Shown here: positions 1 to 48,598 of the stretch, piece after piece
How the letters are laid out: each line of letters starts with the position of its first letter
How positions within the stretch are numbered: the stretch's first letter is position 1
Notes under the pieces: model-generated
Told to the model about the DNA's origin: nothing
Database searches by the model: none
What the model saw: only the letters and a program-made list of their open reading frames with translations
Program-made: the position numbers and the translations under genes
NCBI GenBank assembly: GCA_035480415.1
Contig: DATIHT010000093.1
Span: 1 to 48,598, forward strand
Length of the DNA stretch: 48,598 bases
Direction: 5' to 3'
DNA from: Candidatus Saccharimonadales bacterium
GTDB taxonomy: Bacteria > Patescibacteriota > Microgenomatia > Curtissbacterales > GWA2-41-24

Positions 1-106
1 TTTTGCTTTGACTATCCCAACAGGTCTGCCGCGAAGTCTTGGGTTTGCCTGCTGTTCTGCTGTTGCAAAAAAACTATTTAAATCAACGTGAAGAATTGTG
101 CGCTCA

Positions 107-355
107 TCAGTCATTGTTCATTACTTTTTTAAGTGTCCATAAGTTGTTTTCGTTGTTCATTTCCAGCTCAAAAGTAGAATCAGCAGCAGCGCAAATCAAG
201 CTGGTAAACTTTACATTGCCAATGCGTTTGCTAGTTTTTAGTAAGAGTTTTTCGAACTTGATGTAGCGCCTACGCCAGTTCATAGCAATAGGAAAGATGC
301 CATCATCAAAAAATGCCCAGACTTTTATTTTTTCATCGATTTCCAAATCGCTCAT
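107..355 (-). CDS. hypothetical small protein (82 aa)
   Basis: Intact ATG-to-TGA frame. It overlaps a 75-aa low-complexity + frame, so the - frame is preferred. No motif recognised. Confidence 0.3.
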
Positions 356-441
356 ACATAGATGTTATACCCAAACAAAACCCGAAGTCAATAAGTCAGT
401 TTTGATTCACAAAGCCAATAGGTGCTACATTGGGAAATGAC

Positions 442-1518
442 ATGGATTCTCCTATATCGTACAGAAACTATCTGGATTTTCTAGAAGAAAAAGCCGCCTT
501 CCCGCTACGCCACAAAATCGCAGCAGGAGCAACGATTCTTCTTTTTATAATAGTAGGCGCATTAACCACGAGCTATTACCAATATAAAAAAGACCTGCCA
601 AAAATTGCCAAATACAATTATTTGCAAGAAACCAGCCAGGACTTTGCAGCCAATGCTCAATCGCTAAACGATGTTCTAAACGCTTTTAAAATAGCAGGCC
701 AGAAAGTACAAATAGTGGGTAACGATCAGGAACCTCAAGCTGCAGCTTCTAGTTTTTTTGTCGCCATGGACGATTTGGAAAAAACGAGCCAGCTTATTGG
801 CGCCACCACCAAAAACATAGAAAGCCAAAAGGCTAAAATCGAGGAATCGGCTGTGCCGCAAGAACTGGCAGATCTTAAAGATCAAATTACCAATTTCTAT
901 GACCAGTCTGCAACTACATTATCTACTCTAAACGACGATCAGGAATTTGCCAGACAGCTTATTTTGGCATCCGGGCCTAAGTTTTATCAGCCAACCTTAA
1001 CAGACGAAAGCCTGTGGGAAAGCCCCGACAAGAAAAAAATTATAGATTACTATGGGCAAACTAAAGTCGATGCCAACGCAGCGCTTGGCCAACTCGCTAC
1101 TCTTTCGCCGCCTGCCCACTTCCAGCAATACTATGAGGCCCAGATTGAATACTTAAGCCGCCTGGTAACGCTCTCGGACAATATTATCAACACACTTGCC
1201 GTTGCCGACGACCCAAACCGCGACGTAGCAACCCAAATCGAAAAGGCTTATCAGTATCTAACAATTGCCAAAAAAGAAAACGAAACTACTGCAAAAAGGC
1301 TTTTTTCCGAACGACTAAAGCTTGTAGATATTCAGGAAAACTTAAATAAACTGGCACCGGTACAGCTGCAAAAAAACTCAACTGCTGCAAATTTGAAGCT
1401 GGAAATTGAACAAACACCAAAAGTAGAACCCAATTTGTACTTCCAAACAATTTACACAAAATCGCAAAGTATTTTTACAGGCTTTACAAACACCTACACA
1501 AATTTGATAAAATTATAG
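442..1518 (+). CDS. hypothetical membrane-anchored protein
   Basis: Long ORF (track 430..1518). The first in-frame ATG at 442 follows TGcTACATT (423-431). One N-terminal TM segment (GATILLFIIVGALTTSYY), then a Q/E/K-rich soluble part. No family recognised. Confidence 0.55.
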   Translation: MDSPISYRNYLDFLEEKAAFPLRHKIAAGATILLFIIVGALTTSYYQYKKDLPKIAKYNYLQETSQDFAANAQSLNDVLNAFKIAGQKVQIVGNDQEPQAAASSFFVAMDDLEKTSQLIGATTKNIESQKAKIEESAVPQELADLKDQITNFYDQSATTLSTLNDDQEFARQLILASGPKFYQPTLTDESLWESPDKKKIIDYYGQTKVDANAALGQLATLSPPAHFQQYYEAQIEYLSRLVTLSDNIINTLAVADDPNRDVATQIEKAYQYLTIAKKENETTAKRLFSERLKLVDIQENLNKLAPVQLQKNSTAANLKLEIEQTPKVEPNLYFQTIYTKSQSIFTGFTNTYTNLIKL

Positions 1519-1532
1519 GCAAAGGAGGAACT

Positions 1533-1724
1533 ATGGACGACCAAACAAACAATCCTATGGATGATCAAAATCCAGGAACACCTGCAGATGACTCAATGCC
1601 AGCTGCACCAGCAGAAGGCGAAGAAGCTCCAGCAGAAGGCGGAGATTCAGCTCCTATGGGCGATTCTCAGCCAGCAGCAGAAGAACCAGCAGGTGAAACA
1701 CCAGCTGAAGAACCAGCTGCCTAA
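1533..1724 (+). CDS. small acidic Pro/Ala/Glu-rich protein (63 aa)
   Basis: ATG lies 4 nt after a canonical AAGGAGG (1522-1528). Internally repetitive (CCAGCAGAAGGCG occurs twice). Low-complexity, so coding status is uncertain. Confidence 0.45.
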   Translation: MDDQTNNPMDDQNPGTPADDSMPAAPAEGEEAPAEGGDSAPMGDSQPAAEEPAGETPAEEPAA

Positions 1725-1747
1725 CTAATTGATAATCACCCACAGCA

Positions 1748-1775
1748 TTGACAGGTACGTAAGTGTCCCTATATT
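1748..1775 (+). promoter_or_regulatory. sigma70-type promoter TTGACA-16 nt-TATATT
   Basis: TTGACA at 1748-1753 and TATATT at 1770-1775, 17 nt upstream of ATG 1793. Confidence 0.5.
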
Positions 1776-1792
1776 GTAGAAAGAAGGTACTT

Positions 1793-2464
1793 ATGTCTTT
1801 GCACAAGTTTAAGAGTAATCTTAAATCCTCAACGGTGATTATTTTTCTTATTGTTTACGGACTAGGGTTTTTCCTTCTAGGCAAAAATTCTAGTCTTGTA
1901 AACAGTATTAAGATAAAAGGTGTAAAAACCCAAAAGGCTATAGACACACCACTAAACTCTCCGATACCTGCAGCAGACACCCAAACGGCAACAATAACAG
2001 CAGCTTTTGTAAAGCTTTGCGCAAACACAGTTTATGGGTTTGAAGTTTCCTACCCTAAAGATTACTTCACAACCTACAACACAGAAGACCAAAAATGCGC
2101 TTTTTTCGCACCTTATTCTTTTGTAGTCCCTTACGACACGACCACCTTCCAGATTCCGATTAAAATCGAGGTGATAAAACCGGCAGATTGGGGCGGAGAA
2201 GTTAACTTTGCCAAAACACCAAACGATTTCCAAAACATAGTCTCTGTTGAAGATATTGACGTTAATGGCAAATCTGTTAAAAAAATCGACGCAACACTAA
2301 CGGGGGAGGGCTCAACTCAAAAGGGCTTTGTTAAAACCACCTACATGATTTTTGACGATAAAAATCCCCTGATTGTTTCTTATGTGCAACAAGATGCCAA
2401 AGATAATGTGGATTCTTTCCAAAAAGTCCTCGAGGAAATGGTGCACTCAGTAAATTACTTTTAA
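1793..2464 (+). CDS. hypothetical exported/membrane-anchored protein
   Basis: ORF track 1763..2464. ATG 1793 is preferred because it lies downstream of the promoter and a GAAAGAAGG stretch. N-terminal TM (VIIFLIVYGLGFFLLG). No family recognised. Confidence 0.55.
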   Translation: MSLHKFKSNLKSSTVIIFLIVYGLGFFLLGKNSSLVNSIKIKGVKTQKAIDTPLNSPIPAADTQTATITAAFVKLCANTVYGFEVSYPKDYFTTYNTEDQKCAFFAPYSFVVPYDTTTFQIPIKIEVIKPADWGGEVNFAKTPNDFQNIVSVEDIDVNGKSVKKIDATLTGEGSTQKGFVKTTYMIFDDKNPLIVSYVQQDAKDNVDSFQKVLEEMVHSVNYF

Positions 2465-2576
2465 ACTTCTTGCTATTATAAATTAATTTTAAATCGAGCT
2501 TTGCTCGTTTAAAATTATCCACTGAAGGGAAAGAGAAATACTAAAGAGAAAACCGTAGGCTGTCTCTTTAGATCAA

Positions 2577-2646
2577 AAAAAAAGAAAAGGCCCTCTTGCG
2601 AGAGCCCTCTCAGGTGCTTACATTGCTGCAAGCAAAAACATTTATA
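2577..2646 (-). repeat. copy A of a ~70-nt two-hairpin element (terminator-like on the minus strand)
   Basis: Aligns with 6657-6729: shared AAAAAAGAAAAGGCC, TCTTGCGAGA, GCCC, TCAG and AAGCAAAnACATTTATA. On the minus strand it reads TATAAATG, hairpin, GCAA-loop GC hairpin, then a T-run. It lies 60 nt downstream of the response-regulator stop. Confidence 0.55.
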
Positions 2647-2707
2647 TTGCGTGTAAATTTTCTTGTCAATAACCAAACAAGGGCCTTGTATAATAAGAGG
2701 GGAAAAT

Positions 2708-3106
2708 TCAGGCTAAATATTTCTTTACTTCGCCGATGACAACATCAGGATTATTGTCTATTTTTAGCATATATTTTTTAGCACCTAGGGCAAGCGCTTT
2801 TTGCTGACTTTGGGAATCACTCAAATTAGTAATAACAACAACAGGCGTATTTTTAATCTGATCATCGCGATTTATGGCCGCCAAAACAGAAAGCCCGTCC
2901 ATTTTGGGAAGCATTAAATCCAAAAGTACTGCGCCTGGTTTTTCGTCTTTTATCTTTTTGAGTGCTTCCTGTCCGTCAACTGCAACAATTACGTCGAGTC
3001 CTTGGTTTACGGCTTCTATTTGATATAAATCGCGGATAAAAAAATCGTCTTCCACGATTAATATTTTTTTTCTAAGGCTGGGATGCGTCTGAAGTAAATC
3101 GGCCAC
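2708..3106 (-). CDS. response regulator, receiver domain only (CheY-like)
   Basis: KKILIVEDD...LLDLMLPKMDG...VVVITN...K pattern of REC domains. No output domain. GTG start. Confidence 0.85.
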   Translation of the reverse strand: MADLLQTHPSLRKKILIVEDDFFIRDLYQIEAVNQGLDVIVAVDGQEALKKIKDEKPGAVLLDLMLPKMDGLSVLAAINRDDQIKNTPVVVITNLSDSQSQQKALALGAKKYMLKIDNNPDVVIGEVKKYLA

Positions 3107-3195
3107 AATACTTGTATATCATCATGCCAAAGCAATTGCAAATTACTCACTTGACTTGGTGCTTTAATTGTCGTTATGCTCTAATTAGATAGCAA

Positions 3196-4398
3196 ATGAA
3201 CTTCACACTGCCCAGATTAAATCTTCGTAGAGGTTTTACGCCCATTATTGTTTTGTTGGTAGTTGCAGTACTCGCAGTTGCCACTTATTTTATATGGAAT
3301 AAGCTAAACCTAAAGGCGCCCGGTAACTCTGCGCAACCTGTAACAATTAAAGTCGGAATATTAAGCCCGCTTACAAAAGAGCTCTCCGATTATGGAATAA
3401 GCCTAAGAGACGGTGCAACGCTGGCAGCACAGGAGATTAACAACGAAGGCAAAGTTAAAATTGAACTCGTAGAGAAAGATGAAGAAGGCAGCCCAGAACT
3501 TTCCAAGAAGTTAGCAGCAGAACTGGGAGATGACCCAAATGTAGTTGGAATCATCGGTCCAATCACAAGCACCGATGTTCTTGCAGACGGTCCAGTCGCA
3601 GGATCTAAAAAAGTAGCACTTATTAGTCCATCTGCAACAAACCCAAAGATTTCCGGTCTTAGCGAATATGTATTTAGGGTTTGCCCTTCGGATAGTCAGC
3701 AGGGTAAAGAACTTGCTGCTTTCGTACTCAATAACCTAAAGACAAACAGAGTAGCCGTATTAGTAGATAACGCTGAAAAATCCAAAGACTACAGCCAGGG
3801 ACTGGCAGATGTATTTGCGGCAGAATTCAAAAGACTAGGTGGCACAGTAGCAGTTACAGATACCTACAAAACTGGGGATGCAGATTACACCAGACAACTT
3901 GCAGCAATCAAAGCAGCAGGCGATGTTAAGGTTATATTCCTACCTGGATACACAACAGAAGCAGCACTACTCTCACAAGCAATCAAAAAACAGGGACTCG
4001 ACATTAGAGTCGTAGGTGGAGACGGAGTTGGAGAAGGCGTTATGAACGGCGAACTAATCAAAGCAGGCGGAGCAGCAGTAGAGGGGTTAATCGCAACTTC
4101 TTTCTTTGACCCCAACGATCCGGCACCAGATGTACAAGGTTTCATCAAGGCCTACCAGGCTAAGTTCGGTAAAGCACCATCCTGGGTTGCTGCAAACTCT
4201 TACGATGCCATGAAAGTCATAGCAGCCTCAGCAGAAAAAGTAGGAAAAGCAGATAAAGTTCAAATCGCCCAACAGATATCTGCCTCCAAAGGCGTTGATG
4301 GTCTGGACAGAATGATTTCCTTTGATAAAAACGGAGATGTCTCCAGCTCTATTCTTAAATTGGAAATAAAAGGTGGCAAGTATCAAATTTTCAAATAA
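3196..4398 (+). CDS. LivK-like (type 1 periplasmic binding fold) substrate-binding protein, TM-anchored
   Basis: VKVGILSPLT..YG...GATLAAQEIN and IIGPITS..ISPSATNP are typical of branched-chain amino-acid binding proteins. N-terminal TM anchor. Confidence 0.75.
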   Translation: MNFTLPRLNLRRGFTPIIVLLVVAVLAVATYFIWNKLNLKAPGNSAQPVTIKVGILSPLTKELSDYGISLRDGATLAAQEINNEGKVKIELVEKDEEGSPELSKKLAAELGDDPNVVGIIGPITSTDVLADGPVAGSKKVALISPSATNPKISGLSEYVFRVCPSDSQQGKELAAFVLNNLKTNRVAVLVDNAEKSKDYSQGLADVFAAEFKRLGGTVAVTDTYKTGDADYTRQLAAIKAAGDVKVIFLPGYTTEAALLSQAIKKQGLDIRVVGGDGVGEGVMNGELIKAGGAAVEGLIATSFFDPNDPAPDVQGFIKAYQAKFGKAPSWVAANSYDAMKVIAASAEKVGKADKVQIAQQISASKGVDGLDRMISFDKNGDVSSSILKLEIKGGKYQIFK

Positions 4399-4407
4399 TC
4401 AACTCAT

Positions 4408-6636
4408 GTGGATTCGCCAAGCACTCTTAGCCCCCACCCTTTAGGTCAAAAAAAACGCACCAATCGATTTAGCCTGTTTATTAAAATCAGCGTTGCGACG
4501 TTGATTGCCAGTTTGATTCCCGTTTTGCTTCTGGGCTTTTACGCCACTACCAAAACCTCCCAAACCACCCAAAACGCAGCGCTCGAAACTAACCACATAA
4601 TCTCCCAACAGGCCAGTCTCCAGGCAGACGTTTTTTTAGCAAACGTAGAAAAGACAATTGAGGCAATTTCAGACAGGATTTCAAATCAGACTGGAATTGA
4701 CAATACTAACGGAACCCTCGAGTACTACCACGACAACTTCACTATCTTTAATACTCCTGTTTTTGAATCTTTTGTAATGCTAGACAAAAACGGTGCGGCA
4801 ATTACAGTTGCACCTTTTAACGAAGCCTTTGTTGGATACGATTATTCCAGACAGGATTTCTTTAGAAGAGCAGTAGACACAAGGTCCAGTTACTTCTCAC
4901 CCGGCGTGGACGTATCCAAAGTTACCAAGAAACCTATTGTCCGAATAGCTGTGCCTAAAATGGAAAACGGCGATGTTGCATTTGTTTTGGTCGCAGACGT
5001 ATCACTCGAAGGAATTACAAGGCTTAGTAATCAGATTAAAGTAGGGAAAACCGGTTTTGCGTTTATAGTCGACGAAAAGGGCACAATTATTGCCCACCCA
5101 AACGAGGATTTCGTAAATCAACAACAAAACATAAGCAATATTTACTCTGGCGTTACCACTACAACTCTGGCAGAACACCCAGGTTTTATTAAGTGGCCGG
5201 AATCGAAAACTCAAGTGTTTTTGAACCCTTCCAGATTGCAAAACGTAGGTTGGTTCGTAGTCTTCAAACAAGATAATTCAGAAATTTTTGCACTAACAAA
5301 TTCCCTCCGGACTCAACTAATTCTTTTGTTTCTGGCGACTTTAAGTTTCATATCTGCCTCAACCTTTGTAATATCCAGACAAATCGTAAAGCCAATCAAG
5401 CTTGTTCATGACGCCTTTGAACGATTTGGCATGGGCGATTTAAAAGCAAGAGTAAAAGTACAAACAAGAGACGAAATCGAAGACCTGGCCAACGGTTTCA
5501 ACGCAATGGCACAAAATCTGGAAGAATCTCTTTCTGTAATTTCCGCAGAGAGAAATAAGTTGTCTCTTACAATTTCAAGCATAGTAGATGCAATCGTTGC
5601 CATCGATTACAACCGGAACATAATTATTTTCAACAAAGCAGCAGAACTTCTAACCGGGATAAAAAATAGCGATGCCATCGGCAAACCAATAAATCAAATA
5701 ATTGAACTTTATGACAAGGAAATACTAATCCCGGACTCTGTTTACTGTCCACTGGACAGAAACATAGAAGAAGGGATTCTTTTTAGTCACAATAATTTAA
5801 AATTGGCAAAACGTGACGGAAAAGAAGCGTATGTGAATGTTACTTCCGGCTGCATTCGCGAAGGAAGAGTAACAAACCTGGCCTGCATTTTAACAATGCA
5901 CGACATCACGGCAGAAATAGATCTGGAAAGGATGAAGATGGACTTCATCTCAATTGCAGCTCATCAGCTTAGAACCCCGCTTACCGCAATCAAGGGCTAC
6001 CTTTCTATGCTCTCCGGCGAGGTTAGGAACAAACTTACAGACCAGGAAGGCCTTTTCCTGACAAGAATCGATCTTGCAACCCAGCGGCTTCTTACACTTG
6101 TCCAAAACCTGCTTTCCGTAACTAAGGTCGAAAGAGGAGTCTTCAGGGTTGAAATGGGTGTTGTCGATATAGCATCCCTGGTAGAAAAAACGGTTGATGA
6201 GTTTGTAGATAGGGCAAAGTTTGAATTTATCAACCTAACATACAAAAAACCAACAACACCTATTCCAAATGTAATTGCCGACAGCCTGGGAATTCACGAA
6301 GTACTTTCAAACCTGATTTCAAATGCCATTGATTACAATAAACCTGAAGGCAAAATAGAAGTGTCCCTGGAAGTAGTCGGGGAAATGGTAAATGTATATG
6401 TAACCGATAATGGCGTAGGTATTCCAAAAGACGCAATACCAAAACTATTTACTAAGTTCTACCAGGTTTCCGGACCAATGAGAATAGGATCAACCGCCAA
6501 GGGGTCAGGTCTGGGTCTCTACATATCAAAAGCAGTAATCGAGGCACACAAAGGCAACATCTGGGTAGATTCCGAATACGACAAAGGTTCAACTTTTGCT
6601 TTTTCGCTTCACATTCACAAACCAGGATCCATTTGA
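4408..6636 (+). CDS. sensor histidine kinase (dCache-like, HAMP, PAS, HisKA, HATPase)
   Basis: H-box FISIAAHQLRTPLT, N-box LSNLISNAIDYN, G-boxes DNGVGI and GSGLGLYI. Two TM segments flank a ~270-aa extracellular domain. GTG start 9 nt after the binding-protein stop. Confidence 0.85.
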   Translation: MDSPSTLSPHPLGQKKRTNRFSLFIKISVATLIASLIPVLLLGFYATTKTSQTTQNAALETNHIISQQASLQADVFLANVEKTIEAISDRISNQTGIDNTNGTLEYYHDNFTIFNTPVFESFVMLDKNGAAITVAPFNEAFVGYDYSRQDFFRRAVDTRSSYFSPGVDVSKVTKKPIVRIAVPKMENGDVAFVLVADVSLEGITRLSNQIKVGKTGFAFIVDEKGTIIAHPNEDFVNQQQNISNIYSGVTTTTLAEHPGFIKWPESKTQVFLNPSRLQNVGWFVVFKQDNSEIFALTNSLRTQLILLFLATLSFISASTFVISRQIVKPIKLVHDAFERFGMGDLKARVKVQTRDEIEDLANGFNAMAQNLEESLSVISAERNKLSLTISSIVDAIVAIDYNRNIIIFNKAAELLTGIKNSDAIGKPINQIIELYDKEILIPDSVYCPLDRNIEEGILFSHNNLKLAKRDGKEAYVNVTSGCIREGRVTNLACILTMHDITAEIDLERMKMDFISIAAHQLRTPLTAIKGYLSMLSGEVRNKLTDQEGLFLTRIDLATQRLLTLVQNLLSVTKVERGVFRVEMGVVDIASLVEKTVDEFVDRAKFEFINLTYKKPTTPIPNVIADSLGIHEVLSNLISNAIDYNKPEGKIEVSLEVVGEMVNVYVTDNGVGIPKDAIPKLFTKFYQVSGPMRIGSTAKGSGLGLYISKAVIEAHKGNIWVDSEYDKGSTFAFSLHIHKPGSI

Positions 6637-6656
6637 TTTAAAGGGAATAAAGGAGT

Positions 6657-6729
6657 AAAAAAGAAAAGGCCTCTCTTGCGAGAAGCCCCTTCAGATTTGC
6701 CTATCTTGCGATAAGCAAAGACATTTATA
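6657..6729 (-). repeat. copy B of the two-hairpin element (orphan; candidate small RNA)
   Basis: Same architecture as 2577-2646. Hairpin 1 has changed sequence but still pairs (TTGCCTATC-TTGC-GATAAGCAA). There is no minus-strand gene upstream for it to terminate. Confidence 0.45.
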
Positions 6730-6788
6730 CAACTAGAGAAAAAAAGTGTCAACTAGAAATTAAAGTATCAAACTAGGTCAAAAATACT

Positions 6789-8048
6789 ATGAGGCAAATA
6801 GACGGTAAAGACATATTTTCTGTGTCAGAGGTAAATTATTTTGCCAAGCAAACCCTGGAGCAAATGACTTTCTGGGTAGAGGGTGAAATTTCCAGCGCCA
6901 AGAAAAACCCTAGCTGGAACTTTTTTTATCTGGATCTTAAAGACGACAAGGCTCTCCTTCCGTGTATTTCAGAAGGATATAAACTCGAAGGCCTAGGCGA
7001 AGATTTAGTGGGCCAGAAAATTCTAGCCTACGGAAACCTTTCCCTGTACGAACCTTTTGGAAAATTTCAGTTTAAAATCGCAAAGATTGAAAAGTTCGGC
7101 GAAGGTTTACTGCAAAAACAGCTGGAAGAGCTTATTAAAAAACTGAAATCAGAGGGCCTGTTCGACGCCAAGCATAAAAAGGAATTACCAAAATATCCAA
7201 AAAGAATTTGTATAGTAACTTCCCAAGGTTCTGACGCATGGAACGATTTTAAAAAACACACTGTCGGACAATTTCCAATTATCGAACTTTATACAGCAGA
7301 CGTTCGCGTTCAAGGTCCTAAGTCGCCTGCAAGTCTCCTAAAGGTTCTCCCACAGGTCGACACTCAAGGTTTTGATCTTATTGTGATAACCCGAGGTGGT
7401 GGCTCCATAGAAGACTTGGCAGCCTTCAACGACGAACAGGTTGCGAGGGCAATTTTTAAAATGGAGACACCGACAATTGTTGCAATCGGCCACGAGGCAA
7501 ACGAGTCTTTGGCAGAGTGGGTTTCAGACAGACGCGCTTCAACTCCGACCGACGCTGCTCACATAGTAATCTCTGGCTATCAAAGCCTCCTGCAAACCTT
7601 AAATAATCTAAAATATCAACTAGAATCTAAATCCACATACTATTTTTCTACAAACTTCCAAAGATTAGATTATATTTATCTCCAGCTTCAACAAACTAAA
7701 ACAACATTTAAAGACCTGCCGCACCGCCTGAATGGCATTCGCGAGGTGTTAAGACGCCATGAAAAGCATCAAATAGCAGACGCTAGGGATAAAGTCGACG
7801 AACTGATAGCACAAATTCAAAAGGAATTAAGGCAGCAGCTGCAAAATAAGAGCCAAAATTTACAACACGTTCACAAATCACTTGTTTTACTTTCGCCACA
7901 AAACACCCTGTCCAGAGGATACTCAATTACAACAGATGAAAACGGGAAAATAGTGCGCAGCATAAAAGCCGTTGATGTTGGGTCTGTAGTTGGTATAAAA
8001 TTGCAGGACGGATCACTTAAGACTAAAGTAACAAAAATTAGAGAATAG
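6789..8048 (+). CDS. xseA: exodeoxyribonuclease VII large subunit
   Basis: N-terminal OB-fold signature (SVSEVN..AKQTLE...WVEGEIS), ITRGGGS..DL..FN motif, and a long C-terminal coiled coil. Confidence 0.9.
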   Translation: MRQIDGKDIFSVSEVNYFAKQTLEQMTFWVEGEISSAKKNPSWNFFYLDLKDDKALLPCISEGYKLEGLGEDLVGQKILAYGNLSLYEPFGKFQFKIAKIEKFGEGLLQKQLEELIKKLKSEGLFDAKHKKELPKYPKRICIVTSQGSDAWNDFKKHTVGQFPIIELYTADVRVQGPKSPASLLKVLPQVDTQGFDLIVITRGGGSIEDLAAFNDEQVARAIFKMETPTIVAIGHEANESLAEWVSDRRASTPTDAAHIVISGYQSLLQTLNNLKYQLESKSTYYFSTNFQRLDYIYLQLQQTKTTFKDLPHRLNGIREVLRRHEKHQIADARDKVDELIAQIQKELRQQLQNKSQNLQHVHKSLVLLSPQNTLSRGYSITTDENGKIVRSIKAVDVGSVVGIKLQDGSLKTKVTKIRE

Positions 8049-8172
8049 TCGTTTAGAAAATAGAAATTTGTAATTGAGACAAGAAAATTGAAAACGGATT
8101 TAAGCACTAATTTCAAATATCTATTTTCCATTACTAATATCCAATCTCTAAATAACTAATATCAAAAATAAA
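8049..8172 (+). repeat. ORF-less palindromic AT-rich spacer element (family E)
   Basis: 8054-8077 is identical to 39675-39698 (24 nt). 8131-8160 matches 39750-39779 at 29/30. The arms are partly self-complementary (GAAAATAG/CTATTTTC). Confidence 0.7.
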
Positions 8173-8373
8173 ATGACTAAAGATTCCATTAATTTCACCC
8201 AGGCGCTAAAAAGGCTCGAAGAAATCGTCACAAAACTCGAAGGGCCGGATTTGGATTTAGAAGAAGGGCTCAAGCTTTTGGAAGAAGGCGTAAAGCTGCA
8301 CAAACTTTGTAAAGAAAAGCTAACCGAGGCAAACGCAAAGATCACGACTATTCTGAAGGAAGACGACAATTAA
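8173..8373 (+). CDS. xseB: exodeoxyribonuclease VII small subunit
   Basis: FTQALKRLEEIVTKLE...LEEGLKLLEEG is the XseB helical hairpin signature. Adjacent to xseA. Confidence 0.85.
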   Translation: MTKDSINFTQALKRLEEIVTKLEGPDLDLEEGLKLLEEGVKLHKLCKEKLTEANAKITTILKEDDN

Positions 8374-8538
8374 TTTTTAATTTATAATTTAAAATTTTTA
8401 ATATGAGAGCATATTTTTTATTTCATAAAAAAGTAAATCTAAATGATTAAATTTTTAAATATTAAAACATTGAAAATTCAATAAGCAGAGCTTTTCTGCG
8501 AATAAAAATTAAGAATTTAAAATTGAAAATTTGCAAAA
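8374..8538 (+). repeat. very AT-rich spacer element (family F)
   Basis: Shares AATTTTTAATTTAYAATTT..TTAATTTTTAAT and AAAAATTAnnAATTTAAAATT blocks with 14786-14899 and 35598-35709. Its core AAATCTAAATG is the reverse complement of CATTTAGATTT in the other two copies. Confidence 0.55.
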
Positions 8539-9216
8539 ATGATCTACATTCTCCACGGCGAAGACACAACTAGTGCCTACGATTGCCTAACTCAAATCCA
8601 AAATAAATATAAAGACCATCTTTTTGTCCGGCTGGAATCCAAACCAGGAGAAGACGAAATAAGCCAGGTAGTCTTCACGGAAGATCTGCTGGACCAGGCA
8701 AAATTAATAGTGGCAGAAGGCTTCTTGTCGCCACTTAAAAAATTGCCAAAATTTATAGAAAAAGTACCCCAAGACCAAATTTTAATTTTTTGGGAAAAAA
8801 CTACGCTTTCGCCGGCAAAGATAAAATCGCTTTCTAAATATGCCCAAATTGAATTTTTCAAAAAATCTTCCGAGATTTTCTCTTTTTTAGATGGTTTGAT
8901 CCCAGGTTCCAAAAATGCATTTGCCCTGCTTACTACACTGGAAGAAGACGGGCTCATATGGCAAATTCAAAACAGGTTTTTATTACTTTTACTGTGCAAA
9001 CTAAACATAAGTCTGGACCAAATAGTAAAAGTTACAAAAAGGAATCTGGCACCCTGGCAGCTGGATAAACTACAAATACAATCAAGAAGGTTCGACCAAA
9101 AACAATTGATGTCTGTATATCAGGGCTCGCTAAAAATCGACTACCTAATAAAAAGCGGCAAAACAAACCTGGATCCAAAAACCCTAATATCTGTCCTGCT
9201 CCAAAAGTACCTTTAA
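8539..9216 (+). CDS. holA: short DNA polymerase III delta subunit-like protein
   Basis: N-terminal YILHGED, a central IF.F.D motif and a C-terminal helical part resemble HolA. At 225 aa it is unusually short, so the call is tentative. Confidence 0.4.
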   Translation: MIYILHGEDTTSAYDCLTQIQNKYKDHLFVRLESKPGEDEISQVVFTEDLLDQAKLIVAEGFLSPLKKLPKFIEKVPQDQILIFWEKTTLSPAKIKSLSKYAQIEFFKKSSEIFSFLDGLIPGSKNAFALLTTLEEDGLIWQIQNRFLLLLLCKLNISLDQIVKVTKRNLAPWQLDKLQIQSRRFDQKQLMSVYQGSLKIDYLIKSGKTNLDPKTLISVLLQKYL

Positions 9217-9217
9217 A

Positions 9218-9250
9218 GTTACGTCTACACCCCAAGGGTGTCAACGTAAC
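9218..9250. promoter_or_regulatory. 33-nt hairpin/palindrome GTTACGT-ct-ACACCC-caa-GGGTGT-ca-ACGTAAC
   Basis: Stems of 6 bp and 7 bp with a 2-nt internal loop, starting 2 nt after the holA-like stop. Its right half recurs at 12438-12451. Confidence 0.5.
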
Positions 9251-9392
9251 AGACGCCAAGGATATATGCATACATCCCTGGGGTGTATTGGCTATATGGA
9301 AAACTTGCAAAATTTCCCCACTTCCTTTTATATGTATATGTGGATCACTCTGCCAAAATTTATGCAAGGTTTAAACGCTTAGCGCGTTTTTA

Positions 9393-9411
9393 CTCTCTCT
9401 CTCTCTCTCTC
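9393..9411 (+). repeat. (CT)9 dinucleotide microsatellite
   Basis: CTCTCTCTCTCTCTCTCTC read directly, 38 nt upstream of the TTG (9449) and 80 nt upstream of the ATG (9491) of the large secreted protein. Confidence 0.95.
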
Positions 9412-9436
9412 GTTAGTATGTGTTAATTTCCGCTTT

Positions 9437-9495
9437 GTCATCCTGAACTTGTTTCAGGATCTTTTTTCTAGATCCCGAACTAAATTCGGGATGAC
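9437..9495 (+). promoter_or_regulatory. four-segment alternative-pairing leader (twin hairpins)
   Basis: ATCCTGAA(9440-47)/TTCAGGAT(9453-60) followed by CTTTTTTC. ATCCCGAA(9472-79)/TTCGGGAT(9485-92) covers the ATG at 9491. GGATC(9457-61) can pair GATCC(9471-75), and GTCATCC(9437-43) can pair GGATGAC(9489-95). Confidence 0.5.
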
Positions 9496-11746
9496 ACTTT
9501 TGGTGACGCTGCTTCTTTTTGCTTTAGGACTTGCTCCTCTTGCACAAGTCCTTGCTTCCACAAGCACTGTTGATTACACCAGACAGCTCATAACCTCCGG
9601 AAACGAGATTACAGATGCGAGCCGTACTACCAATACCCAAGGTGATGGACTTTCCAACGATTCTTCTTATGGAATTTGGGCAGCTGCAACTAATCTTGTA
9701 GCAAACGGTGGTTTTGAAACTAATACTACCGGATGGATACCAAGAACGGGTACGAGTACAACAATTGCGAGGAATACTACAGAGCATAAGTTTGGAGCTG
9801 CCAGTGTTGCTGTAACTACGCCAGGAAGTGCAGATTATGAATCGGTTGCAAATGGCACTAGCTCCAGCGGTTATTACACGGTAAGCTCAAGTACTGCTTA
9901 TACGGTAAGCGCATGGACAAAAGCAGCGGTTGGAGAAAATACTTACGTAGTTTGGGACGAACTTAATAGTTCAGGTACCTATATAACTTCACAGTTTAGT
10001 AGTGCAGTGGTAGGGAATGGAGGCTGGCAAAGAGTAACTCTTACTGCTACTACCAACGGCAGTACTGCCCGTCTTTTGATATATGTGGGTCACAACACAA
10101 CTCACGTAGCAAGCACATTTTATGTAGATGGTGTTCAAGTTGAAACTGGCTCTGTCGCCACTCCATATATTGAAACTAATGGCGCGACTGCGAGCAGAAG
10201 TGCTGGACGAGTTCAGCCGGTGTCTAATATCTTTTCTGCGACACAGGGTTGGGCTGCATTTAGAATACGAAGCGGCTGGGGTACGGCACCTTCTAATGCA
10301 ACGTTGTTCTCATGGGCGGACAGCGGTAATGAAAGAATTGAACTTGTATATGTTACCAATCAGTGGGTTGCAATAAAGCGTACGCTAGGAGCCGGTTCTA
10401 ATGCTGCAAGCGCGATAATTACTCCCGCCGTTGGAGACTTCGAAACTGTCATTATTTCGTGGACTTCCTCGACTGTAAAAGTGTCGGTAAACGGTGCTGC
10501 TTTTGTATCTGCAAGTAACAGTTCTATTCCCACATTAACAGCCACATTAGCCGATATTGGTCAATCTACCCAAGCAGCTAATCGTCTTTTAGATGCGGAT
10601 GTTTTCTGGTCAGCCGCCGGATCTGGTACCCTCTCTGACGCTGATGCTTCAACGATCAATGGTTTTGGCAATACGGATCCTACAATCAACAGTTTCAGCA
10701 CAACAGACCATCCAACATTTACCTGGAGTGCCGACACCGCCAATTACACAGCAAGGGATTACAACGTAACGACTGTTGACCCTGACGGGCCACCAACTGC
10801 ACCAGGATGTAACGACCAGGCACCAACGTCTGCACCCACAATATTCACAGCACAGTCAGACGTAAGTAGTGCAACTCTAAACTTTGCACCTGCAACACCT
10901 TCCAGCTACTACTACATTGCCTATGGGACAAATTCTGACAACTTTCAATATGGAGTTAAATACAATACTGACTACAACAAAGGCCAGTTAAGCTACACGG
11001 TAACAGGACTTACCCAACACACTTCCTACTACTTTAAGATTCGTGCCGGTAACGGTTGTGCAACCGGTCCCTGGGGCGGCTGGCGAGAAGTACTAACATC
11101 AAAAAGTGCGAGTAGCGGTGCTGATGCCGGTTCATATTTGCAGGGCTCCCAACCTTCTCCTGAACCATCTCCAAGCCCTCAGTCCGGACTTGTTCCTAAA
11201 GTTACACAAATACTGGAATCACCAGTTGCAATTGCTACTAAAACCGGTGGAAGTATCCTAGGATGGTTTGGAAAAATCGGATCAGCTATAGGCTCTGGTA
11301 TTGGTACATTTGGCCATGATATCGGTTCTTTGGCCGGCGATACGGGCCGTTTGGTTGCAAATGGTTTAACAAAAACTGTTACGATTCCAGCTAATGCTGT
11401 TGCGTCTGTTTTTATAAAAGCAAAAGATACGGTAGTCGGAACATATTATCTTGCAACCGTTCACGACCAACCAAAAATTACGAATGTTCAAGTTAGCAAA
11501 AATTCTCAAACTGACGTTGTTATTTCCTGGCAGACAGACCAACCTACAACTTCTAAAGTTAACTACGGTTTTGATACTTCGTACGGTAAAGATGTACAGA
11601 ATGGTAGTTATGCAAAAGACCATAAGTTAATTCTCAAAGGCTTAGACGCTAACAAAACATATTACTTTGAGGTAATGGGGCAGCTTGGTAACAAATATGT
11701 CTACGATGCTTATTATTCCTTTACTACCCAGGAAGAAGGCAAATAG
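9449..11746 (+). CDS. large secreted multidomain protein (CBM4/9-like, LamG-like, two FN3-like modules, Gly-rich linker)
   Basis: GGFETNTTGW...FYVDGVQVE resembles carbohydrate-binding modules. LFSWADSGNERIELVY..VSVNGAAF is LamG-like. YYFKIRAGN and YYFEVMG end FN3-like modules. Signal peptide LLVTLLLFALGLAPLAQVLAS. The start is either TTG 9449 or ATG 9491. Confidence 0.7.
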   Translation: MFQDLFSRSRTKFGMTLLVTLLLFALGLAPLAQVLASTSTVDYTRQLITSGNEITDASRTTNTQGDGLSNDSSYGIWAAATNLVANGGFETNTTGWIPRTGTSTTIARNTTEHKFGAASVAVTTPGSADYESVANGTSSSGYYTVSSSTAYTVSAWTKAAVGENTYVVWDELNSSGTYITSQFSSAVVGNGGWQRVTLTATTNGSTARLLIYVGHNTTHVASTFYVDGVQVETGSVATPYIETNGATASRSAGRVQPVSNIFSATQGWAAFRIRSGWGTAPSNATLFSWADSGNERIELVYVTNQWVAIKRTLGAGSNAASAIITPAVGDFETVIISWTSSTVKVSVNGAAFVSASNSSIPTLTATLADIGQSTQAANRLLDADVFWSAAGSGTLSDADASTINGFGNTDPTINSFSTTDHPTFTWSADTANYTARDYNVTTVDPDGPPTAPGCNDQAPTSAPTIFTAQSDVSSATLNFAPATPSSYYYIAYGTNSDNFQYGVKYNTDYNKGQLSYTVTGLTQHTSYYFKIRAGNGCATGPWGGWREVLTSKSASSGADAGSYLQGSQPSPEPSPSPQSGLVPKVTQILESPVAIATKTGGSILGWFGKIGSAIGSGIGTFGHDIGSLAGDTGRLVANGLTKTVTIPANAVASVFIKAKDTVVGTYYLATVHDQPKITNVQVSKNSQTDVVISWQTDQPTTSKVNYGFDTSYGKDVQNGSYAKDHKLILKGLDANKTYYFEVMGQLGNKYVYDAYYSFTTQEEGK

Positions 11747-11749
11747 TAC

Positions 11750-12424
11750 ATGGGCGAATTTTTAAAGTTCGTCCCAAAAAAATTTATTTCCCCTCTTGCG
11801 AAAACATTAATAATATCTGGACTTATTCTGCCTGCTGGTCTTACGGACGAGAACATGCCGCTGCAGGCTACGTCTGTTCATGCAGAAACTACTGATCCTC
11901 TTGAACAAATCCCATTTAACTGGCAAAGGAATGAAGTGTTGTTTGGTCCAAATGCCGGTTTTGAAAAGGCAACGAATGGACAAAGTTTAAGCGTGTATGT
12001 AACACCAGGCTTGGCAATAGATTTAAAGGCCACTATTGCCCCTTGGAACAAACTGGCTGGCTGGGATTTGTTTATACCTTCGGACGATGTTAGCGGTGCA
12101 GATATATCTTTTGTTCCAAACAATACGACGAGGGTACAGCCGGCACCGGATTTCAAGGCCAGTTATTCTGGCTGCAAAATTAATATTAATCCAAAAGACT
12201 ATAAATTAACCATGGAAGCGCAGCACGAGATAGGACACTGTTTGGGTCTTGTCGATTTTGTAACAACAGGTACAGACACCAAAAATTATGTTAACCCGCA
12301 AAAGTGCGATGATCCTTCCAAGTTGTATCTTGGAGTGATGAGTTATTGTTCATGGGAGGATTCTAGATTTTGGTTTGGCGCACACGACAGGAAATTATTA
12401 GAGCTCTGTGGCTACTCTCGCTAA
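11750..12424 (+). CDS. secreted metzincin-type zinc metalloprotease
   Basis: HEIGHCLGLVD fits HExxHxxGxxD (third ligand Asp, snapalysin-like), with a downstream Met-turn GVMSY. N-terminal hydrophobic segment. Starts 3 nt after the upstream stop. Confidence 0.6.
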   Translation: MGEFLKFVPKKFISPLAKTLIISGLILPAGLTDENMPLQATSVHAETTDPLEQIPFNWQRNEVLFGPNAGFEKATNGQSLSVYVTPGLAIDLKATIAPWNKLAGWDLFIPSDDVSGADISFVPNNTTRVQPAPDFKASYSGCKININPKDYKLTMEAQHEIGHCLGLVDFVTTGTDTKNYVNPQKCDDPSKLYLGVMSYCSWEDSRFWFGAHDRKLLELCGYSR

Positions 12425-12437
12425 AAAGATTTCCTAA

Positions 12438-12466
12438 GGTGTCAACGTAACTCACCCCAGGGGTGT
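12438..12466. repeat. GGTGTCAACGTAAC plus palindrome TCACCCC-a-GGGGTGT
   Basis: The 14-mer is identical to 9237-9250. The palindrome has the same form as 9227-9241 (ACACCCCaaGGGTGT) and 9272-9286 (ACATCCCtGGGGTGT). Confidence 0.55.
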
Positions 12467-12503
12467 AATCGGAAGTTTCTTGGTATTTTACGTACGGGAT
12501 ACC

Positions 12504-12512
12504 TGATACAAT
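12504..12512 (+). promoter_or_regulatory. extended -10 TGaTACAAT, 8 nt from the ppsA ATG
   Basis: Read directly. Preceded by related GGATAC (12497) and TGGTAT (12481) words. Confidence 0.5.
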
Positions 12513-12520
12513 TAAAATTA

Positions 12521-14785
12521 ATGCCACAGAACGTAGTTTGGTTTAAAGATGTAGATAAAAACGACATAGATTTAGTCGGCGGCAAGGGCGCAAATTTAGG
12601 AGAACTCACCAAAATCGGCGCACCGGTACCAAACGGTTTTATTGTTACCTCACAAGCATACTTCGACTCTGTTAAAAATTCGGGAGCACTGGACAGAATT
12701 AAGGGCATATTGTATGGATTAAATACAAACGATCCTGTTGACCTTCAAAGAAAAGCCCAGGCATGCCAGAAAGAAATAAAAAACATAGAACTACCAAAAA
12801 GTCTGGAAAATGAAATCGAATCGCACTACAAAAAACTCGGCAACGGCAAACAGATACTGGTTGCCGTCCGTTCTTCTGCAACAGCAGAAGACTTACCAAA
12901 CGCTTCTTTTGCAGGCCAACAAAAAACTTTTTTAAATGTAAAAGGTAAAGAAGAATTAAAGCGCGCAATTTTAGACGCCTGGGCTTCGCTATTTGAAGCA
13001 AGAGCAATTTTTTACAGGCAGGATCAAAAATTCGACCATTTTAAAGTAGGTATCGCAATACCGGTACAAATTATGGTGCAATCCCAAACTTCCGGCGTAA
13101 TGTTTACAGTAGACCCAATTACCGGCAATAAAAACACAGCGGTAATAGAAGCAATTTGGGGTCTTGGAGAATTGATAGTTGGCGGACAGGCAACACCCGA
13201 CCATTTTGAAGTTGAAAAACAAAACTTTACAATCAGTGTCAAAAGCATTGCCAAACAGGAAAAACAGCTGGTAAAGGTGGAAAAAGGCAACAAACTTGTA
13301 ACTATTGCAAAGGCTCACCAGAAATCCCAAAAACTTCCGGATGCAAAAGTATTAGAACTTGCCAAAATTGGCAAAATGCTCGAAAATCATTATTTTTCTC
13401 CTCAGGATATTGAATGGGCATACACAAACGGCAAAATCTATCTGGTACAAACAAGGCCTATCACCACACTCGGCAAAAAGAAAAAGGAGGAAGAGACAAA
13501 AATGCCAGAAAATCAAATTAAAAATGTAATCCTGGAAGGTGCACCTGCGTCTCCGGCAATTGCAACAGGAAAAGTTGTTATTATTCATTCGCCAAAAGAA
13601 CTTAACAAAATCAAACAAGGCGATGTTTTGGTAACAGAGGTTACAAATCCGGATTTTGTACCTGCAATGAGAAGAGCAGTTGCCATTGTGACAGACAAAG
13701 GCGGCAGGACTTCTCATGCTGCCATTGTTTCCAGAGAGCTTGGCATTGCATGTGTTGTGGGCACGCAGGATGCTACCAAAAAACTTAAAGACGGGCAGAT
13801 AGTCACAGTAGATGGTGCCAAAGGTTTAATTTACAAAGGCAGTATTCAAACTCCAGGCAAAAACCTTAATGCCCAGCTTACTGCCAGTAAACAGGCAACA
13901 AACCATAATACGGCAACTAAGCTTTACGTTAATTTGGCAGAAGTTGAAAAAGCAGTGGAAATTGCCGCCAAAAATGTGGACGGCGTCGGGCTTTTGCGTG
14001 CAGAATTTATGCTGGCAGCAATCGGCACCCACCCAAAAAAATTTATAAAAGACAAAAAAGAGGATGAATTTGTAAATATTCTATCTTCAAAACTTTCTAC
14101 CTTTGGCAAAGCCTTTGGTAAACGCCCGGTTATCTACAGAGCGAGCGATTTAAAATCCAGCGAATACAGACACCTTAAAGGCGGCGAAGCTTTTGAGCCC
14201 AATGAGACTAACCCCATGCTTGGCTACCGCGGTGCCTTCAGATATTTAAAAGATCCCGATACTTTTAAGTTGGAACTAAGAGCCTTAAAACTTGCCCGTC
14301 AAAACCATAAAAACCTAAGGCTTATGATTCCGTTTGTAAGAAACCCCCAGGAGCTTATTGCCGTTAAAAGCATGGTGGAAGAACAAGGTCTATTCCAGGA
14401 CAAATCTTTTGAGCTTCTCATGATGGCCGAACTTCCCACAAATGTCTTCAGGCTTCAGGATTTCATAGACGTGGGTATAGACGGCATATCAATTGGCTCC
14501 AACGATCTTACGATGCTTATTTTGGGGACAGACAGAGACAATGAAGAAGTAGCAAGCGAATTCAACGAAATGGACCCTGCGGTTTTGTCTGCTTACGAGA
14601 AAATAATTAAAACTTGTGTCCAAAACAAACTTGATTGTTCTATTTGCGGTCAGGCCCCTTCCTTTTTTCCGGAATTGACCGAAAAATTAGTAAAATGGGG
14701 CATTACCTCAATTTCGGTAAACCCAGATAAAATAGACCAAACCCGCCAAATCATTTACGAAGCCGAGAAAAAACTTGTATTATGA
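12521..14785 (+). CDS. ppsA: phosphoenolpyruvate synthase (pyruvate, water dikinase)
   Basis: N-terminal ATP-grasp motif VGGKGANLGEL, phosphohistidine swivel GGRTSHAAIVSRELGIACVVG, and a C-terminal PEP-utilising TIM domain. 754 aa. Confidence 0.85.
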   Translation: MPQNVVWFKDVDKNDIDLVGGKGANLGELTKIGAPVPNGFIVTSQAYFDSVKNSGALDRIKGILYGLNTNDPVDLQRKAQACQKEIKNIELPKSLENEIESHYKKLGNGKQILVAVRSSATAEDLPNASFAGQQKTFLNVKGKEELKRAILDAWASLFEARAIFYRQDQKFDHFKVGIAIPVQIMVQSQTSGVMFTVDPITGNKNTAVIEAIWGLGELIVGGQATPDHFEVEKQNFTISVKSIAKQEKQLVKVEKGNKLVTIAKAHQKSQKLPDAKVLELAKIGKMLENHYFSPQDIEWAYTNGKIYLVQTRPITTLGKKKKEEETKMPENQIKNVILEGAPASPAIATGKVVIIHSPKELNKIKQGDVLVTEVTNPDFVPAMRRAVAIVTDKGGRTSHAAIVSRELGIACVVGTQDATKKLKDGQIVTVDGAKGLIYKGSIQTPGKNLNAQLTASKQATNHNTATKLYVNLAEVEKAVEIAAKNVDGVGLLRAEFMLAAIGTHPKKFIKDKKEDEFVNILSSKLSTFGKAFGKRPVIYRASDLKSSEYRHLKGGEAFEPNETNPMLGYRGAFRYLKDPDTFKLELRALKLARQNHKNLRLMIPFVRNPQELIAVKSMVEEQGLFQDKSFELLMMAELPTNVFRLQDFIDVGIDGISIGSNDLTMLILGTDRDNEEVASEFNEMDPAVLSAYEKIIKTCVQNKLDCSICGQAPSFFPELTEKLVKWGITSISVNPDKIDQTRQIIYEAEKKLVL

Positions 14786-14899
14786 TAGTAGCAATTTACA
14801 ATTTAAAATTTTCAATTTCTAATCAATTTTTAAAATTTAATTTTCAAACATTTAGATTTCAATAAAAATTATAAATTTAAAATTAAAAATTAACTAAAT
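14786..14899 (+). repeat. very AT-rich spacer element (family F)
   Basis: Shares ordered blocks with 35598-35709: AATTTACAATTT, TAATCAATTT, TTAAAATTTAA, ACATTTAGATTTCAAT, AAATTTAAAATT. Confidence 0.6.
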
Positions 14900-16153
14900 A
14901 TGTCCAAAATTAGAAAAATTACTGCCAGAGAGATATTAGACAGCCGCGGTATTCCTACCCTAGAATCAATTATAGAGTTAGAAGACTCCTCGGTAGGAAT
15001 TTATTCCGTACCTTCCGGCACCTCTGTTGGTAAATACGAAGCACACGAACTACGCGACGGTGATCAGAACCGTTACGGCGGTCAGGGCGTTTTGAAATGC
15101 CTGGAAAAAATCTCATCTGTGCTTTCACCTCAATTAATTGGCAAAGACGCCAAAAACCAGCAATCAATCGACCAGATAATGCTTGATTTGGACGGTACTC
15201 ACACAAAGGAAAATCTGGGGGCAAATAGTCTTTTGTGCTTATCTGCCGCAATTGCCAAAGCACAGGCCAATTCGCAAAAGCAACCTTTGTACCAATATAT
15301 TTCCACGTTGTTTGGAAGCACTCAAACGCAATTCACACTGCCAACTCCAATGTTCAATGTGCTAAACGGTGGTATGCATGCCAACCATAATTTAGATTTT
15401 CAGGAATTCATGATCGTACCTTCTCAGGCAGGTTCTTACAGCAAAAACTTAAAACTGGGAGTGGAATGTTACCACGCACTTAAAGAAACTCTAAAATCAC
15501 ACAGTGCTTCTGTTTTAATTGGAGACGAAGGAGGATATGCACCCCTTTTATATTCCAACATGGATGCTTTTAAAATGTTGGAAGAAGCAGTAGCCAAAGC
15601 AAATTACAGAATTGGCTTAGATGCTTTTTTTAGCCTAGACGCAGCAGCATCCTACATAAAACAGGGCGATACTTATAGGATAAAAGACAAACCAACACCG
15701 CTTTCTGCAACAGACCTTATCGACTTTTATATATCCCTAAACGAGCAGTACCATCTCCTTGCCCTGGAAGATCCTCTGGACCAGGATGATTGGGATTCTT
15801 GGAAAGTACTTTACAGCAAACTTGGAAACGACACTTTAATCGTTGCCGACGACTTAACCTGCACAAACACGGAAAGGCTAAACAAGGCCATAGAACAAAA
15901 GTGTACAAATGCAATAGTGGTTAAACCAAACCAGGTTGGCACAATTACACAAACACTGGAAGCGGTAAGGGTTGCCAAAGATGCCGGCTTCAAAATTGTG
16001 GTCTCCCATAGGTCCGGCGAAACCAACGACGACTTTATTGTAGATTTTGCAGTTGCCTGCGGTGCCGATTACGCAAAATTCGGCGCACCTGCACGCGGCG
16101 AACGGGTCGCAAAATACAACAGGCTCCTGGAAATCGAACACGAATTGTCATAG
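14900..16153 (+). CDS. eno: enolase
   Basis: ITAREILDSRGIPTLE N-terminus, SHRSGET and KPNQVGT motifs. Confidence 0.92.
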   Translation: MSKIRKITAREILDSRGIPTLESIIELEDSSVGIYSVPSGTSVGKYEAHELRDGDQNRYGGQGVLKCLEKISSVLSPQLIGKDAKNQQSIDQIMLDLDGTHTKENLGANSLLCLSAAIAKAQANSQKQPLYQYISTLFGSTQTQFTLPTPMFNVLNGGMHANHNLDFQEFMIVPSQAGSYSKNLKLGVECYHALKETLKSHSASVLIGDEGGYAPLLYSNMDAFKMLEEAVAKANYRIGLDAFFSLDAAASYIKQGDTYRIKDKPTPLSATDLIDFYISLNEQYHLLALEDPLDQDDWDSWKVLYSKLGNDTLIVADDLTCTNTERLNKAIEQKCTNAIVVKPNQVGTITQTLEAVRVAKDAGFKIVVSHRSGETNDDFIVDFAVACGADYAKFGAPARGERVAKYNRLLEIEHELS

Positions 16154-16246
16154 GTTACCAGGTAAGCAGGTAATCAGGTACCCAGGTAATTTAGAAACCC
16201 GGCAACCTAGTAACCTAATTACCTGATTACCTAGATACCTAATAAA
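16154..16246. repeat. inverted arrays of 8-nt-period octamers: (CAGGTAAn)x4 then (TACCTrnn)x5
   Basis: CAGGTA at 16159, 16167, 16175 and 16183. ACCTR at 16205, 16213, 16221, 16229 and 16237. AGGTAATCAGGTA pairs perfectly with TACCTGATTACCT. Confidence 0.85.
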
Positions 16247-17845
16247 ATGCTACGTCTAACCCAAAAACCCAAACCCATTGTTCTGTGCATACTCGACGGT
16301 TGGGGAATAGCAGCAGACAGTCCCGGAAACGCAATCACCAAAGCAAACCCCACCAACTTCAACGGCCTTTGGTTTTCTTACCCTCATACATATCTTTCGA
16401 CAACCGGACAGGCAGTTGGTCTGCCAGAAGGCCAGGTGGGAAGCAGCGAGGTAGGACACCTTAACATTGGTGCCGGTAAGATTGTTTTTCAGGATCTGCT
16501 ACGAATCAACCTGGCAATTCAAAACGGTAATTTTGCACAAAACGAGGCATTAAACGCGGCAATTGAACACGCAAAAAGCAATAATTCCAACATCCATGTG
16601 ATGGGCCTTGTGGGTCTGGATCATGTTCACTCAAGCGTTGACCACCTCTTTGCAACTCTGGATTTGATCAAAAGTACACAGTTTCCACAAGAAAGGGTAA
16701 AAATTCATTTGTTTACAGACGGCAGAGATAGCCCACCAACTTCCGGCAAAATTTATATTCCCCAAATATGTAAAAAAATAAAAGAAGAAAAATTGGGAAT
16801 TGTTGCCTCGATCTCTGGCAGATACTATGCCATGGACCGTGACAATCGCTGGGAAAGAATCCAGCTTGCTTATCAGGCAATCTGCGGCACGAGCCCCAAT
16901 AAATCTTACGATCCGCAGGCGCTTCTGGAAATTTCCTATACAGAAGGCACAACAGACGAATTTATAAAGCCCACAGTAATTTGCAATAAAGAAGGCAAGC
17001 CATTGGGGCCCGTTCAAAAGAACGATTCCATAATTTTTTTCAACTTTCGTCCGGACAGGGCAAGAGAATTAACCAAAGCTTTTGTTCTGGACTATTTTGA
17101 TAAAATCTCAACATCAACAGGCGAGATAATACAAACATTTCCCCGTGGACCAAAAATAGAAGGTATTTTATTTACCACCCTAACCCAGTATGAAAAAGGT
17201 ATACCCGTTTCCGTTGCTTTTCCGCCGCAGGAAGTAATCATGCCCCTGTCGCGGGTTATTGCCGAAATGGGCGACAGGCAGTTTCATATTGCAGAAACCG
17301 AAAAATATGCACACGTTACTTATTTTTTTAATGGGGGCAGAGAACAACCATTTCCCGGCGAAGACAGGCTACTTATCAATTCTGCAAAAGTTGCCTCCTA
17401 CGATCTCAAACCGGAAATGTCTACACCGGAGGTAACAAAGGCAATAGTTACCAAAATTGCAGACCGTGTTTACGATCTTATCGTTGTAAATCTGGCAAAC
17501 GCAGACATGCTTGGACATACCGGGAACTTACAGGCAGCAATTCAGGGCATAAAAGTAGAAGACGAGTGTTTGGGAATAATTACAAAAGAAACTCTTTCCC
17601 ACGGCGGAGCTGTTGTAATTTGCGCAGACCACGGCAACGCAGAAGTAATGATTAACCAAAAAACAGGCAACCCGGACACGGAACACAATCCTAATCCCGC
17701 ACCGTTTATCGTGGCAGCGCCCGAATTCCAGGGTAAAAATGTTCAGCTTCAGCAGGGGATTTTGGCAGACGTGGCACCAACAATTTTGGCAATGCTTTCG
17801 GTTCCCAAACCCTCTCAAATGACAGGCAGAAACTTACTAGAGTAA
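16247..17845 (+). CDS. gpmI: 2,3-bisphosphoglycerate-independent phosphoglycerate mutase
   Basis: VLCILDGWG, SEVGHLN.GAG, ADHGNAE motifs. 532 aa. Confidence 0.9.
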   Translation: MLRLTQKPKPIVLCILDGWGIAADSPGNAITKANPTNFNGLWFSYPHTYLSTTGQAVGLPEGQVGSSEVGHLNIGAGKIVFQDLLRINLAIQNGNFAQNEALNAAIEHAKSNNSNIHVMGLVGLDHVHSSVDHLFATLDLIKSTQFPQERVKIHLFTDGRDSPPTSGKIYIPQICKKIKEEKLGIVASISGRYYAMDRDNRWERIQLAYQAICGTSPNKSYDPQALLEISYTEGTTDEFIKPTVICNKEGKPLGPVQKNDSIIFFNFRPDRARELTKAFVLDYFDKISTSTGEIIQTFPRGPKIEGILFTTLTQYEKGIPVSVAFPPQEVIMPLSRVIAEMGDRQFHIAETEKYAHVTYFFNGGREQPFPGEDRLLINSAKVASYDLKPEMSTPEVTKAIVTKIADRVYDLIVVNLANADMLGHTGNLQAAIQGIKVEDECLGIITKETLSHGGAVVICADHGNAEVMINQKTGNPDTEHNPNPAPFIVAAPEFQGKNVQLQQGILADVAPTILAMLSVPKPSQMTGRNLLE

Positions 17846-17851
17846 GCGCAG

Positions 17852-17872
17852 ACCCTGAACTTGTCGAAGGGT
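17852..17872 (+). repeat. hairpin ACCCT-GAACTTGTCGA-AGGGT (CTGAAC-core palindromic unit)
   Basis: Begins 7 nt after the gpmI stop. Shares CCTGAACTTGT with 9442-9452. Confidence 0.5.
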
Positions 17873-17908
17873 AATAACCCTGCACCATTAGATTAAACAT
17901 TTCTCTAG

Positions 17909-17917
17909 TGATACAAT
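17909..17917 (+). promoter_or_regulatory. extended -10 TGaTACAAT, 6 nt from the sigma-factor ATG (leaderless geometry)
   Basis: Read directly: TGATACAAT ccaccg ATG. Confidence 0.55.
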
Positions 17918-17923
17918 CCACCG

Positions 17924-18553
17924 ATGGCTTCCGCTGAGTTTACAGAGATTGGAGTGCATGGATTGCTTTCTCCAGAGGAGAAGGGAATCCATTTCCAAGT
18001 AACACAACAGAGGGTAGACCAAATTAAAAGCGGCGATGCTGAGGCTTTTGGTCCAATATGGCAAAGTCACTACAAGAGAATCTTCCGACACATCTACTAT
18101 ATAGTAAACGATCATGATAGAGCGGAAGACCTAGCAGCCAATTCTTTTCTCAGAGCTCATGAAGAGATCCTAAATGGAAAATATGAAGTAAGACCTGGTA
18201 AGCCTTTTGGCGCATGGATGCTCAGAGTAGCTCACAATTTAACTGTGTCCGATTTAAGAGCGCAAAGAAGACACTCCGAGGAAACGATAGGAATAAGTGT
18301 TGTTTCGCCTCAAGATGTAGAAGTTGAAGTTTCTGCAAGACTTGAAATTGCCCTTATTAATAATTTCCTAAGAGAAATGGCTCCAAACAAAAGAGATGCA
18401 CTTTTAATGTTTATAGACGGCACAGACTATAAAGACATAGCAGCCTCGCTTGAGACTTCAGTTAATAACGCCAGAGTGCTAAAAAATAGGGCAGTAAACT
18501 ATCTTCGAGAACGTTTATCGCCGGAAGAAAAATCACGGGGAACAAAAAGTTAA
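17924..18553 (+). CDS. RNA polymerase sigma-70 family factor (ECF-like)
   Basis: Region 2 (RAEDLAANSFLRAHE) and region 4 HTH (YKDIAASLETSVNNARVLKNRAVNYLRE). No adjacent anti-sigma candidate. Confidence 0.7.
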   Translation: MASAEFTEIGVHGLLSPEEKGIHFQVTQQRVDQIKSGDAEAFGPIWQSHYKRIFRHIYYIVNDHDRAEDLAANSFLRAHEEILNGKYEVRPGKPFGAWMLRVAHNLTVSDLRAQRRHSEETIGISVVSPQDVEVEVSARLEIALINNFLREMAPNKRDALLMFIDGTDYKDIAASLETSVNNARVLKNRAVNYLRERLSPEEKSRGTKS

Positions 18554-19221
18554 AAAAGTAATGTAAACTCGCCCTTTGGCGAGCTTTTTGAGAAAAATTC
18601 TATCAATTCTGACACTCCACCTCTTTTTATCTCTTCATGTATTTTGGTCAGCTCTCTGCAAATACAAACATCAACATCTCCAAAAACATCCATAATCGAT
18701 TCTAATGTTTTAACCACACGATACGGAGATTCATAAAGAATAACCGTAGATTTTATAAGTTCTTTAGTTTTTTTTATTTGTTCCAAAGCTTCTTTTCGCT
18801 TTCCGTCCTTTTTTGAAAGATATCCCACAAATAGAAATTTGTCCGTGGGCAAACCGGAAACCGTCAAAGCAGCAATAGCAGCAGACGAGCCAGGGATAGA
18901 TTCGATCTTAATTCCGGACTCAACAGCAAGTCTTACAAGTTTAAACCCAGGGTCCGAAACCAGGGGAGTACCGGCATCCGAAACCAAAGCAACGTTTTGG
19001 CCACCTTTTAACTTTTCAACGACGATCGAAGCCTTAGAAACTTCGTTAAAATCGTTGAGTACAAACATTGGCTTGGTGATGTCGAAATGAGCAAGTAACT
19101 TGCCTGTAACACGACTATCCTCGCAAACAACCAAGTCCACAGACTTTAAAACCTCGACTGCTCGAAAAGTAATGTCGCCAAGATTGCCAATTGGCGTAGC
19201 TACAATATAAAGAGTACCCAC
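18550..19221 (-). CDS. rsmI: 16S rRNA (cytidine1402-2'-O)-methyltransferase
   Basis: GTLYIVATPIGNLGDIT N-terminus and tetrapyrrole-methylase fold motifs. GTG 19221 is preferred over the track's TTG 19236 because TATAAT (rc 19228-19233) lies 6 nt upstream. Confidence 0.85.
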   Translation of the reverse strand: MGTLYIVATPIGNLGDITFRAVEVLKSVDLVVCEDSRVTGKLLAHFDITKPMFVLNDFNEVSKASIVVEKLKGGQNVALVSDAGTPLVSDPGFKLVRLAVESGIKIESIPGSSAAIAALTVSGLPTDKFLFVGYLSKKDGKRKEALEQIKKTKELIKSTVILYESPYRVVKTLESIMDVFGDVDVCICRELTKIHEEIKRGGVSELIEFFSKSSPKGEFTLLF

Positions 19222-19234
19222 CAGCGCATTATAC

Positions 19235-19281
19235 AAAAAAGAGATGCGACCTTTACATCATATGTTTGGTCGTTCCTCGTT
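19235..19281 (-). promoter_or_regulatory. AA/CA-loop hairpin, copy C (followed by a T-run on the minus strand)
   Basis: Minus strand reads CGAGG-AA-CGACC-(16-nt loop)-GGTCG-CA-TCTC-TTTTTT, ending at the rsmI -10 box. Confidence 0.55.
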
Positions 19282-19293
19282 TTTGTCCAACAG

Positions 19294-19343
19294 AAATCAA
19301 GGAACGTCCTCTCCGATACAATCCCGAGGACGCACCTTGATTT
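19294..19343 (+). promoter_or_regulatory. AA/CA-loop hairpin, copy D
   Basis: AAATCAAGG-AA-CGTCCTC-(14-nt loop)-GAGGACG-CA-CCTTGATTT. Upstream of the Nramp-like gene. Confidence 0.55.
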
Positions 19344-19386
19344 CTTGCATCTTGAGTAAATTTTTGTCAAAGTAGTTAAAGTGGCA

Positions 19387-20643
19387 ATGAACATCAAAAA
19401 AGTACTCTCGCGTTTTGGCCCTGGTTTTATAACCGGTGCTTCCGACGACGACCCTTCCGGCATTGCTACTTATTCCCAAACAGGCGCCCAGTTCGGCTAC
19501 ACCCAGCTTTGGACTGCGCTTTTTACGTTTCCTTTTCAAACAGTAATACAGGAAATTTGCGGCAGAATCGGAATTGTTACCGGGAAAGGTTTATCGGGCG
19601 TTATCAGGAAACACTACCCTAAGCCCGTTTTGTACTTTTCCGTAACACTTCTTTTATTTGCCAATACGGTAAACATTGGAGCCGATCTTGGCGCCATGGC
19701 CTCGGCCACCCAATTACTTTTAGGCCAATCGCTCGTTTTATGGCTGTTACCAATGACAGTTTTAACCTTAATTTTAGAAGTGTTCGTTTCTTACAAAGTT
19801 TATTCAAAATTTTTAAAATATCTAACGTTTTCGCTTCTCGCTTACATCGTTACTTTTTTTGTGGTAAAGCAGGATTGGGGACAAATTGCAGTTTCCACAC
19901 TTGTACCTAATCTGTCTCTTGATCGAAGTTATTTATTAAATCTTACGGCAATTTTGGGAACCACAATTTCTCCTTATCTGTTCTTCTGGCAAGCCTCGGA
20001 GGAAGTAGAAGAAGAGGTGGAGGAGCATAAACTCAAAATTATGGACCATGGAGTACCTAAGATAAATAAGGGGGATATTCGCCATATGCGCTTCGACACC
20101 ATAAGCGGAATGTTCTTTTCAAACATAGTTATGTTTTTCATCATAGCAACAGCAGCCTCAACACTCGGTAGGGGTAACATCAAAGACATCGCAACAGCAA
20201 CACAGGCAGCGGAAGCACTTAGACCCATTGCAGGTAATTTTTCTTCTTTACTCTTTGCCATTGGCGTAATCGGAACCGGCCTGCTTGCCGTACCTGTCCT
20301 GGCAGGTTCTGCATCTTATGCAATCTCCGAAACTGTTGGCTGGAAAGAAGGCCTGTACCGTAAATTCAAACAAGCTCATGGCTTTTACGGAATAATAACA
20401 ATAGCTACACTTCTAGGGCTTTTAGTAAATTTTACAGGCATCCCACCGTTTAAAATGCTTTATTACACCGCAGTCTTAAACGGCCTTATTGCGCCGCCTT
20501 TGATGGTTCTTATACTTTTGGTTTCCAGCAACCCACAAATTATGGGTAAATATACAAATACAAAATTTTCCAACATCACAGGTATCGCAATCACTCTTAT
20601 GATGTTTGTGGCCTCCGGCTTTCTCCTCTTCAGCTTCATTTAG
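19387..20643 (+). CDS. Nramp-related divalent cation transporter with a non-canonical metal site
   Basis: GPGFITGASDDDPSGIATYSQTGAQFGY and 11 predicted TM segments fit the Nramp fold. DPSG replaces DPGN. ATG 19387 is preferred (track GTG 19381). Confidence 0.75.
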   Translation: MNIKKVLSRFGPGFITGASDDDPSGIATYSQTGAQFGYTQLWTALFTFPFQTVIQEICGRIGIVTGKGLSGVIRKHYPKPVLYFSVTLLLFANTVNIGADLGAMASATQLLLGQSLVLWLLPMTVLTLILEVFVSYKVYSKFLKYLTFSLLAYIVTFFVVKQDWGQIAVSTLVPNLSLDRSYLLNLTAILGTTISPYLFFWQASEEVEEEVEEHKLKIMDHGVPKINKGDIRHMRFDTISGMFFSNIVMFFIIATAASTLGRGNIKDIATATQAAEALRPIAGNFSSLLFAIGVIGTGLLAVPVLAGSASYAISETVGWKEGLYRKFKQAHGFYGIITIATLLGLLVNFTGIPPFKMLYYTAVLNGLIAPPLMVLILLVSSNPQIMGKYTNTKFSNITGIAITLMMFVASGFLLFSFI

Positions 20644-20723
20644 CTTTTCACGACTTGCATTTTCACTAAAACTGTATTTAGATAGAATCAGATGTTAAAG
20701 AGTAGGAAGGGAGGTGATATTAG

Positions 20724-21395
20724 ATGAGTGTAGAAGATTTATCCGTAGCCGTTTCTTCTGTGGTTTTAAACGCCGTCGCCGATTTCGTTAATTTTATTCC
20801 ATCTTTAGTAGGGGGCCTTATCGTCCTTATCGTAGGCTTAGTTGTCGGTGCCGTAGTTTACAGAATAATTATCGGTGTTCTAAAAGCAGTACAGCTGGAA
20901 AAATATCTTGCCAAATACGGAATAGTTAAAGTAGAAGGCCACGATATTGAATGGAGCGAACTTTTGGCAGAAATTGCCAGATGGTCCATAGTTGTCGTCT
21001 TTTTAATTCCAACATTTCAGGCATGGAGACTTGATGAAGTTAACACTGTTTTAAACAGAGTTGTACTTTATCTGCCAAACGTAATCGTCTCGGTAGTTCT
21101 TGCAATAATTGGCCTTGTTTTTGCCAAACTTGGTTACAGACTTGCTTACAGTTCCGCAAGATCTTTAGGTCGTGACCTGGCACATTCTGTGGGCCTGGTA
21201 GCTCAATGGGCAATTTCTATCTTTGTAGGTTTCTTGGTTCTTCACCAGCTTGGTGTTGCACAAGAACTTCTGCGAATTTTGTTTGCAGGAATCGTTGCCA
21301 TGATCGCACTTGCTGGAGGACTTGCCTTCGGGTTAGGTGGTCAGGGAACAGCAAAAAGTATTCTGGAATCTATTTGGGACAAGTTTAAGAAATAG
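20724..21395 (+). CDS. integral membrane protein with repeated TM-helix motif (MscS-associated type)
   Basis: Strong SD GGGAGGTGA (20709-20717). Repeated (I/L)PxxIxAxVILIVGxxxA-like helices. Confidence 0.5.
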   Translation: MSVEDLSVAVSSVVLNAVADFVNFIPSLVGGLIVLIVGLVVGAVVYRIIIGVLKAVQLEKYLAKYGIVKVEGHDIEWSELLAEIARWSIVVVFLIPTFQAWRLDEVNTVLNRVVLYLPNVIVSVVLAIIGLVFAKLGYRLAYSSARSLGRDLAHSVGLVAQWAISIFVGFLVLHQLGVAQELLRILFAGIVAMIALAGGLAFGLGGQGTAKSILESIWDKFKK

Positions 21396-21428
21396 AGGTC
21401 AGAGTTTAGAGGTTAGAGATTAGTTATT

Positions 21429-21466
21429 AAAAACCAGTACTCGGTTTTCGGGTATTGGTTTTTTTA
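21429..21466. terminator. bidirectional rho-independent terminator
   Basis: 14-bp stem AAAACCAGTACTCG/CGGGTATTGGTTTT (2 G-U pairs), loop GTTTT, A-run 5' and T-run 3'. Lies between convergent genes. Confidence 0.7.
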
Positions 21467-21488
21467 GAAGTAGCTCTATACTAACTAC

Positions 21489-21872
21489 TTATATACGCAC
21501 TAGATTTGGAAATTTGCCCGGATTTAATTCCATTTGACCGTAAGCATTATTTATTACATCTCTAATCGATTTCATTTTTCCCAAAAAAGCTCTCTCTGAT
21601 TTTGCACCCATTCTTTGGGCCATTCTAAAGCTTAAGTCTTCAAACGCTAAATCGACCTGAAATGCAACATCGATACCACTAGGGAAATTCGCCATTACTT
21701 TGAGCCCGCGATAGAGTATGCTTTGAAATTCAGAACCAGGAAGAGGCGTTGCAGGTCCTGCAAGCCCAAGCATATGATCAACCGCCAAATGGCGTGTAGA
21801 TCTCACAGAATTAGCTCTTGATTGTGCATTTATAGCTTTTTCTGACAACGTATATTGTATTGCCTCAGTCAT
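21489..21872 (-). CDS. hypothetical protein (127 aa)
   Basis: Clean ORF. TAAAAT (rc 21881-21886) lies 8 nt upstream of the ATG. No motif recognised. Confidence 0.5.
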   Translation of the reverse strand: MTEAIQYTLSEKAINAQSRANSVRSTRHLAVDHMLGLAGPATPLPGSEFQSILYRGLKVMANFPSGIDVAFQVDLAFEDLSFRMAQRMGAKSERAFLGKMKSIRDVINNAYGQMELNPGKFPNLVRI

Positions 21873-21971
21873 AATGCGAGATTTTACACAAACACAGCGA
21901 AATTGTAAAGAGATATATAGTTTTTAGAATCTACAATCTAATAATTGTTTTTAGGCGGACAGTACTATAGG

Positions 21972-22001
21972 TTGCAATTTAGCCTTGTTTACTGATATAA
22001 T
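21972..22001 (+). promoter_or_regulatory. promoter TTGCAA-18 nt-TATAAT, 9 nt from ATG 22011
   Basis: TTGCAA at 21972-21977 and TATAAT at 21996-22001. Confidence 0.55.
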
Positions 22002-22010
22002 ATCTGCCTT

Positions 22011-22724
22011 ATGAACCCGGAAGTTGTTAGCCGCTTAAAAGAATTTCGCCTCAAAGCACCCAGAGTAAGTGAAACAAATCCACTGTATTTGGCATATACC
22101 CGGAATGAGGCCAGAGTACTAAAAAGGGCAAGATGGTTGTTAGATTTTACAGACAACCACCCGCTATTTTATGGCCACAACCTGGACGATATGCCGCACG
22201 ATGCACTACAAGGCAACATGTTTTCTACAATAAGCGGCCGAATGCACAGAGACTACTGGACAAACCGCGTTAAAAACTACAGACCCGAGGTAAAAAGAAC
22301 TGCAGCCGTTTTGGCAAACTACGGTTATGCCAAAATTGGAGAAACAATTGCCAAAATAGAACCACACCCGTATAAAGAGGACAATTTCCCTCAATTGGAT
22401 TCTGTTGATGCACTGGCAAACTATAGTGTGAAAAGTCAGCTACAGCATTTTGCTCAAGCTAGTGTTGATTTCAAAAGAAGTCTAAGCCTTATAAACGTTA
22501 TTTCTCAATCAAAAGATCTAGATAACGACCCGGACAAAGTTCTTGCGGTTTTTTCTGCTTTGGTAGGGTTTGCCCAGGTACTGGGCGATCGCCAAATTGA
22601 GCAAAAAAACGGTAACAAAGGCCGAAAACACACACTGCGGGACCAGGTTTTATACTTTGGGTTCCACAGTATGGATCGTGGACTTGCCGGCTATATCGCC
22701 GCGCTAAACAGACTACTCGTTTAA
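22011..22724 (+). CDS. hypothetical protein (237 aa)
   Basis: Clean ORF with its own promoter. Soluble, with no recognisable motif. Confidence 0.55.
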   Translation: MNPEVVSRLKEFRLKAPRVSETNPLYLAYTRNEARVLKRARWLLDFTDNHPLFYGHNLDDMPHDALQGNMFSTISGRMHRDYWTNRVKNYRPEVKRTAAVLANYGYAKIGETIAKIEPHPYKEDNFPQLDSVDALANYSVKSQLQHFAQASVDFKRSLSLINVISQSKDLDNDPDKVLAVFSALVGFAQVLGDRQIEQKNGNKGRKHTLRDQVLYFGFHSMDRGLAGYIAALNRLLV

Positions 22725-22743
22725 TCTCTGCTAAAATCAAAAG

Positions 22744-23355
22744 GTGCAAATCCCAAAAAAAGTAAAAGCACACTTTAAAATTGCAGACCCAATTCTTTAC
22801 GAAGTAATCGTAAAAGTTGGCCAAATGCAGGAATTACCCCACCGAAAAAACAGTGACTATTTTCTCGATCTTGTAGACATAATTCTTTCCCAACAACTGT
22901 CTGGTAAAGTAGCAGATGTCATAATCACTAGGTTTAAAAAACTCTTCACCAAAGAGGAAATCACCCCACAGACAGTACTCAAACATAAAGACGATGAGCT
23001 TAGAGCAATAGGAGTCTCTTACCAGAAAATTAAATATATAAAAGATCTTTCGGAGAAAATCACCAAAAAAGAACTGGATTTAGCATCTATTCGTAAAATG
23101 AAAGACGAAGATGTAATACTCGAGCTTATAAAAGTAAAGGGAATAGGGAAGTGGACCGCAGAAATGTTTCTAATTTTCACCCTTGGACGTGAAGACGTTT
23201 TCTCTCACGGAGATTTAGGACTGAACAATGCAATTAAAAATATTTACAAACTAGAAAAGCACTCGCAGGAAATAGTGGAACAAATAGTTTCTAAGTGGTC
23301 ACCCTATAAGAGCTATGCATCCCGAATTCTCTGGAAAAGCTTAGATAATCGATAG
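22744..23355 (+). CDS. alkA: HhH-GPD DNA glycosylase (3-methyladenine DNA glycosylase II-like)
   Basis: ILSQQLSGKVA, helix-hairpin-helix IKGIGKWTAEMFLIF and catalytic-region D in SHGDLGL. GTG start 6 nt after TGcTAAAAT (22729-22737). Confidence 0.7.
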   Translation: MQIPKKVKAHFKIADPILYEVIVKVGQMQELPHRKNSDYFLDLVDIILSQQLSGKVADVIITRFKKLFTKEEITPQTVLKHKDDELRAIGVSYQKIKYIKDLSEKITKKELDLASIRKMKDEDVILELIKVKGIGKWTAEMFLIFTLGREDVFSHGDLGLNNAIKNIYKLEKHSQEIVEQIVSKWSPYKSYASRILWKSLDNR

Positions 23356-23358
23356 ATC

Positions 23359-24393
23359 CTACGCAGTTTTCGTTGCAACTACACATCCGACAATACCAAC
23401 ATCAAGCCCGCCCCACAAAAGCGCTTCTTTAAATCGTCCTTTGTAAAGAAATTCCATTTCGGGATCAGTCCTTACATTCATTCCTGCAAATATTTTTCTA
23501 CAGCTTTCCAAAAAATTCACTCTGCTTGTGTATTCTTCAGGACTATTACCTATTCCAATTGTAAGCATTAACCTACCGCCAGCTTTTAATTTACTTAAAA
23601 AGTTTTTAAGAAGCTTCTCCACATCTTTATCGCCTTTTTTTCTTCCGGCGCGATCTATTCTACCTTTACTGTCGAATGGATAAACGATTTTCGGGTCAAT
23701 CCTGTTCCAAAAGATAGTATCCAGTCCCAACGGAATTTCTCCATTTATAATTGCTTCACCAATAGTAGAATTAACAAACCTAACTCTGTCAAGATCAAGC
23801 CCCAGTTCATCCATCATTTCCTCGAAGTAACCTTTATATTCAGTATCGGGTTCTACGGCAATAATTTGGCCGTCTACCAAAGGAATAGCTGTTCTTACCT
23901 GTAAACCTTTATTTGCTACCCATTTTTCCGAACTATCTTCTTCGCCTAAAACTTTTACAATTTCGTCCCTGGTGGCAGGTATAATATGCGTTGCTAGTAC
24001 TTCTCCTGCAGTAGTACCAGAACCTACAAGTAACACATTTCCTCCGCGAGCATAGCCGCCTTTAAGTTCGGCTGTTCTAACAAAAGTGAACCAATCTAAA
24101 AAAGAAGGCTCTATAGACAATAAATCGGGATATAAAAACGTCAGACCTGCTTTTTCAGCAGCAGATCTCTCGTACGCGTCCTTTAAGGTATAGTGTTCCT
24201 TTTGAAACAATTCATCTAGCGCCGTAGGGTCCTTAATTAGTGCAGCATTTATCCCGCCAATAGAAGGTATTTCTCTATTCACTATGTAAGCAGCAAGTAA
24301 GTCGGTTCTGCTTTCAGCACCAGGAACATAACTTTGGTGAGCAGTAAATAAACTTGCAGATATCCCTTGAGGTCTAGTTTTTCTGTCGACCAT
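23359..24393 (-). CDS. hypothetical Rossmann-fold protein, possibly a SAM-dependent methyltransferase
   Basis: NVLLVGSGTTAGE (glycine-rich loop), IIAVEPD and LKAGGRLML resemble class I MTase motifs, but the spacing is atypical and there is a 110-aa N-terminal extension. Confidence 0.45.
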   Translation of the reverse strand: MVDRKTRPQGISASLFTAHQSYVPGAESRTDLLAAYIVNREIPSIGGINAALIKDPTALDELFQKEHYTLKDAYERSAAEKAGLTFLYPDLLSIEPSFLDWFTFVRTAELKGGYARGGNVLLVGSGTTAGEVLATHIIPATRDEIVKVLGEEDSSEKWVANKGLQVRTAIPLVDGQIIAVEPDTEYKGYFEEMMDELGLDLDRVRFVNSTIGEAIINGEIPLGLDTIFWNRIDPKIVYPFDSKGRIDRAGRKKGDKDVEKLLKNFLSKLKAGGRLMLTIGIGNSPEEYTSRVNFLESCRKIFAGMNVRTDPEMEFLYKGRFKEALLWGGLDVGIVGCVVATKTA

Positions 24394-24517
24394 AGACGCA
24401 GATTATATCAAGCACGAAGTTTAATATCAAACTATAAGCCTTTGTCCAGTAATATTTCGCGAGGCGAAATTAATTCCTCGTTTATGATAAAATTTCCTTG
24501 CTCAATAAACTTCTAAA

Positions 24518-24570
24518 GGCCCTATTCTGAACGTAGTGAAGAAGAGGGCCAAAAACGAAGTTTTTGGCCC
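24518..24570 (+). repeat. tRNA-Glu leader: duplicated GGCCCTAT plus two mutually exclusive hairpins
   Basis: GGCCCTATTCT-(11 nt)-AGAAGAGGGCC at 24518-24550. GGGCCAAAAAC-gaa-GTTTTTGGCCC at 24546-24570 overlaps the tRNA 5' end. Confidence 0.7.
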
Positions 24571-24637
24571 TATCGTCTATCGGTTAGGACGGGACCCTTT
24601 CAAGGTCTAAAGCGGGGTTCGACTCCCCGTAGGGCCA
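24566..24637 (+). tRNA. tRNA-Glu (anticodon UUC)
   Basis: Manual cloverleaf: acceptor GGCCCTA/TAGGGCC, D-stem GTCT/GGAC, anticodon stem GGACC/GGTCT with loop CTTTCAA, T-arm CGGGG-TTCGACT-CCCCG, discriminator A. CCA is not encoded. Confidence 0.9.
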
Positions 24638-24845
24638 CTATATTCGGCTTAGTTTGCAATATAATTTCTTGTCTTTCTGTCTGCATACGGCGAAAATAAT
24701 ACCACTATCTTTTTTTACGATCAACAAAATCCCATAGTTTGATTAAGACTTCAAAATCTGTTACAATACAAACCAAGCAACATTTAATTTTCTAAATCCG
24801 CACAAATCATCTTCTGTAGATTTCCCGCGTTAACGTTGCACAACT

Positions 24846-25262
24846 GTGAAGCCAAATATCTATTTAGGAATTGATGGAGTAATTTTAACCAGAGGCGTAA
24901 TACCGGCGCTGTATTTAGACAGGTTTCTTAAATACTTAATGGAAAACTTTACGGTTTCCTGGCTTTCTTCCAGATGCCGAGGCAGCAGCGAAACAACAGA
25001 CAAATATCTTTCGCAATTTTTACCAAAAAGCACCATGGATTTAATTAAAAAAATCAAACCAACGAATTTTAGCCTGGACAGAACAGAAGCTATCGATTTT
25101 AGCAAAAACTTTTTTTGGCTGGACAAGGAGTTGTTCGATTCGGAAAAAAATACTCTTAAGGCACATAACAAATACAATTCCTGGATAGAATTAAACCTTA
25201 TTGATTGTCCAAACCAATTACTTAACATAATAAACAGCAAGAATACTTTTAAAAATAACTAA
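24846..25262 (+). CDS. HAD-like small protein with a degenerate motif I
   Basis: IYLGIDGVIL resembles the HAD DxDxV motif, but the nucleophile position is Gly. A late FFWLDKE resembles motif IV. GTG start. Preferred over the fully overlapping antisense frame 24860..25240. Confidence 0.45.
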   Translation: MKPNIYLGIDGVILTRGVIPALYLDRFLKYLMENFTVSWLSSRCRGSSETTDKYLSQFLPKSTMDLIKKIKPTNFSLDRTEAIDFSKNFFWLDKELFDSEKNTLKAHNKYNSWIELNLIDCPNQLLNIINSKNTFKNN

Positions 25263-25277
25263 AGGAGGTGAAGTAAT

Positions 25278-25358
25278 TTGAACGACGACGACAAAAAAGT
25301 TGAATCTACTGACGATAAGCCAGCAGAAGCAGCAAAAACAGAAGAAGCTGCAAAGTAA
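25278..25358 (+). CDS. candidate 26-aa acidic peptide
   Basis: TTG lies 7 nt after AAGGAGGTG (25262-25270). Reads LNDDDKKVESTDDKPAEAAKTEEAAK. Not in the ORF track (too short). Composition echoes the 1533-1724 product. Confidence 0.3.
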   Translation: MNDDDKKVESTDDKPAEAAKTEEAAK

Positions 25359-25476
25359 CTTCTAGGTAATTAGATAATGGCGGGGGCTTTAAATCAAAAA
25401 TTTCCCGCCTCTAGTTATCCTTTGATATAATTCATCCATAAACTACCCAAAACCACCATCCAAACAATCTATATTT

Positions 25477-25890
25477 TTGTACACCGCATTCACATTGCTT
25501 GCGGTATTAGCATTGATTATTCTCGCAAAAATACTTAATAGACAGCCTCTATATAATTGGTGGACGTATACAAGCTTAACGTGGGCACCGATTCCTGTAA
25601 GCTTTGCCCAAGAGCTAATATTTAGGGCATTTTTACAAACAAAACTTCAAAAGCATCTTCGCCCACTGTTTGCTATTTTAATAAGTTCCGTCCTTTTTGC
25701 TTCAATTCACCTTCTGTGGAAAGACCCGCTAATCATATTTTTAGCCTTAATTGGTGGTCTTTGCTGGGGATATTTATGGTACAAACACCCAAATCTACTC
25801 CTAATTACCATTTCTCATTCAGTTATAAATTTCGCCATTATTTTCCTCGGTTTTTTCCCTTGGACAATCACAGACATAATTAAGTTTTAG
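25477..25890 (+). CDS. CPBP-family intramembrane protease (short form)
   Basis: QELIFRAF (ExxxR), FASIHL (FxxxH) and HSVINF (HxxxN) motifs in successive TM helices. TTG start. TGaTATAAT at 25423-25431 lies upstream. Confidence 0.65.
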   Translation: MYTAFTLLAVLALIILAKILNRQPLYNWWTYTSLTWAPIPVSFAQELIFRAFLQTKLQKHLRPLFAILISSVLFASIHLLWKDPLIIFLALIGGLCWGYLWYKHPNLLLITISHSVINFAIIFLGFFPWTITDIIKF

Positions 25891-25916
25891 CTAAACGGCC
25901 TATAATTCATTGTTTG

Positions 25917-25925
25917 TGCTATAAT
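25917..25925 (+). promoter_or_regulatory. extended -10 TGcTATAAT, 8 nt from ATG 25934
   Basis: Read directly. Confidence 0.5.
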
Positions 25926-25933
25926 TCTAGCCT

Positions 25934-26545
25934 ATGTCACGAATAGAAAGACACCAAGAACCAGTCACTTTTAGACCAGCGACAACCGAAGACGCGGTTT
26001 TAATAACCTCAATCGACAAAACCAATAACCAAATTGAATTAAAAGCTGTCGAAGTTTCGATAGAAGGGGAAGCAAGATATTCACCTGGAAGACTAGAAGA
26101 TGGATTGGATCGAAGAATGTACACTTATCTTGGGCGTCATGAAAACGAGGCCGAAAACTTAAATTACATTGTTCAAGATGGAGAACAAGCTGTAGGTTAC
26201 ATTCTTGCATATAGAGAACAAAAACCAGATGAAGAAGTAGTCCGTTTCGTAGATATGTCAGCAAAACCCCGTGCACGTTCACTAAGAGTAGCAAGGGCCA
26301 TGTTTCTAAAACTTGCAGAAATTCAACTAGGAGCAAACTTACCACTAGAAGGCTACGTCAGGATTAGGCCAATGTATAGATATCTTTTACAGAACCCAGT
26401 TAAAAGATGGATTTCTGATCATGGCTATGAAGTTGTAAAATTAGATGCACCGGCGGTACTGATTGATGAAAGTGTTGCCATTAAAGTTCGTCTTGAGAAT
26501 AAACTACCGTATCAGCCATCTTTACTTGCACATCAAATTGCTTAA
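25934..26545 (+). CDS. hypothetical protein, weakly GNAT-like
   Basis: The pattern QAVGYILAY...VRFVDMS...ARAMFLKLAE loosely resembles the acetyltransferase beta4-alpha3 region. There is no clear Q/RxxGxG/A motif. Confidence 0.35.
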   Translation: MSRIERHQEPVTFRPATTEDAVLITSIDKTNNQIELKAVEVSIEGEARYSPGRLEDGLDRRMYTYLGRHENEAENLNYIVQDGEQAVGYILAYREQKPDEEVVRFVDMSAKPRARSLRVARAMFLKLAEIQLGANLPLEGYVRIRPMYRYLLQNPVKRWISDHGYEVVKLDAPAVLIDESVAIKVRLENKLPYQPSLLAHQIA

Positions 26546-26547
26546 AA

Positions 26548-28356
26548 TTACTGACCGACGCGTCTGCGTTTTTCTTCCATGGGGTCCAAAACCGTTTTTC
26601 TTATCCTGATATTTTGAGGTGTAACCTCAACTAATTCATCATCGCTTATGTATTCCAAAGCATCCTCAAGATCCATCTTAAGAGGCGCAGAAAGCCGCAC
26701 AGCGACGTCTTCTCCCTTACTGCGCATGTTGGTTAGGTGTTTTTCCTTACAAACGTTAACACTAATATCTTCTGGCCTTGGGTTAATACCAATTACCTGA
26801 CCTTTATAAACCTGTACACCGGCATCTATAAAAATCTGCCCACGGTCTTGTGCATTCAAAAGCCCATAAGTTTTGGCAACGCCGGATTCGTGAACAACCA
26901 AAGAACCGTGGGTTCTGGCAAATATAGTCCCGGATTCCGGCCTGAATTCCAAAAACAAAGTGTTGAAGATCCCCAAACCCTTAGTGTCTGCAATGAACTC
27001 GCTTCTATAGCCAAAAAGTTCGCGCGTGGCAATTACGAATTCGTAAAAGGTTAATCCTTCTTCGCTTTTCATATCTACAAGTTCTGCGTGTCTGGCACCT
27101 AGTTTTTGCATAACACTACCTGCATATTCGTCCGGAGTTTCTATAAACAATTGTTCGTAAGGAGTCATCTTGTTCCCGTCTACAACTTTGGTAATCACCT
27201 GAGGCCTGGCAACCTGAAATTCGTAGCCTTCTCGCCTTAGGCGTTCTATTAAAATAGAAAGGTGCAGTTCACCCCGACCGGAAACTATCCATTCACCACG
27301 TTCGTTATCCTCAACCCTCAATGCAACATCGGTTTCCAGTTCTTTATATAAACGATCCCTAATTTGCCTGGAGGTTTTAAATTTACCTTCGTGACCGGCA
27401 AAAGGGGAGCTGTTTACACTAAAAGTCATTTTAATCGTCGGTTCTTCTATTTTTAAAATTGGCAATGCAACCGGATTCTTAACATCTGCAATCGTCTCGC
27501 CAATCGTGATGTCACCGATTCCGGAAACAGCAACGATATCGCCAGCCTCTGCACTTGCAACATCTTTTTTACCTAAACCCTCAAAAGAGGCAACAGAAAC
27601 AATGTTTGCTTTTTTCTGCCCACCTTCGGTGTTTATATGCATAACTTCCGAGTTAGAATTCAAAACTCCGTTATAAATTTTCCCGATTGCAATTCTCCCT
27701 TTATGAACATCGTAAGTAATGTTTGAAACCAGCATTTGCAAAGGAGCAGTCGAATCGCCGGATGGTGGGGGAACGTGTTCCAAAATTTGTTCAAAAACCG
27801 GGTTAATGTTTACCATCGAATTAGCATCCGGTTCCAGCCCTGCCTTACCATCTTTGGCAATTGCATAAATTGTAGGGAAAAAAGCAGTTTGGTCGTCTGC
27901 ACCAAGTTCTACAAACAAATCGAAAATCCTGTCTAGCGCATAGCTTATACGGGCATTAGGTTTATCTATCTTATTAATAACAACAATAATTTTGTGTTTT
28001 AACTTGAGAGCCTGTTTTAAAACAAAACGTGTCTGCGGCATTGGCCCTTCTTGTGCATCCACAAGCAAAAGACAGCCGTCTACCATAGAAAGCACGCGTT
28101 CAACCTCTCCGCCAAAGTCTGCATGGCCCGGAGTATCCACAATGTTTATTTTTGTGCCGTTCCACATAACAGAGGCATTCTTGGAAAAAATAGTGATTCC
28201 TCGTTCTTTCTCCAGCTCGTTTGAATCCATGATAAGATCCGAACCTTCCAGTTCTTTGGTAAGATAAGTCTTAGACTGCCTCAAAAGAGCGTCTACAAGT
28301 GTTGTTTTGCCATGATCTACGTGGGCAATAATGGCAACGTTTCGTGTGTTTATCAT
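26548..28356 (-). CDS. typA: translational GTPase TypA/BipA
   Basis: [36 protein letters not shown]. 602 aa with EF-G-like domains. Confidence 0.92.
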
Positions 28357-28363
28357 CGGGTGT

Positions 28364-28386
28364 AAAAAAGCCGCCCACCTGGCGGC
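28364..28386 (-). terminator. GC hairpin plus T-run, 7 nt before the typA ATG
   Basis: Minus strand reads GCCGCC-aggtg-GGCGGC-TTTTTT-acacccg-ATG. Downstream of the ABC permease gene. Confidence 0.55.
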
Positions 28387-28425
28387 CTATATAATTTTAA
28401 CAGAATTGGGTACCAAAAGCGAAGG

Positions 28426-29226
28426 TTACGGCAACATCTTTCGCAAAAACGTCAGAGCAAATACAAAAAGTGTCAAAAGTACAATCGTCCCGCCTGGTGA
28501 AAGATCCAAATAAAACGAAATTATTATTCCGGCAATTACACATAAGATAGAAATTACTTCGGCAGCCAGGATTGTCCTCACAAAGCTTAGCTTTAGCTGC
28601 AAGGCAGCAACAACTGGGATAACAACGAGTGCCGAAATCAAAAGAATTCCAATTACAGGAATGGCAACGGAAATAGTTATGGCACAAAGAATAATAAAAA
28701 GAGTGTTTATTAACCCCGTCGGAATTCCGGCAACTTTTGCAGATTCTTCGTCAAAAGAAACGAACACAAGTTCCTTATAAAAAAGAACTACAAGCACAAA
28801 CACCGAAGTCCCTAAAATCCCAATCACGGTTACATCAAACGCTCTTACTGTTGCGATGCTTCCGAACAAATAGTTAAAAAGATTTACATTAAAGCCACGA
28901 GCTGCACTGATTAAAACAACAGCAAGTGCCAAGCTCCCAGAAAGGAATATCGAAAGCGCAGATTCACCGTAGACTTTTTTGGAAAGTCTTAACTTTTCTA
29001 TCACAAAAGAAGACAGGGAGGTGGCAATGATTGCAGAAATTACCGGGTTAATTTTTAACAAAAGCCCGATGGCAATTCCCGCCAAAGAAACGTGCGAAAG
29101 AGTATCGGCAATTAAAGAATAACGCCTTAAAACCAGGAAGATTCCAATCAAAGGCGCCAGAATTGCAATTACAACTCCGGCCTCCAACCCCCTTACAATA
29201 AATGCGTACCTAAAAATCTCAAACAT
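28426..29226 (-). CDS. metal ABC transporter permease (ABC-3 / ZnuB-MntB-TroC type)
   Basis: 8-9 TM segments. Typical N-terminal FxxRAL-like FIVRGLEAGVVIA. Operon context. Confidence 0.85.
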   Translation of the reverse strand: MFEIFRYAFIVRGLEAGVVIAILAPLIGIFLVLRRYSLIADTLSHVSLAGIAIGLLLKINPVISAIIATSLSSFVIEKLRLSKKVYGESALSIFLSGSLALAVVLISAARGFNVNLFNYLFGSIATVRAFDVTVIGILGTSVFVLVVLFYKELVFVSFDEESAKVAGIPTGLINTLFIILCAITISVAIPVIGILLISALVVIPVVAALQLKLSFVRTILAAEVISILCVIAGIIISFYLDLSPGGTIVLLTLFVFALTFLRKMLP

Positions 29227-29267
29227 ACTGTTTTACTACCAACTACAAACTACACGCTATCGACACA

Positions 29268-30029
29268 CTAGTGTCCATGCAGAATAAACTTGACCCCTTT
29301 TCCATAAAGTTTTTCTATATAATCGTCTTTGATAAATTTCTGTGGGTTTCCGTGATAAACAAGCTCCTCGTTAATACAGGCAAGCTCTGTGACTTCATTT
29401 GTAACAACATCAATGTCATGGGAAACAAGAATCAGCGTAATTCCGCTTTTGTTTAATTTTTCTAAAAGCTCGTAGAATCCTTCTTGCGCCTTCAAATCAA
29501 CACCCACAGTCGGCTCATCTAAAAATAAAATCTCAGGGCTCGATGCAAGCGCCCTTGCAATAAAAACTCGCTGCTGTTGTCCGGCAGAAAGGTCTCCAAT
29601 TAAACGATTTGAATAAGACTCCATACCAACTTTAACCAAAGAAACCTTTGCTGCCTCCACATCCGCACGCCCTGTACGTTTTAATAATCCTACCTTTCCG
29701 TACCTGCCCATTAAAACAACTTCCATTACAGTTGCTGGAAAATTAACATCGAAATGAACAGCTTTTTGGGGGACATAACCTATTTTTGGCCAGTCATCAA
29801 ACCTGGAAGCGTCTACACCCATCAGCTCGATAGAACCCTTGTTTGGTTTCAAAAGACAAAGCATCAGCTTCAGAAGAGTAGTTTTCCCGCCACCGTTTGG
29901 GCCGATAACACCTAAGTAATCACCCTTGTGAACAGAAAGATTAATGTCCTTTAGGACAATATTATCGCCGTAAGAAAAGGAGACATTTGTAAGTTCGACA
30001 ATAGTTTCTCCATGTTTTATGTTTTGCAT
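29268..30029 (-). CDS. metal ABC transporter ATP-binding protein
   Basis: Walker A GPNGGGKTT, signature LSAGQQQR, Walker B ILFLDEP. Confidence 0.88.
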   Translation of the reverse strand: MQNIKHGETIVELTNVSFSYGDNIVLKDINLSVHKGDYLGVIGPNGGGKTTLLKLMLCLLKPNKGSIELMGVDASRFDDWPKIGYVPQKAVHFDVNFPATVMEVVLMGRYGKVGLLKRTGRADVEAAKVSLVKVGMESYSNRLIGDLSAGQQQRVFIARALASSPEILFLDEPTVGVDLKAQEGFYELLEKLNKSGITLILVSHDIDVVTNEVTELACINEELVYHGNPQKFIKDDYIEKLYGKGVKFILHGH

Positions 30030-30928
30030 TCAAGTGCTATTTTCAAATTTTCTAAATTCTGGCGCATTACCGAAAAATAATCCGCACCTTGACCTGTTTC
30101 ATCATCGGTTAAACCCTCAAGTGGATTTAAAACCAATGTTTTAGCACCTACCTCGTTTGCGATAGTTTCTGAAAGTTTCGGTGAAACCAGGCTTTCAAAG
30201 AAAATATACTTTACATTGTTTGCCTTTGCAAATTGGGAAACCGCAGAGAGCTGTTTTAGAGAAGGCTCTTCGTCTGGAGAAAGACCGGCAATTGAAACTT
30301 GATTTAAACCATATCTGCTTGAAAGGTAACCAAAAGCGGCGTGGGAAGTAATTACATCCTTTCTGCCGCAGTTGGCCAAACCTTGTTTGTATTGTGTATT
30401 TAATAAATCTAGCTTTGCCTCTAAATCCTGGGTGTTTTTTTGATAATAAGAGGCATCTTGTGAATCAATAGAAACCAGTGCCTGGGAAATTTTCTCAACC
30501 TCTGCCTTGGCAAGTATCGGGTCTAACCAAACATGCGGGTCCTGAACATTTTGGCCATCTTCCTCTACCTGTTGTGTTAAAAGTTCTTCTGCGGCTATTA
30601 CGATAGTAGTAGTCGGACCAAGGTTTGATTTTATTTTGTCTCCCCATGCTTCAACACCGCCGTTTAAAATCAAAAGCTTACTGTTCTGAATTTTGGCAAT
30701 GTCTGCAGTGGTTGGTTCATAATCATGAGGTTCGGAACCGGCAGGAGTAATATTGACAACACTTACTTTATCCCCGCCAATTTGCGACGCAAAGAAATAC
30801 AAAGGGTAGAACGAAGTAGTAACGGCAATCCTGCTTGTTTGATCAACCTTGCTAGGTTTGTTTTTATAGAAAAGAAAACCTGCCACCAATACAAAAACTA
30901 TAACAATAGGAATAAATAAATTCTTCAT
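30017..30928 (-). CDS. metal ABC transporter substrate-binding protein (TroA/ZnuA cluster)
   Basis: EPHDYEP and DPHVWLDP metal-ligand motifs. N-terminal TM anchor. 13-nt overlap with the ATPase gene. Confidence 0.85.
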   Translation of the reverse strand: MKNLFIPIVIVFVLVAGFLFYKNKPSKVDQTSRIAVTTSFYPLYFFASQIGGDKVSVVNITPAGSEPHDYEPTTADIAKIQNSKLLILNGGVEAWGDKIKSNLGPTTTIVIAAEELLTQQVEEDGQNVQDPHVWLDPILAKAEVEKISQALVSIDSQDASYYQKNTQDLEAKLDLLNTQYKQGLANCGRKDVITSHAAFGYLSSRYGLNQVSIAGLSPDEEPSLKQLSAVSQFAKANNVKYIFFESLVSPKLSETIANEVGAKTLVLNPLEGLTDDETGQGADYFSVMRQNLENLKIALECKT

Positions 30929-30941
30929 TAACGCAACTTAC

Positions 30942-30957
30942 TTGCATTAGTATGCAA
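30942..30957. promoter_or_regulatory. inverted repeat TTGCAT-tagt-ATGCAA in the divergent metal-transporter promoter region
   Basis: Read directly. It ends 1 nt upstream of the -10-like TAAGTT (rc 30935-30940), which is 6 nt from the binding-protein ATG. Confidence 0.4.
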
Positions 30958-31003
30958 CAGCTTATATCTTTTGTCAAGAAATGTACTGTTGTATACTGAC
31001 AGT

Positions 31004-31258
31004 ATGCCAAAGGTTACACTTTACACAACCAAAACTTGTCCTTTTTGTCTTATGCAAAAAGATTATTTTGCGGACAAGGGCGTAGAGTACACAGAAATTT
31101 TGGTAGACGAACACCCTGACGAAGCAATGAAAATGATCGAAATTTCCGGCCAAATGGGTGTACCTTTTACGGTAATAGATAAGGATAATGGTGAACGAGT
31201 AACTATATTAGGTTTCGACAAAAGCAGACTTCAGTCAGAACTAGGTCTCCCCAACTAA
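31004..31258 (+). CDS. glutaredoxin-like protein (NrdH/YruB type)
   Basis: VTLYTTKTCPFC CxxC motif and GVPFTVI. ATG 31004 is preferred (TATACT 30992-30997 lies 6 nt upstream); track start is TTG 30971. Confidence 0.75.
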   Translation: MPKVTLYTTKTCPFCLMQKDYFADKGVEYTEILVDEHPDEAMKMIEISGQMGVPFTVIDKDNGERVTILGFDKSRLQSELGLPN

Positions 31259-31306
31259 AAACAAGGAACGACCAAACATATGATATTAAGGTCGCACCTT
31301 GTTTTT
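31257..31306 (+). terminator. AA/CA-loop hairpin, copy A, with flanking A-run and T-run
   Basis: AAAAACAAGG-AA-CGACC-(16-nt loop)-GGTCG-CA-CCTTGTTTTT. Immediately after the glutaredoxin-like stop. Confidence 0.6.
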
Positions 31307-31320
31307 TTACATTTACTACT

Positions 31321-31350
31321 TGATACCTGATACATGATACTTGATACACT
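31321..31350 (+). repeat. TGATAC x4 tandem array, 7-nt period; the last unit forms extended -10 TGaTACACT
   Basis: Units at 31321, 31328, 31335 and 31342. ATG 31357 is 6 nt after the last unit. Confidence 0.85.
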
Positions 31351-31356
31351 TAAGTA

Positions 31357-32697
31357 ATGAAGCTTACTTTCCTTGGTGCAACTCGCGAAGTAACAGGTTC
31401 CAATACTCTTTTTGAAACATCCGGCAAGAAAATTCTTTTTGAATGCGGACTTTTCCAGGGAATTAAACTCGCAGAAGAGAGAAACTACGCACCATTTGCA
31501 TACGACCCCAAAACCATCGACTTTCTACTAATCGGCCATGCACACCTAGACCACGTTGGCAGAATTCCAAAGTTAGTTAAGGAGGGATTCAGGGGAAGAA
31601 TATTTTCCACAGCCCCATCAAAAGAAATCGCAAGACTGGTTTTGGAAGACAGTTTTAAACTGATGCGCGAAGAGGCCAACAGAGAAGATAAGCCACTTTT
31701 GTATTACGAAGAAGACATAACAGCTTCCATGAATCTTTTTGAAACGATAGGCTTCGACGAAGAGCTGGAAATTACCAACGGAATAAAAATAACCTTTAAA
31801 AATTCGGGGCATATTCTAGGTTCTGCCAGTATCGTCGTTAAATCGGAAAATAAAACCTTATTTTATTCAAGTGACATTGGCAATTCACCTTCTGTCCTCC
31901 TGGATGATCACCAAACAGTCGAATCGGCAGACTACGTTATTTGCGAATCCACGTATGGCGGCCGGGTTCATGAAGATATCGGCAGAAGGAGCGAAAAACT
32001 AGGCGAGATTATAAACGCCACAATAGAAAAAAACGGAGTATTGATAATCCCTACCTTTGCAATAGAAAGAACACAGGAATTGCTTTCCGACATTGAACAT
32101 TTCTGCAAAAACGCAAGTTGCGCCCTGCCTACTTTTTATCTGGACAGCCCGCTTGGCCAAAAAGTAACAGAAGTTTTTCAAAAATACCCCCAATTTCTTA
32201 AAAAAGAAATCCAAAGTGTAAATTTGCAAGAATTCCTTGGTCTAAGCAGGGTAAAAATGACAGCAACCTCCGAGCAATCCAAAGAAATAGAATTTGCACA
32301 AAACCCCAAAATAATCATGGCCGGCTCGGGAATGATGAACGGCGGCCGCATCTTATTTCACCTGCAAAATTACATCGAAGACCCTAACAATACTTTGCTT
32401 ATCGTTGGTTACCAGGCCCAGGGTACTCTGGGCAGAAGGCTTTTGGAAGGCGAGGAAGAAATCAAAATTTTTGGCAAAAGTTACCAGGTTGGGGCAAAAG
32501 TAATGGCAATAGGTTCCTACAGTGCCCACGCCGATGCTCCGCAACTTTTAAAATGGCTTCAGTCTATTAAAAACGTAAAAAAGGTTTTTCTGGTCCACGG
32601 CGAAAGTTCTCAAATGATGGACCTGGCAAAATCTGTTGAGGAAAAATTGAATCTGGAAACCGCAATGCCTCAACAAGGCGAAGAATACGAGTTATAG
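31357..32697 (+). CDS. MBL-fold beta-CASP RNA-metabolising nuclease
   Basis: LIGHAHLDHVGRIP (HxHxDH), with beta-CASP and C-terminal RNA-specificity regions (SAHAD near the C-terminus). Confidence 0.8.
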   Translation: MKLTFLGATREVTGSNTLFETSGKKILFECGLFQGIKLAEERNYAPFAYDPKTIDFLLIGHAHLDHVGRIPKLVKEGFRGRIFSTAPSKEIARLVLEDSFKLMREEANREDKPLLYYEEDITASMNLFETIGFDEELEITNGIKITFKNSGHILGSASIVVKSENKTLFYSSDIGNSPSVLLDDHQTVESADYVICESTYGGRVHEDIGRRSEKLGEIINATIEKNGVLIIPTFAIERTQELLSDIEHFCKNASCALPTFYLDSPLGQKVTEVFQKYPQFLKKEIQSVNLQEFLGLSRVKMTATSEQSKEIEFAQNPKIIMAGSGMMNGGRILFHLQNYIEDPNNTLLIVGYQAQGTLGRRLLEGEEEIKIFGKSYQVGAKVMAIGSYSAHADAPQLLKWLQSIKNVKKVFLVHGESSQMMDLAKSVEEKLNLETAMPQQGEEYEL

Positions 32698-32827
32698 GAA
32701 ATTGGTTGTTCGGAAATTGGAAATTAGTAATGGAAAATTGATATTGGAAATTATTTTTTAAACGGATTTCATTTTTCTAGTTTCTATTACAAATTTCTAT
32801 TTTCCAAATAACTATTTTCTAATAAAT
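32698..32827 (-). repeat. ORF-less palindromic spacer element (family E, inverted orientation)
   Basis: 32786-32804 is the exact reverse complement of 8056-8074 (19 nt). ATTAGTAATGGAAAAT is the reverse complement of the 3' arm of 8049-8172. Confidence 0.65.
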
Positions 32828-34522
32828 TTATTTTGAAAAAGTAATCTGGTGCACTAGGGGTTTACTACTTCTTATCATAAATTTTTGGGCATATTGCTTA
32901 GTTACGTTTAGCTTTTTATGAGGGTTAAAAATATCCATAGGATCAAAAGCTCGTTTTATTTCTTCAAATATTTCATAAATCTTTTCTCCAAATTGGCGCT
33001 TTAAATAGGGAGCACGCACCAGGCCATCGTTATGTTCACCCGAATCCGAACCGTTATAATGCCACACAAGTTCAAAAACTTTGTCCATCATTTCGTAAAT
33101 TTTTTCGCTAACACCTTTTTTTTCCATTTCTACAAGTGGAATTATGTGAAAGTTACCATTGCCTATATGCCCTGCAACCGTATACATAAGCTTGGAATCA
33201 TTTAAAAGTTTGTACAATTTCGGAAAAAACTCCGGCAGCTTTTCGACCGAAACTACAATGTCGTCTATAAAAGGTGCAGCATATTTCCCTTTAACCTGAG
33301 ATTTCAAAAGGCCAAAGCTTTCTCTCCTCATTGCCCAATATTTTTCCCGCTCCAACTCGTTGTGCGTTGTATAAGTTTCCAAATTATCAAACTTTTTTAA
33401 CTCTTCTGCTAGCTTGCTCAGATTCTTGCGGATATTTTCAACATCGTCATCTTCGTATTCCACAAGGAGCGTAAGTTCGGGTGTACCGTCCTTTTCCCTT
33501 CTGGCAAATTCAGGATGAAACACACGTATTGTTTCGTCTTCGGAAAGCTTTAAGATTCTAGAAAAACCTGTCACATATTTAAGTGCCAGATCAAAAGTGT
33601 AGTGGTCGAAAGATTCAAAACAATCCGGTTTATGCCACAAAACAGTATCTACAATTTCCGGCAGGTGATCGTAATTCTGCATAAATGCCATAAGAATACC
33701 GGCGTGTTTTTTCGCCTTTATAAGCCCAAAGGTGACTTCTGTAATAATGCCAAGTGTTCCCTGCGACCCAACGAAAAGCTTGGGCGCATCAAAATGTTCG
33801 CCATCCCAAACATCCCAAATTGTGTAACCGGCGGAATTTTTGGAAACCTTTGGCCGAAACTTCTGGACAGTTTCATGATTTTCCAGCAAAATAGCAGAAA
33901 CTTCTTTGTAAATTCTGGCAAGCGCGTCGTCTTTTTTTATTCTTTGCTCAAGTTCGTGTTTGGTAAGTTTTTTAACCTCGTACTCTTCGCCGTCGAAAAG
34001 TACTACCTTTAGCTTTTCCACATACCTGTCTGTTTTTCCGTACTGCAAAGATTTTTCGCCACCAGCATTGTTTGCAACCATCCCGCCAACGGTACAAAGT
34101 CTTTTGGAAGAAGTGTAGGGCGGCAGGAGCAAATCGTGCTTATCAAGTTCTTTTTCTAAGTCACGGTAAAAAAGACCAGGCTGACAAACAACTTCTTGTT
34201 CGCGGATATGCAACCCTACAAGCTTATTCATATGCTCGCATGTAGAAACAATCACAGAATCGTTAAGAGTTCCGCCGCTCATGCAAGTACCGGCGGCACG
34301 CGCAGTTAAGGAAAGTCCGCCAGTTTTGTTTACAAACTTAACAAGTGCTTTGATATCACCTGCATCTTTAGGGAAAACAACCACTTTTGGTTTTATCTGG
34401 AAAATACTGGCATCTCTGGAAAATTGCATAAGAACATCAGGCTCCACAGAAACTTCTCCGCGAAATCCGGCGTTTTTAATTTGATCAGGCAGTTTCGAAA
34501 TCATAAATTTACCATTTTCCAA
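32828..34522 (-). CDS. FAD-linked oxidase (GlcD / D-lactate dehydrogenase-like)
   Basis: FAD_binding_4-type N-terminus (PKVVVFPKDAGDIKALVKF...ARAAGTCMSGG) and C-terminal oxidase domain. The start is TTG 34522 or ATG 34504. Confidence 0.8.
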   Translation of the reverse strand: MENGKFMISKLPDQIKNAGFRGEVSVEPDVLMQFSRDASIFQIKPKVVVFPKDAGDIKALVKFVNKTGGLSLTARAAGTCMSGGTLNDSVIVSTCEHMNKLVGLHIREQEVVCQPGLFYRDLEKELDKHDLLLPPYTSSKRLCTVGGMVANNAGGEKSLQYGKTDRYVEKLKVVLFDGEEYEVKKLTKHELEQRIKKDDALARIYKEVSAILLENHETVQKFRPKVSKNSAGYTIWDVWDGEHFDAPKLFVGSQGTLGIITEVTFGLIKAKKHAGILMAFMQNYDHLPEIVDTVLWHKPDCFESFDHYTFDLALKYVTGFSRILKLSEDETIRVFHPEFARREKDGTPELTLLVEYEDDDVENIRKNLSKLAEELKKFDNLETYTTHNELEREKYWAMRRESFGLLKSQVKGKYAAPFIDDIVVSVEKLPEFFPKLYKLLNDSKLMYTVAGHIGNGNFHIIPLVEMEKKGVSEKIYEMMDKVFELVWHYNGSDSGEHNDGLVRAPYLKRQFGEKIYEIFEEIKRAFDPMDIFNPHKKLNVTKQYAQKFMIRSSKPLVHQITFSK

Positions 34523-34613
34523 TTTCCATTTGCCATTTATTTTCCATTTTTAAATTTCTAAATTGATAAATTATTAAATCAATGGAAGATGATAAATGGA
34601 CAATGGAAAATAT
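34523..34613. repeat. diverged family-E-like palindromic spacer
   Basis: CCATTTGCCATTTAT pairs with ATAAATGGACAATGG. Shares the words GGAAATTGGAAA and ATGGAAAAT (reverse complement) with 32698-32827. Confidence 0.45.
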
Positions 34614-35597
34614 TCATCTTGCAACTACTTTCCTTACGGCATTAACAATCGCGTCATCATCCATACCATATTTTTTAATAAGTTCCACAGGCTTACCCGA
34701 TTCTGCAAAAGTGTCCTGTAGGCCGATAAATTCCATAGGAACAGGCATAGTTCTTGCAAAAAATTCCGAAAGAGCTCCTCCAAGACCACCCATTATTTGG
34801 TGGTCTTCTACAACAACGGCATGTTTACTTTTAGAAACTGCAGACAAAATTCCCTGTTCGTCCAAAGGTTTAATAGAAGCAATATTTACAACATTTACGT
34901 CCACTTTTTGCGAAGCAAGTTTATTTGCAGCCAAAAGAGCATAGTAGAGCATGTGGCCTGTTGCAAAAATCGTCGCAACGGGTGAATTTGCCTGCCAAAA
35001 TTCCTGCGCCTGGCCTAAAAACGGAGTTTTTGCAGTTGTTATTTGTGGCGTCTTGTCTCTGGTAAAACGCAGATAAACCGGCCCGTTAATAAGAGAAGAT
35101 GCAACAGTTGCCCTTTCTGCTTCCAAACTATCACAGGGAACCAAAACGGTAACACCGGGCCAACACCTTACAATCGCAATGTCCTCTGTAGCTTGATGGG
35201 TAGCACCGTCCGGACCCGTAACAATTCCGCTATGATGACCGGCAATTTTTACATTTGCCTCGTTGTAAACAATTGTCGTTCTAATAGTTTCCCAATTTTT
35301 ACCTGGCGAAAATGTGGCATAGGAGGAAATAAAAGGAACTTTACCCGAAACAGCCAAGCCAGAAGCAATAGCCGCCATATTTTGTTCCGCAACACCGCAT
35401 TCAAAAAATCTTTCCGGGTACGCCTTTGCAAAAGCTTCGCATCTGGTCGATTCCATCAAATCAGCAGACAAAACAACCACATCGCGATTAGTTTTGCCAA
35501 GATCAACAAGCGCGTCTCCAAAACCATCCCTCGTTGGCTTTTGTTCAACGTCCGCGTCGAATATTTTCGGATTTAAAAATAAGCTAGGGTTTAACAT
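34614..35597 (-). CDS. tkt: transketolase, C-terminal (pyrimidine-binding) subunit
   Basis: FECGVAEQNM, GPDGATHQ. 327 aa, matching split-transketolase B chains. Confidence 0.9.
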   Translation of the reverse strand: MLNPSLFLNPKIFDADVEQKPTRDGFGDALVDLGKTNRDVVVLSADLMESTRCEAFAKAYPERFFECGVAEQNMAAIASGLAVSGKVPFISSYATFSPGKNWETIRTTIVYNEANVKIAGHHSGIVTGPDGATHQATEDIAIVRCWPGVTVLVPCDSLEAERATVASSLINGPVYLRFTRDKTPQITTAKTPFLGQAQEFWQANSPVATIFATGHMLYYALLAANKLASQKVDVNVVNIASIKPLDEQGILSAVSKSKHAVVVEDHQIMGGLGGALSEFFARTMPVPMEFIGLQDTFAESGKPVELIKKYGMDDDAIVNAVRKVVAR

Positions 35598-35709
35598 ACT
35601 AAATTTTTAATTTACAATTTTTAATTTTTAATCAATTTACAATAAATTAATTTTTAAAATTTAAACATTTAGATTTCAATTAAAATTTCAAATTTAAAAT
35701 TTAAAATTA
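35598..35709 (+). repeat. very AT-rich spacer element (family F) between the two transketolase halves
   Basis: See 14786-14899. Includes the identical 16-mer ACATTTAGATTTCAAT. Confidence 0.6.
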
Positions 35710-36573
35710 TTACTGATGCTCACTCACAATCTTTCCCTGCAATGTTCTAAGCTCTGCAAGCGCTTTTTTGGCCTCTTCGGCATTTGGCGGTTTGCCATGC
35801 CAAATGTAATCCTTTTCCATAAAAGAAACCCCTTTTCCGGGAATTGTGTGTGCAACAATAACCGTCGGTTTTTCATAAATGCTTTCAGCTTCCCTGCAAG
35901 CATCCACAAAAGCCCGAATGTTATGACCATCAACTTCCAAAACCTCCCAACCAAATGCCTGATATTTGGAAACAAAAGGTTCAAGCGGCATCACATTTTC
36001 TGTAAAACCGTCTATTTGAATATTGTTCCGATCAACAACCACAGTAAGATTGTTAAGTTTATATTTTGCAGCAAGCATAATAGCTTCCCAAGTGTTACCT
36101 TCCTGATGCTCACCGTCGGAAGTTAAGCAATATGTTCTGAATTTTGCCCCGTTCAACTTGGCAGCAAGACAAATACCAATAGACTGAGATATTCCTTCAC
36201 CAAGAGGGCCTGAAGTTGTTTCCAAACCGGGCAGGGCAGTCCTATGGGGGTGCCCCTGAAGACGCGAGTCTATTTTTCTTAGGGTCTTAAGCTCGGTAGT
36301 TGGAAAATAACCAGCCATTGCCATAGTTACATAGCGAATAGGGCATATATGACCGTTTGAAAGTATTAACCTGTCTCGTTCAGGTAAGTCTGGTTTTTTT
36401 GGGTCGTGGTTTAGAATATGGAAATAAAGTGCAGTAAAAATATCTGCCATCCCCAAAGGTCCGGCGCTGTGGCCGGAGCCAGCCTCCAGAAGCATTTCAA
36501 TTACCAATTGACGCGCAAAATTAGCCTTTTGGTCTAAATCTATGAGTTTGTCGTCGAGCAGTTCGGCAATCAT
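35710..36573 (-). CDS. tkt: transketolase, N-terminal (thiamine-diphosphate-binding) subunit
   Basis: GSGHSAGPLGMADI, SNGH, GDGEHQEGNTWEA. Confidence 0.9.
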   Translation of the reverse strand: MIAELLDDKLIDLDQKANFARQLVIEMLLEAGSGHSAGPLGMADIFTALYFHILNHDPKKPDLPERDRLILSNGHICPIRYVTMAMAGYFPTTELKTLRKIDSRLQGHPHRTALPGLETTSGPLGEGISQSIGICLAAKLNGAKFRTYCLTSDGEHQEGNTWEAIMLAAKYKLNNLTVVVDRNNIQIDGFTENVMPLEPFVSKYQAFGWEVLEVDGHNIRAFVDACREAESIYEKPTVIVAHTIPGKGVSFMEKDYIWHGKPPNAEEAKKALAELRTLQGKIVSEHQ

Positions 36574-36577
36574 TTGG

Positions 36578-37855
36578 TTATTTTTTGAAAACGATCATAA
36601 GATCGGAAACATTGGAAGGAAGTCTACCTGTAAGTATAGCATCGCCCACCTTTTTGAAAAAAGGAAACGTGTTGTCGTCTTTTAAATATTGTTCAATATC
36701 CAAACCAAGTTTTTTTGCATGCTCAACAGTTAACGCATCACCAATTGCACCGGCAGCTTCGCTATTGTCCCAGCCGTCCGAATCAAAAGAACAAACAACT
36801 GTGGCGTCAACCAAATTTTTCAAACTTGCCAAGACTAACTGCTGGTTTCTGCCTCCCGAACCATGACCAGTGATTTTAAGCTCCGTTTCACCGCCGCATA
36901 GCAAAATTGTTCCAACGGCAGCACTGCGGACCAAATCCGAACCGGCAAGATCTGCATTTCCAGCAAAATTTTCCGAAAAGATTACAGCTTCCAATCCTAG
37001 TTCTTCTGCGCGTTTTTGCATAGCCAAAAGAGCTGTCTCGTTAGAAATAACAAGAATATTTTTAATTTTCTCAAAATACTGTGAATCCTTCGGGGTTTCT
37101 ACCAAATCATTAAGCAAAAAAGGCAACGCGTCTGAAAGATGTCTTTTGTCTATAACCCCTTTTGCATCTGCAACTGTAGTTGAGTCCACAACAGTGGGCC
37201 CGGAAGCAATTGTAGAAAGATCGTTACCCGGAACATCTGAAAAAACCAGGTTTAAAATCGTAGCGGGAAAAAGGATTTTGGCAAGTCCGCCTCCTTTTAC
37301 AACATCAATGTGCTTACGCACAACATTCATTTCTGCAATATTGGCACCGCTTCTCAAAAGCGCTTTGTTTACATCAATTAGTTGTTCCAGGTTAATCTGG
37401 TGCGGTGCGGCAAACATTACCGAACCGCCGCCGCAGGTAACAACAAGCACCAAATCCGAAGCCGTAAGACCCGTTAATTTTGCAATTACCTTTTTTGTGA
37501 ATTCCAGATTTTCGGCAGACGGTAGTGGGTGAGTACCCAGAGTAAACTCTATTTTCTTAAAGCTGGCACCGGTTGTATCAATTACCCAACCAGCAGTAAG
37601 CTTGTTGCCAATAATTCCCTCTATAATTGCAGCATTTTGCGCAGAACCTTTACCAAAACCTAAAATGTAAACGTTTTTAAATTCCTCGAGATCAATTTCG
37701 ACATTGTCAATCTTAAGCAAATTTTCCCGGCAGGAAATCTTCTTTTTTATTACCAATTCCGGCTGAATAGCAGCAAGACCGGCCTCTACCAAATCCAAAA
37801 CCACTTTACGCTCCGGCGATCTCGCAAGTTCCTTGTAATTTTTAATATATCCCAT
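36578..37855 (-). CDS. glycerate kinase (DUF4147/MOFRL family)
   Basis: ILGFGKGSA, CGGGSV and the C-terminal MOFRL-like GGETELKITG..GGRNQ. ATG 37855 is preferred; the track's upstream extension to 37906 translates hairpin copy B. Confidence 0.8.
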   Translation of the reverse strand: MGYIKNYKELARSPERKVVLDLVEAGLAAIQPELVIKKKISCRENLLKIDNVEIDLEEFKNVYILGFGKGSAQNAAIIEGIIGNKLTAGWVIDTTGASFKKIEFTLGTHPLPSAENLEFTKKVIAKLTGLTASDLVLVVTCGGGSVMFAAPHQINLEQLIDVNKALLRSGANIAEMNVVRKHIDVVKGGGLAKILFPATILNLVFSDVPGNDLSTIASGPTVVDSTTVADAKGVIDKRHLSDALPFLLNDLVETPKDSQYFEKIKNILVISNETALLAMQKRAEELGLEAVIFSENFAGNADLAGSDLVRSAAVGTILLCGGETELKITGHGSGGRNQQLVLASLKNLVDATVVCSFDSDGWDNSEAAGAIGDALTVEHAKKLGLDIEQYLKDDNTFPFFKKVGDAILTGRLPSNVSDLMIVFKK

Positions 37856-37890
37856 GCCTACCTCAATAGTACTACGTCCGAGCCTAAGAA

Positions 37891-37934
37891 ATCGAGGAAC
37901 GACCAAACGCTCCGCGTCAAGGTCGCACCTCGAT
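37891..37934 (+). promoter_or_regulatory. AA/CA-loop hairpin, copy B
   Basis: ATCGAGG-AA-CGACC-(16-nt loop)-GGTCG-CA-CCTCGAT. The outer stem differs from copy A by compensatory changes. Confidence 0.55.
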
Positions 37935-37943
37935 CTTAGCTCT

Positions 37944-37979
37944 TGATACCTTTGATACTTTTGATACTTTTGGTACCCT
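37944..37979 (+). repeat. TGATAC x3 plus TGGTAC tandem array, 9-nt period; the last unit TGgTACCCT is 6 nt from the ATG
   Basis: Units at 37944, 37953, 37962 and 37971. ATG at 37986. Confidence 0.85.
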
Positions 37980-37985
37980 TAGATT

Positions 37986-38624
37986 ATGGCTTTGATCATT
38001 CCCGGCATACTTACAGACAAAGAAGAAGAATATAAATCGCGCTTGCAAAAGGCAGATCACGCCGCACCCTTAATTCAAATAGATTTAGTAGACGGAAAAT
38101 TTGCCAACAGCACAACAGTAGGTGCAGGCGTAATAAAAAAATACCCAACCAAAAATCCACTGGAAATTCAACTCATGGTTGTCGACCCCATAAATTACAT
38201 AGACGATCTATCAAAGTTGGAATTTGTAACAAAAATTATTTTCCCTTACGAAATCGACGGTGATGTGCTGGAAGTTGCCTATCTTATTAGAAGACTGGGT
38301 AAATCTGTAGGTTTGTCCCTAAACCCAACAACGCCTGTACAAGATGTTCTCCACTATTTCGACGACATCGACATGCTTCTTTTAATGACAGGTAATCCAG
38401 GATTCTCTGGTCAGAAACTGGGCACGGAGACTTACCAAAGAATCAAAGACGCAAAAAAAATAAACGACTCATTGCCAGTAGAAATCGATATTGGAGTAAA
38501 CTTTAAAAATGCAAAGAAATTAGCAGATGCCGGCGCAGATTTTCTGGTTTCCTCGTCTGCCCTTTACAACGAACCTGATTTTTCAGTGGCCTACGAGAAG
38601 ATGCAAAAAATTGTCAATAATTAA
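37986..38624 (+). CDS. rpe: ribulose-phosphate 3-epimerase-like protein
   Basis: IQIDLVDGKF and LLLMTGNPGFSGQK match Rpe motifs (hVDvMDG.F, vm.V.PGfgGQ.f). The N-terminus is divergent. Confidence 0.65.
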   Translation: MALIIPGILTDKEEEYKSRLQKADHAAPLIQIDLVDGKFANSTTVGAGVIKKYPTKNPLEIQLMVVDPINYIDDLSKLEFVTKIIFPYEIDGDVLEVAYLIRRLGKSVGLSLNPTTPVQDVLHYFDDIDMLLLMTGNPGFSGQKLGTETYQRIKDAKKINDSLPVEIDIGVNFKNAKKLADAGADFLVSSSALYNEPDFSVAYEKMQKIVNN

Positions 38625-38637
38625 CGTTTATTTTTGT

Positions 38638-39015
38638 CTAGTGGTGTTCGGCTCCATCATTGAAACCATGGATTAGACCACTTCTTACGGGGACAAAACC
38701 CGCATTAGAATAAGGATTACCACTCGTTTCGCCGTCTTCGTAAGGTTGTCCATATTCTATATAAACCGCCATGTAACCACCCTCATCGACTGTGAACTCT
38801 AACCAGGTTGTTCCTGCAAGTTCCAATGCATGCTCTTCGGCCTGTTTCCTTCCTGCACGTGTATGTGGATACAACTCTCCTGTAACATGAGGTGGATCAG
38901 ACGCATTATTCTTTGTTATCACAGCATGATGAAACCTGGCTCTATCAGTTCCAGTCATAAAGTCTAATCGCTCTTTCATGTGCAGAATTTTAACACCATC
39001 CAGTAAATTTTTCAT
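38638..39015 (-). CDS. hypothetical protein (125 aa)
   Basis: Clean ORF. TAATTT (rc 39025-39030) lies 9 nt upstream of the ATG. No motif recognised. Confidence 0.45.
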   Translation of the reverse strand: MKNLLDGVKILHMKERLDFMTGTDRARFHHAVITKNNASDPPHVTGELYPHTRAGRKQAEEHALELAGTTWLEFTVDEGGYMAVYIEYGQPYEDGETSGNPYSNAGFVPVRSGLIHGFNDGAEHH

Positions 39016-39056
39016 ACAAGTTAGAAATTAACCTGGTAATCGTCTACAATAAATTA

Positions 39057-39656
39057 ATGCCCAAAATCCAAAAAGTTACATTCTTAGGATACGCAGATGC
39101 CAAAGAAGCAGACGACCCGTTTAAGGCCGCATTCGAAGTTGCCAAATTGTGCGCCGAAAAAGGATTAACAGTGGTAAATGGCGGAGGGCCCGGAGTCATG
39201 AAGGCATCCACACTTGGTGCTCATGAAGGTGGCGGCAAAGCAATAGGCATTACTTTTTACCCTGCAGACATTCCTGTTTTTGAAGGCCGTGATGAATCAA
39301 ACAACGTTGACGAGCTAATAGTTTGCGACAATTATCTGGAAAGAACCCTCAAACTTCTGGAAGTTGGTCACGTTCATGTCATTTTCAATGGAGGCACGGG
39401 TACAATTTCCGAATTTGGCATGGCATGGGGTCTTGCAAGACTTTACTTTGGACACCACAAACCCCTAATTCTTTATGGAGATTTTTGGCAAGAGATAATT
39501 TTTGCCTTCACAAAAGGCATGTATATAAGACCGGAAGAAAGACTCGTTTTCCAAATCGTCAACAAGCCCCATATGGTAATAGAAGCGATAAGCGAGTTTG
39601 AAAAAATGATAGACAAGCAAAAACATGAACACGTAGGACCGGTATTTTCGATATGA
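39057..39656 (+). CDS. LOG-family (TIGR00730-type) Rossmann-fold protein
   Basis: GGGPGVMKA and NGGTGTISEF (PGGxGTxxE-like) motifs. TACAAT (39045-39050) lies 6 nt upstream of the ATG. Confidence 0.75.
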   Translation: MPKIQKVTFLGYADAKEADDPFKAAFEVAKLCAEKGLTVVNGGGPGVMKASTLGAHEGGGKAIGITFYPADIPVFEGRDESNNVDELIVCDNYLERTLKLLEVGHVHVIFNGGTGTISEFGMAWGLARLYFGHHKPLILYGDFWQEIIFAFTKGMYIRPEERLVFQIVNKPHMVIEAISEFEKMIDKQKHEHVGPVFSI

Positions 39657-39793
39657 AACTAGAAATTGGTTGTGTAGAAAATAGAAATTTGTAATTGAAG
39701 TTAGAAATTAGAAATTGGAAGAAGACTATTTCTAAACTTCCATTTTCTGTTACTAATATCCAATTTCTAAATAACTAATTTCAAGATTATAAA
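39657..39793 (+). repeat. ORF-less palindromic spacer element (family E)
   Basis: TAGAAATTGG (39660-39669) pairs with CCAATTTCTA (39760-39769). Shares 24-nt and 29/30-nt blocks with 8049-8172. Confidence 0.7.
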
Positions 39794-40786
39794 ATGCAAA
39801 ATACCTTTGATCTCATTACAATTGGTGATTCCACAATCGATACTTTTATAAGCGTCCACGATGCAACTGTTGAATGCGATGTAAACAGAGAATCGTGCAA
39901 AATTTGCTTTGCCTACGGTTCTAAAATTCCGGTAGATGCTATTGCTCATGGACTTGCCGGAAATGCTGCAAATGTCGCAGTCGGCGCAGCAAGACTTGGT
40001 CTTAAAAGTGCAGTTTATACTAATCTTGGAGACGACGATGAAGGGAAGCAAATTAAACGAGCTTTTGAGAAGGATAACGTAGATTTAAGTTACGTAAAAA
40101 TAAACGAGAAAAAATCTTCTAATCTTTCTGTAGTTATTACTTTCCAGGGTGAACGTACAATTTTTGTTTATCATCAGGATTGGTTTTACCATTTACCGGA
40201 CATGGAAGGTACAAAATGGGTTTATCTAACATCCATGGGCCAAAGTTTTACAAATTCCAACATCATGGACGAAGTTCACCATTACATTCAAAAAACGGGA
40301 GCCAAACTGGCTTTCGGACCCGGAACCTACCAGCTAAAAGCAGATATTAAAAGATTCCCAAAGATTTTGGACAATTGCGAGCTTTTGATTGTAAATATGG
40401 AGGAGGCAAAACGAATATTAAACATAGATCAAACAGAAAAAACCGACCCTCGCGATCTTTTGGCAAAATTGCAGATGTTAGGACCAAAAATGGTGGTAAT
40501 TACAGATAGCGAAGAAGGCTCTTATGCAACAGACGGAAACAAAACATTAAAAGTAGGTACTTTTCCAATGCAGGTTGTCCAAAAAACCGGTGCCGGAGAC
40601 GCTTATTCTGCCGCATTTGTTGCAGCAATCTGTCTTGGTCTACCAATCGAAGAAGCTATGGTCTGGGGTGCAATAAACGCCTCACACGTTATCGCCCACG
40701 TCGGTGCCCAAGTGGGTCTGATGACCAAAGCAGAACTGGAAAAATACCGAAAAACAGTTAGCGAGATGAAAGCAGTATCTTTTTAG
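39794..40786 (+). CDS. PfkB-family carbohydrate kinase
   Basis: N-terminal TIGDSTIDTF with GG dipeptide region, and C-terminal TGAGDAYSAAF signature. Confidence 0.8.
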   Translation: MQNTFDLITIGDSTIDTFISVHDATVECDVNRESCKICFAYGSKIPVDAIAHGLAGNAANVAVGAARLGLKSAVYTNLGDDDEGKQIKRAFEKDNVDLSYVKINEKKSSNLSVVITFQGERTIFVYHQDWFYHLPDMEGTKWVYLTSMGQSFTNSNIMDEVHHYIQKTGAKLAFGPGTYQLKADIKRFPKILDNCELLIVNMEEAKRILNIDQTEKTDPRDLLAKLQMLGPKMVVITDSEEGSYATDGNKTLKVGTFPMQVVQKTGAGDAYSAAFVAAICLGLPIEEAMVWGAINASHVIAHVGAQVGLMTKAELEKYRKTVSEMKAVSF

Positions 40787-41308
40787 AAAGAAACTAGTTA
40801 TTCAGAAAATTGAAATTCGTAATGGATAGTAGAAATTTCGAAAATGGAAAATATAAACCTATTAAAAGCTTTCAGGACTTAGTTGTTTATCAAAATTTAT
40901 ATAGAGCTATGGTGATTGTATTAACACAAATCATTCCATTTTTACCAAATGAGGAAAAATTTGATCTGGTTGACCAAATGAGAAGGGCATGCAAGGCTGG
41001 GCCAGCTCTAATCGCAGAAGGCTTCGCGAAACGATACCAAATACGTCAATGGCGAAAATATTTAAACGACACAATAGGCGAATCAAATGAAATGGTTCAT
41101 CATTTGTCGGTGTGCATAGATATTTACAAAAAATATATTGATGTAAAATTGTGTAAAGAGGTCATTGAAATTTACGACACAACATGCAAACAATTAACAA
41201 AGCTCGGTCAAGCATGGCAGGATTATCATGCTAATGATAAATAACACTAATGTCTAATTTCAATTTTCTATTACCAATTTCAAATATCAAAATAACTAAT
41301 TTCTAAAC
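40787..41308 (+). mobile_element. candidate IVS-like palindromic cassette carrying a four-helix-bundle gene
   Basis: Inverted arms: AGAAACTAGTTATT-7nt-TTGAAATTCGTAAT (40789-40823) against ATTACCAATTTCAA-7nt-AATAACTAATTTCT (41270-41304). ORF-less relatives occur elsewhere in the window. Mobility is inferred, not shown. Confidence 0.35.
40822..41244 (+). CDS. four-helix-bundle protein (23S rRNA intervening-sequence protein / Avd family)
   Basis: FQDLVVYQNLY...DQMRRACKAGPALIAEGFAKR...YLNDTIGESNEMVHHL is the characteristic pattern of this family. ATG 40822 (track TTG 40810). Confidence 0.8.
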   Translation: MDSRNFENGKYKPIKSFQDLVVYQNLYRAMVIVLTQIIPFLPNEEKFDLVDQMRRACKAGPALIAEGFAKRYQIRQWRKYLNDTIGESNEMVHHLSVCIDIYKKYIDVKLCKEVIEIYDTTCKQLTKLGQAWQDYHANDK

Positions 41309-42277
41309 ATGCCTCGTGTTTACATCACCACCAAAATCCCACTCTTAGCACACGATATGCTTGCCAAAAAAGATTTTAGTGTCGATGTTAATGAAACCGA
41401 AAATCCTCTTCACGAAGAACAGCTTAAAAAGATTCTAAAAACATATGATGCTGTAATTTCTTCTGTACCGGACAAAATTACACACGAAGTAATAGCTCAT
41501 GCATCACCAAATCTAAAAGTTATTGCCAACTACGCAGTCGGAATAGACAACATCGATGTTCTGGCAGCCAAAAGAAAAAACATTGTAGTCACCAACACGC
41601 CAGGGGTTGCAGGGGAAGCAGTTGCCGAACATGCATTCGCGCTAATTCTGGCTTGCGCCAAAAAACTAACCGAGGCTGATAAATATGTTAGGGCAGGGAA
41701 GTACAAAAACTGGGATGCAACTCTTTACGTTTCCCCGCAAATTTGGGGCAAAACAATCGGCATTGTCGGGCTCGGCAAAATAGGCACCTATGTAGGCAAC
41801 ATTGCATTCGGAGGTTTTAAGATGAAAATTTTGTACCACGACATCGTAAAGTCCGAAGACTTTGAAATGCTGACAGAAGCCCAGTACTGCTCGCTGGAAC
41901 ATTTATTAAAAGAATCAGACGTGGTGACACTTCATGTTCCTCTTGTTGCGCAAACACACCACTTAATTGGCAAGAGTGAACTTGCACAAATGAAAAAAAC
42001 TGCAATATTGATAAACACCGCAAGGGGAGCGGTGATAGACCAGGAAGCACTGATTGCCGCGCTAAGAAAAAAAGAGATAGCAGCAGCAGGGCTGGATGTT
42101 TATGAACACGAACCGGATATCCCCGAAGAGTTAAGAACTCTTGGTAATGTAGTACTAACTCCACACACTGCTTCTGCAACCGAAGAATGCAGAGAAGAAA
42201 TGGCAAGAATCGCCGCCCAAAATGTTATTGATGTTTTTGAAGGAAAACAACCATTTGGGCTGGTGAAAGTTAGCTAG
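41309..42277 (+). CDS. D-isomer-specific 2-hydroxyacid dehydrogenase (glyoxylate/hydroxypyruvate reductase-like)
   Basis: NAD-binding GIVGLGKIGTYVG, with catalytic R (NTARG), E and H (TPHTAS). Confidence 0.85.
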   Translation: MPRVYITTKIPLLAHDMLAKKDFSVDVNETENPLHEEQLKKILKTYDAVISSVPDKITHEVIAHASPNLKVIANYAVGIDNIDVLAAKRKNIVVTNTPGVAGEAVAEHAFALILACAKKLTEADKYVRAGKYKNWDATLYVSPQIWGKTIGIVGLGKIGTYVGNIAFGGFKMKILYHDIVKSEDFEMLTEAQYCSLEHLLKESDVVTLHVPLVAQTHHLIGKSELAQMKKTAILINTARGAVIDQEALIAALRKKEIAAAGLDVYEHEPDIPEELRTLGNVVLTPHTASATEECREEMARIAAQNVIDVFEGKQPFGLVKVS

Positions 42278-42782
42278 CCAAATCGTCGCGGGGTGGCTCG
42301 TCAGGATAAGGAGTATCCGGGAGAGGCTCGTCAGGATACCATGCTCTCAAACCCTCTTCTTCCACTTCCATCCGTAACGACTTTAATCTCATAGGTTCGG
42401 TCCCAATTCTTCTTCCAACCAAAGTTCTGCGTGTTTCATAAATAGTTTCGTCAACTGCCGCTAAAAACTCGTTATCAGAAAAACCTCTGGATACGGCATC
42501 TTCAATGTTTTGATCAAGTTTCTCCTTAGCCTCAATAGTTTCAGTATGATCGTCGCCAAAATTTAAATATTTTTGTACGTACTTTTCAACTTTGCGCGGA
42601 TCAACAGCAGGTTCTTTGGGATACCTTCGTACAATATCAACCGAATCTATTACAGGCTTTAAAATTGTGGGGGTCTGAACCGCTTCATAACCAGAAGTAA
42701 CAGTCAACATTGAATCTGCCGGCACTCTAAACTGAAGCAACAATTGTCCTTGATCTGGAATTCTTTCGCCGCCACTTGCCAT
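42270..42782 (-). CDS. hypothetical protein (170 aa) with an acidic Pro-rich C-terminus
   Basis: Clean ORF. TATAAT (rc 42789-42794) lies 6 nt upstream of the ATG. Its 3' end overlaps the convergent dehydrogenase gene by 8 nt. Confidence 0.45.
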   Translation of the reverse strand: MASGGERIPDQGQLLLQFRVPADSMLTVTSGYEAVQTPTILKPVIDSVDIVRRYPKEPAVDPRKVEKYVQKYLNFGDDHTETIEAKEKLDQNIEDAVSRGFSDNEFLAAVDETIYETRRTLVGRRIGTEPMRLKSLRMEVEEEGLRAWYPDEPLPDTPYPDEPPRDDLAS

Positions 42783-42805
42783 ACCTATATTATACTGCCA
42801 AAAGT

Positions 42806-43171
42806 CTAGTGAAAAAACTTCCCTCTATCTTTAGTGTGATTAGTTTGGTGTTTATCCTTTTTTTTATTTTTCATCTCATCCTGATATTCGCCAAAGTGAT
42901 GTTCTTGCAAATGATCTAATGCCTGGGCATCATCCATACCGTACTTATGTTTAAGATAACCAATAAGCTCTGATCCCAAAATAACACCAGCTCCAACAAC
43001 TACAGCAGATTCACCAATAAATTTAGAATATCTTTTTAAAACCGATGGGAATTTATGAATAGCAGCATAACCGTATTTAATAGCGTCAACAACATGAGCT
43101 TCATGATGCTCTCCAATAGGCTGTTCGATATTAGCATCGTGCTGAGGCAAATCTGGTCTTTCTGCAGTCAT
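42806..43171 (-). CDS. hypothetical His-rich protein with one TM segment
   Basis: ATG 43171 is 9 nt after TGgTATAAT (rc 43181-43189); track start is TTG 43180. TM segment AVVVGAGVILGSELIGY. Many His residues. Confidence 0.45.
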   Translation of the reverse strand: MTAERPDLPQHDANIEQPIGEHHEAHVVDAIKYGYAAIHKFPSVLKRYSKFIGESAVVVGAGVILGSELIGYLKHKYGMDDAQALDHLQEHHFGEYQDEMKNKKKDKHQTNHTKDRGKFFH

Positions 43172-43233
43172 GAGTTGCAAATTATACCAGAAATGATTGA
43201 TTTCTCACCTTAGCTGTCACATAATCAAAACAT

Positions 43234-43692
43234 ATGCCAAAGCCCGAAAAACTGGAAGAGATTAAAAAGGAATTTGGAAAAACCAAAAACCCAAATAAGA
43301 TTCACAACGATCGTCTTTCCGCACTGGACAAGCTAGCGCTTGTCGTAACCGAAAAAATCGGCACGATGGGTTTTTTCTTTATTATCTTTATCTGGACTGT
43401 TGGTTGGCTTGGCTGGAATGTAGTTGCTCCACACAATCTGCGATTCGACCCATACCCTGCATTCGTTCTTTGGCTTTTTATCTCAAACCTAATCCAAATT
43501 CACTTGATGCCACTTATTATGATTGGCCAAAACATTCAGGGACAGCATGCAGAAATTAGGGCAGACCAGGACTTTGAAACAAACGTTAAAGCAGAAAAGG
43601 AAATAGAAACTATTATTCTGCATTTAGAAAACCAAAACAAAGTACTGGAAGAAATCACAACCAGACTCAACAAGCTAGACGCAAAAAGATAA
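43234..43692 (+). CDS. DUF1003-family membrane protein
   Basis: LDKLALVVTEKIGTMGFF...DPYPFxxL-like FDPYPAFVLWLFISNLIQI..QN pattern with a C-terminal coiled coil. Confidence 0.65.
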   Translation: MPKPEKLEEIKKEFGKTKNPNKIHNDRLSALDKLALVVTEKIGTMGFFFIIFIWTVGWLGWNVVAPHNLRFDPYPAFVLWLFISNLIQIHLMPLIMIGQNIQGQHAEIRADQDFETNVKAEKEIETIILHLENQNKVLEEITTRLNKLDAKR

Positions 43693-43726
43693 AAAAACTC
43701 CAAAAAAAGTGTAAAATACTTCCTCT

Positions 43727-44917
43727 ATGAATAAGAATGTAGTCATTGGCGTCGCAAGCGGTATCGCAGCATATAAAACGCTGGATCTTATCAAGCTGCT
43801 AAAAAAAGAAGGTGTCAATTGCATAGTGGTAATGACCAAAGCGGCAACGCAAATGGTTAATCCAAGCGAGTTTAAAAGGGCAACGGGCAACAAAGTTTAC
43901 ACAGAGCTTTTCGAAAAAGATTTTAACTACAAGAAAATCCTAAAGCTGCAAAAAGTAGACCACATAGACCTGGCAGACAAAGCAGATGTTTTTGTAATTG
44001 CCCCGGCAACTGCAAACACCATCGCCAAAATCGCAAACGGTTTTGCAGACGATTTCTTAACAACAACCCTGCTTGCCGCAACATGCCCGGTTATTATTTG
44101 CCCTTCTATGAACCCCAACATGTACAACAACCCAACAGTTGTAGAAAACCTAAGCAAACTAAGAAAACTTGGCTACATAATAATAAAACCCGCATCTGGC
44201 ATGCTTGCTTGCGGTTATGAAGGTATAGGCCGGCTTGCCGACTTAGAAAATATCAAAGTTGAAATCATGAAGCAATTGGATAAAACCAATTCGCTCACAT
44301 CAAAACGTATTCTAATAACAGCAGGGGGCACCAGAGAAAAAATAGACGATGTCCGTTACATAACTAATAGCTCTTCCGGAAAAATGGGCGCGGCCTTAGC
44401 AGATGAATGTTATTTGCGTGGTGCAGACATCACAATCTACAAATCTGCAAGTTCGGTAAACCCAAGGTATTTAATAAAATCAGAAATCTTTGAAACAAAA
44501 GACGATCTGGAAAGCTTAATTAAAAGTAATGTCAAAAACTTCGATGTTGTTATTCAATGTGCAGCCGTTTCTGATTTTATACCCGAGAAAAAAGTTGGCA
44601 AAATCGCAAGCACCAAATCTCAAACACTGATATTGAGACCTCACACCAAAATCATCGACACAATAAAAAAACTTAATCCAAAGGTAAAACTCGTTGCGTT
44701 TAAGGCTTACTGGGAAAAAACAGCCCACGAACTGATTGACAAATCGGATGCGACTATTTTTAACGATATCTCCAAAAAAGACGTAGGTCTTGAAAGTGAT
44801 TATAACGAAGTAGAAGTGGTAACCAAGGACTCGGTAGAAAAAATCACAAAAGCGCCAAAAGCTGAAATTGCCAAAAAAATTATAGATTTTTTAGTAGTGC
44901 AAAAAATATTAACTTAG
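43727..44917 (+). CDS. coaBC: bifunctional phosphopantothenoylcysteine decarboxylase / phosphopantothenate-cysteine ligase
   Basis: Flavoprotein N-domain (VVIGVASGIAAYK, PATANTIAK) and CoaB C-domain (ITAGGTREKIDDVRYITNSSSGKMG). Confidence 0.85.
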   Translation: MNKNVVIGVASGIAAYKTLDLIKLLKKEGVNCIVVMTKAATQMVNPSEFKRATGNKVYTELFEKDFNYKKILKLQKVDHIDLADKADVFVIAPATANTIAKIANGFADDFLTTTLLAATCPVIICPSMNPNMYNNPTVVENLSKLRKLGYIIIKPASGMLACGYEGIGRLADLENIKVEIMKQLDKTNSLTSKRILITAGGTREKIDDVRYITNSSSGKMGAALADECYLRGADITIYKSASSVNPRYLIKSEIFETKDDLESLIKSNVKNFDVVIQCAAVSDFIPEKKVGKIASTKSQTLILRPHTKIIDTIKKLNPKVKLVAFKAYWEKTAHELIDKSDATIFNDISKKDVGLESDYNEVEVVTKDSVEKITKAPKAEIAKKIIDFLVVQKILT

Positions 44918-45654
44918 GCAGCTACGTGGAAAAATTTAGCAATTGCATAACCGATAAGTGCTGCAACCAAACCAATTACTACCAAACGTAAGCCACTCTT
45001 CCACCAACTGCCAACCAAAGAAAAGGCCTGATAAGCACCAACGGCAAAAAGGGCAACTGCAGAGGCAACAATAGAAGCAATTAAGGCATCTTTGCCAACA
45101 ACAAAGAAAAAGGGCATCAGGGGAACCATATGCCCAACAAAAGTAGCAACCGTAATAATAGCCGAAGTTTTTAAAACATCTCTGGAATCAACAGGCGCAA
45201 TATTAAGCTCTTCTGCCATCATTAAATCTACCCAATTATCCCGATTGGAAGAAACCGTAATTACAATCTCTTCTAAAGTCTTGCCGGAAAAACCCTTCTT
45301 TTTATAAATTCGCCTAATTTCTTCTTTTTCCATTTCCGGCTCTTTTTCTATTTCTGTCTCTTCTTTTGCCCTTTCGCTGTCGTAATAATCTTTCTGTGCA
45401 AGAGAAGAAGTATAGCCAACCGCCCCCATAGATATAGATTCGGCAAAGTTGGCAGCCATTACAGTCGCAATAAGAATATGGATGTTTCCACCTGCTGCCA
45501 AAATTCCCAGAATAATACCAAGAGCATTAACAAGCCCGTCCTGGCCGCCCAAAATAACATCGCGCAGCGGGTTATCTAATTTGTGACCATGACGTGCAAT
45601 GTGAGCCTTATACGAAGATTCTGTCGGGACCTTGGACAGAGTTTGGACTGCCAT
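44914..45654 (-). CDS. VIT1/CCC1-family iron/manganese transporter
   Basis: RDVILGGQDGLVNALGIILG, a central acidic helix region, and C-terminal TM helices. TGaTATACT (rc 45661-45669) lies 6 nt upstream of the ATG. Confidence 0.8.
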   Translation of the reverse strand: MAVQTLSKVPTESSYKAHIARHGHKLDNPLRDVILGGQDGLVNALGIILGILAAGGNIHILIATVMAANFAESISMGAVGYTSSLAQKDYYDSERAKEETEIEKEPEMEKEEIRRIYKKKGFSGKTLEEIVITVSSNRDNWVDLMMAEELNIAPVDSRDVLKTSAIITVATFVGHMVPLMPFFFVVGKDALIASIVASAVALFAVGAYQAFSLVGSWWKSGLRLVVIGLVAALIGYAIAKFFHVAA

Positions 45655-45691
45655 AACAGTAGTATATCAAATGTTAGGCAAGAACCTATAG

Positions 45692-45720
45692 TTGACTTAC
45701 GGACCCAAAAAGGTTATCAT
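45692..45720 (+). promoter_or_regulatory. promoter TTGACT-17 nt-TATCAT
   Basis: TTGACT at 45692-45697 (the track's TTG start) and TATCAT at 45715-45720. Confidence 0.5.
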
Positions 45721-45772
45721 ACTCACGAAAGCTAACGCACTTGATTACACTTCAAATTTCAGCAAAATTCTA

Positions 45773-46021
45773 ATGAACGCACCAAGATTAGCAGATTCAG
45801 TTTGTATACGTTGTGGTAAAACACGCATCTTCAAAAAAACCTGGAAAGACAGGGGAGAACGCCAAAAAGGAAGTATAATTACATACGAAACCGCTGTTTG
45901 CCCGGATAAAAGTTGCCAAAAATTGGTAGACGAAAAATTCCAAAAAATGCGGGATATTAGAATTGCCTCCGAAAACAGAAAAAAGGGCATTATAATTGCC
46001 AAGGCAAGTACTCCGGCATAA
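45773..46021 (+). CDS. small zinc-ribbon-like protein
   Basis: CIRCGK...CPDKSC gives four Cys in a CxxC...CxxxxC arrangement. ATG 45773 is preferred because the track start coincides with a -35 box. Confidence 0.45.
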   Translation: MNAPRLADSVCIRCGKTRIFKKTWKDRGERQKGSIITYETAVCPDKSCQKLVDEKFQKMRDIRIASENRKKGIIIAKASTPA

Positions 46022-46051
46022 AAACTTTTCAATTTTTGTTAATATAAAGTA

Positions 46052-46726
46052 GTGAGCCCTGCTTTGATATTCGTAATTCTACTTACTTTTTTGTTTCTGC
46101 TTTCCAACATCACCTCCCAAAGCCTGGGACTTTTAACATATAGCCTGACCAAAAGTAAAAAAGCTGCAGTTTTAACCCTTGCCGCTATTTTTTTACCCGG
46201 AACCGTCGTTCATGAGTTCGCTCACGCTGCAGTCGCCCAAGGACTTGGAATTTATGTTGGCGAAATAGACCTTATTCCAAAAGTAGAAGGACAGCATATC
46301 AAGCTTGGCAGCGTTCAAGTTGCCCAAACAGACCCAATTAGGCATTTTTTGATAGGAATTGCACCGCTTATTATCGGATTTTTAATTATTTTCACAACAA
46401 TTGGCATTTATTCCAAATTTGAGCTTACCGGCTTCCTGGCAAGTGCTATTCTGTTTTATATCCTGTTTCAAATTGGTAACACCATGTTTTCCAGCAAAAG
46501 GGACATGGAAGGAACTATTGAGCTGGCAATTGCCATAACTTTAGTCTTGGGCTTCTTATACATAATTGGCATAAAACAAATATTTTCCTTTGCAATATCA
46601 GCATCATCACATTTGCTGCCCTTTTTTAAAATGTCCAATCAATTGCTTCTAAAAATAATCGTAATAGATCTTGTGGTAATTGGTATTGCCAAACTTTTTA
46701 ACAAACCTATAAAATTTCAGGCATAA
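46052..46726 (+). CDS. membrane protein with intramembrane HExxH (M50/zincin-like)
   Basis: GTVVHEFAHAAVA within a TM helix; 5-6 TM segments. GTG start 6 nt after TGtTAATAT (46037-46045). Confidence 0.5.
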   Translation: MSPALIFVILLTFLFLLSNITSQSLGLLTYSLTKSKKAAVLTLAAIFLPGTVVHEFAHAAVAQGLGIYVGEIDLIPKVEGQHIKLGSVQVAQTDPIRHFLIGIAPLIIGFLIIFTTIGIYSKFELTGFLASAILFYILFQIGNTMFSSKRDMEGTIELAIAITLVLGFLYIIGIKQIFSFAISASSHLLPFFKMSNQLLLKIIVIDLVVIGIAKLFNKPIKFQA

Positions 46727-46732
46727 CTTCAT

Positions 46733-47467
46733 ATGGGCAGAAAAATAAAAAACATATTTGATTTCACCAGAAGCTCCGGTACTACCAAAATTTTAACTTT
46801 GGAAATTGCACTTGGCGGCCTGATTACTTTCTCCACTTTGCTTCTTTTTGCCAAAATAGCAGACAGGATTTTGGACAGAGATACTATCGCCCTCGACAAT
46901 ACAATAATCCAAGTAATCTACTCCTTAAGAAATCCTGCACTAACTGCAGCAATGAAAATAATCACATTCTTTGGCGGGGAGATATTCCTGGCAGCGGCCA
47001 TACTTACAACAATTCTAATAATCATAAGAAAACACAAAGGTGACGCCTTTATATTCTCGTTTATTTTGTTCTCTGGTGTAGTTTTAAACATTTTTTTAAA
47101 AGATGTTTTTCAAAGGCCACGACCGGATCTTTCACCACTAATTCATGAGTCTTCGTACAGCTTTCCTTCCGGTCATTCTATAAATTCATTTATTTTTTAC
47201 ACGGCACTTTCGTACTTCATTTTTAGAAAAGTTAAAAACAAAAAACTTAGTTATTTACTAATTGCAGCAAGCACAATCTTAATTTTGTTAATTGGTCTAA
47301 GCAGAGTGTATTTGGGTGTACATTATCCAAGCGACGTTGTTGCAGGCTATGCCGAAGGAGTTATTTGGTTTGCATCTATTCTGGTTTTCGAAAAAGCTCT
47401 AATTTTCTTCCGCCTTATGAGGCAATACGAAACACAAAAGAGCTATGATATTAACCTGGAGAGCTGA
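46733..47467 (+). CDS. PAP2-family phosphatase
   Basis: KDVFQRPRP, FPSGHS and SRVYLGVHYPSDV are the three PAP2 motifs. Confidence 0.82.
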   Translation: MGRKIKNIFDFTRSSGTTKILTLEIALGGLITFSTLLLFAKIADRILDRDTIALDNTIIQVIYSLRNPALTAAMKIITFFGGEIFLAAAILTTILIIIRKHKGDAFIFSFILFSGVVLNIFLKDVFQRPRPDLSPLIHESSYSFPSGHSINSFIFYTALSYFIFRKVKNKKLSYLLIAASTILILLIGLSRVYLGVHYPSDVVAGYAEGVIWFASILVFEKALIFFRLMRQYETQKSYDINLES

Positions 47468-47889
47468 TTTTTTAGGGTAAAAACGAACGTTTTCCCCGTC
47501 CTTTTCCAAAAATCTTCAAAATAAATAATCGAAAGCAATAAAAGGGAAATAATAATAACCGCGTCGTACCCAAACCTGGCAACATCGTAATCGCGAAGTC
47601 TTAGCCACATTCCAAATTCGTCGTACGAAAAAGCCATACCAATGCCAAAAACAATGGCTGTACGGTCCAAAAACTTACCAGTTGGCCTCATTATCAAATC
47701 GTACAAACCAGCAGCTGTTAGAATCAAAAACCCGTAGGCAAAATGGTGAACATGAACACCCCGCATGTTCAAAAATAGAAAAGGGAAGAAGTAAATAAAA
47801 ATTCTGATAACTATGTACGTTGCCAAAAACGAAGAAAAGATAATAAACGGAATTTCTTTACCGCTTTTTGGGCGCAGTTTGGCAAGCAT
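47443..47889 (-). CDS. hypothetical integral membrane protein
   Basis: 4 TM segments. TATACT (rc 47896-47901) lies 6 nt upstream of the ATG. Overlaps the convergent PAP2 gene by 25 nt. Confidence 0.5.
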   Translation of the reverse strand: MLAKLRPKSGKEIPFIIFSSFLATYIVIRIFIYFFPFLFLNMRGVHVHHFAYGFLILTAAGLYDLIMRPTGKFLDRTAIVFGIGMAFSYDEFGMWLRLRDYDVARFGYDAVIIISLLLLSIIYFEDFWKRTGKTFVFTLKNQLSRLIS

Positions 47890-47912
47890 CTTTTAAGTAT
47901 ACAAAATTTTGC

Positions 47913-48062
47913 CTACTTAATTACGCCTAACCCTATAAGTCCAACTATTATTAAATACGCTGCAATAAAATAATTTAAAAACTTAGGGAAAACTAAGATT
48001 AAAATACCAAATATTAAAGCAGCAAGCGGACTTATACCCGATGCATTAAAGTTTAAACTCAC
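47913..48062 (-). CDS. candidate 49-aa two-TM membrane peptide (DUF3096-like)
   Basis: GTG lies 5 nt after AGGAGGTG (rc 48068-48075). Reads VSLNFNASGISPLAALIFGILILVFPKFLNYFIAAYLIIVGLIGLGVIK. Absent from the ORF track (below 60 aa). Confidence 0.45.
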   Translation of the reverse strand: MSLNFNASGISPLAALIFGILILVFPKFLNYFIAAYLIIVGLIGLGVIK

Positions 48063-48169
48063 AATCTCACCTCCTATTCCTAGTTTAAACTTTTACAAAT
48101 AAATATCAAATGTGCGTTAAAAATATGTAAGAGAACGATAAAAGAAAATCGTGATAAAATACTCAAGTT

Positions 48170-48226
48170 ACTTTGCGGGATCGCCCGCCTGCAACGCTAT
48201 GCGTAGCATTGCGGGCAGGTCTAATG
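48170..48226 (+). repeat. 57-nt direct repeat R1 (interrupted mimic of the tRNA-Gln 5' end)
   Basis: Identical to 48465-48521. Reads TTTGCGGGATCG + 36-nt hairpin + TCTAATG. Confidence 0.95.
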
Positions 48227-48228
48227 GA

Positions 48229-48465
48229 ATGTACTATACATATGTACTAAAAAGTTCTAGGGACGGAAATTTGTATATTGGCTGGACCAATAATCTCGAA
48301 AGTAGGGTAAATTTACACAACAGCGGTAAAGTTTTTGCTACCAAAAGTAGAGTTCCTTTTACACTCGTTTACTACGAGGCTTGCCTAACCAAAGAAAAGG
48401 CTGTACAAAGAGAAAAACAATTGAAAACCGGTTTTGGAAGAGCTTATTTAAAAAGAAGAATATAA
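48229..48465 (+). CDS. GIY-YIG nuclease-family small protein
   Basis: MYYTYVLKSSRDGNLYIGWTNNLESRVNLHNSGK...LVYYE...REKQLK is the UPF0213/GIY-YIG pattern. The track's N-terminal extension (48151-48228) only translates repeat R1. Confidence 0.8.
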   Translation: MYYTYVLKSSRDGNLYIGWTNNLESRVNLHNSGKVFATKSRVPFTLVYYEACLTKEKAVQREKQLKTGFGRAYLKRRI

Positions 48466-48521
48466 CTTTGCGGGATCGCCCGCCTGCAACGCTATGCGTA
48501 GCATTGCGGGCAGGTCTAATG
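48465..48521 (+). repeat. 57-nt direct repeat R2
   Basis: Identical to R1. Starts on the last base of the GIY-YIG stop codon and ends 5 nt before tRNA-Gln. Confidence 0.95.
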
Positions 48522-48526
48522 TTTTT

Positions 48527-48597
48527 TGCGGGATCGTCTAATGGCAGGACAGCAGCCTTTGGAGCTGCTTATCTAGGTCCGAATCCTAGTCCCGCAG
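48527..48597 (+). tRNA. tRNA-Gln (anticodon UUG)
   Basis: Manual cloverleaf: acceptor TGCGGGA/TCCCGCA (U1-A72, discriminator G as in bacterial tRNA-Gln), D-stem GTCT/GGAC, anticodon stem GCAGC/GCTGC with loop CTTTGGA, T-arm CTAGG-TCCGAAT-CCTAG. It abuts the window end. Confidence 0.8.
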
Positions 48598-48598
48598 C

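What the first reader, a model, noticed from the sequence alone, without database searches (positions are those of the whole stretch)
19235..19343. Back-to-back copies of a hairpin motif with an invariant AA/CA internal loop and covarying stems
Four copies share the architecture outer stem ...AGG / AA / inner stem CG... loop ...CG / CA / CCT... outer stem. Copy C (minus strand, 19235-19281) reads CGAGG-AA-CGACC-16nt-GGTCG-CA-TCTC. Copy D (19294-19343) reads AAATCAAGG-AA-CGTCCTC-14nt-GAGGACG-CA-CCTTGATTT. Copy A (31257-31306) reads CAAGG-AA-CGACC-16nt-GGTCG-CA-CCTTG. Copy B (37891-37934) reads ATCGAGG-AA-CGACC-16nt-GGTCG-CA-CCTCGAT. The stems change by compensatory substitutions (CAAGG/CCTTG versus CGAGG/CCTCG; CGACC/GGTCG versus CGTCCTC/GAGGACG), while the asymmetric AA/CA loop is invariant. 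Every copy points toward, and lies just upstream of, the promoter of a gene (rsmI, the Nramp-like gene, the beta-CASP nuclease, rpe). C and D face outward in a divergent spacer. The motif could be a specialised insulator/terminator that shields leaderless promoters from read-through. The conserved internal loop suggests a specific protein or RNA-processing recognition site.
Basis: partly seen in the sequence, partly recalled or inferred. Interest (0 to 1): 0.6.

Follow-up and report, generated by a model that had tools for sequence, protein, structure and literature searches.

The report
REP-like hairpin repeats, CPR genome
The four hairpins are real, but they belong to about 38 copies of a small hairpin-forming DNA repeat scattered through this ultra-small (Curtissbacteria/CPR) genome, some sitting in frame inside essential genes. 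They look like a CPR version of the known REP/REPIN "selfish hairpin" repeats, not a promoter insulator.

Summary
All four copies are real: the pattern matches 4 times and 0 times in shuffles. They are not a local promoter device. The 0.89-Mb genome holds 30 such hairpins, plus 8 with the same two strands in the opposite order and about 5 fully paired variants.

Copies lie in every kind of spacer and in both orientations. They show no bias to GC skew (18:18) or local gene strand (20:18). Only 8 of 30 are followed by a T-run. Several sit in frame inside real genes: transketolase, TatD, a pol III delta'-like gene and a NUDIX–polyprenyl synthase ORF here, SufS and PriA in relatives. The same-genus genome lacks them at the orthologous sites.

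The types with long paired stems are inverted doublets of two mini-hairpins, RAGG-AACGW-CCTY and RAGG-WCGCA-CCTY. The "AA/CA loop" is where the two half-site loops differ. Mini-hairpins of this NAGG-N5-CCTN shape bracket RAYT-like Y1 transposase genes in this genome and 26 loci of other CPR genomes, but none carries the AACGW/WCGCA loops.

Verdict: a REPIN/BIME-like repeat that also tolerates in-frame insertion, as Rickettsia palindromic elements do. That is a new variant of a known kind. This scan has already reported the same kind on at least 8 other Patescibacteria genomes. The terminator/insulator reading is not supported as a family property.

The parts
19235..19284 (-). Copy C. CGACC-type (T1) hairpin: AAAAACGAGG-AA-CGACC-A-AACAT-ATG-ATGTA-AA-GGTCG-CA-TCTCTTTTTT. 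It abuts the start of the rsmI-like methylase ORF.
   Evidence: (58.5 bits)
19293..19344 (+). Copy D. CGTCCTC-type (T2) hairpin, an inverted doublet of two mini-hairpin half sites. It lies 36 nt upstream of the Nramp gene start. Together with copy C it forms an abutting inverted T1/T2 pair (BIME-like); similar pairs occur at C53:10203-10301 and C89:4598-4699.
   Evidence: (62.6 bits)
19299..19311 (+). Half site A of copy D: AAGG-AACGT-CCTC. This is the left mini-hairpin unit; its loop starts with the 'AA' of the internal loop.
   Evidence: architecture
19326..19338 (+). Half site B of copy D: GAGG-ACGCA-CCTT. This is the right mini-hairpin unit; its loop ends with the 'CA' of the internal loop.
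   Evidence: picked up as a 5-bp stem, 5-nt loop
31257..31306 (+). Copy A. T1 hairpin with A5/T7 flanks. It starts 2 nt before the end of the glutaredoxin stop codon (gene 31004-31258) and ends 50 nt before the beta-CASP gene start.
   Evidence: (66.6 bits). The same-genus spacer is 66 nt against 126 nt here and has no hairpin.
37888..37937 (+). Copy B. T1 hairpin with apical helix ACGC/GCGT. It lies in the divergent spacer between a glycerate-kinase-like gene (-) and rpe (+).
   Evidence: (61.6 bits)

Best explanation
The hairpins are members of a lineage-amplified family of short non-coding palindromic repeats of the REP/REPIN kind. The basic unit is a 13-nt mini-hairpin, NAGG-N5-CCTN. In CPR genomes this unit brackets genes for RAYT-like HUH Y1 (IS200-type) transposases. 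The element in the finding is an inverted doublet of two such units: A = RAGG-AACGW-CCTY and B = RAGG-WCGCA-CCTY. Folded on one strand, the doublet gives a long hairpin, and the 'invariant AA/CA internal loop' is simply the two positions where loop A and the complement of loop B differ. Shown here: the copy number, the two doublet orders (A-B and B-A), the variable but hairpin-forming spacers, absence from orthologous sites of the nearest relative, in-frame residence in essential genes, the presence of a RAYT-like gene with intact HUH and Tyr motifs, and the shared mini-hairpin architecture. Inferred: that the elements spread as single-stranded DNA hairpins through a Y1 transposase. Also inferred: that the conserved mismatch (G.T plus T.T on the better-folding complementary strand) marks strand and left/right end for that enzyme. 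Copies survive only where harmless, that is in spacers, or in frame in surface loops or linkers of proteins. A few copies with A/T-run flanks (A and C in the window) may secondarily act as attenuators.
For: Copy number: 30 canonical copies by covariance model and 8 permuted copies, with 0 expected by chance. Distribution: 0 copies in the same-genus genome, 2 in one other genus of 32 family genomes, 0 of 400 in the class sample, and chance-level singletons in the phylum sample. Empty orthologous sites in the same-genus genome: the C/D spacer is about 25 nt there against 145 nt here, and the A spacer 66 against 126 nt. In-frame copies occur in transketolase, TatD, a pol III delta'-like gene and a NUDIX-polyprenyl synthase ORF, in SufS of G008 and in PriA on metagenome contigs. 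The TatD insert models as a low-confidence coil (residues 164-173, pLDDT below 50) between a helix and a strand of an otherwise confident barrel (mean pLDDT 85). The genome has one Y1_Tnp gene (44.8 bits); its best NCBIfam hit is the REP-associated tyrosine transposase model; HUH and RYIHxNP are invariant in 14 homologues. That gene and 26 homologous loci in family and distant CPR genomes are bracketed by inverted NAGG-N5-CCTN mini-hairpins. The closed variants are doublets of GAGGTCCGACCTC, the very unit that brackets the RAYT-like genes of G005, G015 and G041; in G018 it occurs as 5 inverted doublets. The two doublet orders and the unique but hairpin-forming spacers match published REPIN properties (PMC3337134). 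Orientation is random relative to GC skew and local gene strand. Stem mismatches are 13 A.C against 1 G.T on the drawn strand. The complement folds better in 30/30 copies with RNA parameters and 36/38 with DNA parameters. C-GAA-G triloops are the commonest apical loop on the complement.
Against: No RAYT-like gene was found flanked by the AACGW/WCGCA half sites. The genome's only Y1 gene is flanked by GAGG-ATCAA-CCTC, the G008 orthologue by AAGG-TCAGA-CCTT, and none of 12 further loci in AA/CA-bearing CPR genomes carries these loops. The T1 subtype and two permuted copies do not form proper mini-hairpins in their halves, so for them only the long hairpin is conserved. The Y1 protein scores below NCBI's equivalog cut-off (50.5 against 80) and matches solved Y1 transposases only weakly (E 0.012). 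The same mismatch is conserved across distant CPR classes in both circular permutations, which would also fit a recognised structural motif with a cellular role.
Confidence: 0.7

Rival explanations
1. Insulator or terminator. The hairpins would be RNA-level factor-independent or factor-dependent terminators or attenuators that protect closely packed, leaderless promoters from read-through.
For: All four window copies lie just upstream of a start codon, and copies A and C have A-run/T-run flanks like bidirectional terminators. Many copies abut stop codons. REP doublets with A/T flanks are thought to be co-opted for attenuation in Pseudomonas (PMC3337134).
Against: A T-run of 4 or more follows only 8/30 copies, on either strand. 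Copies sit in frame inside transketolase, TatD and other genes, where termination would be lethal. Of 23 intergenic copies, 7 point away from the next gene, and there is no strand bias overall. The nearest relative has the same gene pairs without hairpins. The more stable fold is on the other strand.
Confidence: 0.12
2. Protein-binding structured RNA (or ssDNA) motif with a cellular function. The two-strand module 5'-GG-AA-CG / 5'-CG-CA-CC would be the binding site of a conserved CPR protein, and the repeats a dispersed regulon or processing signal.
For: The 2x2 mismatch is invariant in 32 or more copies, with no intermediates toward the closed form. It occurs in both circular permutations, as internal-loop protein sites do. 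It is conserved in at least 10 genomes of other CPR classes.
Against: No Rfam family matches. Neighbouring genes are functionally unrelated. Orientation relative to transcription is random and some copies are inside CDS. Copy number differs from 0 to 38 between close relatives, which is not how a regulon behaves. The wobble pattern points to the strand that is mostly not the mRNA strand.
Confidence: 0.08
3. Mobile or copy-spreading hairpin element, but not driven by a RAYT-like enzyme. It would be an RPE/MITE-like element moved by another (possibly lost or phage-borne) enzyme, or spread and homogenised by recombination, template switching or arm-to-arm copying at palindromes.
For: The cognate RAYT with matching flanks was not found in 26 loci examined. 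Outer arms are copy-specific yet almost perfectly complementary and 6-15 bp long, which suggests arm copying rather than selection, as an earlier scan note on another genome also proposed. In-frame residence is like RPEs, whose mobilising enzyme is unknown.
Against: The half sites have exactly the NAGG-N5-CCTN design that brackets every RAYT-like gene examined. The closed sister family is built from a unit that does bracket RAYT-like genes in relatives. No target-site duplication or terminal inverted repeats of a DDE-type MITE are visible.
Confidence: 0.2

Closest known systems
REP / REPIN / BIME repeats with RAYT (REP-associated tyrosine transposase), e.g. Pseudomonas fluorescens SBW25 REPINs and E. 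coli REP-TnpA(REP)
   Same: The unit is a short imperfect palindrome. Two inverted units plus a spacer fold into a long hairpin. Both doublet configurations exist. Spacers are unique per copy yet hairpin-forming. There are tens of copies in one lineage and few or none in close relatives. A Y1 HUH transposase-like gene is bracketed by the units. Mixed-type abutting pairs resemble BIMEs.
   Different: The units are much smaller (4-bp stem, 5-nt loop) and there is no conserved GTAG-like flank. The two half sites of the amplified family differ at two loop positions, giving the invariant AA/CA mismatch. The RAYT-like gene of this genome is bracketed by a different loop variant. The protein is below the RAYT equivalog cut-off. 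Copies are tolerated in frame inside essential genes, so they are not strictly 'extragenic'. The host is a CPR bacterium, and I found no paper linking RAYT or REPIN with that group.
Rickettsia palindromic elements (RPE)
   Same: Both are selfish-looking palindromic repeats found between genes and in frame inside conserved protein genes of a small, reduced genome. They add a short peptide at a tolerated surface position.
   Different: RPEs are 100-150 bp, have no known associated transposase and are confined to Rickettsia. These elements are about 50 nt, built from RAGG-N5-CCTY units, and share their design with RAYT-flanking hairpins. Sequence similarity to RPEs was not tested.
Subterminal imperfect hairpins of IS200/IS605-family elements (IS608, ISDra2)
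   Same: Hairpins with a conserved irregularity are recognised on one DNA strand by a Y1 HUH transposase, and no target duplication is made. The nearest solved relatives of the CPR protein profile are ISDra2 TnpA chains.
   Different: The elements here are gene-less and far smaller than an IS. Left and right hairpins are adjacent rather than flanking a transposase gene. Guide and cleavage sequences are unknown.

Membership tests
REP/REPIN-RAYT | The unit is a short imperfect palindrome (REP) | tested here: met
   T2, T3 and permuted copies consist of GAGG-AACGW-CCTC and GAGG-WCGCA-CCTC mini-hairpins. T1 halves are degenerate.
REP/REPIN-RAYT | Two REPs in inverted orientation plus a spacer fold into one hairpin (REPIN); both configurations can occur | tested here: met
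   30 A-B and 8 B-A doublets, all folding as one hairpin. Compare the TT-AA/AA-TT configurations in PMC3337134.
REP/REPIN-RAYT | Spacer differs between copies but keeps a hairpin | tested here: met
   The apical helix of T1 covaries: UA:10/CG:5, AU:14/GC:1, AU:15/UA:1.
REP/REPIN-RAYT | Strong over-representation within one genome, mostly extragenic | tested here: met
   About 38 copies against 0 expected. About 32 are intergenic and 5-6 lie in CDS.
REP/REPIN-RAYT | A RAYT (Y1 HUH transposase-like) gene is present and bracketed by REPs | tested here: met
   C28:1805-2449(-) matches PF01797 at 44.8 bits. HUH and Tyr motifs are conserved. It is bracketed by four GAGG-ATCAA-CCTC units.
REP/REPIN-RAYT | The REPs bracketing the RAYT are the same as the amplified family | tested here: not met
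   The flanks carry loop ATCAA, not AACGW/WCGCA. The same holds in G008 and in 12 Y1 loci of five other AA/CA-bearing CPR genomes. The assembly is only 84% complete, so a second RAYT could be missing.
REP/REPIN-RAYT | The protein reaches the curated RAYT model (NF047646) | tested here: not met
   50.5 bits against a cut-off of 80. It is nevertheless the best and only NCBIfam hit.
REP/REPIN-RAYT | Conserved tetranucleotide (GTAG type) next to the hairpin foot | tested here: not met
   Beyond YRAGG/CCTYR the flanks vary between copies.
REP/REPIN-RAYT | Observed excision or transposition | not testable with these tools
Only indirect evidence exists, namely empty orthologous sites.
Rickettsia palindromic elements (RPE) | Palindromic repeat inserted in frame in conserved ORFs | tested here: met
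   Transketolase, TatD, a pol III delta'-like gene, SufS and PriA. In TatD it forms a surface coil.
Rickettsia palindromic elements (RPE) | Length of 100-150 bp and membership of RPE sequence families | tested here: not met
   The elements are 46-53 nt. Sequence comparison with RPEs was not run.
Intrinsic (rho-independent) terminator | G+C-rich hairpin directly followed by a U-tract, downstream of a gene in sense orientation | tested here: not met
   A T-run of 4 or more occurs in 8/30 copies on each strand. Orientation is random. Some copies are inside CDS.
MITE (DDE-type) | Terminal inverted repeats with a flanking target-site duplication | tested here: not met
   No direct repeats flank the copies in the aligned flanks. 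This was inspection only.
Any curated RNA family (Rfam 15) | Match at the gathering score | tested here: not met
   The window and 12 outside loci gave only tRNAs and DUF805b elsewhere. The best sub-threshold hit at the hairpin scores 23.7 bits against a gathering score of 55.2.

The most novel reading that the evidence does not exclude
The two-strand module GG-AA-CG / CG-CA-CC (G.T plus T.T on the complementary strand) may be a specific recognition structure in its own right. It is invariant in about 32 copies here, occurs in both circular permutations, and is conserved in Microgenomates, Paceibacterota, Saccharibacteria and other CPR classes. It could mark the left and right ends of a previously undescribed, CPR-wide class of minimal HUH-transposase substrates. 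Alternatively it could be the site of a structure-specific CPR protein, with copies co-opted by the host as peptide-adding inserts or gene-boundary hairpins. Either way the CPR would have a rich REP/RAYT biology of its own, operating inside coding sequence.
Probability: 0.25. Interest if true: 0.65.

Novelty: new variant of a known kind. Interest (0 to 1): 0.45.

Why it matters
CPR/Patescibacteria genomes are among the smallest and most gene-dense known, so a repeat family of about 38 copies that even lodges in frame in transketolase, TatD, SufS or PriA is unexpected baggage.

The result extends REP/REPIN-RAYT biology, so far described mainly in Proteobacteria, to ultra-small bacteria. It also shows a minimal 13-nt unit for these repeats.

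It offers a simple in vitro system for asking how a Y1 enzyme tells strand and end: one small Y1 protein, 13-nt hairpins and a defined 2-nt mismatch.

For annotation it is a practical warning. These hairpins mimic regulatory RNAs and terminators and add about 17-residue loops to conserved proteins.

It is not a first sighting within this scan. Similar families were reported on at least eight other Patescibacteria genomes.

Tried and rejected
- **Rfam.** The gathering search of the window and of 12 outside loci, and a permissive search at the hairpins, found nothing relevant.
- **Known internal-loop motifs.** I compared the loop by eye with K-turn, loop E/sarcin-ricin, the SRP domain IV loop and the S8 site. 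There is no resemblance. This rests on memory only and was not a tool test.
- **DNA uptake sequence pairs.** Rejected: single half sites are not enriched beyond the doublets (39 left halves, of which 26 are in elements, against about 27 expected by chance).
- **A cognate RAYT with AACGW/WCGCA flanks.** Not found in this genome, in G008, in 12 family loci or in 12 loci of five distant CPR genomes.
- **PDB.** phmmer with the Y1 protein gave no hit. A profile of 14 homologues gave only a weak match to ISDra2 TnpA.
- **Replication-strand bias.** Testing through local GC skew and gene strand showed none.
- **Sense-strand UUCG tetraloops as an RNA signal.** On inspection the loops are C-TTC-G triloops. 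Their complements are C-GAA-G triloops, known (from memory) as very stable in DNA.
- **Exact insertion boundaries.** Alignment with the same-genus genome could not define them, because the spacers are too diverged (about 70% identity).

Full report
**1. The observation**

The sequence at the four places is as described. The pattern AGGAACGNCC-N(8-24)-GGNCGCA matches exactly four times in the window and never in 100 dinucleotide-preserving shuffles. All four fold as outer stem / 2x2 mismatch (AA opposite CA) / inner stem / loop. The loop is symmetric, not asymmetric. Copy C has an imperfect outer stem.

**2. Scale in the genome**

- The window is contig C93 of an 889-kb, 94-contig, 40% G+C assembly that is 84% complete. 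Earlier notes of this scan call it an uncultured Curtissbacteria (Microgenomates, CPR).
- A regular-expression search found 26 strict copies and 29 relaxed copies. A covariance model built from them finds 30 copies at E below 1e-5.
- There are three subtypes:
  - T1: GGAACGACC-A-AACAY-loop-RTGTT-AA-GGTCGCACC
  - T2: GGAACGTCCTC-TCCGATGCCAACCC-GAGGACGCACC
  - T3: GGAACGACCTCG-loop-CGAGGTCGCACC
- Eight further hairpins carry the same two strands in the other order: GGWCG-CA-CCTC-loop-GAGG-AA-CGWCC.
- About five copies are fully paired variants in which AA/CA is replaced by TC/GA. No intermediates exist.
- Covariation is real. Over 29 copies, 94.4% of cells pair, against 82% in shuffles and 25-46% with slid partners. 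Six pairs change on both sides, and no shuffle reaches the score. The T1 apical helix covaries too.

**3. Distribution**

- The covariance model and the pattern find no copy in the other genome of the same genus. They find two copies in one other genus (G008) and none in the other 30 genomes of the family.
- A sample of 400 genomes of the class has none. A sample of 400 of the phylum has four singletons, which is chance level.
- A scan of all species-representative genomes with the CGACC-type pattern gave mostly chance singletons. It also gave 14 convincing hairpins, AAGG-AA-CGACCTT...AAGGTCG-CA-CCTT, in at least 10 genomes of other CPR classes: Paceibacterota, Minisyncoccia, Nomurabacteria, Kaiserbacteria and Saccharibacteria. 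Each has 1-4 copies, next to dnaN, dnaK, dnaJ, ruvB, proS and similar genes.
- A metagenome scan found the G008-type element on five contigs.
- The motif is therefore old or mobile within the CPR, and it is strongly amplified only here.

**4. Context**

- Using ORF maps, the 30 canonical copies lie in tandem, convergent and divergent spacers. Of the 23 intergenic copies I could score, 16 point toward the next gene and 7 away. By my own count this is not significant (two-sided binomial p about 0.09).
- There is no bias relative to local GC skew (18:18) or to the local majority gene strand (20:18).
- A T-run of four or more follows 8/30 copies on the drawn strand and 8/30 on the complement. The A/T-run flanks of window copies A and C are therefore not a family feature.
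- Three abutting inverted T1/T2 pairs exist: window C/D, C53:10203-10301 and C89:4598-4699. They recall the mosaic REP clusters (BIMEs) of E. coli.

**5. Copies inside genes**

- The element is read through in frame in four ORFs of this genome:
  - transketolase (...GMRA[NIQGTSSPMPSGGRTSNP]RSLPKVYVLLGD...; the Pfam domain spans the insert)
  - TatD (...NLIE[QFRGTSSPMPTRGRTSKL]SGVFHSW...)
  - the linker of a NUDIX-polyprenyl synthase ORF
  - a pol III delta'-like gene, in antisense orientation
- It also supplies the C-terminal tail and stop codon of an acyltransferase ORF.
- Four TatD orthologues, including the same-genus one, lack about 10 residues at that point.
- An AlphaFold model of the TatD (mean pLDDT 85.3) puts the insert in a coil between helix 150-161 and strand 178-181. 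Residues 164-173 have pLDDT below 50, so it is a tolerated loop.
- In G008 one copy is in frame near the N-terminus of SufS. On metagenome contigs one is in frame in the 3'-DNA-binding domain of PriA.
- T2 and T3 cores have no stop codon in most or all six frames.

**6. Empty sites**

The same-genus genome is syntenic at all three window loci. Its rsmI-Nramp spacer is about 25 nt against 145 nt here. Its glutaredoxin-beta-CASP spacer is 66 against 126 nt. Neither contains a hairpin. Window gene identities were checked with Pfam.

**7. Link to Y1 transposases**

- The genome has one PF01797 (Y1_Tnp) gene, C28:1805-2449(-), scoring 44.8 bits. Its only NCBIfam hit is the REP-associated tyrosine transposase model, at 50.5 bits, below the cut-off of 80.
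- The gene is bracketed by four copies of the mini-hairpin CGAGG-ATCAA-CCTCG. That mini-hairpin has seven copies in the genome, two or three of them in frame in other genes.
- Homologues occur in 26 of 32 family genomes, often as several paralogues. They were not found in the same-genus genome, which also lacks the hairpins.
- HUH (NHFH) and the RYIHxNP tyrosine are invariant in 14 homologues. A profile of them reaches ISDra2 TnpA only weakly (E 0.012).
- In every locus with readable flanks the gene is bracketed by inverted mini-hairpins of the design NAGG-N5-CCTN, with a loop specific to each gene. Examples are TCCGA, TCAGA, ATTCT, TTGAA, CAAGA, CCTTG and TCGAA.
- GAGGTCCGACCTC brackets the genes of G005, G015 and G041. 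It occurs in 10 of 32 family genomes (0 in the reversed control) and forms five inverted doublets in G018. The 'closed' hairpins of this genome are exactly such doublets.
- The AA/CA hairpins of types T2, T3 and the permuted type have the same build: unit A (GAGG-AACGW-CCTC), a spacer, and unit B (GAGG-WCGCA-CCTC). The AA/CA 'internal loop' is where loop A and the complement of loop B disagree.
- These properties match what has been published for Pseudomonas REPINs: two inverted imperfect palindromes, two doublet configurations, and spacers that are unique but always hairpin-forming (PMC3337134).

**8. Which strand folds**

- Within the stems, single mismatches are 13 A.C/C.A against 1 G.T on the drawn strand. 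By my own count the two-sided binomial p is about 0.002, though the copies are not fully independent. On the complementary strand these mismatches are G.T wobbles.
- The complement is the more stable strand in 30/30 copies with RNA parameters (mean -27.3 against -22.0 kcal/mol). With DNA parameters it is more stable in 29/30 and 7/8 copies.
- The commonest apical loop on the complement is C-GAA-G (9 copies, plus GCGAAGC contexts). From my own knowledge this is an unusually stable DNA triloop.
- On that strand the 'loop' is a G.T wobble next to a T.T mismatch.
- That strand is the non-mRNA strand for most neighbouring genes, and orientation is otherwise random. The fold therefore looks selected at the DNA level rather than in mRNA. 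This is an inference.

**9. What is not shown**

- No Y1 gene bracketed by the AACGW/WCGCA units was found in this genome, in G008, or in 24 other loci.
- T1 halves are not proper mini-hairpins.
- The outer arms are copy-specific, 6-15 bp long and almost perfectly complementary. This points to arm-to-arm copying or to palindromic targets. I could not tell which.

**10. Comparison and novelty**

- Rfam has nothing like it.
- I found no paper that connects RAYT or REPIN with Patescibacteria/CPR. In-frame palindromic repeats are known from Rickettsia (papers retrieved).
- Within this scan the same kind of element (REP/RAYT-like hairpins in frame in Patescibacteria genes) has been reported on at least eight other genomes. 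None of those share this sequence.
- I therefore file it as a new variant of a known kind. It works like a REPIN/BIME and is tolerated like an RPE, but it fails two membership features of the classical REP-RAYT system: the RAYT is not bracketed by the same REP, and the protein is below the equivalog score.
A secondary attenuator role for the minority of copies with T-runs, including A and C, cannot be excluded.

Noticed in passing
window 31318-31350 and 37944-37975: Runs of the heptamer TTGATAC (variants CTGATAC, ATGATAC, TTGGTAC) fill the space between hairpins A and B and the next start codon. Short matches to these runs occur at several unrelated places in the same-genus genome.
   Followed up: no
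G000 contig C28:1750-2490 (own genome, outside the window): The only Y1 (RAYT-like) gene of the assembly is bracketed by four GAGG-ATCAA-CCTC mini-hairpins. The neighbouring membrane-protein ORFs read through them as '...TRINLV...'. Further copies lie in frame in a glycosyltransferase-like ORF (C54:3648) and a membrane protein (C64:3748-3778).
   Followed up: partly
L028 (G002:C7), TatD gene, codons aligned with the own insert: At exactly the site where this genome's TatD carries the hairpin, the G002 orthologue has a near-perfect 12-bp palindrome, TTTTTTGGTCGA|TCGACAAAAAAA. This resembles an outer stem (GGTCGA..TCGACC, as in copy C4:5779) without its core. It could be an excision footprint or a preferred target.
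   Followed up: no
L031-L035 (transketolase genes of G001, G005, G002, G008, G004): The transketolase loop that holds the insert here is variable in all relatives. G004 has about 50 extra residues there, and several proteins contain 'KYPISN'-type repeats further on. This loop seems to be a recurrent landing or expansion site.
   Followed up: no
G005:C22:4290-5007 and G015:C2:33569-34307: GAGGTCCGACCTC units lie on both sides of the RAYT-like genes and also twice inside each gene's coding region.
   Followed up: no
G000 contig C69:13173-14046 and 25325-26467: Six of the eight permuted (B-A) hairpins cluster in two short stretches, one in nearly every spacer between small genes. The three at 13173-14046 are antisense to the genes in the two spacers that follow the first of them.
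   Followed up: partly
G000 contig C85:4490-4560: A half element (..GGACGGACCTTG, the right arm of a closed variant) abuts the T1 copy at C85:4511. It looks like a decayed pair.
   Followed up: no
L092:2162-2196 and L075:3810-3844 (other CPR genomes): DUF805b RNA motifs (Rfam RF02914) lie within a few kb of the AA/CA hairpins in two Paceibacterota-type genomes. This is probably coincidental.
   Followed up: no

What the first reader, a model, noticed from the sequence alone, without database searches (positions are those of the whole stretch)
40787..41308. Four-helix-bundle (IVS-protein/Avd family) gene nested between inverted arms that also occur ORF-less elsewhere
CDS 40822-41244 is the only cargo between two arms that are reverse complements of each other. 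The left arm is AGAAACTAGTTATT (40789-40802), 7 nt, TTGAAATTCGTAAT (40810-40823). The right arm is ATTACCAATTTCAA (41270-41283), 7 nt, AATAACTAATTTCT (41291-41304). Each block matches at 13/14 and the spacing is identical. Related arm sequences joined without any ORF fill the spacers at 8049-8172 and 39657-39793, and in inverted orientation at 32698-32827. That is the full-length/miniature relationship known from transposon/MITE pairs and from rRNA intervening sequences. Here, however, there is no transposase, integrase or rRNA. This protein family is known as a 23S rRNA IVS product and as the DGR accessory protein Avd. A self-contained palindromic cassette occupying spacers between protein genes would be an undescribed context. 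The right arm also supplies TAATTT (41297-41302) exactly 6 nt from the ATG of the downstream dehydrogenase, so the element may donate the promoter.
Basis: partly seen in the sequence, partly recalled or inferred. Interest (0 to 1): 0.7.

Follow-up and report, generated by a model that had tools for sequence, protein, structure and literature searches.

The report
IVS-type hairpin cassette outside rRNA
A small four-helix-bundle gene sits inside a long hairpin built from 7-base repeats, the same layout as the "intervening sequences" known from 23S rRNA, but here it was inserted between ordinary enzyme genes of a candidate-phyla-radiation bacterium and has several gene-less copies nearby, suggesting these elements form a wider, probably mobile class.

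Summary
CDS 40822-41244 encodes a PF05635/TIGR02436 four-helix-bundle (4HB) protein. It is closed by a 49-nt, 80% complementary inverted repeat (40789-40837 / 41256-41304; z about 12 against shuffles). Three gene-less hairpins of the same arm family fill the spacers at 8035-8173, 32684-32832 and 39656-39792. A solitary half-array lies at 34524-34565.

The arms are degenerate tandem heptamers (GAAAWTR and its complement). The ATG lies inside the stem.

This layout is not peculiar to the window. About 30 of 40 homologous loci have it, from CPR, Margulisiibacteriota, Omnitrophota and TA06. So does a Nostoc plasmid gene, and so does a genuine 23S rRNA IVS in Azospirillum. Published Coxiella IVS data describe the same layout.

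Four syntenic relatives have empty pfkB-dehydrogenase spacers. Only 2 of the 40 closest 4HB pairs share neighbouring genes. Gene-less hairpins outnumber gene-bearing ones about 8:1 in a metagenome sample. A second cargo, a GxxExxY nuclease, occupies similar cassettes.

Best reading: an IVS-type palindromic cassette in a non-rRNA setting, probably mobile, with miniature derivatives.

RNase III processing and the means of movement are inferred, not shown. Promoter donation is unsupported. No strand-specific RNA signal was found.

The parts
40787..40847 (+). 5' arm of the cassette. It is a degenerate heptamer array (GAAAWTR type). The inverted-repeat core is 40789-40837. It contains the start codon (40822-40824) and encodes the first residues of the protein.
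   Evidence: (D3/D4)
40822..41244 (+). CDS of 140 aa: four-helix-bundle protein of the 23S-rRNA-IVS / S23p family (PF05635, TIGR02436). It is the only gene between the arms.
   Evidence: dN/dS of the subfamily is 0.065.
41246..41308 (+). 3' arm of the cassette, the complement of the heptamer array (YAWTTTC). The inverted-repeat core is 41256-41304. It ends 4 nt before the ATG of the 2-hydroxyacid dehydrogenase gene.
   Evidence: (D2)
8035..8173 (.). Gene-less hairpin of the same arm family (arms 8038-8093 / 8111-8166, loop 17 nt). It fills the xseA-xseB spacer.
32684..32832 (.). Gene-less hairpin of the same arm family (arms 32684-32751 / 32766-32832, loop 14 nt). It lies between convergent genes: beta-CASP RNase on + and FAD oxidase on -.
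39656..39792 (.). Gene-less hairpin of the same arm family (arms about 39660-39715 / 39728-39792, loop 12 nt). It fills the LOG-like/pfkB spacer. Four syntenic relatives lack it.
34524..34565 (-). Solitary purine-type heptamer array (GGAAAAT AAATGGC AAATGGA AATTGGA AAATGGT on the minus strand), directly upstream of the FAD-oxidase start. It is a half-element without a partner arm.
   Evidence: (D9). Similar solitary arrays occur in metagenomes.

Best explanation
The region 40787-41308 is a non-rRNA copy of the element type known as an ORF-bearing 23S rRNA intervening sequence (IVS). The cassette is about 520 nt. Two arms made of degenerate 7-nt repeats (GAAAWTR upstream, its complement downstream) form a stem of about 49 bp. 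That stem closes a loop holding one gene, a four-helix-bundle (S23p/IVS-protein) gene.

The cassette was inserted between pfkB and a 2-hydroxyacid dehydrogenase gene in this lineage. The gene-less hairpins at 8035-8173, 32684-32832 and 39656-39792 are miniature versions of the same element.

Shown:
- the anatomy of the cassette;
- the heptamer periodicity of the arms;
- the start codon lying inside the stem;
- conservation of this layout across the protein family, including a true rRNA IVS;
- strong purifying selection on the protein;
- empty orthologous sites in relatives;
- unrelated neighbourhoods for closely related cassettes;
- a large excess of gene-less copies;
- a second alternative cargo, a GxxExxY PD-(D/E)XK nuclease.

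Inferred:
- The cassette has no recognisable promoter of its own and is read through from the host operon.
- The transcript folds into the long stem. As in rRNA IVSs, RNase III would cut that stem, splitting the polycistronic RNA and releasing an ORF-containing RNA whose 5' end lies near the ATG. That would suit a genome that translates mostly without Shine-Dalgarno sites.
- The element spreads, or once spread, as a selfish palindrome by a route that needs no transposase of its own. The route is unknown. The 4HB protein is the only factor the element encodes.
For: Anatomy:
- Inverted repeat of 49 nt at 80% (z 8.5 and 11.8 in the corrected run).
- The minimum-energy and centroid folds of the whole 536-nt RNA both close the ORF with this stem and pair the ATG (z -3.9).
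- Lag-7 self-identity of the arms is 0.50-0.53, against a baseline of 0.29.

Generality:
- 32 of the 41 cassettes scored (the window plus 40 loci) have flanking inverted repeats at z>=4.
- The heptamer changes between lineages (GAAAWTR, GTTGTGR, GGGTAGT) while the 3' arm stays complementary.
- None of 38 loci lies in rRNA.
- A Nostoc plasmid gene lies between (AGGAGTC)n and (GACTCCT)n.

Link to IVS:
- The Azospirillum 4HB ORF lies inside a 23S rRNA gene, with purine-heptamer arms and the ATG in the 5' arm.
- The Coxiella IVS has a 28-bp terminal stem, two or three GACAGAT heptamers before the ATG, and RNase III cuts in mid-stem (PMC4990558).

Insertion and relocation:
- Four of four syntenic relatives (Rpe-LOG-pfkB-2HADH) have pfkB-2HADH spacers of 2-34 nt with no gene and no hairpin.
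- Only 2 of the 40 closest 4HB pairs share neighbouring genes.
- The sister genomes L032 and L033 hold different hairpin elements in three of the same spacers.

Miniatures:
- 49 gene-less hairpins against 6 gene-bearing cassettes among 88 arm-motif sites in metagenomes.
- Gene-less copies matching the arms of their own locus occur in L012, L024, L026, L027, L032, L033 and L034.

Functional protein and arms:
- dN/dS is 0.065 at dS 0.43. In the same pair the arms are 90-93% identical, against 67% identity at synonymous sites.

Read-through:
- No + strand promoter match in the cassette.
- Gaps of 35 and 64 nt to co-directional neighbours.
- Only 4 of 44 genes have a Shine-Dalgarno-like motif, and many have TGnTATAAT 7-10 nt before the ATG.
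Against: - There is no sign that the stem is selected at the RNA level on the sense strand. G:U pairs (109) equal A:C mismatches (103) in 32 cassettes. Sense transcripts of 27 gene-less hairpins fold no better than antisense ones (15 vs 12, p 0.62). The palindrome may therefore matter as DNA, or be neutral.
- No transposase, integrase, target-site duplication or homing enzyme is linked to the 4HB cassettes.
- Window copies are old and diverged: 57% flank identity to each other, against 47% to copies in other genomes. Recent movement in this genome is not shown.
- The relatives with empty sites are distant (pfkB 68-70% identical), so loss in their lineage is not excluded.
- Some cassettes are stable in place across species (L032/L033, L004/L012).
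- About a quarter of subfamily genes lack detectable arms (L013, L028, L029, L031, L035).
- Co-orientation with neighbours (29/39 upstream, 32/40 downstream) is no more than is usual for bacterial genes.
- RNase III cleavage and transcription were not, and could not be, tested here.
Confidence: 0.6

Rival explanations
1. Host hairpins came first. Heptamer-repeat palindromes are a general, host-made feature of intergenic spacers in these genomes, comparable to cyanobacterial STRR hairpins. They would arise by slippage and be kept for mRNA processing, stability or translational coupling. The 4HB gene merely landed in the loop of one of them, so the arms are not part of a gene-plus-arms unit.
For: - The window holds other heptamer hairpin families that carry no gene: CAGGTAA at 16144-16248, and AATTTAA at 8369-8482, 14794-14899 and 35602-35708.
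- Gene-less hairpins and solitary arrays far outnumber gene-bearing ones.
- 7-bp-repeat (STRR) hairpins inside cyanobacterial operons are described, with unknown function (PMC2670836).
Against: - The gene and arms travel together across phyla. Lineage-specific heptamers are always complementary on the two sides of the ORF.
- The ATG and the first codons (M-E-N) are built from the arm repeat.
- The same layout occurs inside 23S rRNA, where no host intergenic hairpin pre-exists (PMC4990558).
- A second small gene family has the same arrangement.
Confidence: 0.15
2. Regulator with dispersed binding sites. The 4HB protein is a homo-oligomeric nucleic-acid binder, like Avd and Xcc0516. It would recognise the heptamer repeats as RNA or DNA, autoregulate through its own stem, and act in trans on the gene-less hairpins to control processing, termination or translation of the flanking host genes. 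The element would then be domesticated rather than selfish.
For: - There is strong purifying selection on the protein, and the arms are better conserved than synonymous sites.
- One gene accompanies several same-family hairpins in the window.
- The heptamer type changes together with protein divergence.
- The fold matches the pentameric S23p proteins 2gsc and 2rld, and more weakly DGR Avd, which binds RNA and a reverse transcriptase (PMC10053308).
Against: - No binding data exist.
- Co-variation of heptamer and protein is also expected from plain shared descent and from G+C drift.
- The hairpins lie next to unrelated housekeeping genes with no common theme (xseA/xseB, LOG/pfkB, RNase/FAD oxidase).
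- The sites are not conserved in relatives, which argues against a conserved regulon.
Confidence: 0.15
3. Chance or low-complexity artefact. AT-rich spacers made of simple repeats would give apparent inverted repeats with no biological meaning.
For: The genome is A+T-rich (about 40% G+C). The arms are repetitive, so many alternative registers can pair.
Against: - The inverted-repeat score is 29, against a shuffle mean of 11 and a maximum of 22.
- The hairpin scan has a null maximum of 16.5, against 24-33 observed.
- The direct (non-inverted) control scores only 10.
- The same architecture recurs in about 30 independent loci with different heptamers, including G+C-rich ones.
Confidence: 0.01

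Closest known systems
ORF-bearing 23S rRNA intervening sequences (Leptospira, Coxiella burnetii, Brucella, Xanthomonas-type S23p IVS)
   Same: - The same protein family (PF05635/TIGR02436; fold matches 2gsc and 2rld).
- The same layout: terminal inverted repeats form a long stem, the ORF lies in the loop, purine-rich tandem heptamers lie directly before the ATG, and the Shine-Dalgarno site is poor or absent.
- A true IVS examined here (Azospirillum) shows it, and the Coxiella paper describes it (PMC4990558).
- Gene-less short versions exist in both settings.
   Different: - The location differs: between protein-coding genes of ordinary operons, not in helix 25/45 of 23S rRNA. None of 38 subfamily loci is in rRNA.
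- The protein is under strong purifying selection (dN/dS 0.065), whereas the Coxiella ORF is reported to be decaying and untranslated.
- RNase III excision is demonstrated for rRNA IVSs and only inferred here.
Cyanobacterial STRR (short tandemly repeated repetitive) heptamer sequences
   Same: - Both are tandem 7-nt repeats that can form hairpins inside operons (for example hupS-hupL), with function unknown (PMC2670836).
- STRR also occur inside a structural RNA gene, RNase P RNA (Vioque 1997; title only, seen in the reference list of PMC2858038).
- A Nostoc plasmid 4HB gene is flanked by such heptamers in inverted arrangement.
   Different: In the literature I could search, STRR are described as repeats only and are not tied to a cargo gene. 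The organisms here are CPR/Patescibacteria and the heptamers differ (GAAAWTR).
MITEs and other non-autonomous palindromic repeats (REP/BIME, RAYT-associated)
   Same: - Short palindromic intergenic copies greatly outnumber a longer gene-bearing form with the same ends.
- There is presence/absence variation between relatives.
   Different: - There is no transposase or RAYT, no target-site duplication, and no conserved GTAG/CGTC tag.
- The arms are internally repetitive heptamer arrays rather than unique terminal inverted repeats.
- Copies within the genome are old and diverged.
DGR accessory protein Avd
   Same: Both have the same four-helix-bundle superfamily fold (Foldseek hit 8ub7_C, TM 0.67 on the target; PF05635 resembles Avd according to PMC10053308).
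   Different: There is no reverse transcriptase, template repeat or variable repeat in the window. The sequence and fold are clearly closer to the S23p/IVS branch (2gsc, 2rld) than to Avd.

Membership tests
PF05635 / TIGR02436 four-helix-bundle (23S rRNA IVS protein, S23p) family | Sequence match to the family model above its curated cutoff | tested here: met
   PF05635 scores 53.3 bits (cutoff 33.8, E 3.6e-14, model positions 1-105 of 106). TIGR02436 scores 47.2 bits (cutoff 24).
PF05635 / TIGR02436 four-helix-bundle (23S rRNA IVS protein, S23p) family | Four-helix-bundle fold like Xcc0516 (2gsc) and BT_0352 (2rld) | tested here: met
   The AF2 model has pLDDT 87 and four helices. Foldseek against 2gsc gives TM 0.87 on the target (rmsd 2.1); 2rld gives TM 0.76-0.83.
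PF05635 / TIGR02436 four-helix-bundle (23S rRNA IVS protein, S23p) family | Homopentameric toroid assembly | not tested
   Only a monomer was modelled.
rRNA intervening sequence (IVS) | Located within a 23S (or 16S) rRNA gene, typically at helix 25 or 45 | tested here: not met
   No rRNA is present in the window. The cassette lies between pfkB and a 2-hydroxyacid dehydrogenase gene.
rRNA intervening sequence (IVS) | Complementary termini forming a long stem that encloses the insert | tested here: met
   The stem is 49 nt at 80%. It is present in both the MFE and centroid folds of the full RNA.
rRNA intervening sequence (IVS) | [quoted passage not shown] | tested here: met
   Lag-7 identity is 0.53 in the window copies. 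Compare GACAGAT x2-3 in Coxiella (PMC4990558) and the Azospirillum IVS arms.
rRNA intervening sequence (IVS) | Excision from the precursor RNA by RNase III | not testable with these tools
   This needs RNA end mapping or an in vitro cleavage assay.
MITE / autonomous transposon pair | The full-length partner encodes a transposase | tested here: not met
   The only cargo is the 4HB protein. There is no transposase in the window.
MITE / autonomous transposon pair | Target-site duplications flanking the copies | tested here: inconclusive
   No direct repeats are evident at the element ends. Empty sites in relatives are too diverged to align.
MITE / autonomous transposon pair | Short copies share their termini with the long copy and are more numerous | tested here: met
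   (D2-D4). There are three full gene-less copies and one gene-bearing copy in the window, and about 8:1 in metagenomes.
DGR (Avd accessory protein) | Adjacent reverse transcriptase with a template/variable repeat pair | tested here: not met
   No reverse-transcriptase family appears among the precomputed Pfam labels of the genes called over window 30822-48598. The remainder of the window (1-30821) was not scanned for RT. The repeat analysis shows no TR/VR pair.
Integron cassette / attC | ORF followed by a single attC palindrome, arranged in an array next to an integrase | tested here: not met
   The arms lie on both sides of the ORF. The neighbours are housekeeping genes in conserved synteny, and there is no integrase.
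TIGR-Tas arrays | 36-nt units with box C/D motifs next to a Nop-domain Tas gene | tested here: not met
   Here the period is 7 nt, there is no Tas gene, and the description in PMC12045711 does not fit.

The most novel reading that the evidence does not exclude
rRNA intervening sequences may be only the best-known niche of a widespread, so far unnamed class of transposase-less palindromic cassettes. Their arms are tandem heptamers and they carry one small gene, either a four-helix-bundle protein or a GxxExxY PD-(D/E)XK nuclease. They would colonise any site that tolerates a long hairpin, such as rRNA helix tips, RNase P RNA and spacers inside operons. They would leave behind the abundant gene-less heptamer hairpins of CPR bacteria and the STRR repeats of cyanobacteria. 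The cargo proteins would be the factors that move or maintain the element.
Probability: 0.25. Interest if true: 0.85.

Novelty: new variant of a known kind. Interest (0 to 1): 0.66.

Why it matters
The origin and purpose of bacterial rRNA intervening sequences and of their S23p/four-helix-bundle ORFs have been open since about 1990. The Coxiella study still calls them unclear (PMC4990558).

If the same stem-plus-ORF module is common between ordinary protein genes, then the IVS is not an rRNA-specific oddity. It would be one landing site of a general element. This view is supported here by insertion polymorphism, many miniature copies and a second cargo family.

That makes the old 'IVS as mobile element' idea testable by comparative genomics. 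It gives a candidate origin for the unexplained heptamer hairpins of CPR genomes and for cyanobacterial STRR repeats. It also offers a context for the very large, functionally blank TIGR02436 and TIGR04256 families.

In practice, such roughly 50-bp stems inside operons are likely RNase III sites. They would shape mRNA processing in organisms that mostly lack Shine-Dalgarno-led translation.

Tried and rejected
- Orientation of gene-less copies by 'purine arm first'. I first took this as a link to the direction of transcription. I withdrew it because a palindrome reads the same on both strands. The supposed minus-strand copy at 34491-34626 is only a solitary half-array.
- Strand-specific RNA selection. 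G:U versus A:C counts (109 vs 103) and sense versus antisense folding energies (15 vs 12, p 0.62) gave no signal.
- Promoter donation. The sigma-70 consensus scan found no + strand site in the right arm, and the number of sites equals the shuffle expectation. The genome's real promoters look like TGnTATAAT 7-10 nt before the ATG, which TAATTT matches only weakly. This remains untested rather than disproved.
- Terminator. There is no T-run. The hairpins lie mostly between co-directional genes (27 co-directional, 4 convergent, 4 divergent).
- Rfam. No family matches the hairpins in the window or in 38 loci.
- TIGR-Tas arrays, integron attC sites, REP/RAYT elements and a DGR were each considered and rejected on their defining features (and the membership table).
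- Phage carriage. No relative of this 4HB subfamily was found in IMG/VR viral contigs.
- Recent intragenomic burst. Copies in the window are only modestly more alike than copies from different genomes (0.57 vs 0.47).
- Close relatives for a clean presence/absence test. The nearest pfkB homologues are only 68-70% identical, so empty and filled spacers could not be aligned and target-site features could not be read.
- Literature searches for a prior description of 4HB genes in inverted heptamer arms outside rRNA, and for GxxExxY in such cassettes, found none in the held library. This does not prove that none exists.
Full report
**1. The observation**

The two 14-nt blocks on each side are 13/14 complementary and have equal 7-nt spacing. 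The repeat finder extends the pairing to 49 nt at 80% complementarity, 40789-40837 against 41256-41304. A local inverted-repeat alignment of the two flanks scores 29. In one search, 200 shuffles gave a mean of 11.1, sd 2.1 and maximum 22 (z 8.5), and the direct, non-inverted control scored 10. The corrected re-run gave z 11.8.

The ORF 40822-41244 (140 aa) matches PF05635 at 53.3 bits, above the 33.8 cutoff. It matches TIGR02436 at 47.2 bits, above the cutoff of 24. ATG 40822, not TTG 40810, is the start that aligns with homologues. An AlphaFold model (pLDDT 87) is a four-helix bundle. Its best solved matches are Xcc0516 (2gsc, TM 0.87 on the target) and BT_0352 (2rld). DGR Avd (8ub7_C) matches more weakly.

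**2. Gene-less relatives in the window**

The repeat finder puts the left and right arms in register with three other spacers: 8035-8173, 32698-32829 and 39656-39792, at 65-81% identity (families D2-D4). Each is a continuous imperfect hairpin of about 130 nt with a 12-17 nt loop. My hairpin scan scores them 24-33, against a maximum of 16.5 in a block-shuffled window. RNA folds give z -2.7 to -7.5.

These hairpins fill whole spacers:
- xseA to xseB;
- a LOG-like gene to pfkB;
- the convergent pair of beta-CASP RNase and FAD oxidase.

I made the same mistake for a while and withdrew it. What I first took for a minus-strand copy at 34491-34626 is a solitary purine heptamer array just upstream of the FAD-oxidase start.

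**3. What the arms are**

The arms are degenerate tandem heptamers. Self-identity at lag 7 is 0.50-0.53 and at lag 14 is 0.43-0.45, against about 0.29 at other lags. The 5' arm is A/G/T-rich with 6% C (GAAAWTR units). The 3' arm is its complement. The start codon lies inside the 5' arm (GTAATGGA...). The first codons of the subfamily (M-E-N...) are simply the repeat read in frame. Both the minimum-energy and the centroid fold of the whole 536-nt cassette RNA close the ORF with this stem and pair the ATG (z -3.9).

**4. The source organism**

The source is a CPR/Patescibacteria MAG, GCA_964624995.1. Its label says Saccharimonadales. The nearest pfkB homologues, at 68-70% identity, are labelled Curtissbacteria.

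**5. The layout is the rule for this protein subfamily**

The 4HB protein has more than 400 relatives at 66-81% identity. I fetched 45 genome loci and tested the flanks of 40 of them. Including the window cassette, 32 of the 41 scored have a significant inverted repeat (z 4-16). In these, the left arm ends at or over the ATG and the right arm starts within about 30 nt of the stop.

The heptamer differs between lineages:
- GAAAWTR in most CPR;
- a CGAAATT variant in some;
- GTTGTGR in Margulisiibacteriota and Saganbacteria;
- GGGTAGT in an Omnitrophota MAG.

The downstream arm is always the complement. None of 38 loci scanned lies in an rRNA gene, and no Rfam family matches the hairpins.

The ORF is under strong purifying selection: dN/dS is 0.065 at dS 0.43 for the pair L032/L033. 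In that pair the arms are 90-93% identical, while synonymous sites are only about 67% identical. The arms therefore appear constrained too, although this rests on one pair.

**6. The link to true rRNA intervening sequences**

A tblastn search of plasmids found distant homologues at 25-34% identity.

- In Azospirillum lipoferum AZO_p2 the ORF lies inside a 23S rRNA gene, about 1,150 nt in (Rfam LSU match 1810-5008; ORF 2974-3375). This is a genuine IVS. It is flanked by TCAGAGGACGGATGACAGAGGACGGAGGACAGAAAG and its complement (z 12.3). These are purine heptamers, and the ATG lies inside the 5' arm.
- The published Coxiella IVS has a 28-bp terminal stem, the S23p ORF in the loop, two or three GACAGAT heptamers directly before the ATG, a poor Shine-Dalgarno site, and RNase III cuts in mid-stem (PMC4990558).
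- A Nostoc punctiforme plasmid 4HB gene lies between protein genes and between (AGGAGTC)n and (GACTCCT)n (z 9.6). A Geminocystis gene has GGGAARA repeats and their complement.
- Two other cyanobacterial genes do not fit. Oscillatoria has direct rather than inverted purine repeats, and Nostoc commune has none.

The window cassette is therefore the same kind of module as an ORF-bearing IVS, placed outside rRNA.

**7. Evidence for insertion and relocation**

Four relatives keep the synteny Rpe-LOG-pfkB-2HADH. Their pfkB-2HADH spacers are 2, 8, 17 and 34 nt, with no gene and no hairpin. Their LOG-pfkB spacers (-4 to 119 nt) also lack the hairpin found at 39656-39792. These relatives are distant, so loss cannot be formally excluded.

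Among the 40 most similar 4HB pairs, only two (L032/L033 and L004/L012) share neighbouring genes.

The sister genomes L032 and L033 are about 88% identical in DNA. They keep the 4HB cassette in place but hold different hairpin elements in three other spacers. At one of these, L033 has a gene-less GAAAWT-type hairpin. L032 instead has a 502-nt cassette with ACTCGAA-type arms around a 140-aa GxxExxY / PDDEXK_3 gene (TIGR04256 E 1.6e-20; PF13366 E 7e-21). Two further GxxExxY genes in metagenome loci are also flanked by repeat-built inverted arms (z 7-9). The cassette type thus has at least two alternative cargoes, and spacers turn over.

**8. Ratio of miniature to full-length copies**

They break down as follows:
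- 49 gene-less hairpins;
- 6 distinct 4HB-bearing cassettes;
- about 25 solitary arrays or other sites;
- 4 cut by contig ends.

Gene-less hairpins resembling the arms of their own locus also occur next to 4HB cassettes in L012, L024, L026, L027, L032, L033 and L034. In the window the count is one gene-bearing cassette, three gene-less hairpins and one half-array. No relative of the subfamily was found in viral contigs.

**9. Tests that came out negative**

- If the stem were selected as sense-strand RNA, G:U pairs should exceed A:C mismatches. They do not (109 vs 103).
- For 27 gene-less hairpins between co-directional genes, the sense transcript folds better in 15 and worse in 12 (p 0.62).
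- The hairpins show no preference for convergent or divergent spacers (27 co-directional, 4 convergent, 4 divergent).
- Window copies are only slightly more alike than copies from different genomes (0.57 vs 0.47 flank identity), so there has been no recent burst.
- The consensus promoter scan finds nothing on the + strand in the right arm, and the total equals the shuffle expectation.

This genome almost lacks Shine-Dalgarno motifs (4 of 44 genes). It often has TGnTATAAT 7-10 nt before the ATG, suggesting leaderless mRNAs.

**10. Most likely mechanism**

Shown:
- a gene-plus-stem module that is conserved as a unit;
- a functional protein;
- lineage-specific presence;
- many miniature copies.

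Inferred:
- The cassette is transcribed by read-through from the pfkB operon. There is no promoter match, and the gaps to co-directional neighbours are 35 and 64 nt.
- The stem of about 49 bp forms and is cut by RNase III, as in rRNA IVSs. This would split the operon transcript and release an RNA that starts near the 4HB ATG. That could be how the gene is translated in a largely leaderless system.
- The element spreads without its own transposase. The absence of any strand-specific RNA signature means a DNA-level role for the palindrome, such as a cruciform or hairpin during insertion, is equally possible.

I put 0.6 on the overall statement: about 0.85 on 'IVS-type cassette in a non-rRNA site with miniature derivatives', and about 0.4-0.5 on the RNase III and selfish-mobility parts.

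Rivals:
- host-made hairpins with an opportunistic gene (0.15);
- a domesticated regulator with dispersed sites (0.15);
- chance (0.01).

**11. Comparison with known systems, and novelty**

The element works like, and is built like, an ORF-bearing rRNA IVS. It fails the defining location criterion, so it is not an rRNA IVS. It resembles a transposon/MITE pair in copy-number pattern only. It also resembles cyanobacterial STRR hairpins, 7-bp repeats inside operons whose function is unknown (PMC2670836). It is not a DGR, an integron cassette, a REP/RAYT element or a TIGR array.

I found no description of 4HB or GxxExxY genes nested in inverted heptamer arms outside rRNA in the held literature. 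That library is incomplete. I rate the finding a new variant of a known kind.

Noticed in passing
window 16144-16248: There is a hairpin of a different heptamer family: (CAGGTAA)n on the left and (TTACCTR)n on the right, with a 17-nt loop. It fills the spacer between genes 14900-16153 and 16247-17845 and carries no gene.
   Followed up: partly
window 8369-8482, 14794-14899, 35602-35708: There is a third family of very A+T-rich heptamer hairpins (AATTTAA/AATTTTT units), in three spacers. A similar element lies in L032 at 2097-2195. Together with family A, many spacers of this genome are occupied by heptamer palindromes.
   Followed up: partly
window 48170-48226 and 48465-48521 (beside tRNA-Gln at 48527-48598): Two perfect 57-nt direct repeats flank a small GIY-YIG ORF (about 48199-48465). 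Each repeat looks like the first bases of the adjacent tRNA-Gln (GCGGGATCG...TCTAATG) with a 35-nt G+C-rich hairpin inserted. The same small hairpin sits in the loop of a heptamer hairpin in metagenome locus L093 (about 1072, minus strand). It may be another tiny mobile element.
   Followed up: partly
L032 5720-6221 versus L033 5720-5873: At the same spacer in two sister Moranbacteria genomes, one has a gene-less GAAAWT-type hairpin. The other has a cassette with ACTCGAA-type inverted arms around a GxxExxY / PDDEXK_3 nuclease gene. GxxExxY genes in L103 (8557-8991) and L133 (5065-5475) are also flanked by repeat-built inverted arms.
   Followed up: yes
whole window (gene starts): Only 4 of 44 genes have a Shine-Dalgarno-like motif. 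Many have an extended -10 box (TGnTATAAT) ending 7-10 nt before the ATG, which suggests widespread leaderless mRNAs in this organism.
   Followed up: partly
L024 4448-4580, L026 1170-1285, L034 968-1118, L008 and L040 downstream of the stop: In some cassettes a second 5'-type arm follows the stop codon. The single 3' arm can then pair either with the arm upstream of the ORF or with the local one. This gives two mutually exclusive hairpins, one enclosing the ORF and one not.
   Followed up: no
L031, L038, L045, L047: The 4HB reading frame is split over two frames, giving frameshifted or decaying copies. Some cassettes are therefore pseudogenes.
   Followed up: no
L056 (Oscillatoria nigro-viridis plasmid) 1340-2050: This 4HB gene is flanked on both sides by purine-rich GGGAGAGT-type repeats in direct, not inverted, orientation. 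It is an exception to the hairpin rule.
   Followed up: no
record labels of loci L005, L006, L009, L017 and others, and of the source MAG: Many of these CPR-like contigs are labelled 'uncultured Gammaproteobacteria'. The source MAG is labelled Saccharimonadales, although its pfkB is closest to Curtissbacteria proteins. The taxonomic labels of these assemblies look unreliable.
   Followed up: no

What the first reader, a model, noticed from the sequence alone, without database searches (positions are those of the whole stretch)
48170..48597. GIY-YIG gene bracketed by perfect 57-nt repeats that are interrupted copies of the 5' end of the adjacent tRNA-Gln
48170-48226 and 48465-48521 are identical: ACTTTGCGGGATCG / CCCGCCTGCAACGCTATGCGTAGCATTGCGGGCAGG / TCTAATG. 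The outer parts reproduce the leader plus nt 1-10 (TGCGGGATCG) and nt 11-17 (TCTAATG) of tRNA-Gln, which starts at 48527. The central 36 nt is a near-perfect hairpin (loop TGCG) inserted exactly where the D-arm begins. Copy 1 ends 2 nt before the ATG of a 78-aa GIY-YIG protein. Copy 2 begins on the last base of that gene's stop codon and ends 5 nt before the tRNA. The layout is therefore repeat, nuclease, repeat, tRNA, with a 295-nt period. Perfect identity implies recent duplication or gene conversion. The tRNA mimicry suggests one of two things. A minimal GIY-YIG mobile unit may target the tRNA gene and duplicate its 5' part. Alternatively, tRNA-like processing signals may release the nuclease mRNA and the tRNA from one transcript. 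I do not know of a described element with this architecture.
Basis: partly seen in the sequence, partly recalled or inferred. Interest (0 to 1): 0.7.

Follow-up and report, generated by a model that had tools for sequence, protein, structure and literature searches.

The report
Nuclease-plus-hairpin cassette lodged in tRNA gene
A tiny nuclease gene and a conserved 36-base hairpin sit inside a duplicated front end of a tRNA gene, and this apparently undescribed layout recurs next to dozens of different tRNA genes in ultra-small (CPR) bacteria, so it looks like a selfish element that rebuilds the gene it invades.

Summary
It is one instance of a widespread architecture. I examined 80 relatives of the 78-aa GIY-YIG gene from species-representative genomes, mostly CPR/Patescibacteria. 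In 65 of them a same-strand tRNA starts within 60 nt of the stop codon, usually 0-10 nt, and 19 anticodons are represented. Most remaining loci are also tRNA-linked. In about 60 loci the first 14-33 nt of that same tRNA recur just upstream of the ORF. That upstream copy is split after nt 6-22 by a GC-rich hairpin, which can lie in either orientation. The tRNA promoter lies upstream of the fragment. The fragment matches the genome's own tRNA (4.6% mismatch, against 24% for other loci). Tandem units occur, and the window's second 57-mer is an ORF-less unit. A second GIY-YIG family (47% identical) shows the same layout with a different hairpin module of its own.

The 36-mer is not tRNA-specific. 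It occurs in at least 120 metagenome contigs, mostly solo, like a REP/MITE-type palindrome. Covariation shows that each strand can fold into the same shape.

Best reading: a minimal Slx1-like nuclease plus hairpin mobile cassette that regenerates its tRNA target and is expressed from the tRNA promoter. The insertion chemistry is unknown. I found no published description.

The parts
48152..48160 (+). Extended -10-like promoter element TGATAAAAT, 13 nt upstream of the tRNA-derived fragment. It is the presumed original tRNA-Gln promoter and would now drive fragment, hairpin, nuclease gene and tRNA together.
   Evidence: Read directly from the sequence. The motif TGnTAnAAT lies within 45 nt upstream of the fragment in 15/46 related loci. 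It occurs in 0.8% of random windows and in 1/46 regions just before the intact tRNA. The strict sigma-70 scan did not call it.
48170..48183 (+). Unit 1, left part: 4 nt of leader (ACTT) plus a copy of tRNA-Gln nt 1-10 (TGCGGGATCG).
   Evidence: 0 mismatches to the tRNA.
48184..48219 (+). Hairpin module HP, copy 1: CCCGCCTGCAACGCTATGCGTAGCATTGCGGGCAGG. It is a 36-nt GC-rich (67%) imperfect palindrome inserted between tRNA nt 10 and 11.
   Evidence: The same 36-mer is present in 12 of the GIY-seeded loci, in both orientations, and in at least 120 metagenome contigs. Covariation is shown.
48220..48227 (+). Unit 1, right part: a copy of tRNA-Gln nt 11-18 (TCTAATGG).
48229..48465 (+). 78-aa minimal GIY-YIG nuclease gene of the Slx1/UPF0213-like type, stop codon included. 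The public record annotates it as 88 aa, starting at an ATG inside the hairpin (48199).
   Evidence: Pfam PF01541, E = 5e-17. The closest solved structures are UPF0213 BH0048 and EF2693. There are 1387 relatives with invariant Y, Y-G, R, H and E positions. P0001 and the in-frame ATG are shown.
48465..48478 (+). Unit 2, left part: leader ACTT (the A is the last base of the stop codon) plus tRNA-Gln nt 1-10.
48479..48514 (+). Hairpin module HP, copy 2, identical to copy 1.
48515..48526 (+). Unit 2, right part: tRNA-Gln nt 11-17 (TCTAATG) and a TTTTT spacer. This unit has no ORF.
   Evidence: ORF-less units between nuclease gene and tRNA also occur in L020 and L079, where the spacer keeps a remnant resembling the ORF's 3' end.
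48527..48598 (+). Intact tRNA-Gln(UUG), the regenerated target gene. The window ends at its 3' end, but the contig continues.

Best explanation
The locus is a selfish cassette lodged in the 5' part of the tRNA-Gln gene. It has three components:
- a catalytic-domain-only GIY-YIG nuclease gene of the Slx1/UPF0213 type (78 aa);
- a conserved 36-nt structured palindrome (HP);
- a duplication of the tRNA's 5' segment.

The layout is promoter, then tRNA nt 1-10, HP, tRNA nt 11-18, the nuclease ORF and the complete tRNA. The displaced 5' segment keeps the promoter and becomes the 5' UTR of the nuclease mRNA. A complete tRNA is regenerated immediately after the stop codon, so the essential gene survives.

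Inferred steps:
- Both genes are made from one transcript. RNase P cutting at the 5' end of the intact tRNA separates the tRNA from the mRNA.
- Because the target is regenerated, it can be hit again, or units can multiply by out-of-register recombination after nuclease-induced breaks. This gives tandem arrays. The window's second 57-mer is such a second unit without an ORF.
- HP is a mobile module in its own right. It is dispersed, REP/MITE-like, inserts precisely without target duplication in either orientation, and often lands in loops of other hairpins.
- I infer, with less confidence, that HP is the cognate DNA structure recognised by the nuclease. The nuclease would mobilise HP in the way RAYT transposases relate to REP elements.

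The strand-cleavage and joining chemistry is not known.
For: Shown by tool results:
1. In 65 of 80 relatives a same-strand tRNA starts between -47 and +58 nt from the stop codon, mostly 0-10 nt, and 19 anticodons are represented. Seven more loci have an extra unit in between. Two have tRNAs that only Rfam finds. Two are cut by contig ends. One precedes a tmRNA and one precedes 23S rRNA.
2. In about 60 loci the tRNA's own 5' nucleotides recur upstream of the ORF, split by a hairpin after nt 6-22 and resuming to nt 14-33.
3. Fragments match their own tRNA (4.6% mismatch, 20/44 perfect), against 23.7% mismatch to same-anticodon tRNAs of other loci.
4. Hairpin-like sequences in the 444 kb of GIY-seeded loci: 65 of 77 lie within 120 nt upstream of a GIY start, 10 lie just downstream, and 2 lie elsewhere.
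5. The same tRNA species is hit at different positions and in both hairpin orientations, which implies many independent events.
6. L024 carries two 297-nt units that are 100% identical. Arrays also occur, or break contigs, in L003 and L050 and in L205-L207.
7. In 15/46 loci an extended -10 motif lies upstream of the fragment, against 1/46 before the intact tRNA.
8. A second GIY-YIG family has the same layout at tRNA-Gln in 6/6 loci. It carries a different, family-specific double hairpin always after nt 21, with compensatory changes.
9. HP is conserved far better than the ORF: an identical 36-mer occurs where proteins are only 65-78% identical. It also covaries in two mirror-image helices.
10. 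HP also exists nested inside other hairpins, precisely and without duplication.

Precedent: the phage T6 GIY-YIG endonuclease SegB cuts in tRNA genes and drives recombination-dependent tandem amplification of a tRNA-plus-segB unit (PMC13096335; PMC2330249).
Against: - No empty orthologous site could be shown, so mobility is inferred from distribution only.
- Sampling by hairpin shows that most HP copies have no nuclease gene nearby (4 of 122) and lie in contigs of 32-65% GC. HP could therefore be moved by something else.
- Within family 1, nuclease similarity barely tracks hairpin subtype (Mantel r = 0.05, p = 0.28; class test 1.3% identity difference, p = 0.01).
- Three family-2 loci share dnaX upstream, so part of the spread is vertical.
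- A 78-aa catalytic domain has no evident DNA-recognition domain.
- The duplicated segment has variable ends: the left end, as read by eye on the printout, lies at roughly -11 to +1, and the right end at nt 14-33. No known transposition chemistry predicts this.
- The second unit of the window cannot be derived from a full unit by one simple deletion.
- Nuclease activity, co-transcription and RNase P processing are all untested.
Confidence: 0.55

Rival explanations
1. There are two unrelated parasites. The GIY-YIG gene is a homing-endonuclease-like cassette that duplicates the tRNA 5' end. HP is an independent REP/MITE-like palindrome moved by some other enzyme. HP merely colonises the dead tRNA fragment because it is one of the few neutral, hairpin-prone sites in these compact genomes.
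For: - Most HP copies are solo and far from any GIY-YIG gene.
- HP inserts into loops of unrelated hairpins and into heptamer arrays.
- Pseudo-tRNA fragments carrying HP exist without a nuclease gene (L084, L120, L167, L177).
- Co-diversification of nuclease and hairpin within family 1 is weak.
- L042 appears to have a fragment without HP (by-eye reading of the printout; the automated searches did not call it).
Against: - About 81% of family-1 genes have HP 5-30 nt upstream, while only 2 of 77 hairpins lie elsewhere in the same 444 kb.
- Fragments that still look young (perfect matches to the tRNA) already carry HP.
- A different nuclease family carries a different hairpin module at the equivalent place in 6/6 loci.
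Confidence: 0.27
2. The arrangement is a host operon rather than a mobile element. The small nuclease would be a housekeeping factor co-expressed with tRNAs. The upstream tRNA-like fragment plus hairpin would be a regulatory or processing leader, for example an mRNA 5' stabiliser or a structure that senses the tRNA.
For: - Position relative to the promoter and tRNA is conserved.
- Fragments are kept identical to the resident tRNA, as if constrained.
- The hairpin folds stably in either orientation.
- A fusion of a prokaryotic Slx1-like domain to a tRNA Gm18 methyltransferase has been reported (PMC1564403).
Against: - There are several copies per genome at different tRNAs (L002 and L012 come from one assembly).
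- Identical tandem copies and ORF-less units occur.
- Insertion points and hairpin orientation vary within one tRNA species.
- Non-tRNA targets exist, including a duplicated 5' end of an epimerase gene (L048).
- Hairpins are nested in hairpins.
- Contigs break at these sites.
Confidence: 0.08
3. The second 57-mer is an assembly artefact. The real locus would have one fragment-hairpin unit, the nuclease gene and the tRNA.
For: - The 57-nt repeat is as long as typical short-read k-mers.
- Related loci often sit at contig ends or next to runs of N.
- The organism is represented by a single assembly.
Against: - The junction TCTAATG-TTTTT-TGCGGGATCG is a novel sequence that a single-unit locus does not contain.
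- Equivalent ORF-less second units occur in independent assemblies (L020 and L079).
Confidence: 0.05

Closest known systems
Phage T4/T6 SegB, a free-standing GIY-YIG homing endonuclease in the tRNA gene cluster
   Same: - It is a GIY-YIG nuclease gene placed next to tRNA genes.
- It cleaves within tRNA gene DNA (PMC2330249).
- It promotes recombination-dependent tandem amplification of a unit made of a tRNA gene plus the nuclease gene, with microhomology between the tRNA 5' end and the nuclease gene's 3' end (PMC13096335).
   Different: - SegB is a multi-domain phage protein (its size is from my own knowledge; the paper text read only mentions a 28-aa C-terminal truncation). The window protein is a 78-aa catalytic domain of the Slx1/UPF0213 branch in bacterial chromosomes.
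- SegB has no associated conserved hairpin and no split 5' fragment of the tRNA upstream.
Free-standing GIY-YIG or LAGLIDADG endonuclease genes in fungal mitochondria that insert at gene ends and carry a replacement copy of the displaced terminus (for example Allomyces atp6; recalled from my own knowledge, not checked here)
   Same: The invaded gene stays functional because the cassette brings or creates a second copy of the gene's terminal segment. The displaced fragment remains as a partial duplicate.
   Different: - Those cases involve 3' ends of protein-coding genes in organelles, and the ORFs are often fused in frame.
- Here the target is the 5' end of tRNA genes (one case at a protein gene, L048), the duplicate matches the resident gene rather than a foreign donor, and a hairpin splits the fragment.
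REP elements and their RAYT transposases (REPtrons); MITE-like palindromes in general
   Same: - A short GC-rich imperfect palindrome is dispersed in many solo copies.
- Nearly every copy of the enzyme gene has one next to it.
- The structure is conserved more than the surrounding sequence.
   Different: - The neighbouring enzyme is a GIY-YIG nuclease, not a HUH/Y1 transposase.
- The palindrome usually lies on one side of the gene only.
- The exact 36-mer is shared by contigs of very different base composition.
- The link between enzyme and palindrome is inferred, not shown.
Integrase-driven genomic islands and prophages that integrate into tRNA genes
   Same: The element is bounded by a partial copy of the tRNA gene, and an intact tRNA is regenerated at the junction.
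   Different: - Those elements duplicate the 3' part, are kilobases long and encode tyrosine or serine recombinases.
- This unit is 295 nt, duplicates the 5' part and encodes only a nuclease. Related loci also hold a mirror-image 3' type with a different GIY-YIG gene.
Non-intron insertion sequences encoding GIY-YIG proteins in rRNA genes of CPR bacteria (PMC11270868)
   Same: They occur in the same group of organisms and involve GIY-YIG ORFs inside or next to structured-RNA genes without intron features. One relative here lies just upstream of 23S rRNA (L049).
   Different: Those are described as insertions within rRNA genes, scattered over sites and judged by the authors to be outside homing. 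The passages of that paper that I searched (GIY-YIG, 'tRNA gene', 'palindrom') mention neither tRNA genes nor palindromes.

Membership tests
GIY-YIG nuclease superfamily, minimal Slx1/UPF0213 (YhbQ-like) branch | Match to the GIY-YIG catalytic domain profile above the curated threshold | tested here: met
   PF01541, 62.3 bits against a cut-off of 22.6, E = 5e-17, covering residues 1-69.
GIY-YIG nuclease superfamily, minimal Slx1/UPF0213 (YhbQ-like) branch | Conserved motif residues (Tyr of GIY, Tyr-x-Gly of YIG, Arg, His, Glu) | tested here: met
   Among 33 relatives the invariant positions are Y3, T4, Y5, Y16, G18, R26, H30, Y48, E50, R61, E62 and others.
GIY-YIG nuclease superfamily, minimal Slx1/UPF0213 (YhbQ-like) branch | Nearest solved relatives are the stand-alone bacterial Slx1-like proteins, and there is no auxiliary domain | tested here: met
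   Hits are 1zg2 (UPF0213 BH0048, E = 8e-7) and 1ywl (EF2693). These two are placed in the bacterial Slx1 family in PMC1564403. The protein is 78 aa.
GIY-YIG nuclease superfamily, minimal Slx1/UPF0213 (YhbQ-like) branch | Nuclease activity | not testable with these tools
   This needs purified protein.
Free-standing homing endonuclease gene | Nuclease ORF outside any intron or intein, at a fixed position relative to a conserved host gene | tested here: met
   No intron family was detected. The ORF ends 0-10 nt before a tRNA in most of the 80 loci.
Free-standing homing endonuclease gene | Presence/absence polymorphism at orthologous sites (empty alleles) | tested here: inconclusive
   The neighbour protein used to find orthologous loci has no homologue, and the collection scans were exhausted. 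Different insertion points within one tRNA species imply independent events.
Free-standing homing endonuclease gene | A DNA-binding module that gives a long specific recognition site | tested here: not met
   Only the 78-aa catalytic domain is present. The insertion points span tRNA nt 6-22 with no common sequence.
Free-standing homing endonuclease gene | Cleavage of the cassette-free allele followed by copying of the cassette | not testable with these tools
   This needs an experiment.
REP/RAYT-type system (dispersed palindrome plus its enzyme) | Short imperfect palindrome present in many dispersed, mostly intergenic copies | tested here: met
REP/RAYT-type system (dispersed palindrome plus its enzyme) | Enzyme gene flanked by the palindrome | tested here: met
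   In the GIY-seeded loci, 65 hairpin copies lie within 120 nt upstream of a GIY start and 10 lie just downstream. A distinct family carries a distinct module.
REP/RAYT-type system (dispersed palindrome plus its enzyme) | HUH/Y1 transposase | tested here: not met
   The adjacent ORF is GIY-YIG, and no other ORF fits in the 295-nt unit.
Integrase-type tRNA-targeting integrative element | Partial tRNA duplicate at one border and an intact tRNA at the other | tested here: met
   The 5' part is duplicated here rather than the 3' part.
Integrase-type tRNA-targeting integrative element | Tyrosine or serine recombinase gene within the element | tested here: not met
   The unit is 295 nt and holds one 78-aa nuclease ORF.
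tRNA intron (group I, or bulge-helix-bulge type) | Interrupts the functional gene copy and must be removed from the RNA | tested here: not met
   An uninterrupted tRNA follows. The interrupted copy ends at nt 17-18. No intron model matches even at E up to 10.

The most novel reading that the evidence does not exclude
The hairpin and the small nuclease form a previously unknown kind of DNA mobility system. In it, a structure-specific Slx1-like GIY-YIG nuclease is directed by DNA (or RNA) shape rather than by a protein recognition domain.

The tRNA-matching arms on either side of the hairpin would pair with the intact tRNA gene. The hairpin would be forced out as a three-way junction, and the nuclease would cut there. 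That cut would seed copying of hairpin, nuclease gene and a renewed tRNA 5' end.

This would explain three observations:
- the arms are kept identical to the resident tRNA;
- each nuclease family has its own hairpin;
- both strands of the hairpin fold alike.
Probability: 0.15. Interest if true: 0.9.

Novelty: new variant of a known kind. Interest (0 to 1): 0.75.

Why it matters
If the reading holds, CPR bacteria carry a very compact selfish element of about 300 nt. It invades essential tRNA genes at their 5' end, keeps them alive by regenerating the gene, and borrows their promoter.

The result bears on four points:
- It gives a concrete genomic role to the stand-alone bacterial Slx1/UPF0213 nucleases, a family for which my searches found no established function.
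- It explains why small "GIY-YIG / excinuclease ABC subunit C" genes recur in CPR genomes (at least 487 pattern-matched loci) and why contigs break near tRNA genes.
- It identifies a 36-nt structured palindrome, conserved to the base across very different genomes, whose mobilising enzyme can now be tested.
- It matters for annotation. Gene callers extend these ORFs into the hairpin, and tRNA fragments can be miscalled.

Tried and rejected
- Known RNA family for the repeat: none. Rfam found only the tRNA, at gathering thresholds and at E up to 10.
- Simple palindrome model of the hairpin centre: rejected. Pairs in the full-palindrome register are mostly broken in variants, while two shifted registers covary.
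- General target-site duplication for hairpin insertion: rejected. Flank matches are at chance for k = 5, 6, 9 and 10. Only k = 7 is enriched (10/112), which reflects heptamer arrays.
- Hairpin generally sitting inside a host stem: only a weak signal with a strict test, although individual cases are clear.
- Co-diversification of nuclease and hairpin within family 1: not significant or very weak.
- Strong clustering of nucleases by tRNA type, as simple vertical descent or homing would predict: only weak (r = 0.11, p = 0.01).
- Phage vehicle: the 36-mer is absent from IMG/VR contigs, and phage relatives of the protein are distant (52% identity or less).
- Empty-site comparison through the downstream neighbour gene: failed, because the gene is an orphan.
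- Strain comparison of contigs carrying identical family-2 proteins: it showed only identical sequence or contig ends inside arrays.
- Strict sigma-70 and terminator scan of the window end: it did not call the extended -10 motif and found no terminator.
- A 14/16 match to the tRNA 3' end at window 17688: a chance hit inside a 532-aa ORF.
- Literature: six full-text searches, including the hairpin sequence itself, found no description of this architecture.
Full report
**1. The observation**

The sequence is as described.
- Positions 48170-48226 and 48465-48521 are identical over 57 nt, 295 nt apart.
- The central 36 nt occur only at these two places in the 48.6-kb window, with none expected by chance.
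- tRNA-Gln(UUG) occupies 48527-48598 (ARAGORN; Rfam 57.9 bits).
- The parts flanking the hairpin equal tRNA nt 1-10, and nt 11-17 (11-18 in copy 1), without mismatch.
- The ORF at 48229-48465 encodes 78 aa with a GIY-YIG domain (PF01541, E = 5e-17).
- Its nearest solved relatives are the stand-alone bacterial UPF0213 proteins BH0048 and EF2693. These are classed as minimal prokaryotic Slx1-like nucleases (PMC1564403).

The window is part of a 64-kb contig of a metagenome-assembled genome (CAZUYT010000001.1). The public gene call (88 aa) starts at an ATG inside the hairpin.

**2. The layout is general**

I built an alignment of 33 relatives and scanned one genome per species. That gave 487 loci, of which I fetched the best 80. 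They are mostly CPR/Patescibacteria assemblies.
- In 65 of 80, a tRNA gene on the same strand begins between -47 and +58 nt from the stop codon, usually 0-10 nt. Nineteen anticodons are represented.
- Of the other 15, seven have an extra unit or a second nuclease gene in between.
- Two have a tRNA that only Rfam detects (L056, L075).
- Two have a tRNA cut by the contig end (L060, L069), and L050 runs into a tandem unit at the contig end.
- One precedes a tmRNA and one precedes 23S rRNA.
- One precedes a protein gene whose 5' end is duplicated upstream (L048).
- One has no such neighbour (L034).

In about 60 loci, the first nucleotides of that same tRNA recur just upstream of the ORF. They are interrupted after nt 6-22 (mostly in the D arm) by a GC-rich hairpin of 35-77 nt, and they resume up to nt 14-33. 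The start codon follows within 0-30 nt. The window's unit is a typical member.

**3. Where transcription starts**

An extended -10 motif (TGnTAnAAT) lies within 45 nt upstream of the fragment in 15 of 46 loci. It occurs in 0.8% of random windows and once in the 45 nt before the intact tRNA. The window has TGATAAAAT at 48152-48160.

With only 0-10 nt between stop codon and tRNA, the simplest reading is a single transcript covering fragment, hairpin, nuclease mRNA and tRNA, with RNase P releasing the tRNA. This is an inference.

**4. The fragments are local**

Fragments differ from their own tRNA at 4.6% of positions, and 20 of 44 are perfect. The part before the hairpin has 5 mismatches in 44 loci. 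Fragments differ at 23.7% of positions from tRNAs with the same anticodon in other loci.

This holds although the nuclease proteins are only about 62-83% identical to each other. It also holds for idiosyncratic tRNAs such as those of L007 and L039. Three explanations remain open:
- the duplicate is made from local sequence at each insertion;
- it is homogenised by gene conversion;
- it is functionally constrained.

**5. Independent events and arrays**
- Within tRNA-Gln alone, the hairpin sits after nt 7, 10, 12 or 17-18, and in both orientations.
- Nuclease similarity clusters only weakly by tRNA type (r = 0.11, p = 0.01).
- L024 has two 297-nt units that are 100% identical.
- L003 has two different nuclease genes in series. 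L050 breaks inside an array.
- L020 and L079, like the window, have a second unit without an ORF. In L079 the spacer keeps what looks by eye like a remnant of the ORF's 3' end.

I therefore read the window's second 57-mer as a second, ORF-less unit in a short tandem array. It cannot be derived from a full unit by one clean deletion, because its spacer is TTTTT rather than a suffix of the ORF.

**6. The hairpin is a module of its own**
- The identical 36-mer is present in 12 of the nuclease-seeded loci, 8 in one orientation and 4 in the other. Overall, 41 hairpins lie in one orientation and 16 in the other.
- Variants keep a 9-bp outer stem with a conserved C.A and a T.G pair.
- Variants covary in two mutually exclusive inner helices that mirror each other under reverse complementation. 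The plain palindromic register is broken in the centre. Each DNA strand can therefore adopt the same shape. This fits an element that must work in either orientation, or as an extruded or single-stranded DNA structure.
- Some hairpins carry another hairpin inserted precisely in their centre, with no duplication (L003, L026, L030).

Sampling by hairpin instead of by nuclease changes the picture.
These contigs have 32-65% G+C.
- Only 4 of 122 copies adjoin a family-1 nuclease ORF, and 9 of 121 lie within 300 nt of a tRNA.
- Flanks show no general target duplication. Ten of 112 have 7-nt direct repeats, against 0.6 expected, because these copies sit in degenerate heptamer arrays.
- Several copies lie in the loops of other palindromes.
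- Pseudo-tRNA fragments with the hairpin but without a nuclease gene also exist (L084, L120, L167, L177).
- The hairpin is absent from viral contigs, from Rfam and from the searchable literature.

**7. Are nuclease and hairpin partners?**

Evidence for:
- In 444 kb around family-1 genes, 65 of 77 hairpin-like sequences lie within 120 nt upstream of a nuclease start, 10 lie just downstream and 2 lie elsewhere.
- The asymmetry resembles REP elements and their RAYT genes: nearly every nuclease gene has a hairpin, while few hairpins have a nuclease gene.
- A second family gives the strongest support. It was seeded from the second ORF of L003, which is 47% identical to the window protein. It shows the same architecture at tRNA-Gln in six of six loci. 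Its module is different: two small hairpins, TCGCCTCATCGGCGA and CCTGCCGAAGAGGCAGG, with compensatory variants, always after tRNA nt 21.

Evidence against:
- Within family 1, nuclease and hairpin subtypes hardly co-vary.
- Three family-2 loci share dnaX upstream, so part of that pattern is inherited.
- Solo hairpins vastly outnumber linked ones.

I rate the partnership as likely but unproven.

**8. Mechanism: what is shown and what is inferred**

Shown:
- the anatomy of the unit and its recurrence;
- the position of the promoter motif;
- the local origin of the fragments;
- the tandem units;
- the independence of the hairpin, its structure and its family-specific association.

Inferred:
- The nuclease breaks DNA at or near hairpin-prone tRNA gene DNA.
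- Repair or insertion yields the cassette plus a regenerated tRNA.
- The regenerated target allows repeated events or out-of-register recombination, producing arrays.
- The nuclease mobilises the hairpin.

A precedent exists. The phage T6 GIY-YIG endonuclease SegB, long known to cut in tRNA genes (PMC2330249), drives recombination-dependent tandem amplification of a 718-bp tRNA-Tyr-plus-segB unit. That unit shows microhomology between the tRNA 5' end and the segB 3' end (PMC13096335).

The ends of the duplicated segment vary. The left end, read by eye on the printout, lies at roughly -11 to +1, and the right end at nt 14-33. This fits imprecise recombination plus selection for an intact tRNA better than a fixed staggered cut.

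**9. Comparison with known systems**

The protein is a member of the GIY-YIG superfamily, Slx1/UPF0213 branch. The element resembles several known kinds but does not fit any of them:
- It works like a free-standing homing endonuclease cassette, but it lacks a recognition domain. Empty alleles could not be shown.
- It resembles integrase-type tRNA-targeting islands in regenerating the tRNA. However, it duplicates the 5' end, is 295 nt long and has no recombinase.
- It resembles fungal mitochondrial endonuclease genes that carry a replacement gene terminus (from my own knowledge, unchecked).
- Its hairpin resembles REP elements, but the enzyme is not a HUH transposase.
- It is not a tRNA intron.

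CPR rRNA genes are known to hold non-intron insertions that encode GIY-YIG proteins (PMC11270868). In six literature searches I found no description of the tRNA 5'-end architecture, of the hairpin or of the family-specific pairing.

**10. Verdict**

The finding is real and is the visible tip of a widespread, apparently undescribed element class in CPR bacteria. I file it as a new variant of known kinds: homing-endonuclease-like cassettes and REP-like palindromes. There is a modest chance (about 0.15) that the hairpin-nuclease pair represents a new, structure-directed mobility mechanism. Interest: 0.75.

Noticed in passing
L001 10401-10519 (the same contig, starting immediately after the window's last base): About 100 nt after the tRNA-Gln there is a second copy of its 3' end (ATCCTAGTCCCGCAGC, 16/16). 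It is preceded by a degenerate T-arm interrupted by an AT-rich hairpin (CCACAATTAGTTACTAATTGTGG). The tRNA therefore has partial duplicates on both sides.
   Followed up: partly
L002, L019, L052, L077 and L038, downstream of the intact tRNA: A mirror-image 3' type exists. A distant GIY-YIG ORF (30-46% identical) lies between the intact tRNA and a duplicated 3' fragment that begins in the T loop. It is preceded by a conserved ...CCGAAGG(G/A) end, and its termini can pair. In all, 12 of 70 loci have a 3' duplicate within 500 nt.
   Followed up: partly
L082, L096, L101, L117, L122, L136, L145, L146, L165, L186, L191 and L192 (hairpin-seeded metagenome loci): Solo copies of the 36-mer often sit at unit boundaries inside arrays of degenerate 7-nt tandem repeats, such as CATCCAA, GTTATCG, GAATTTG and TAGTTTG. 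Ten of 112 have 7-nt direct-repeat flanks, against 0.6 expected. Whether the arrays are footprints of repeated insertion and excision or a preferred target is unknown.
   Followed up: partly
L135, L141, L176 and L183: The 36-mer is inserted in another recurrent palindrome, GTCATTCCCG^CGAAAGCGGGAATCC, at the same point in four different contigs.
   Followed up: no
L048 2700-3096: This locus has a non-tRNA target. Upstream of the nuclease ORF lies a diverged copy (my estimate roughly 70% identical) of the first ~14 codons of an NAD-dependent epimerase-like gene (MKTVATGGAGFIGS), split by a hairpin. The complete gene starts 5 nt after the nuclease stop codon.
   Followed up: no
L080 3277-3639; L049 3278-3355: In L080 the hairpin abuts the 5' end of a tmRNA gene (Rfam 103 bits), downstream of the nuclease gene. 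In L049 the nuclease gene and hairpin lie between tRNA-Ala and the start of 23S rRNA.
   Followed up: partly
window 48199-48228: The hairpin contains an ATG that is in frame with the nuclease ORF. Gene callers therefore extend the protein into the hairpin: 88 aa in the public record, and many relatives are listed at 88-125 aa. This is probably an annotation artefact.
   Followed up: partly
L205-L207, 1050-1330: Downstream of a tRNA-Gln there are tandem units, each made of a spacer, the family-2 double hairpin and tRNA nt 22-76. Scaffold gaps and contig ends fall inside the array.
   Followed up: partly
window 40822-41244 (L001 2624-3046): A free-standing gene has a 23S rRNA-intervening-sequence protein domain (PF05635). 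This is another gene type often linked to insertions in structured-RNA genes of these bacteria.
   Followed up: no
L167 and L177: Nearly full-length decayed tRNA copies lie just upstream of the intact gene and carry several different hairpin insertions. In L167 the 36-mer replaces nt 16-38 and a second hairpin sits in the T loop.
   Followed up: no
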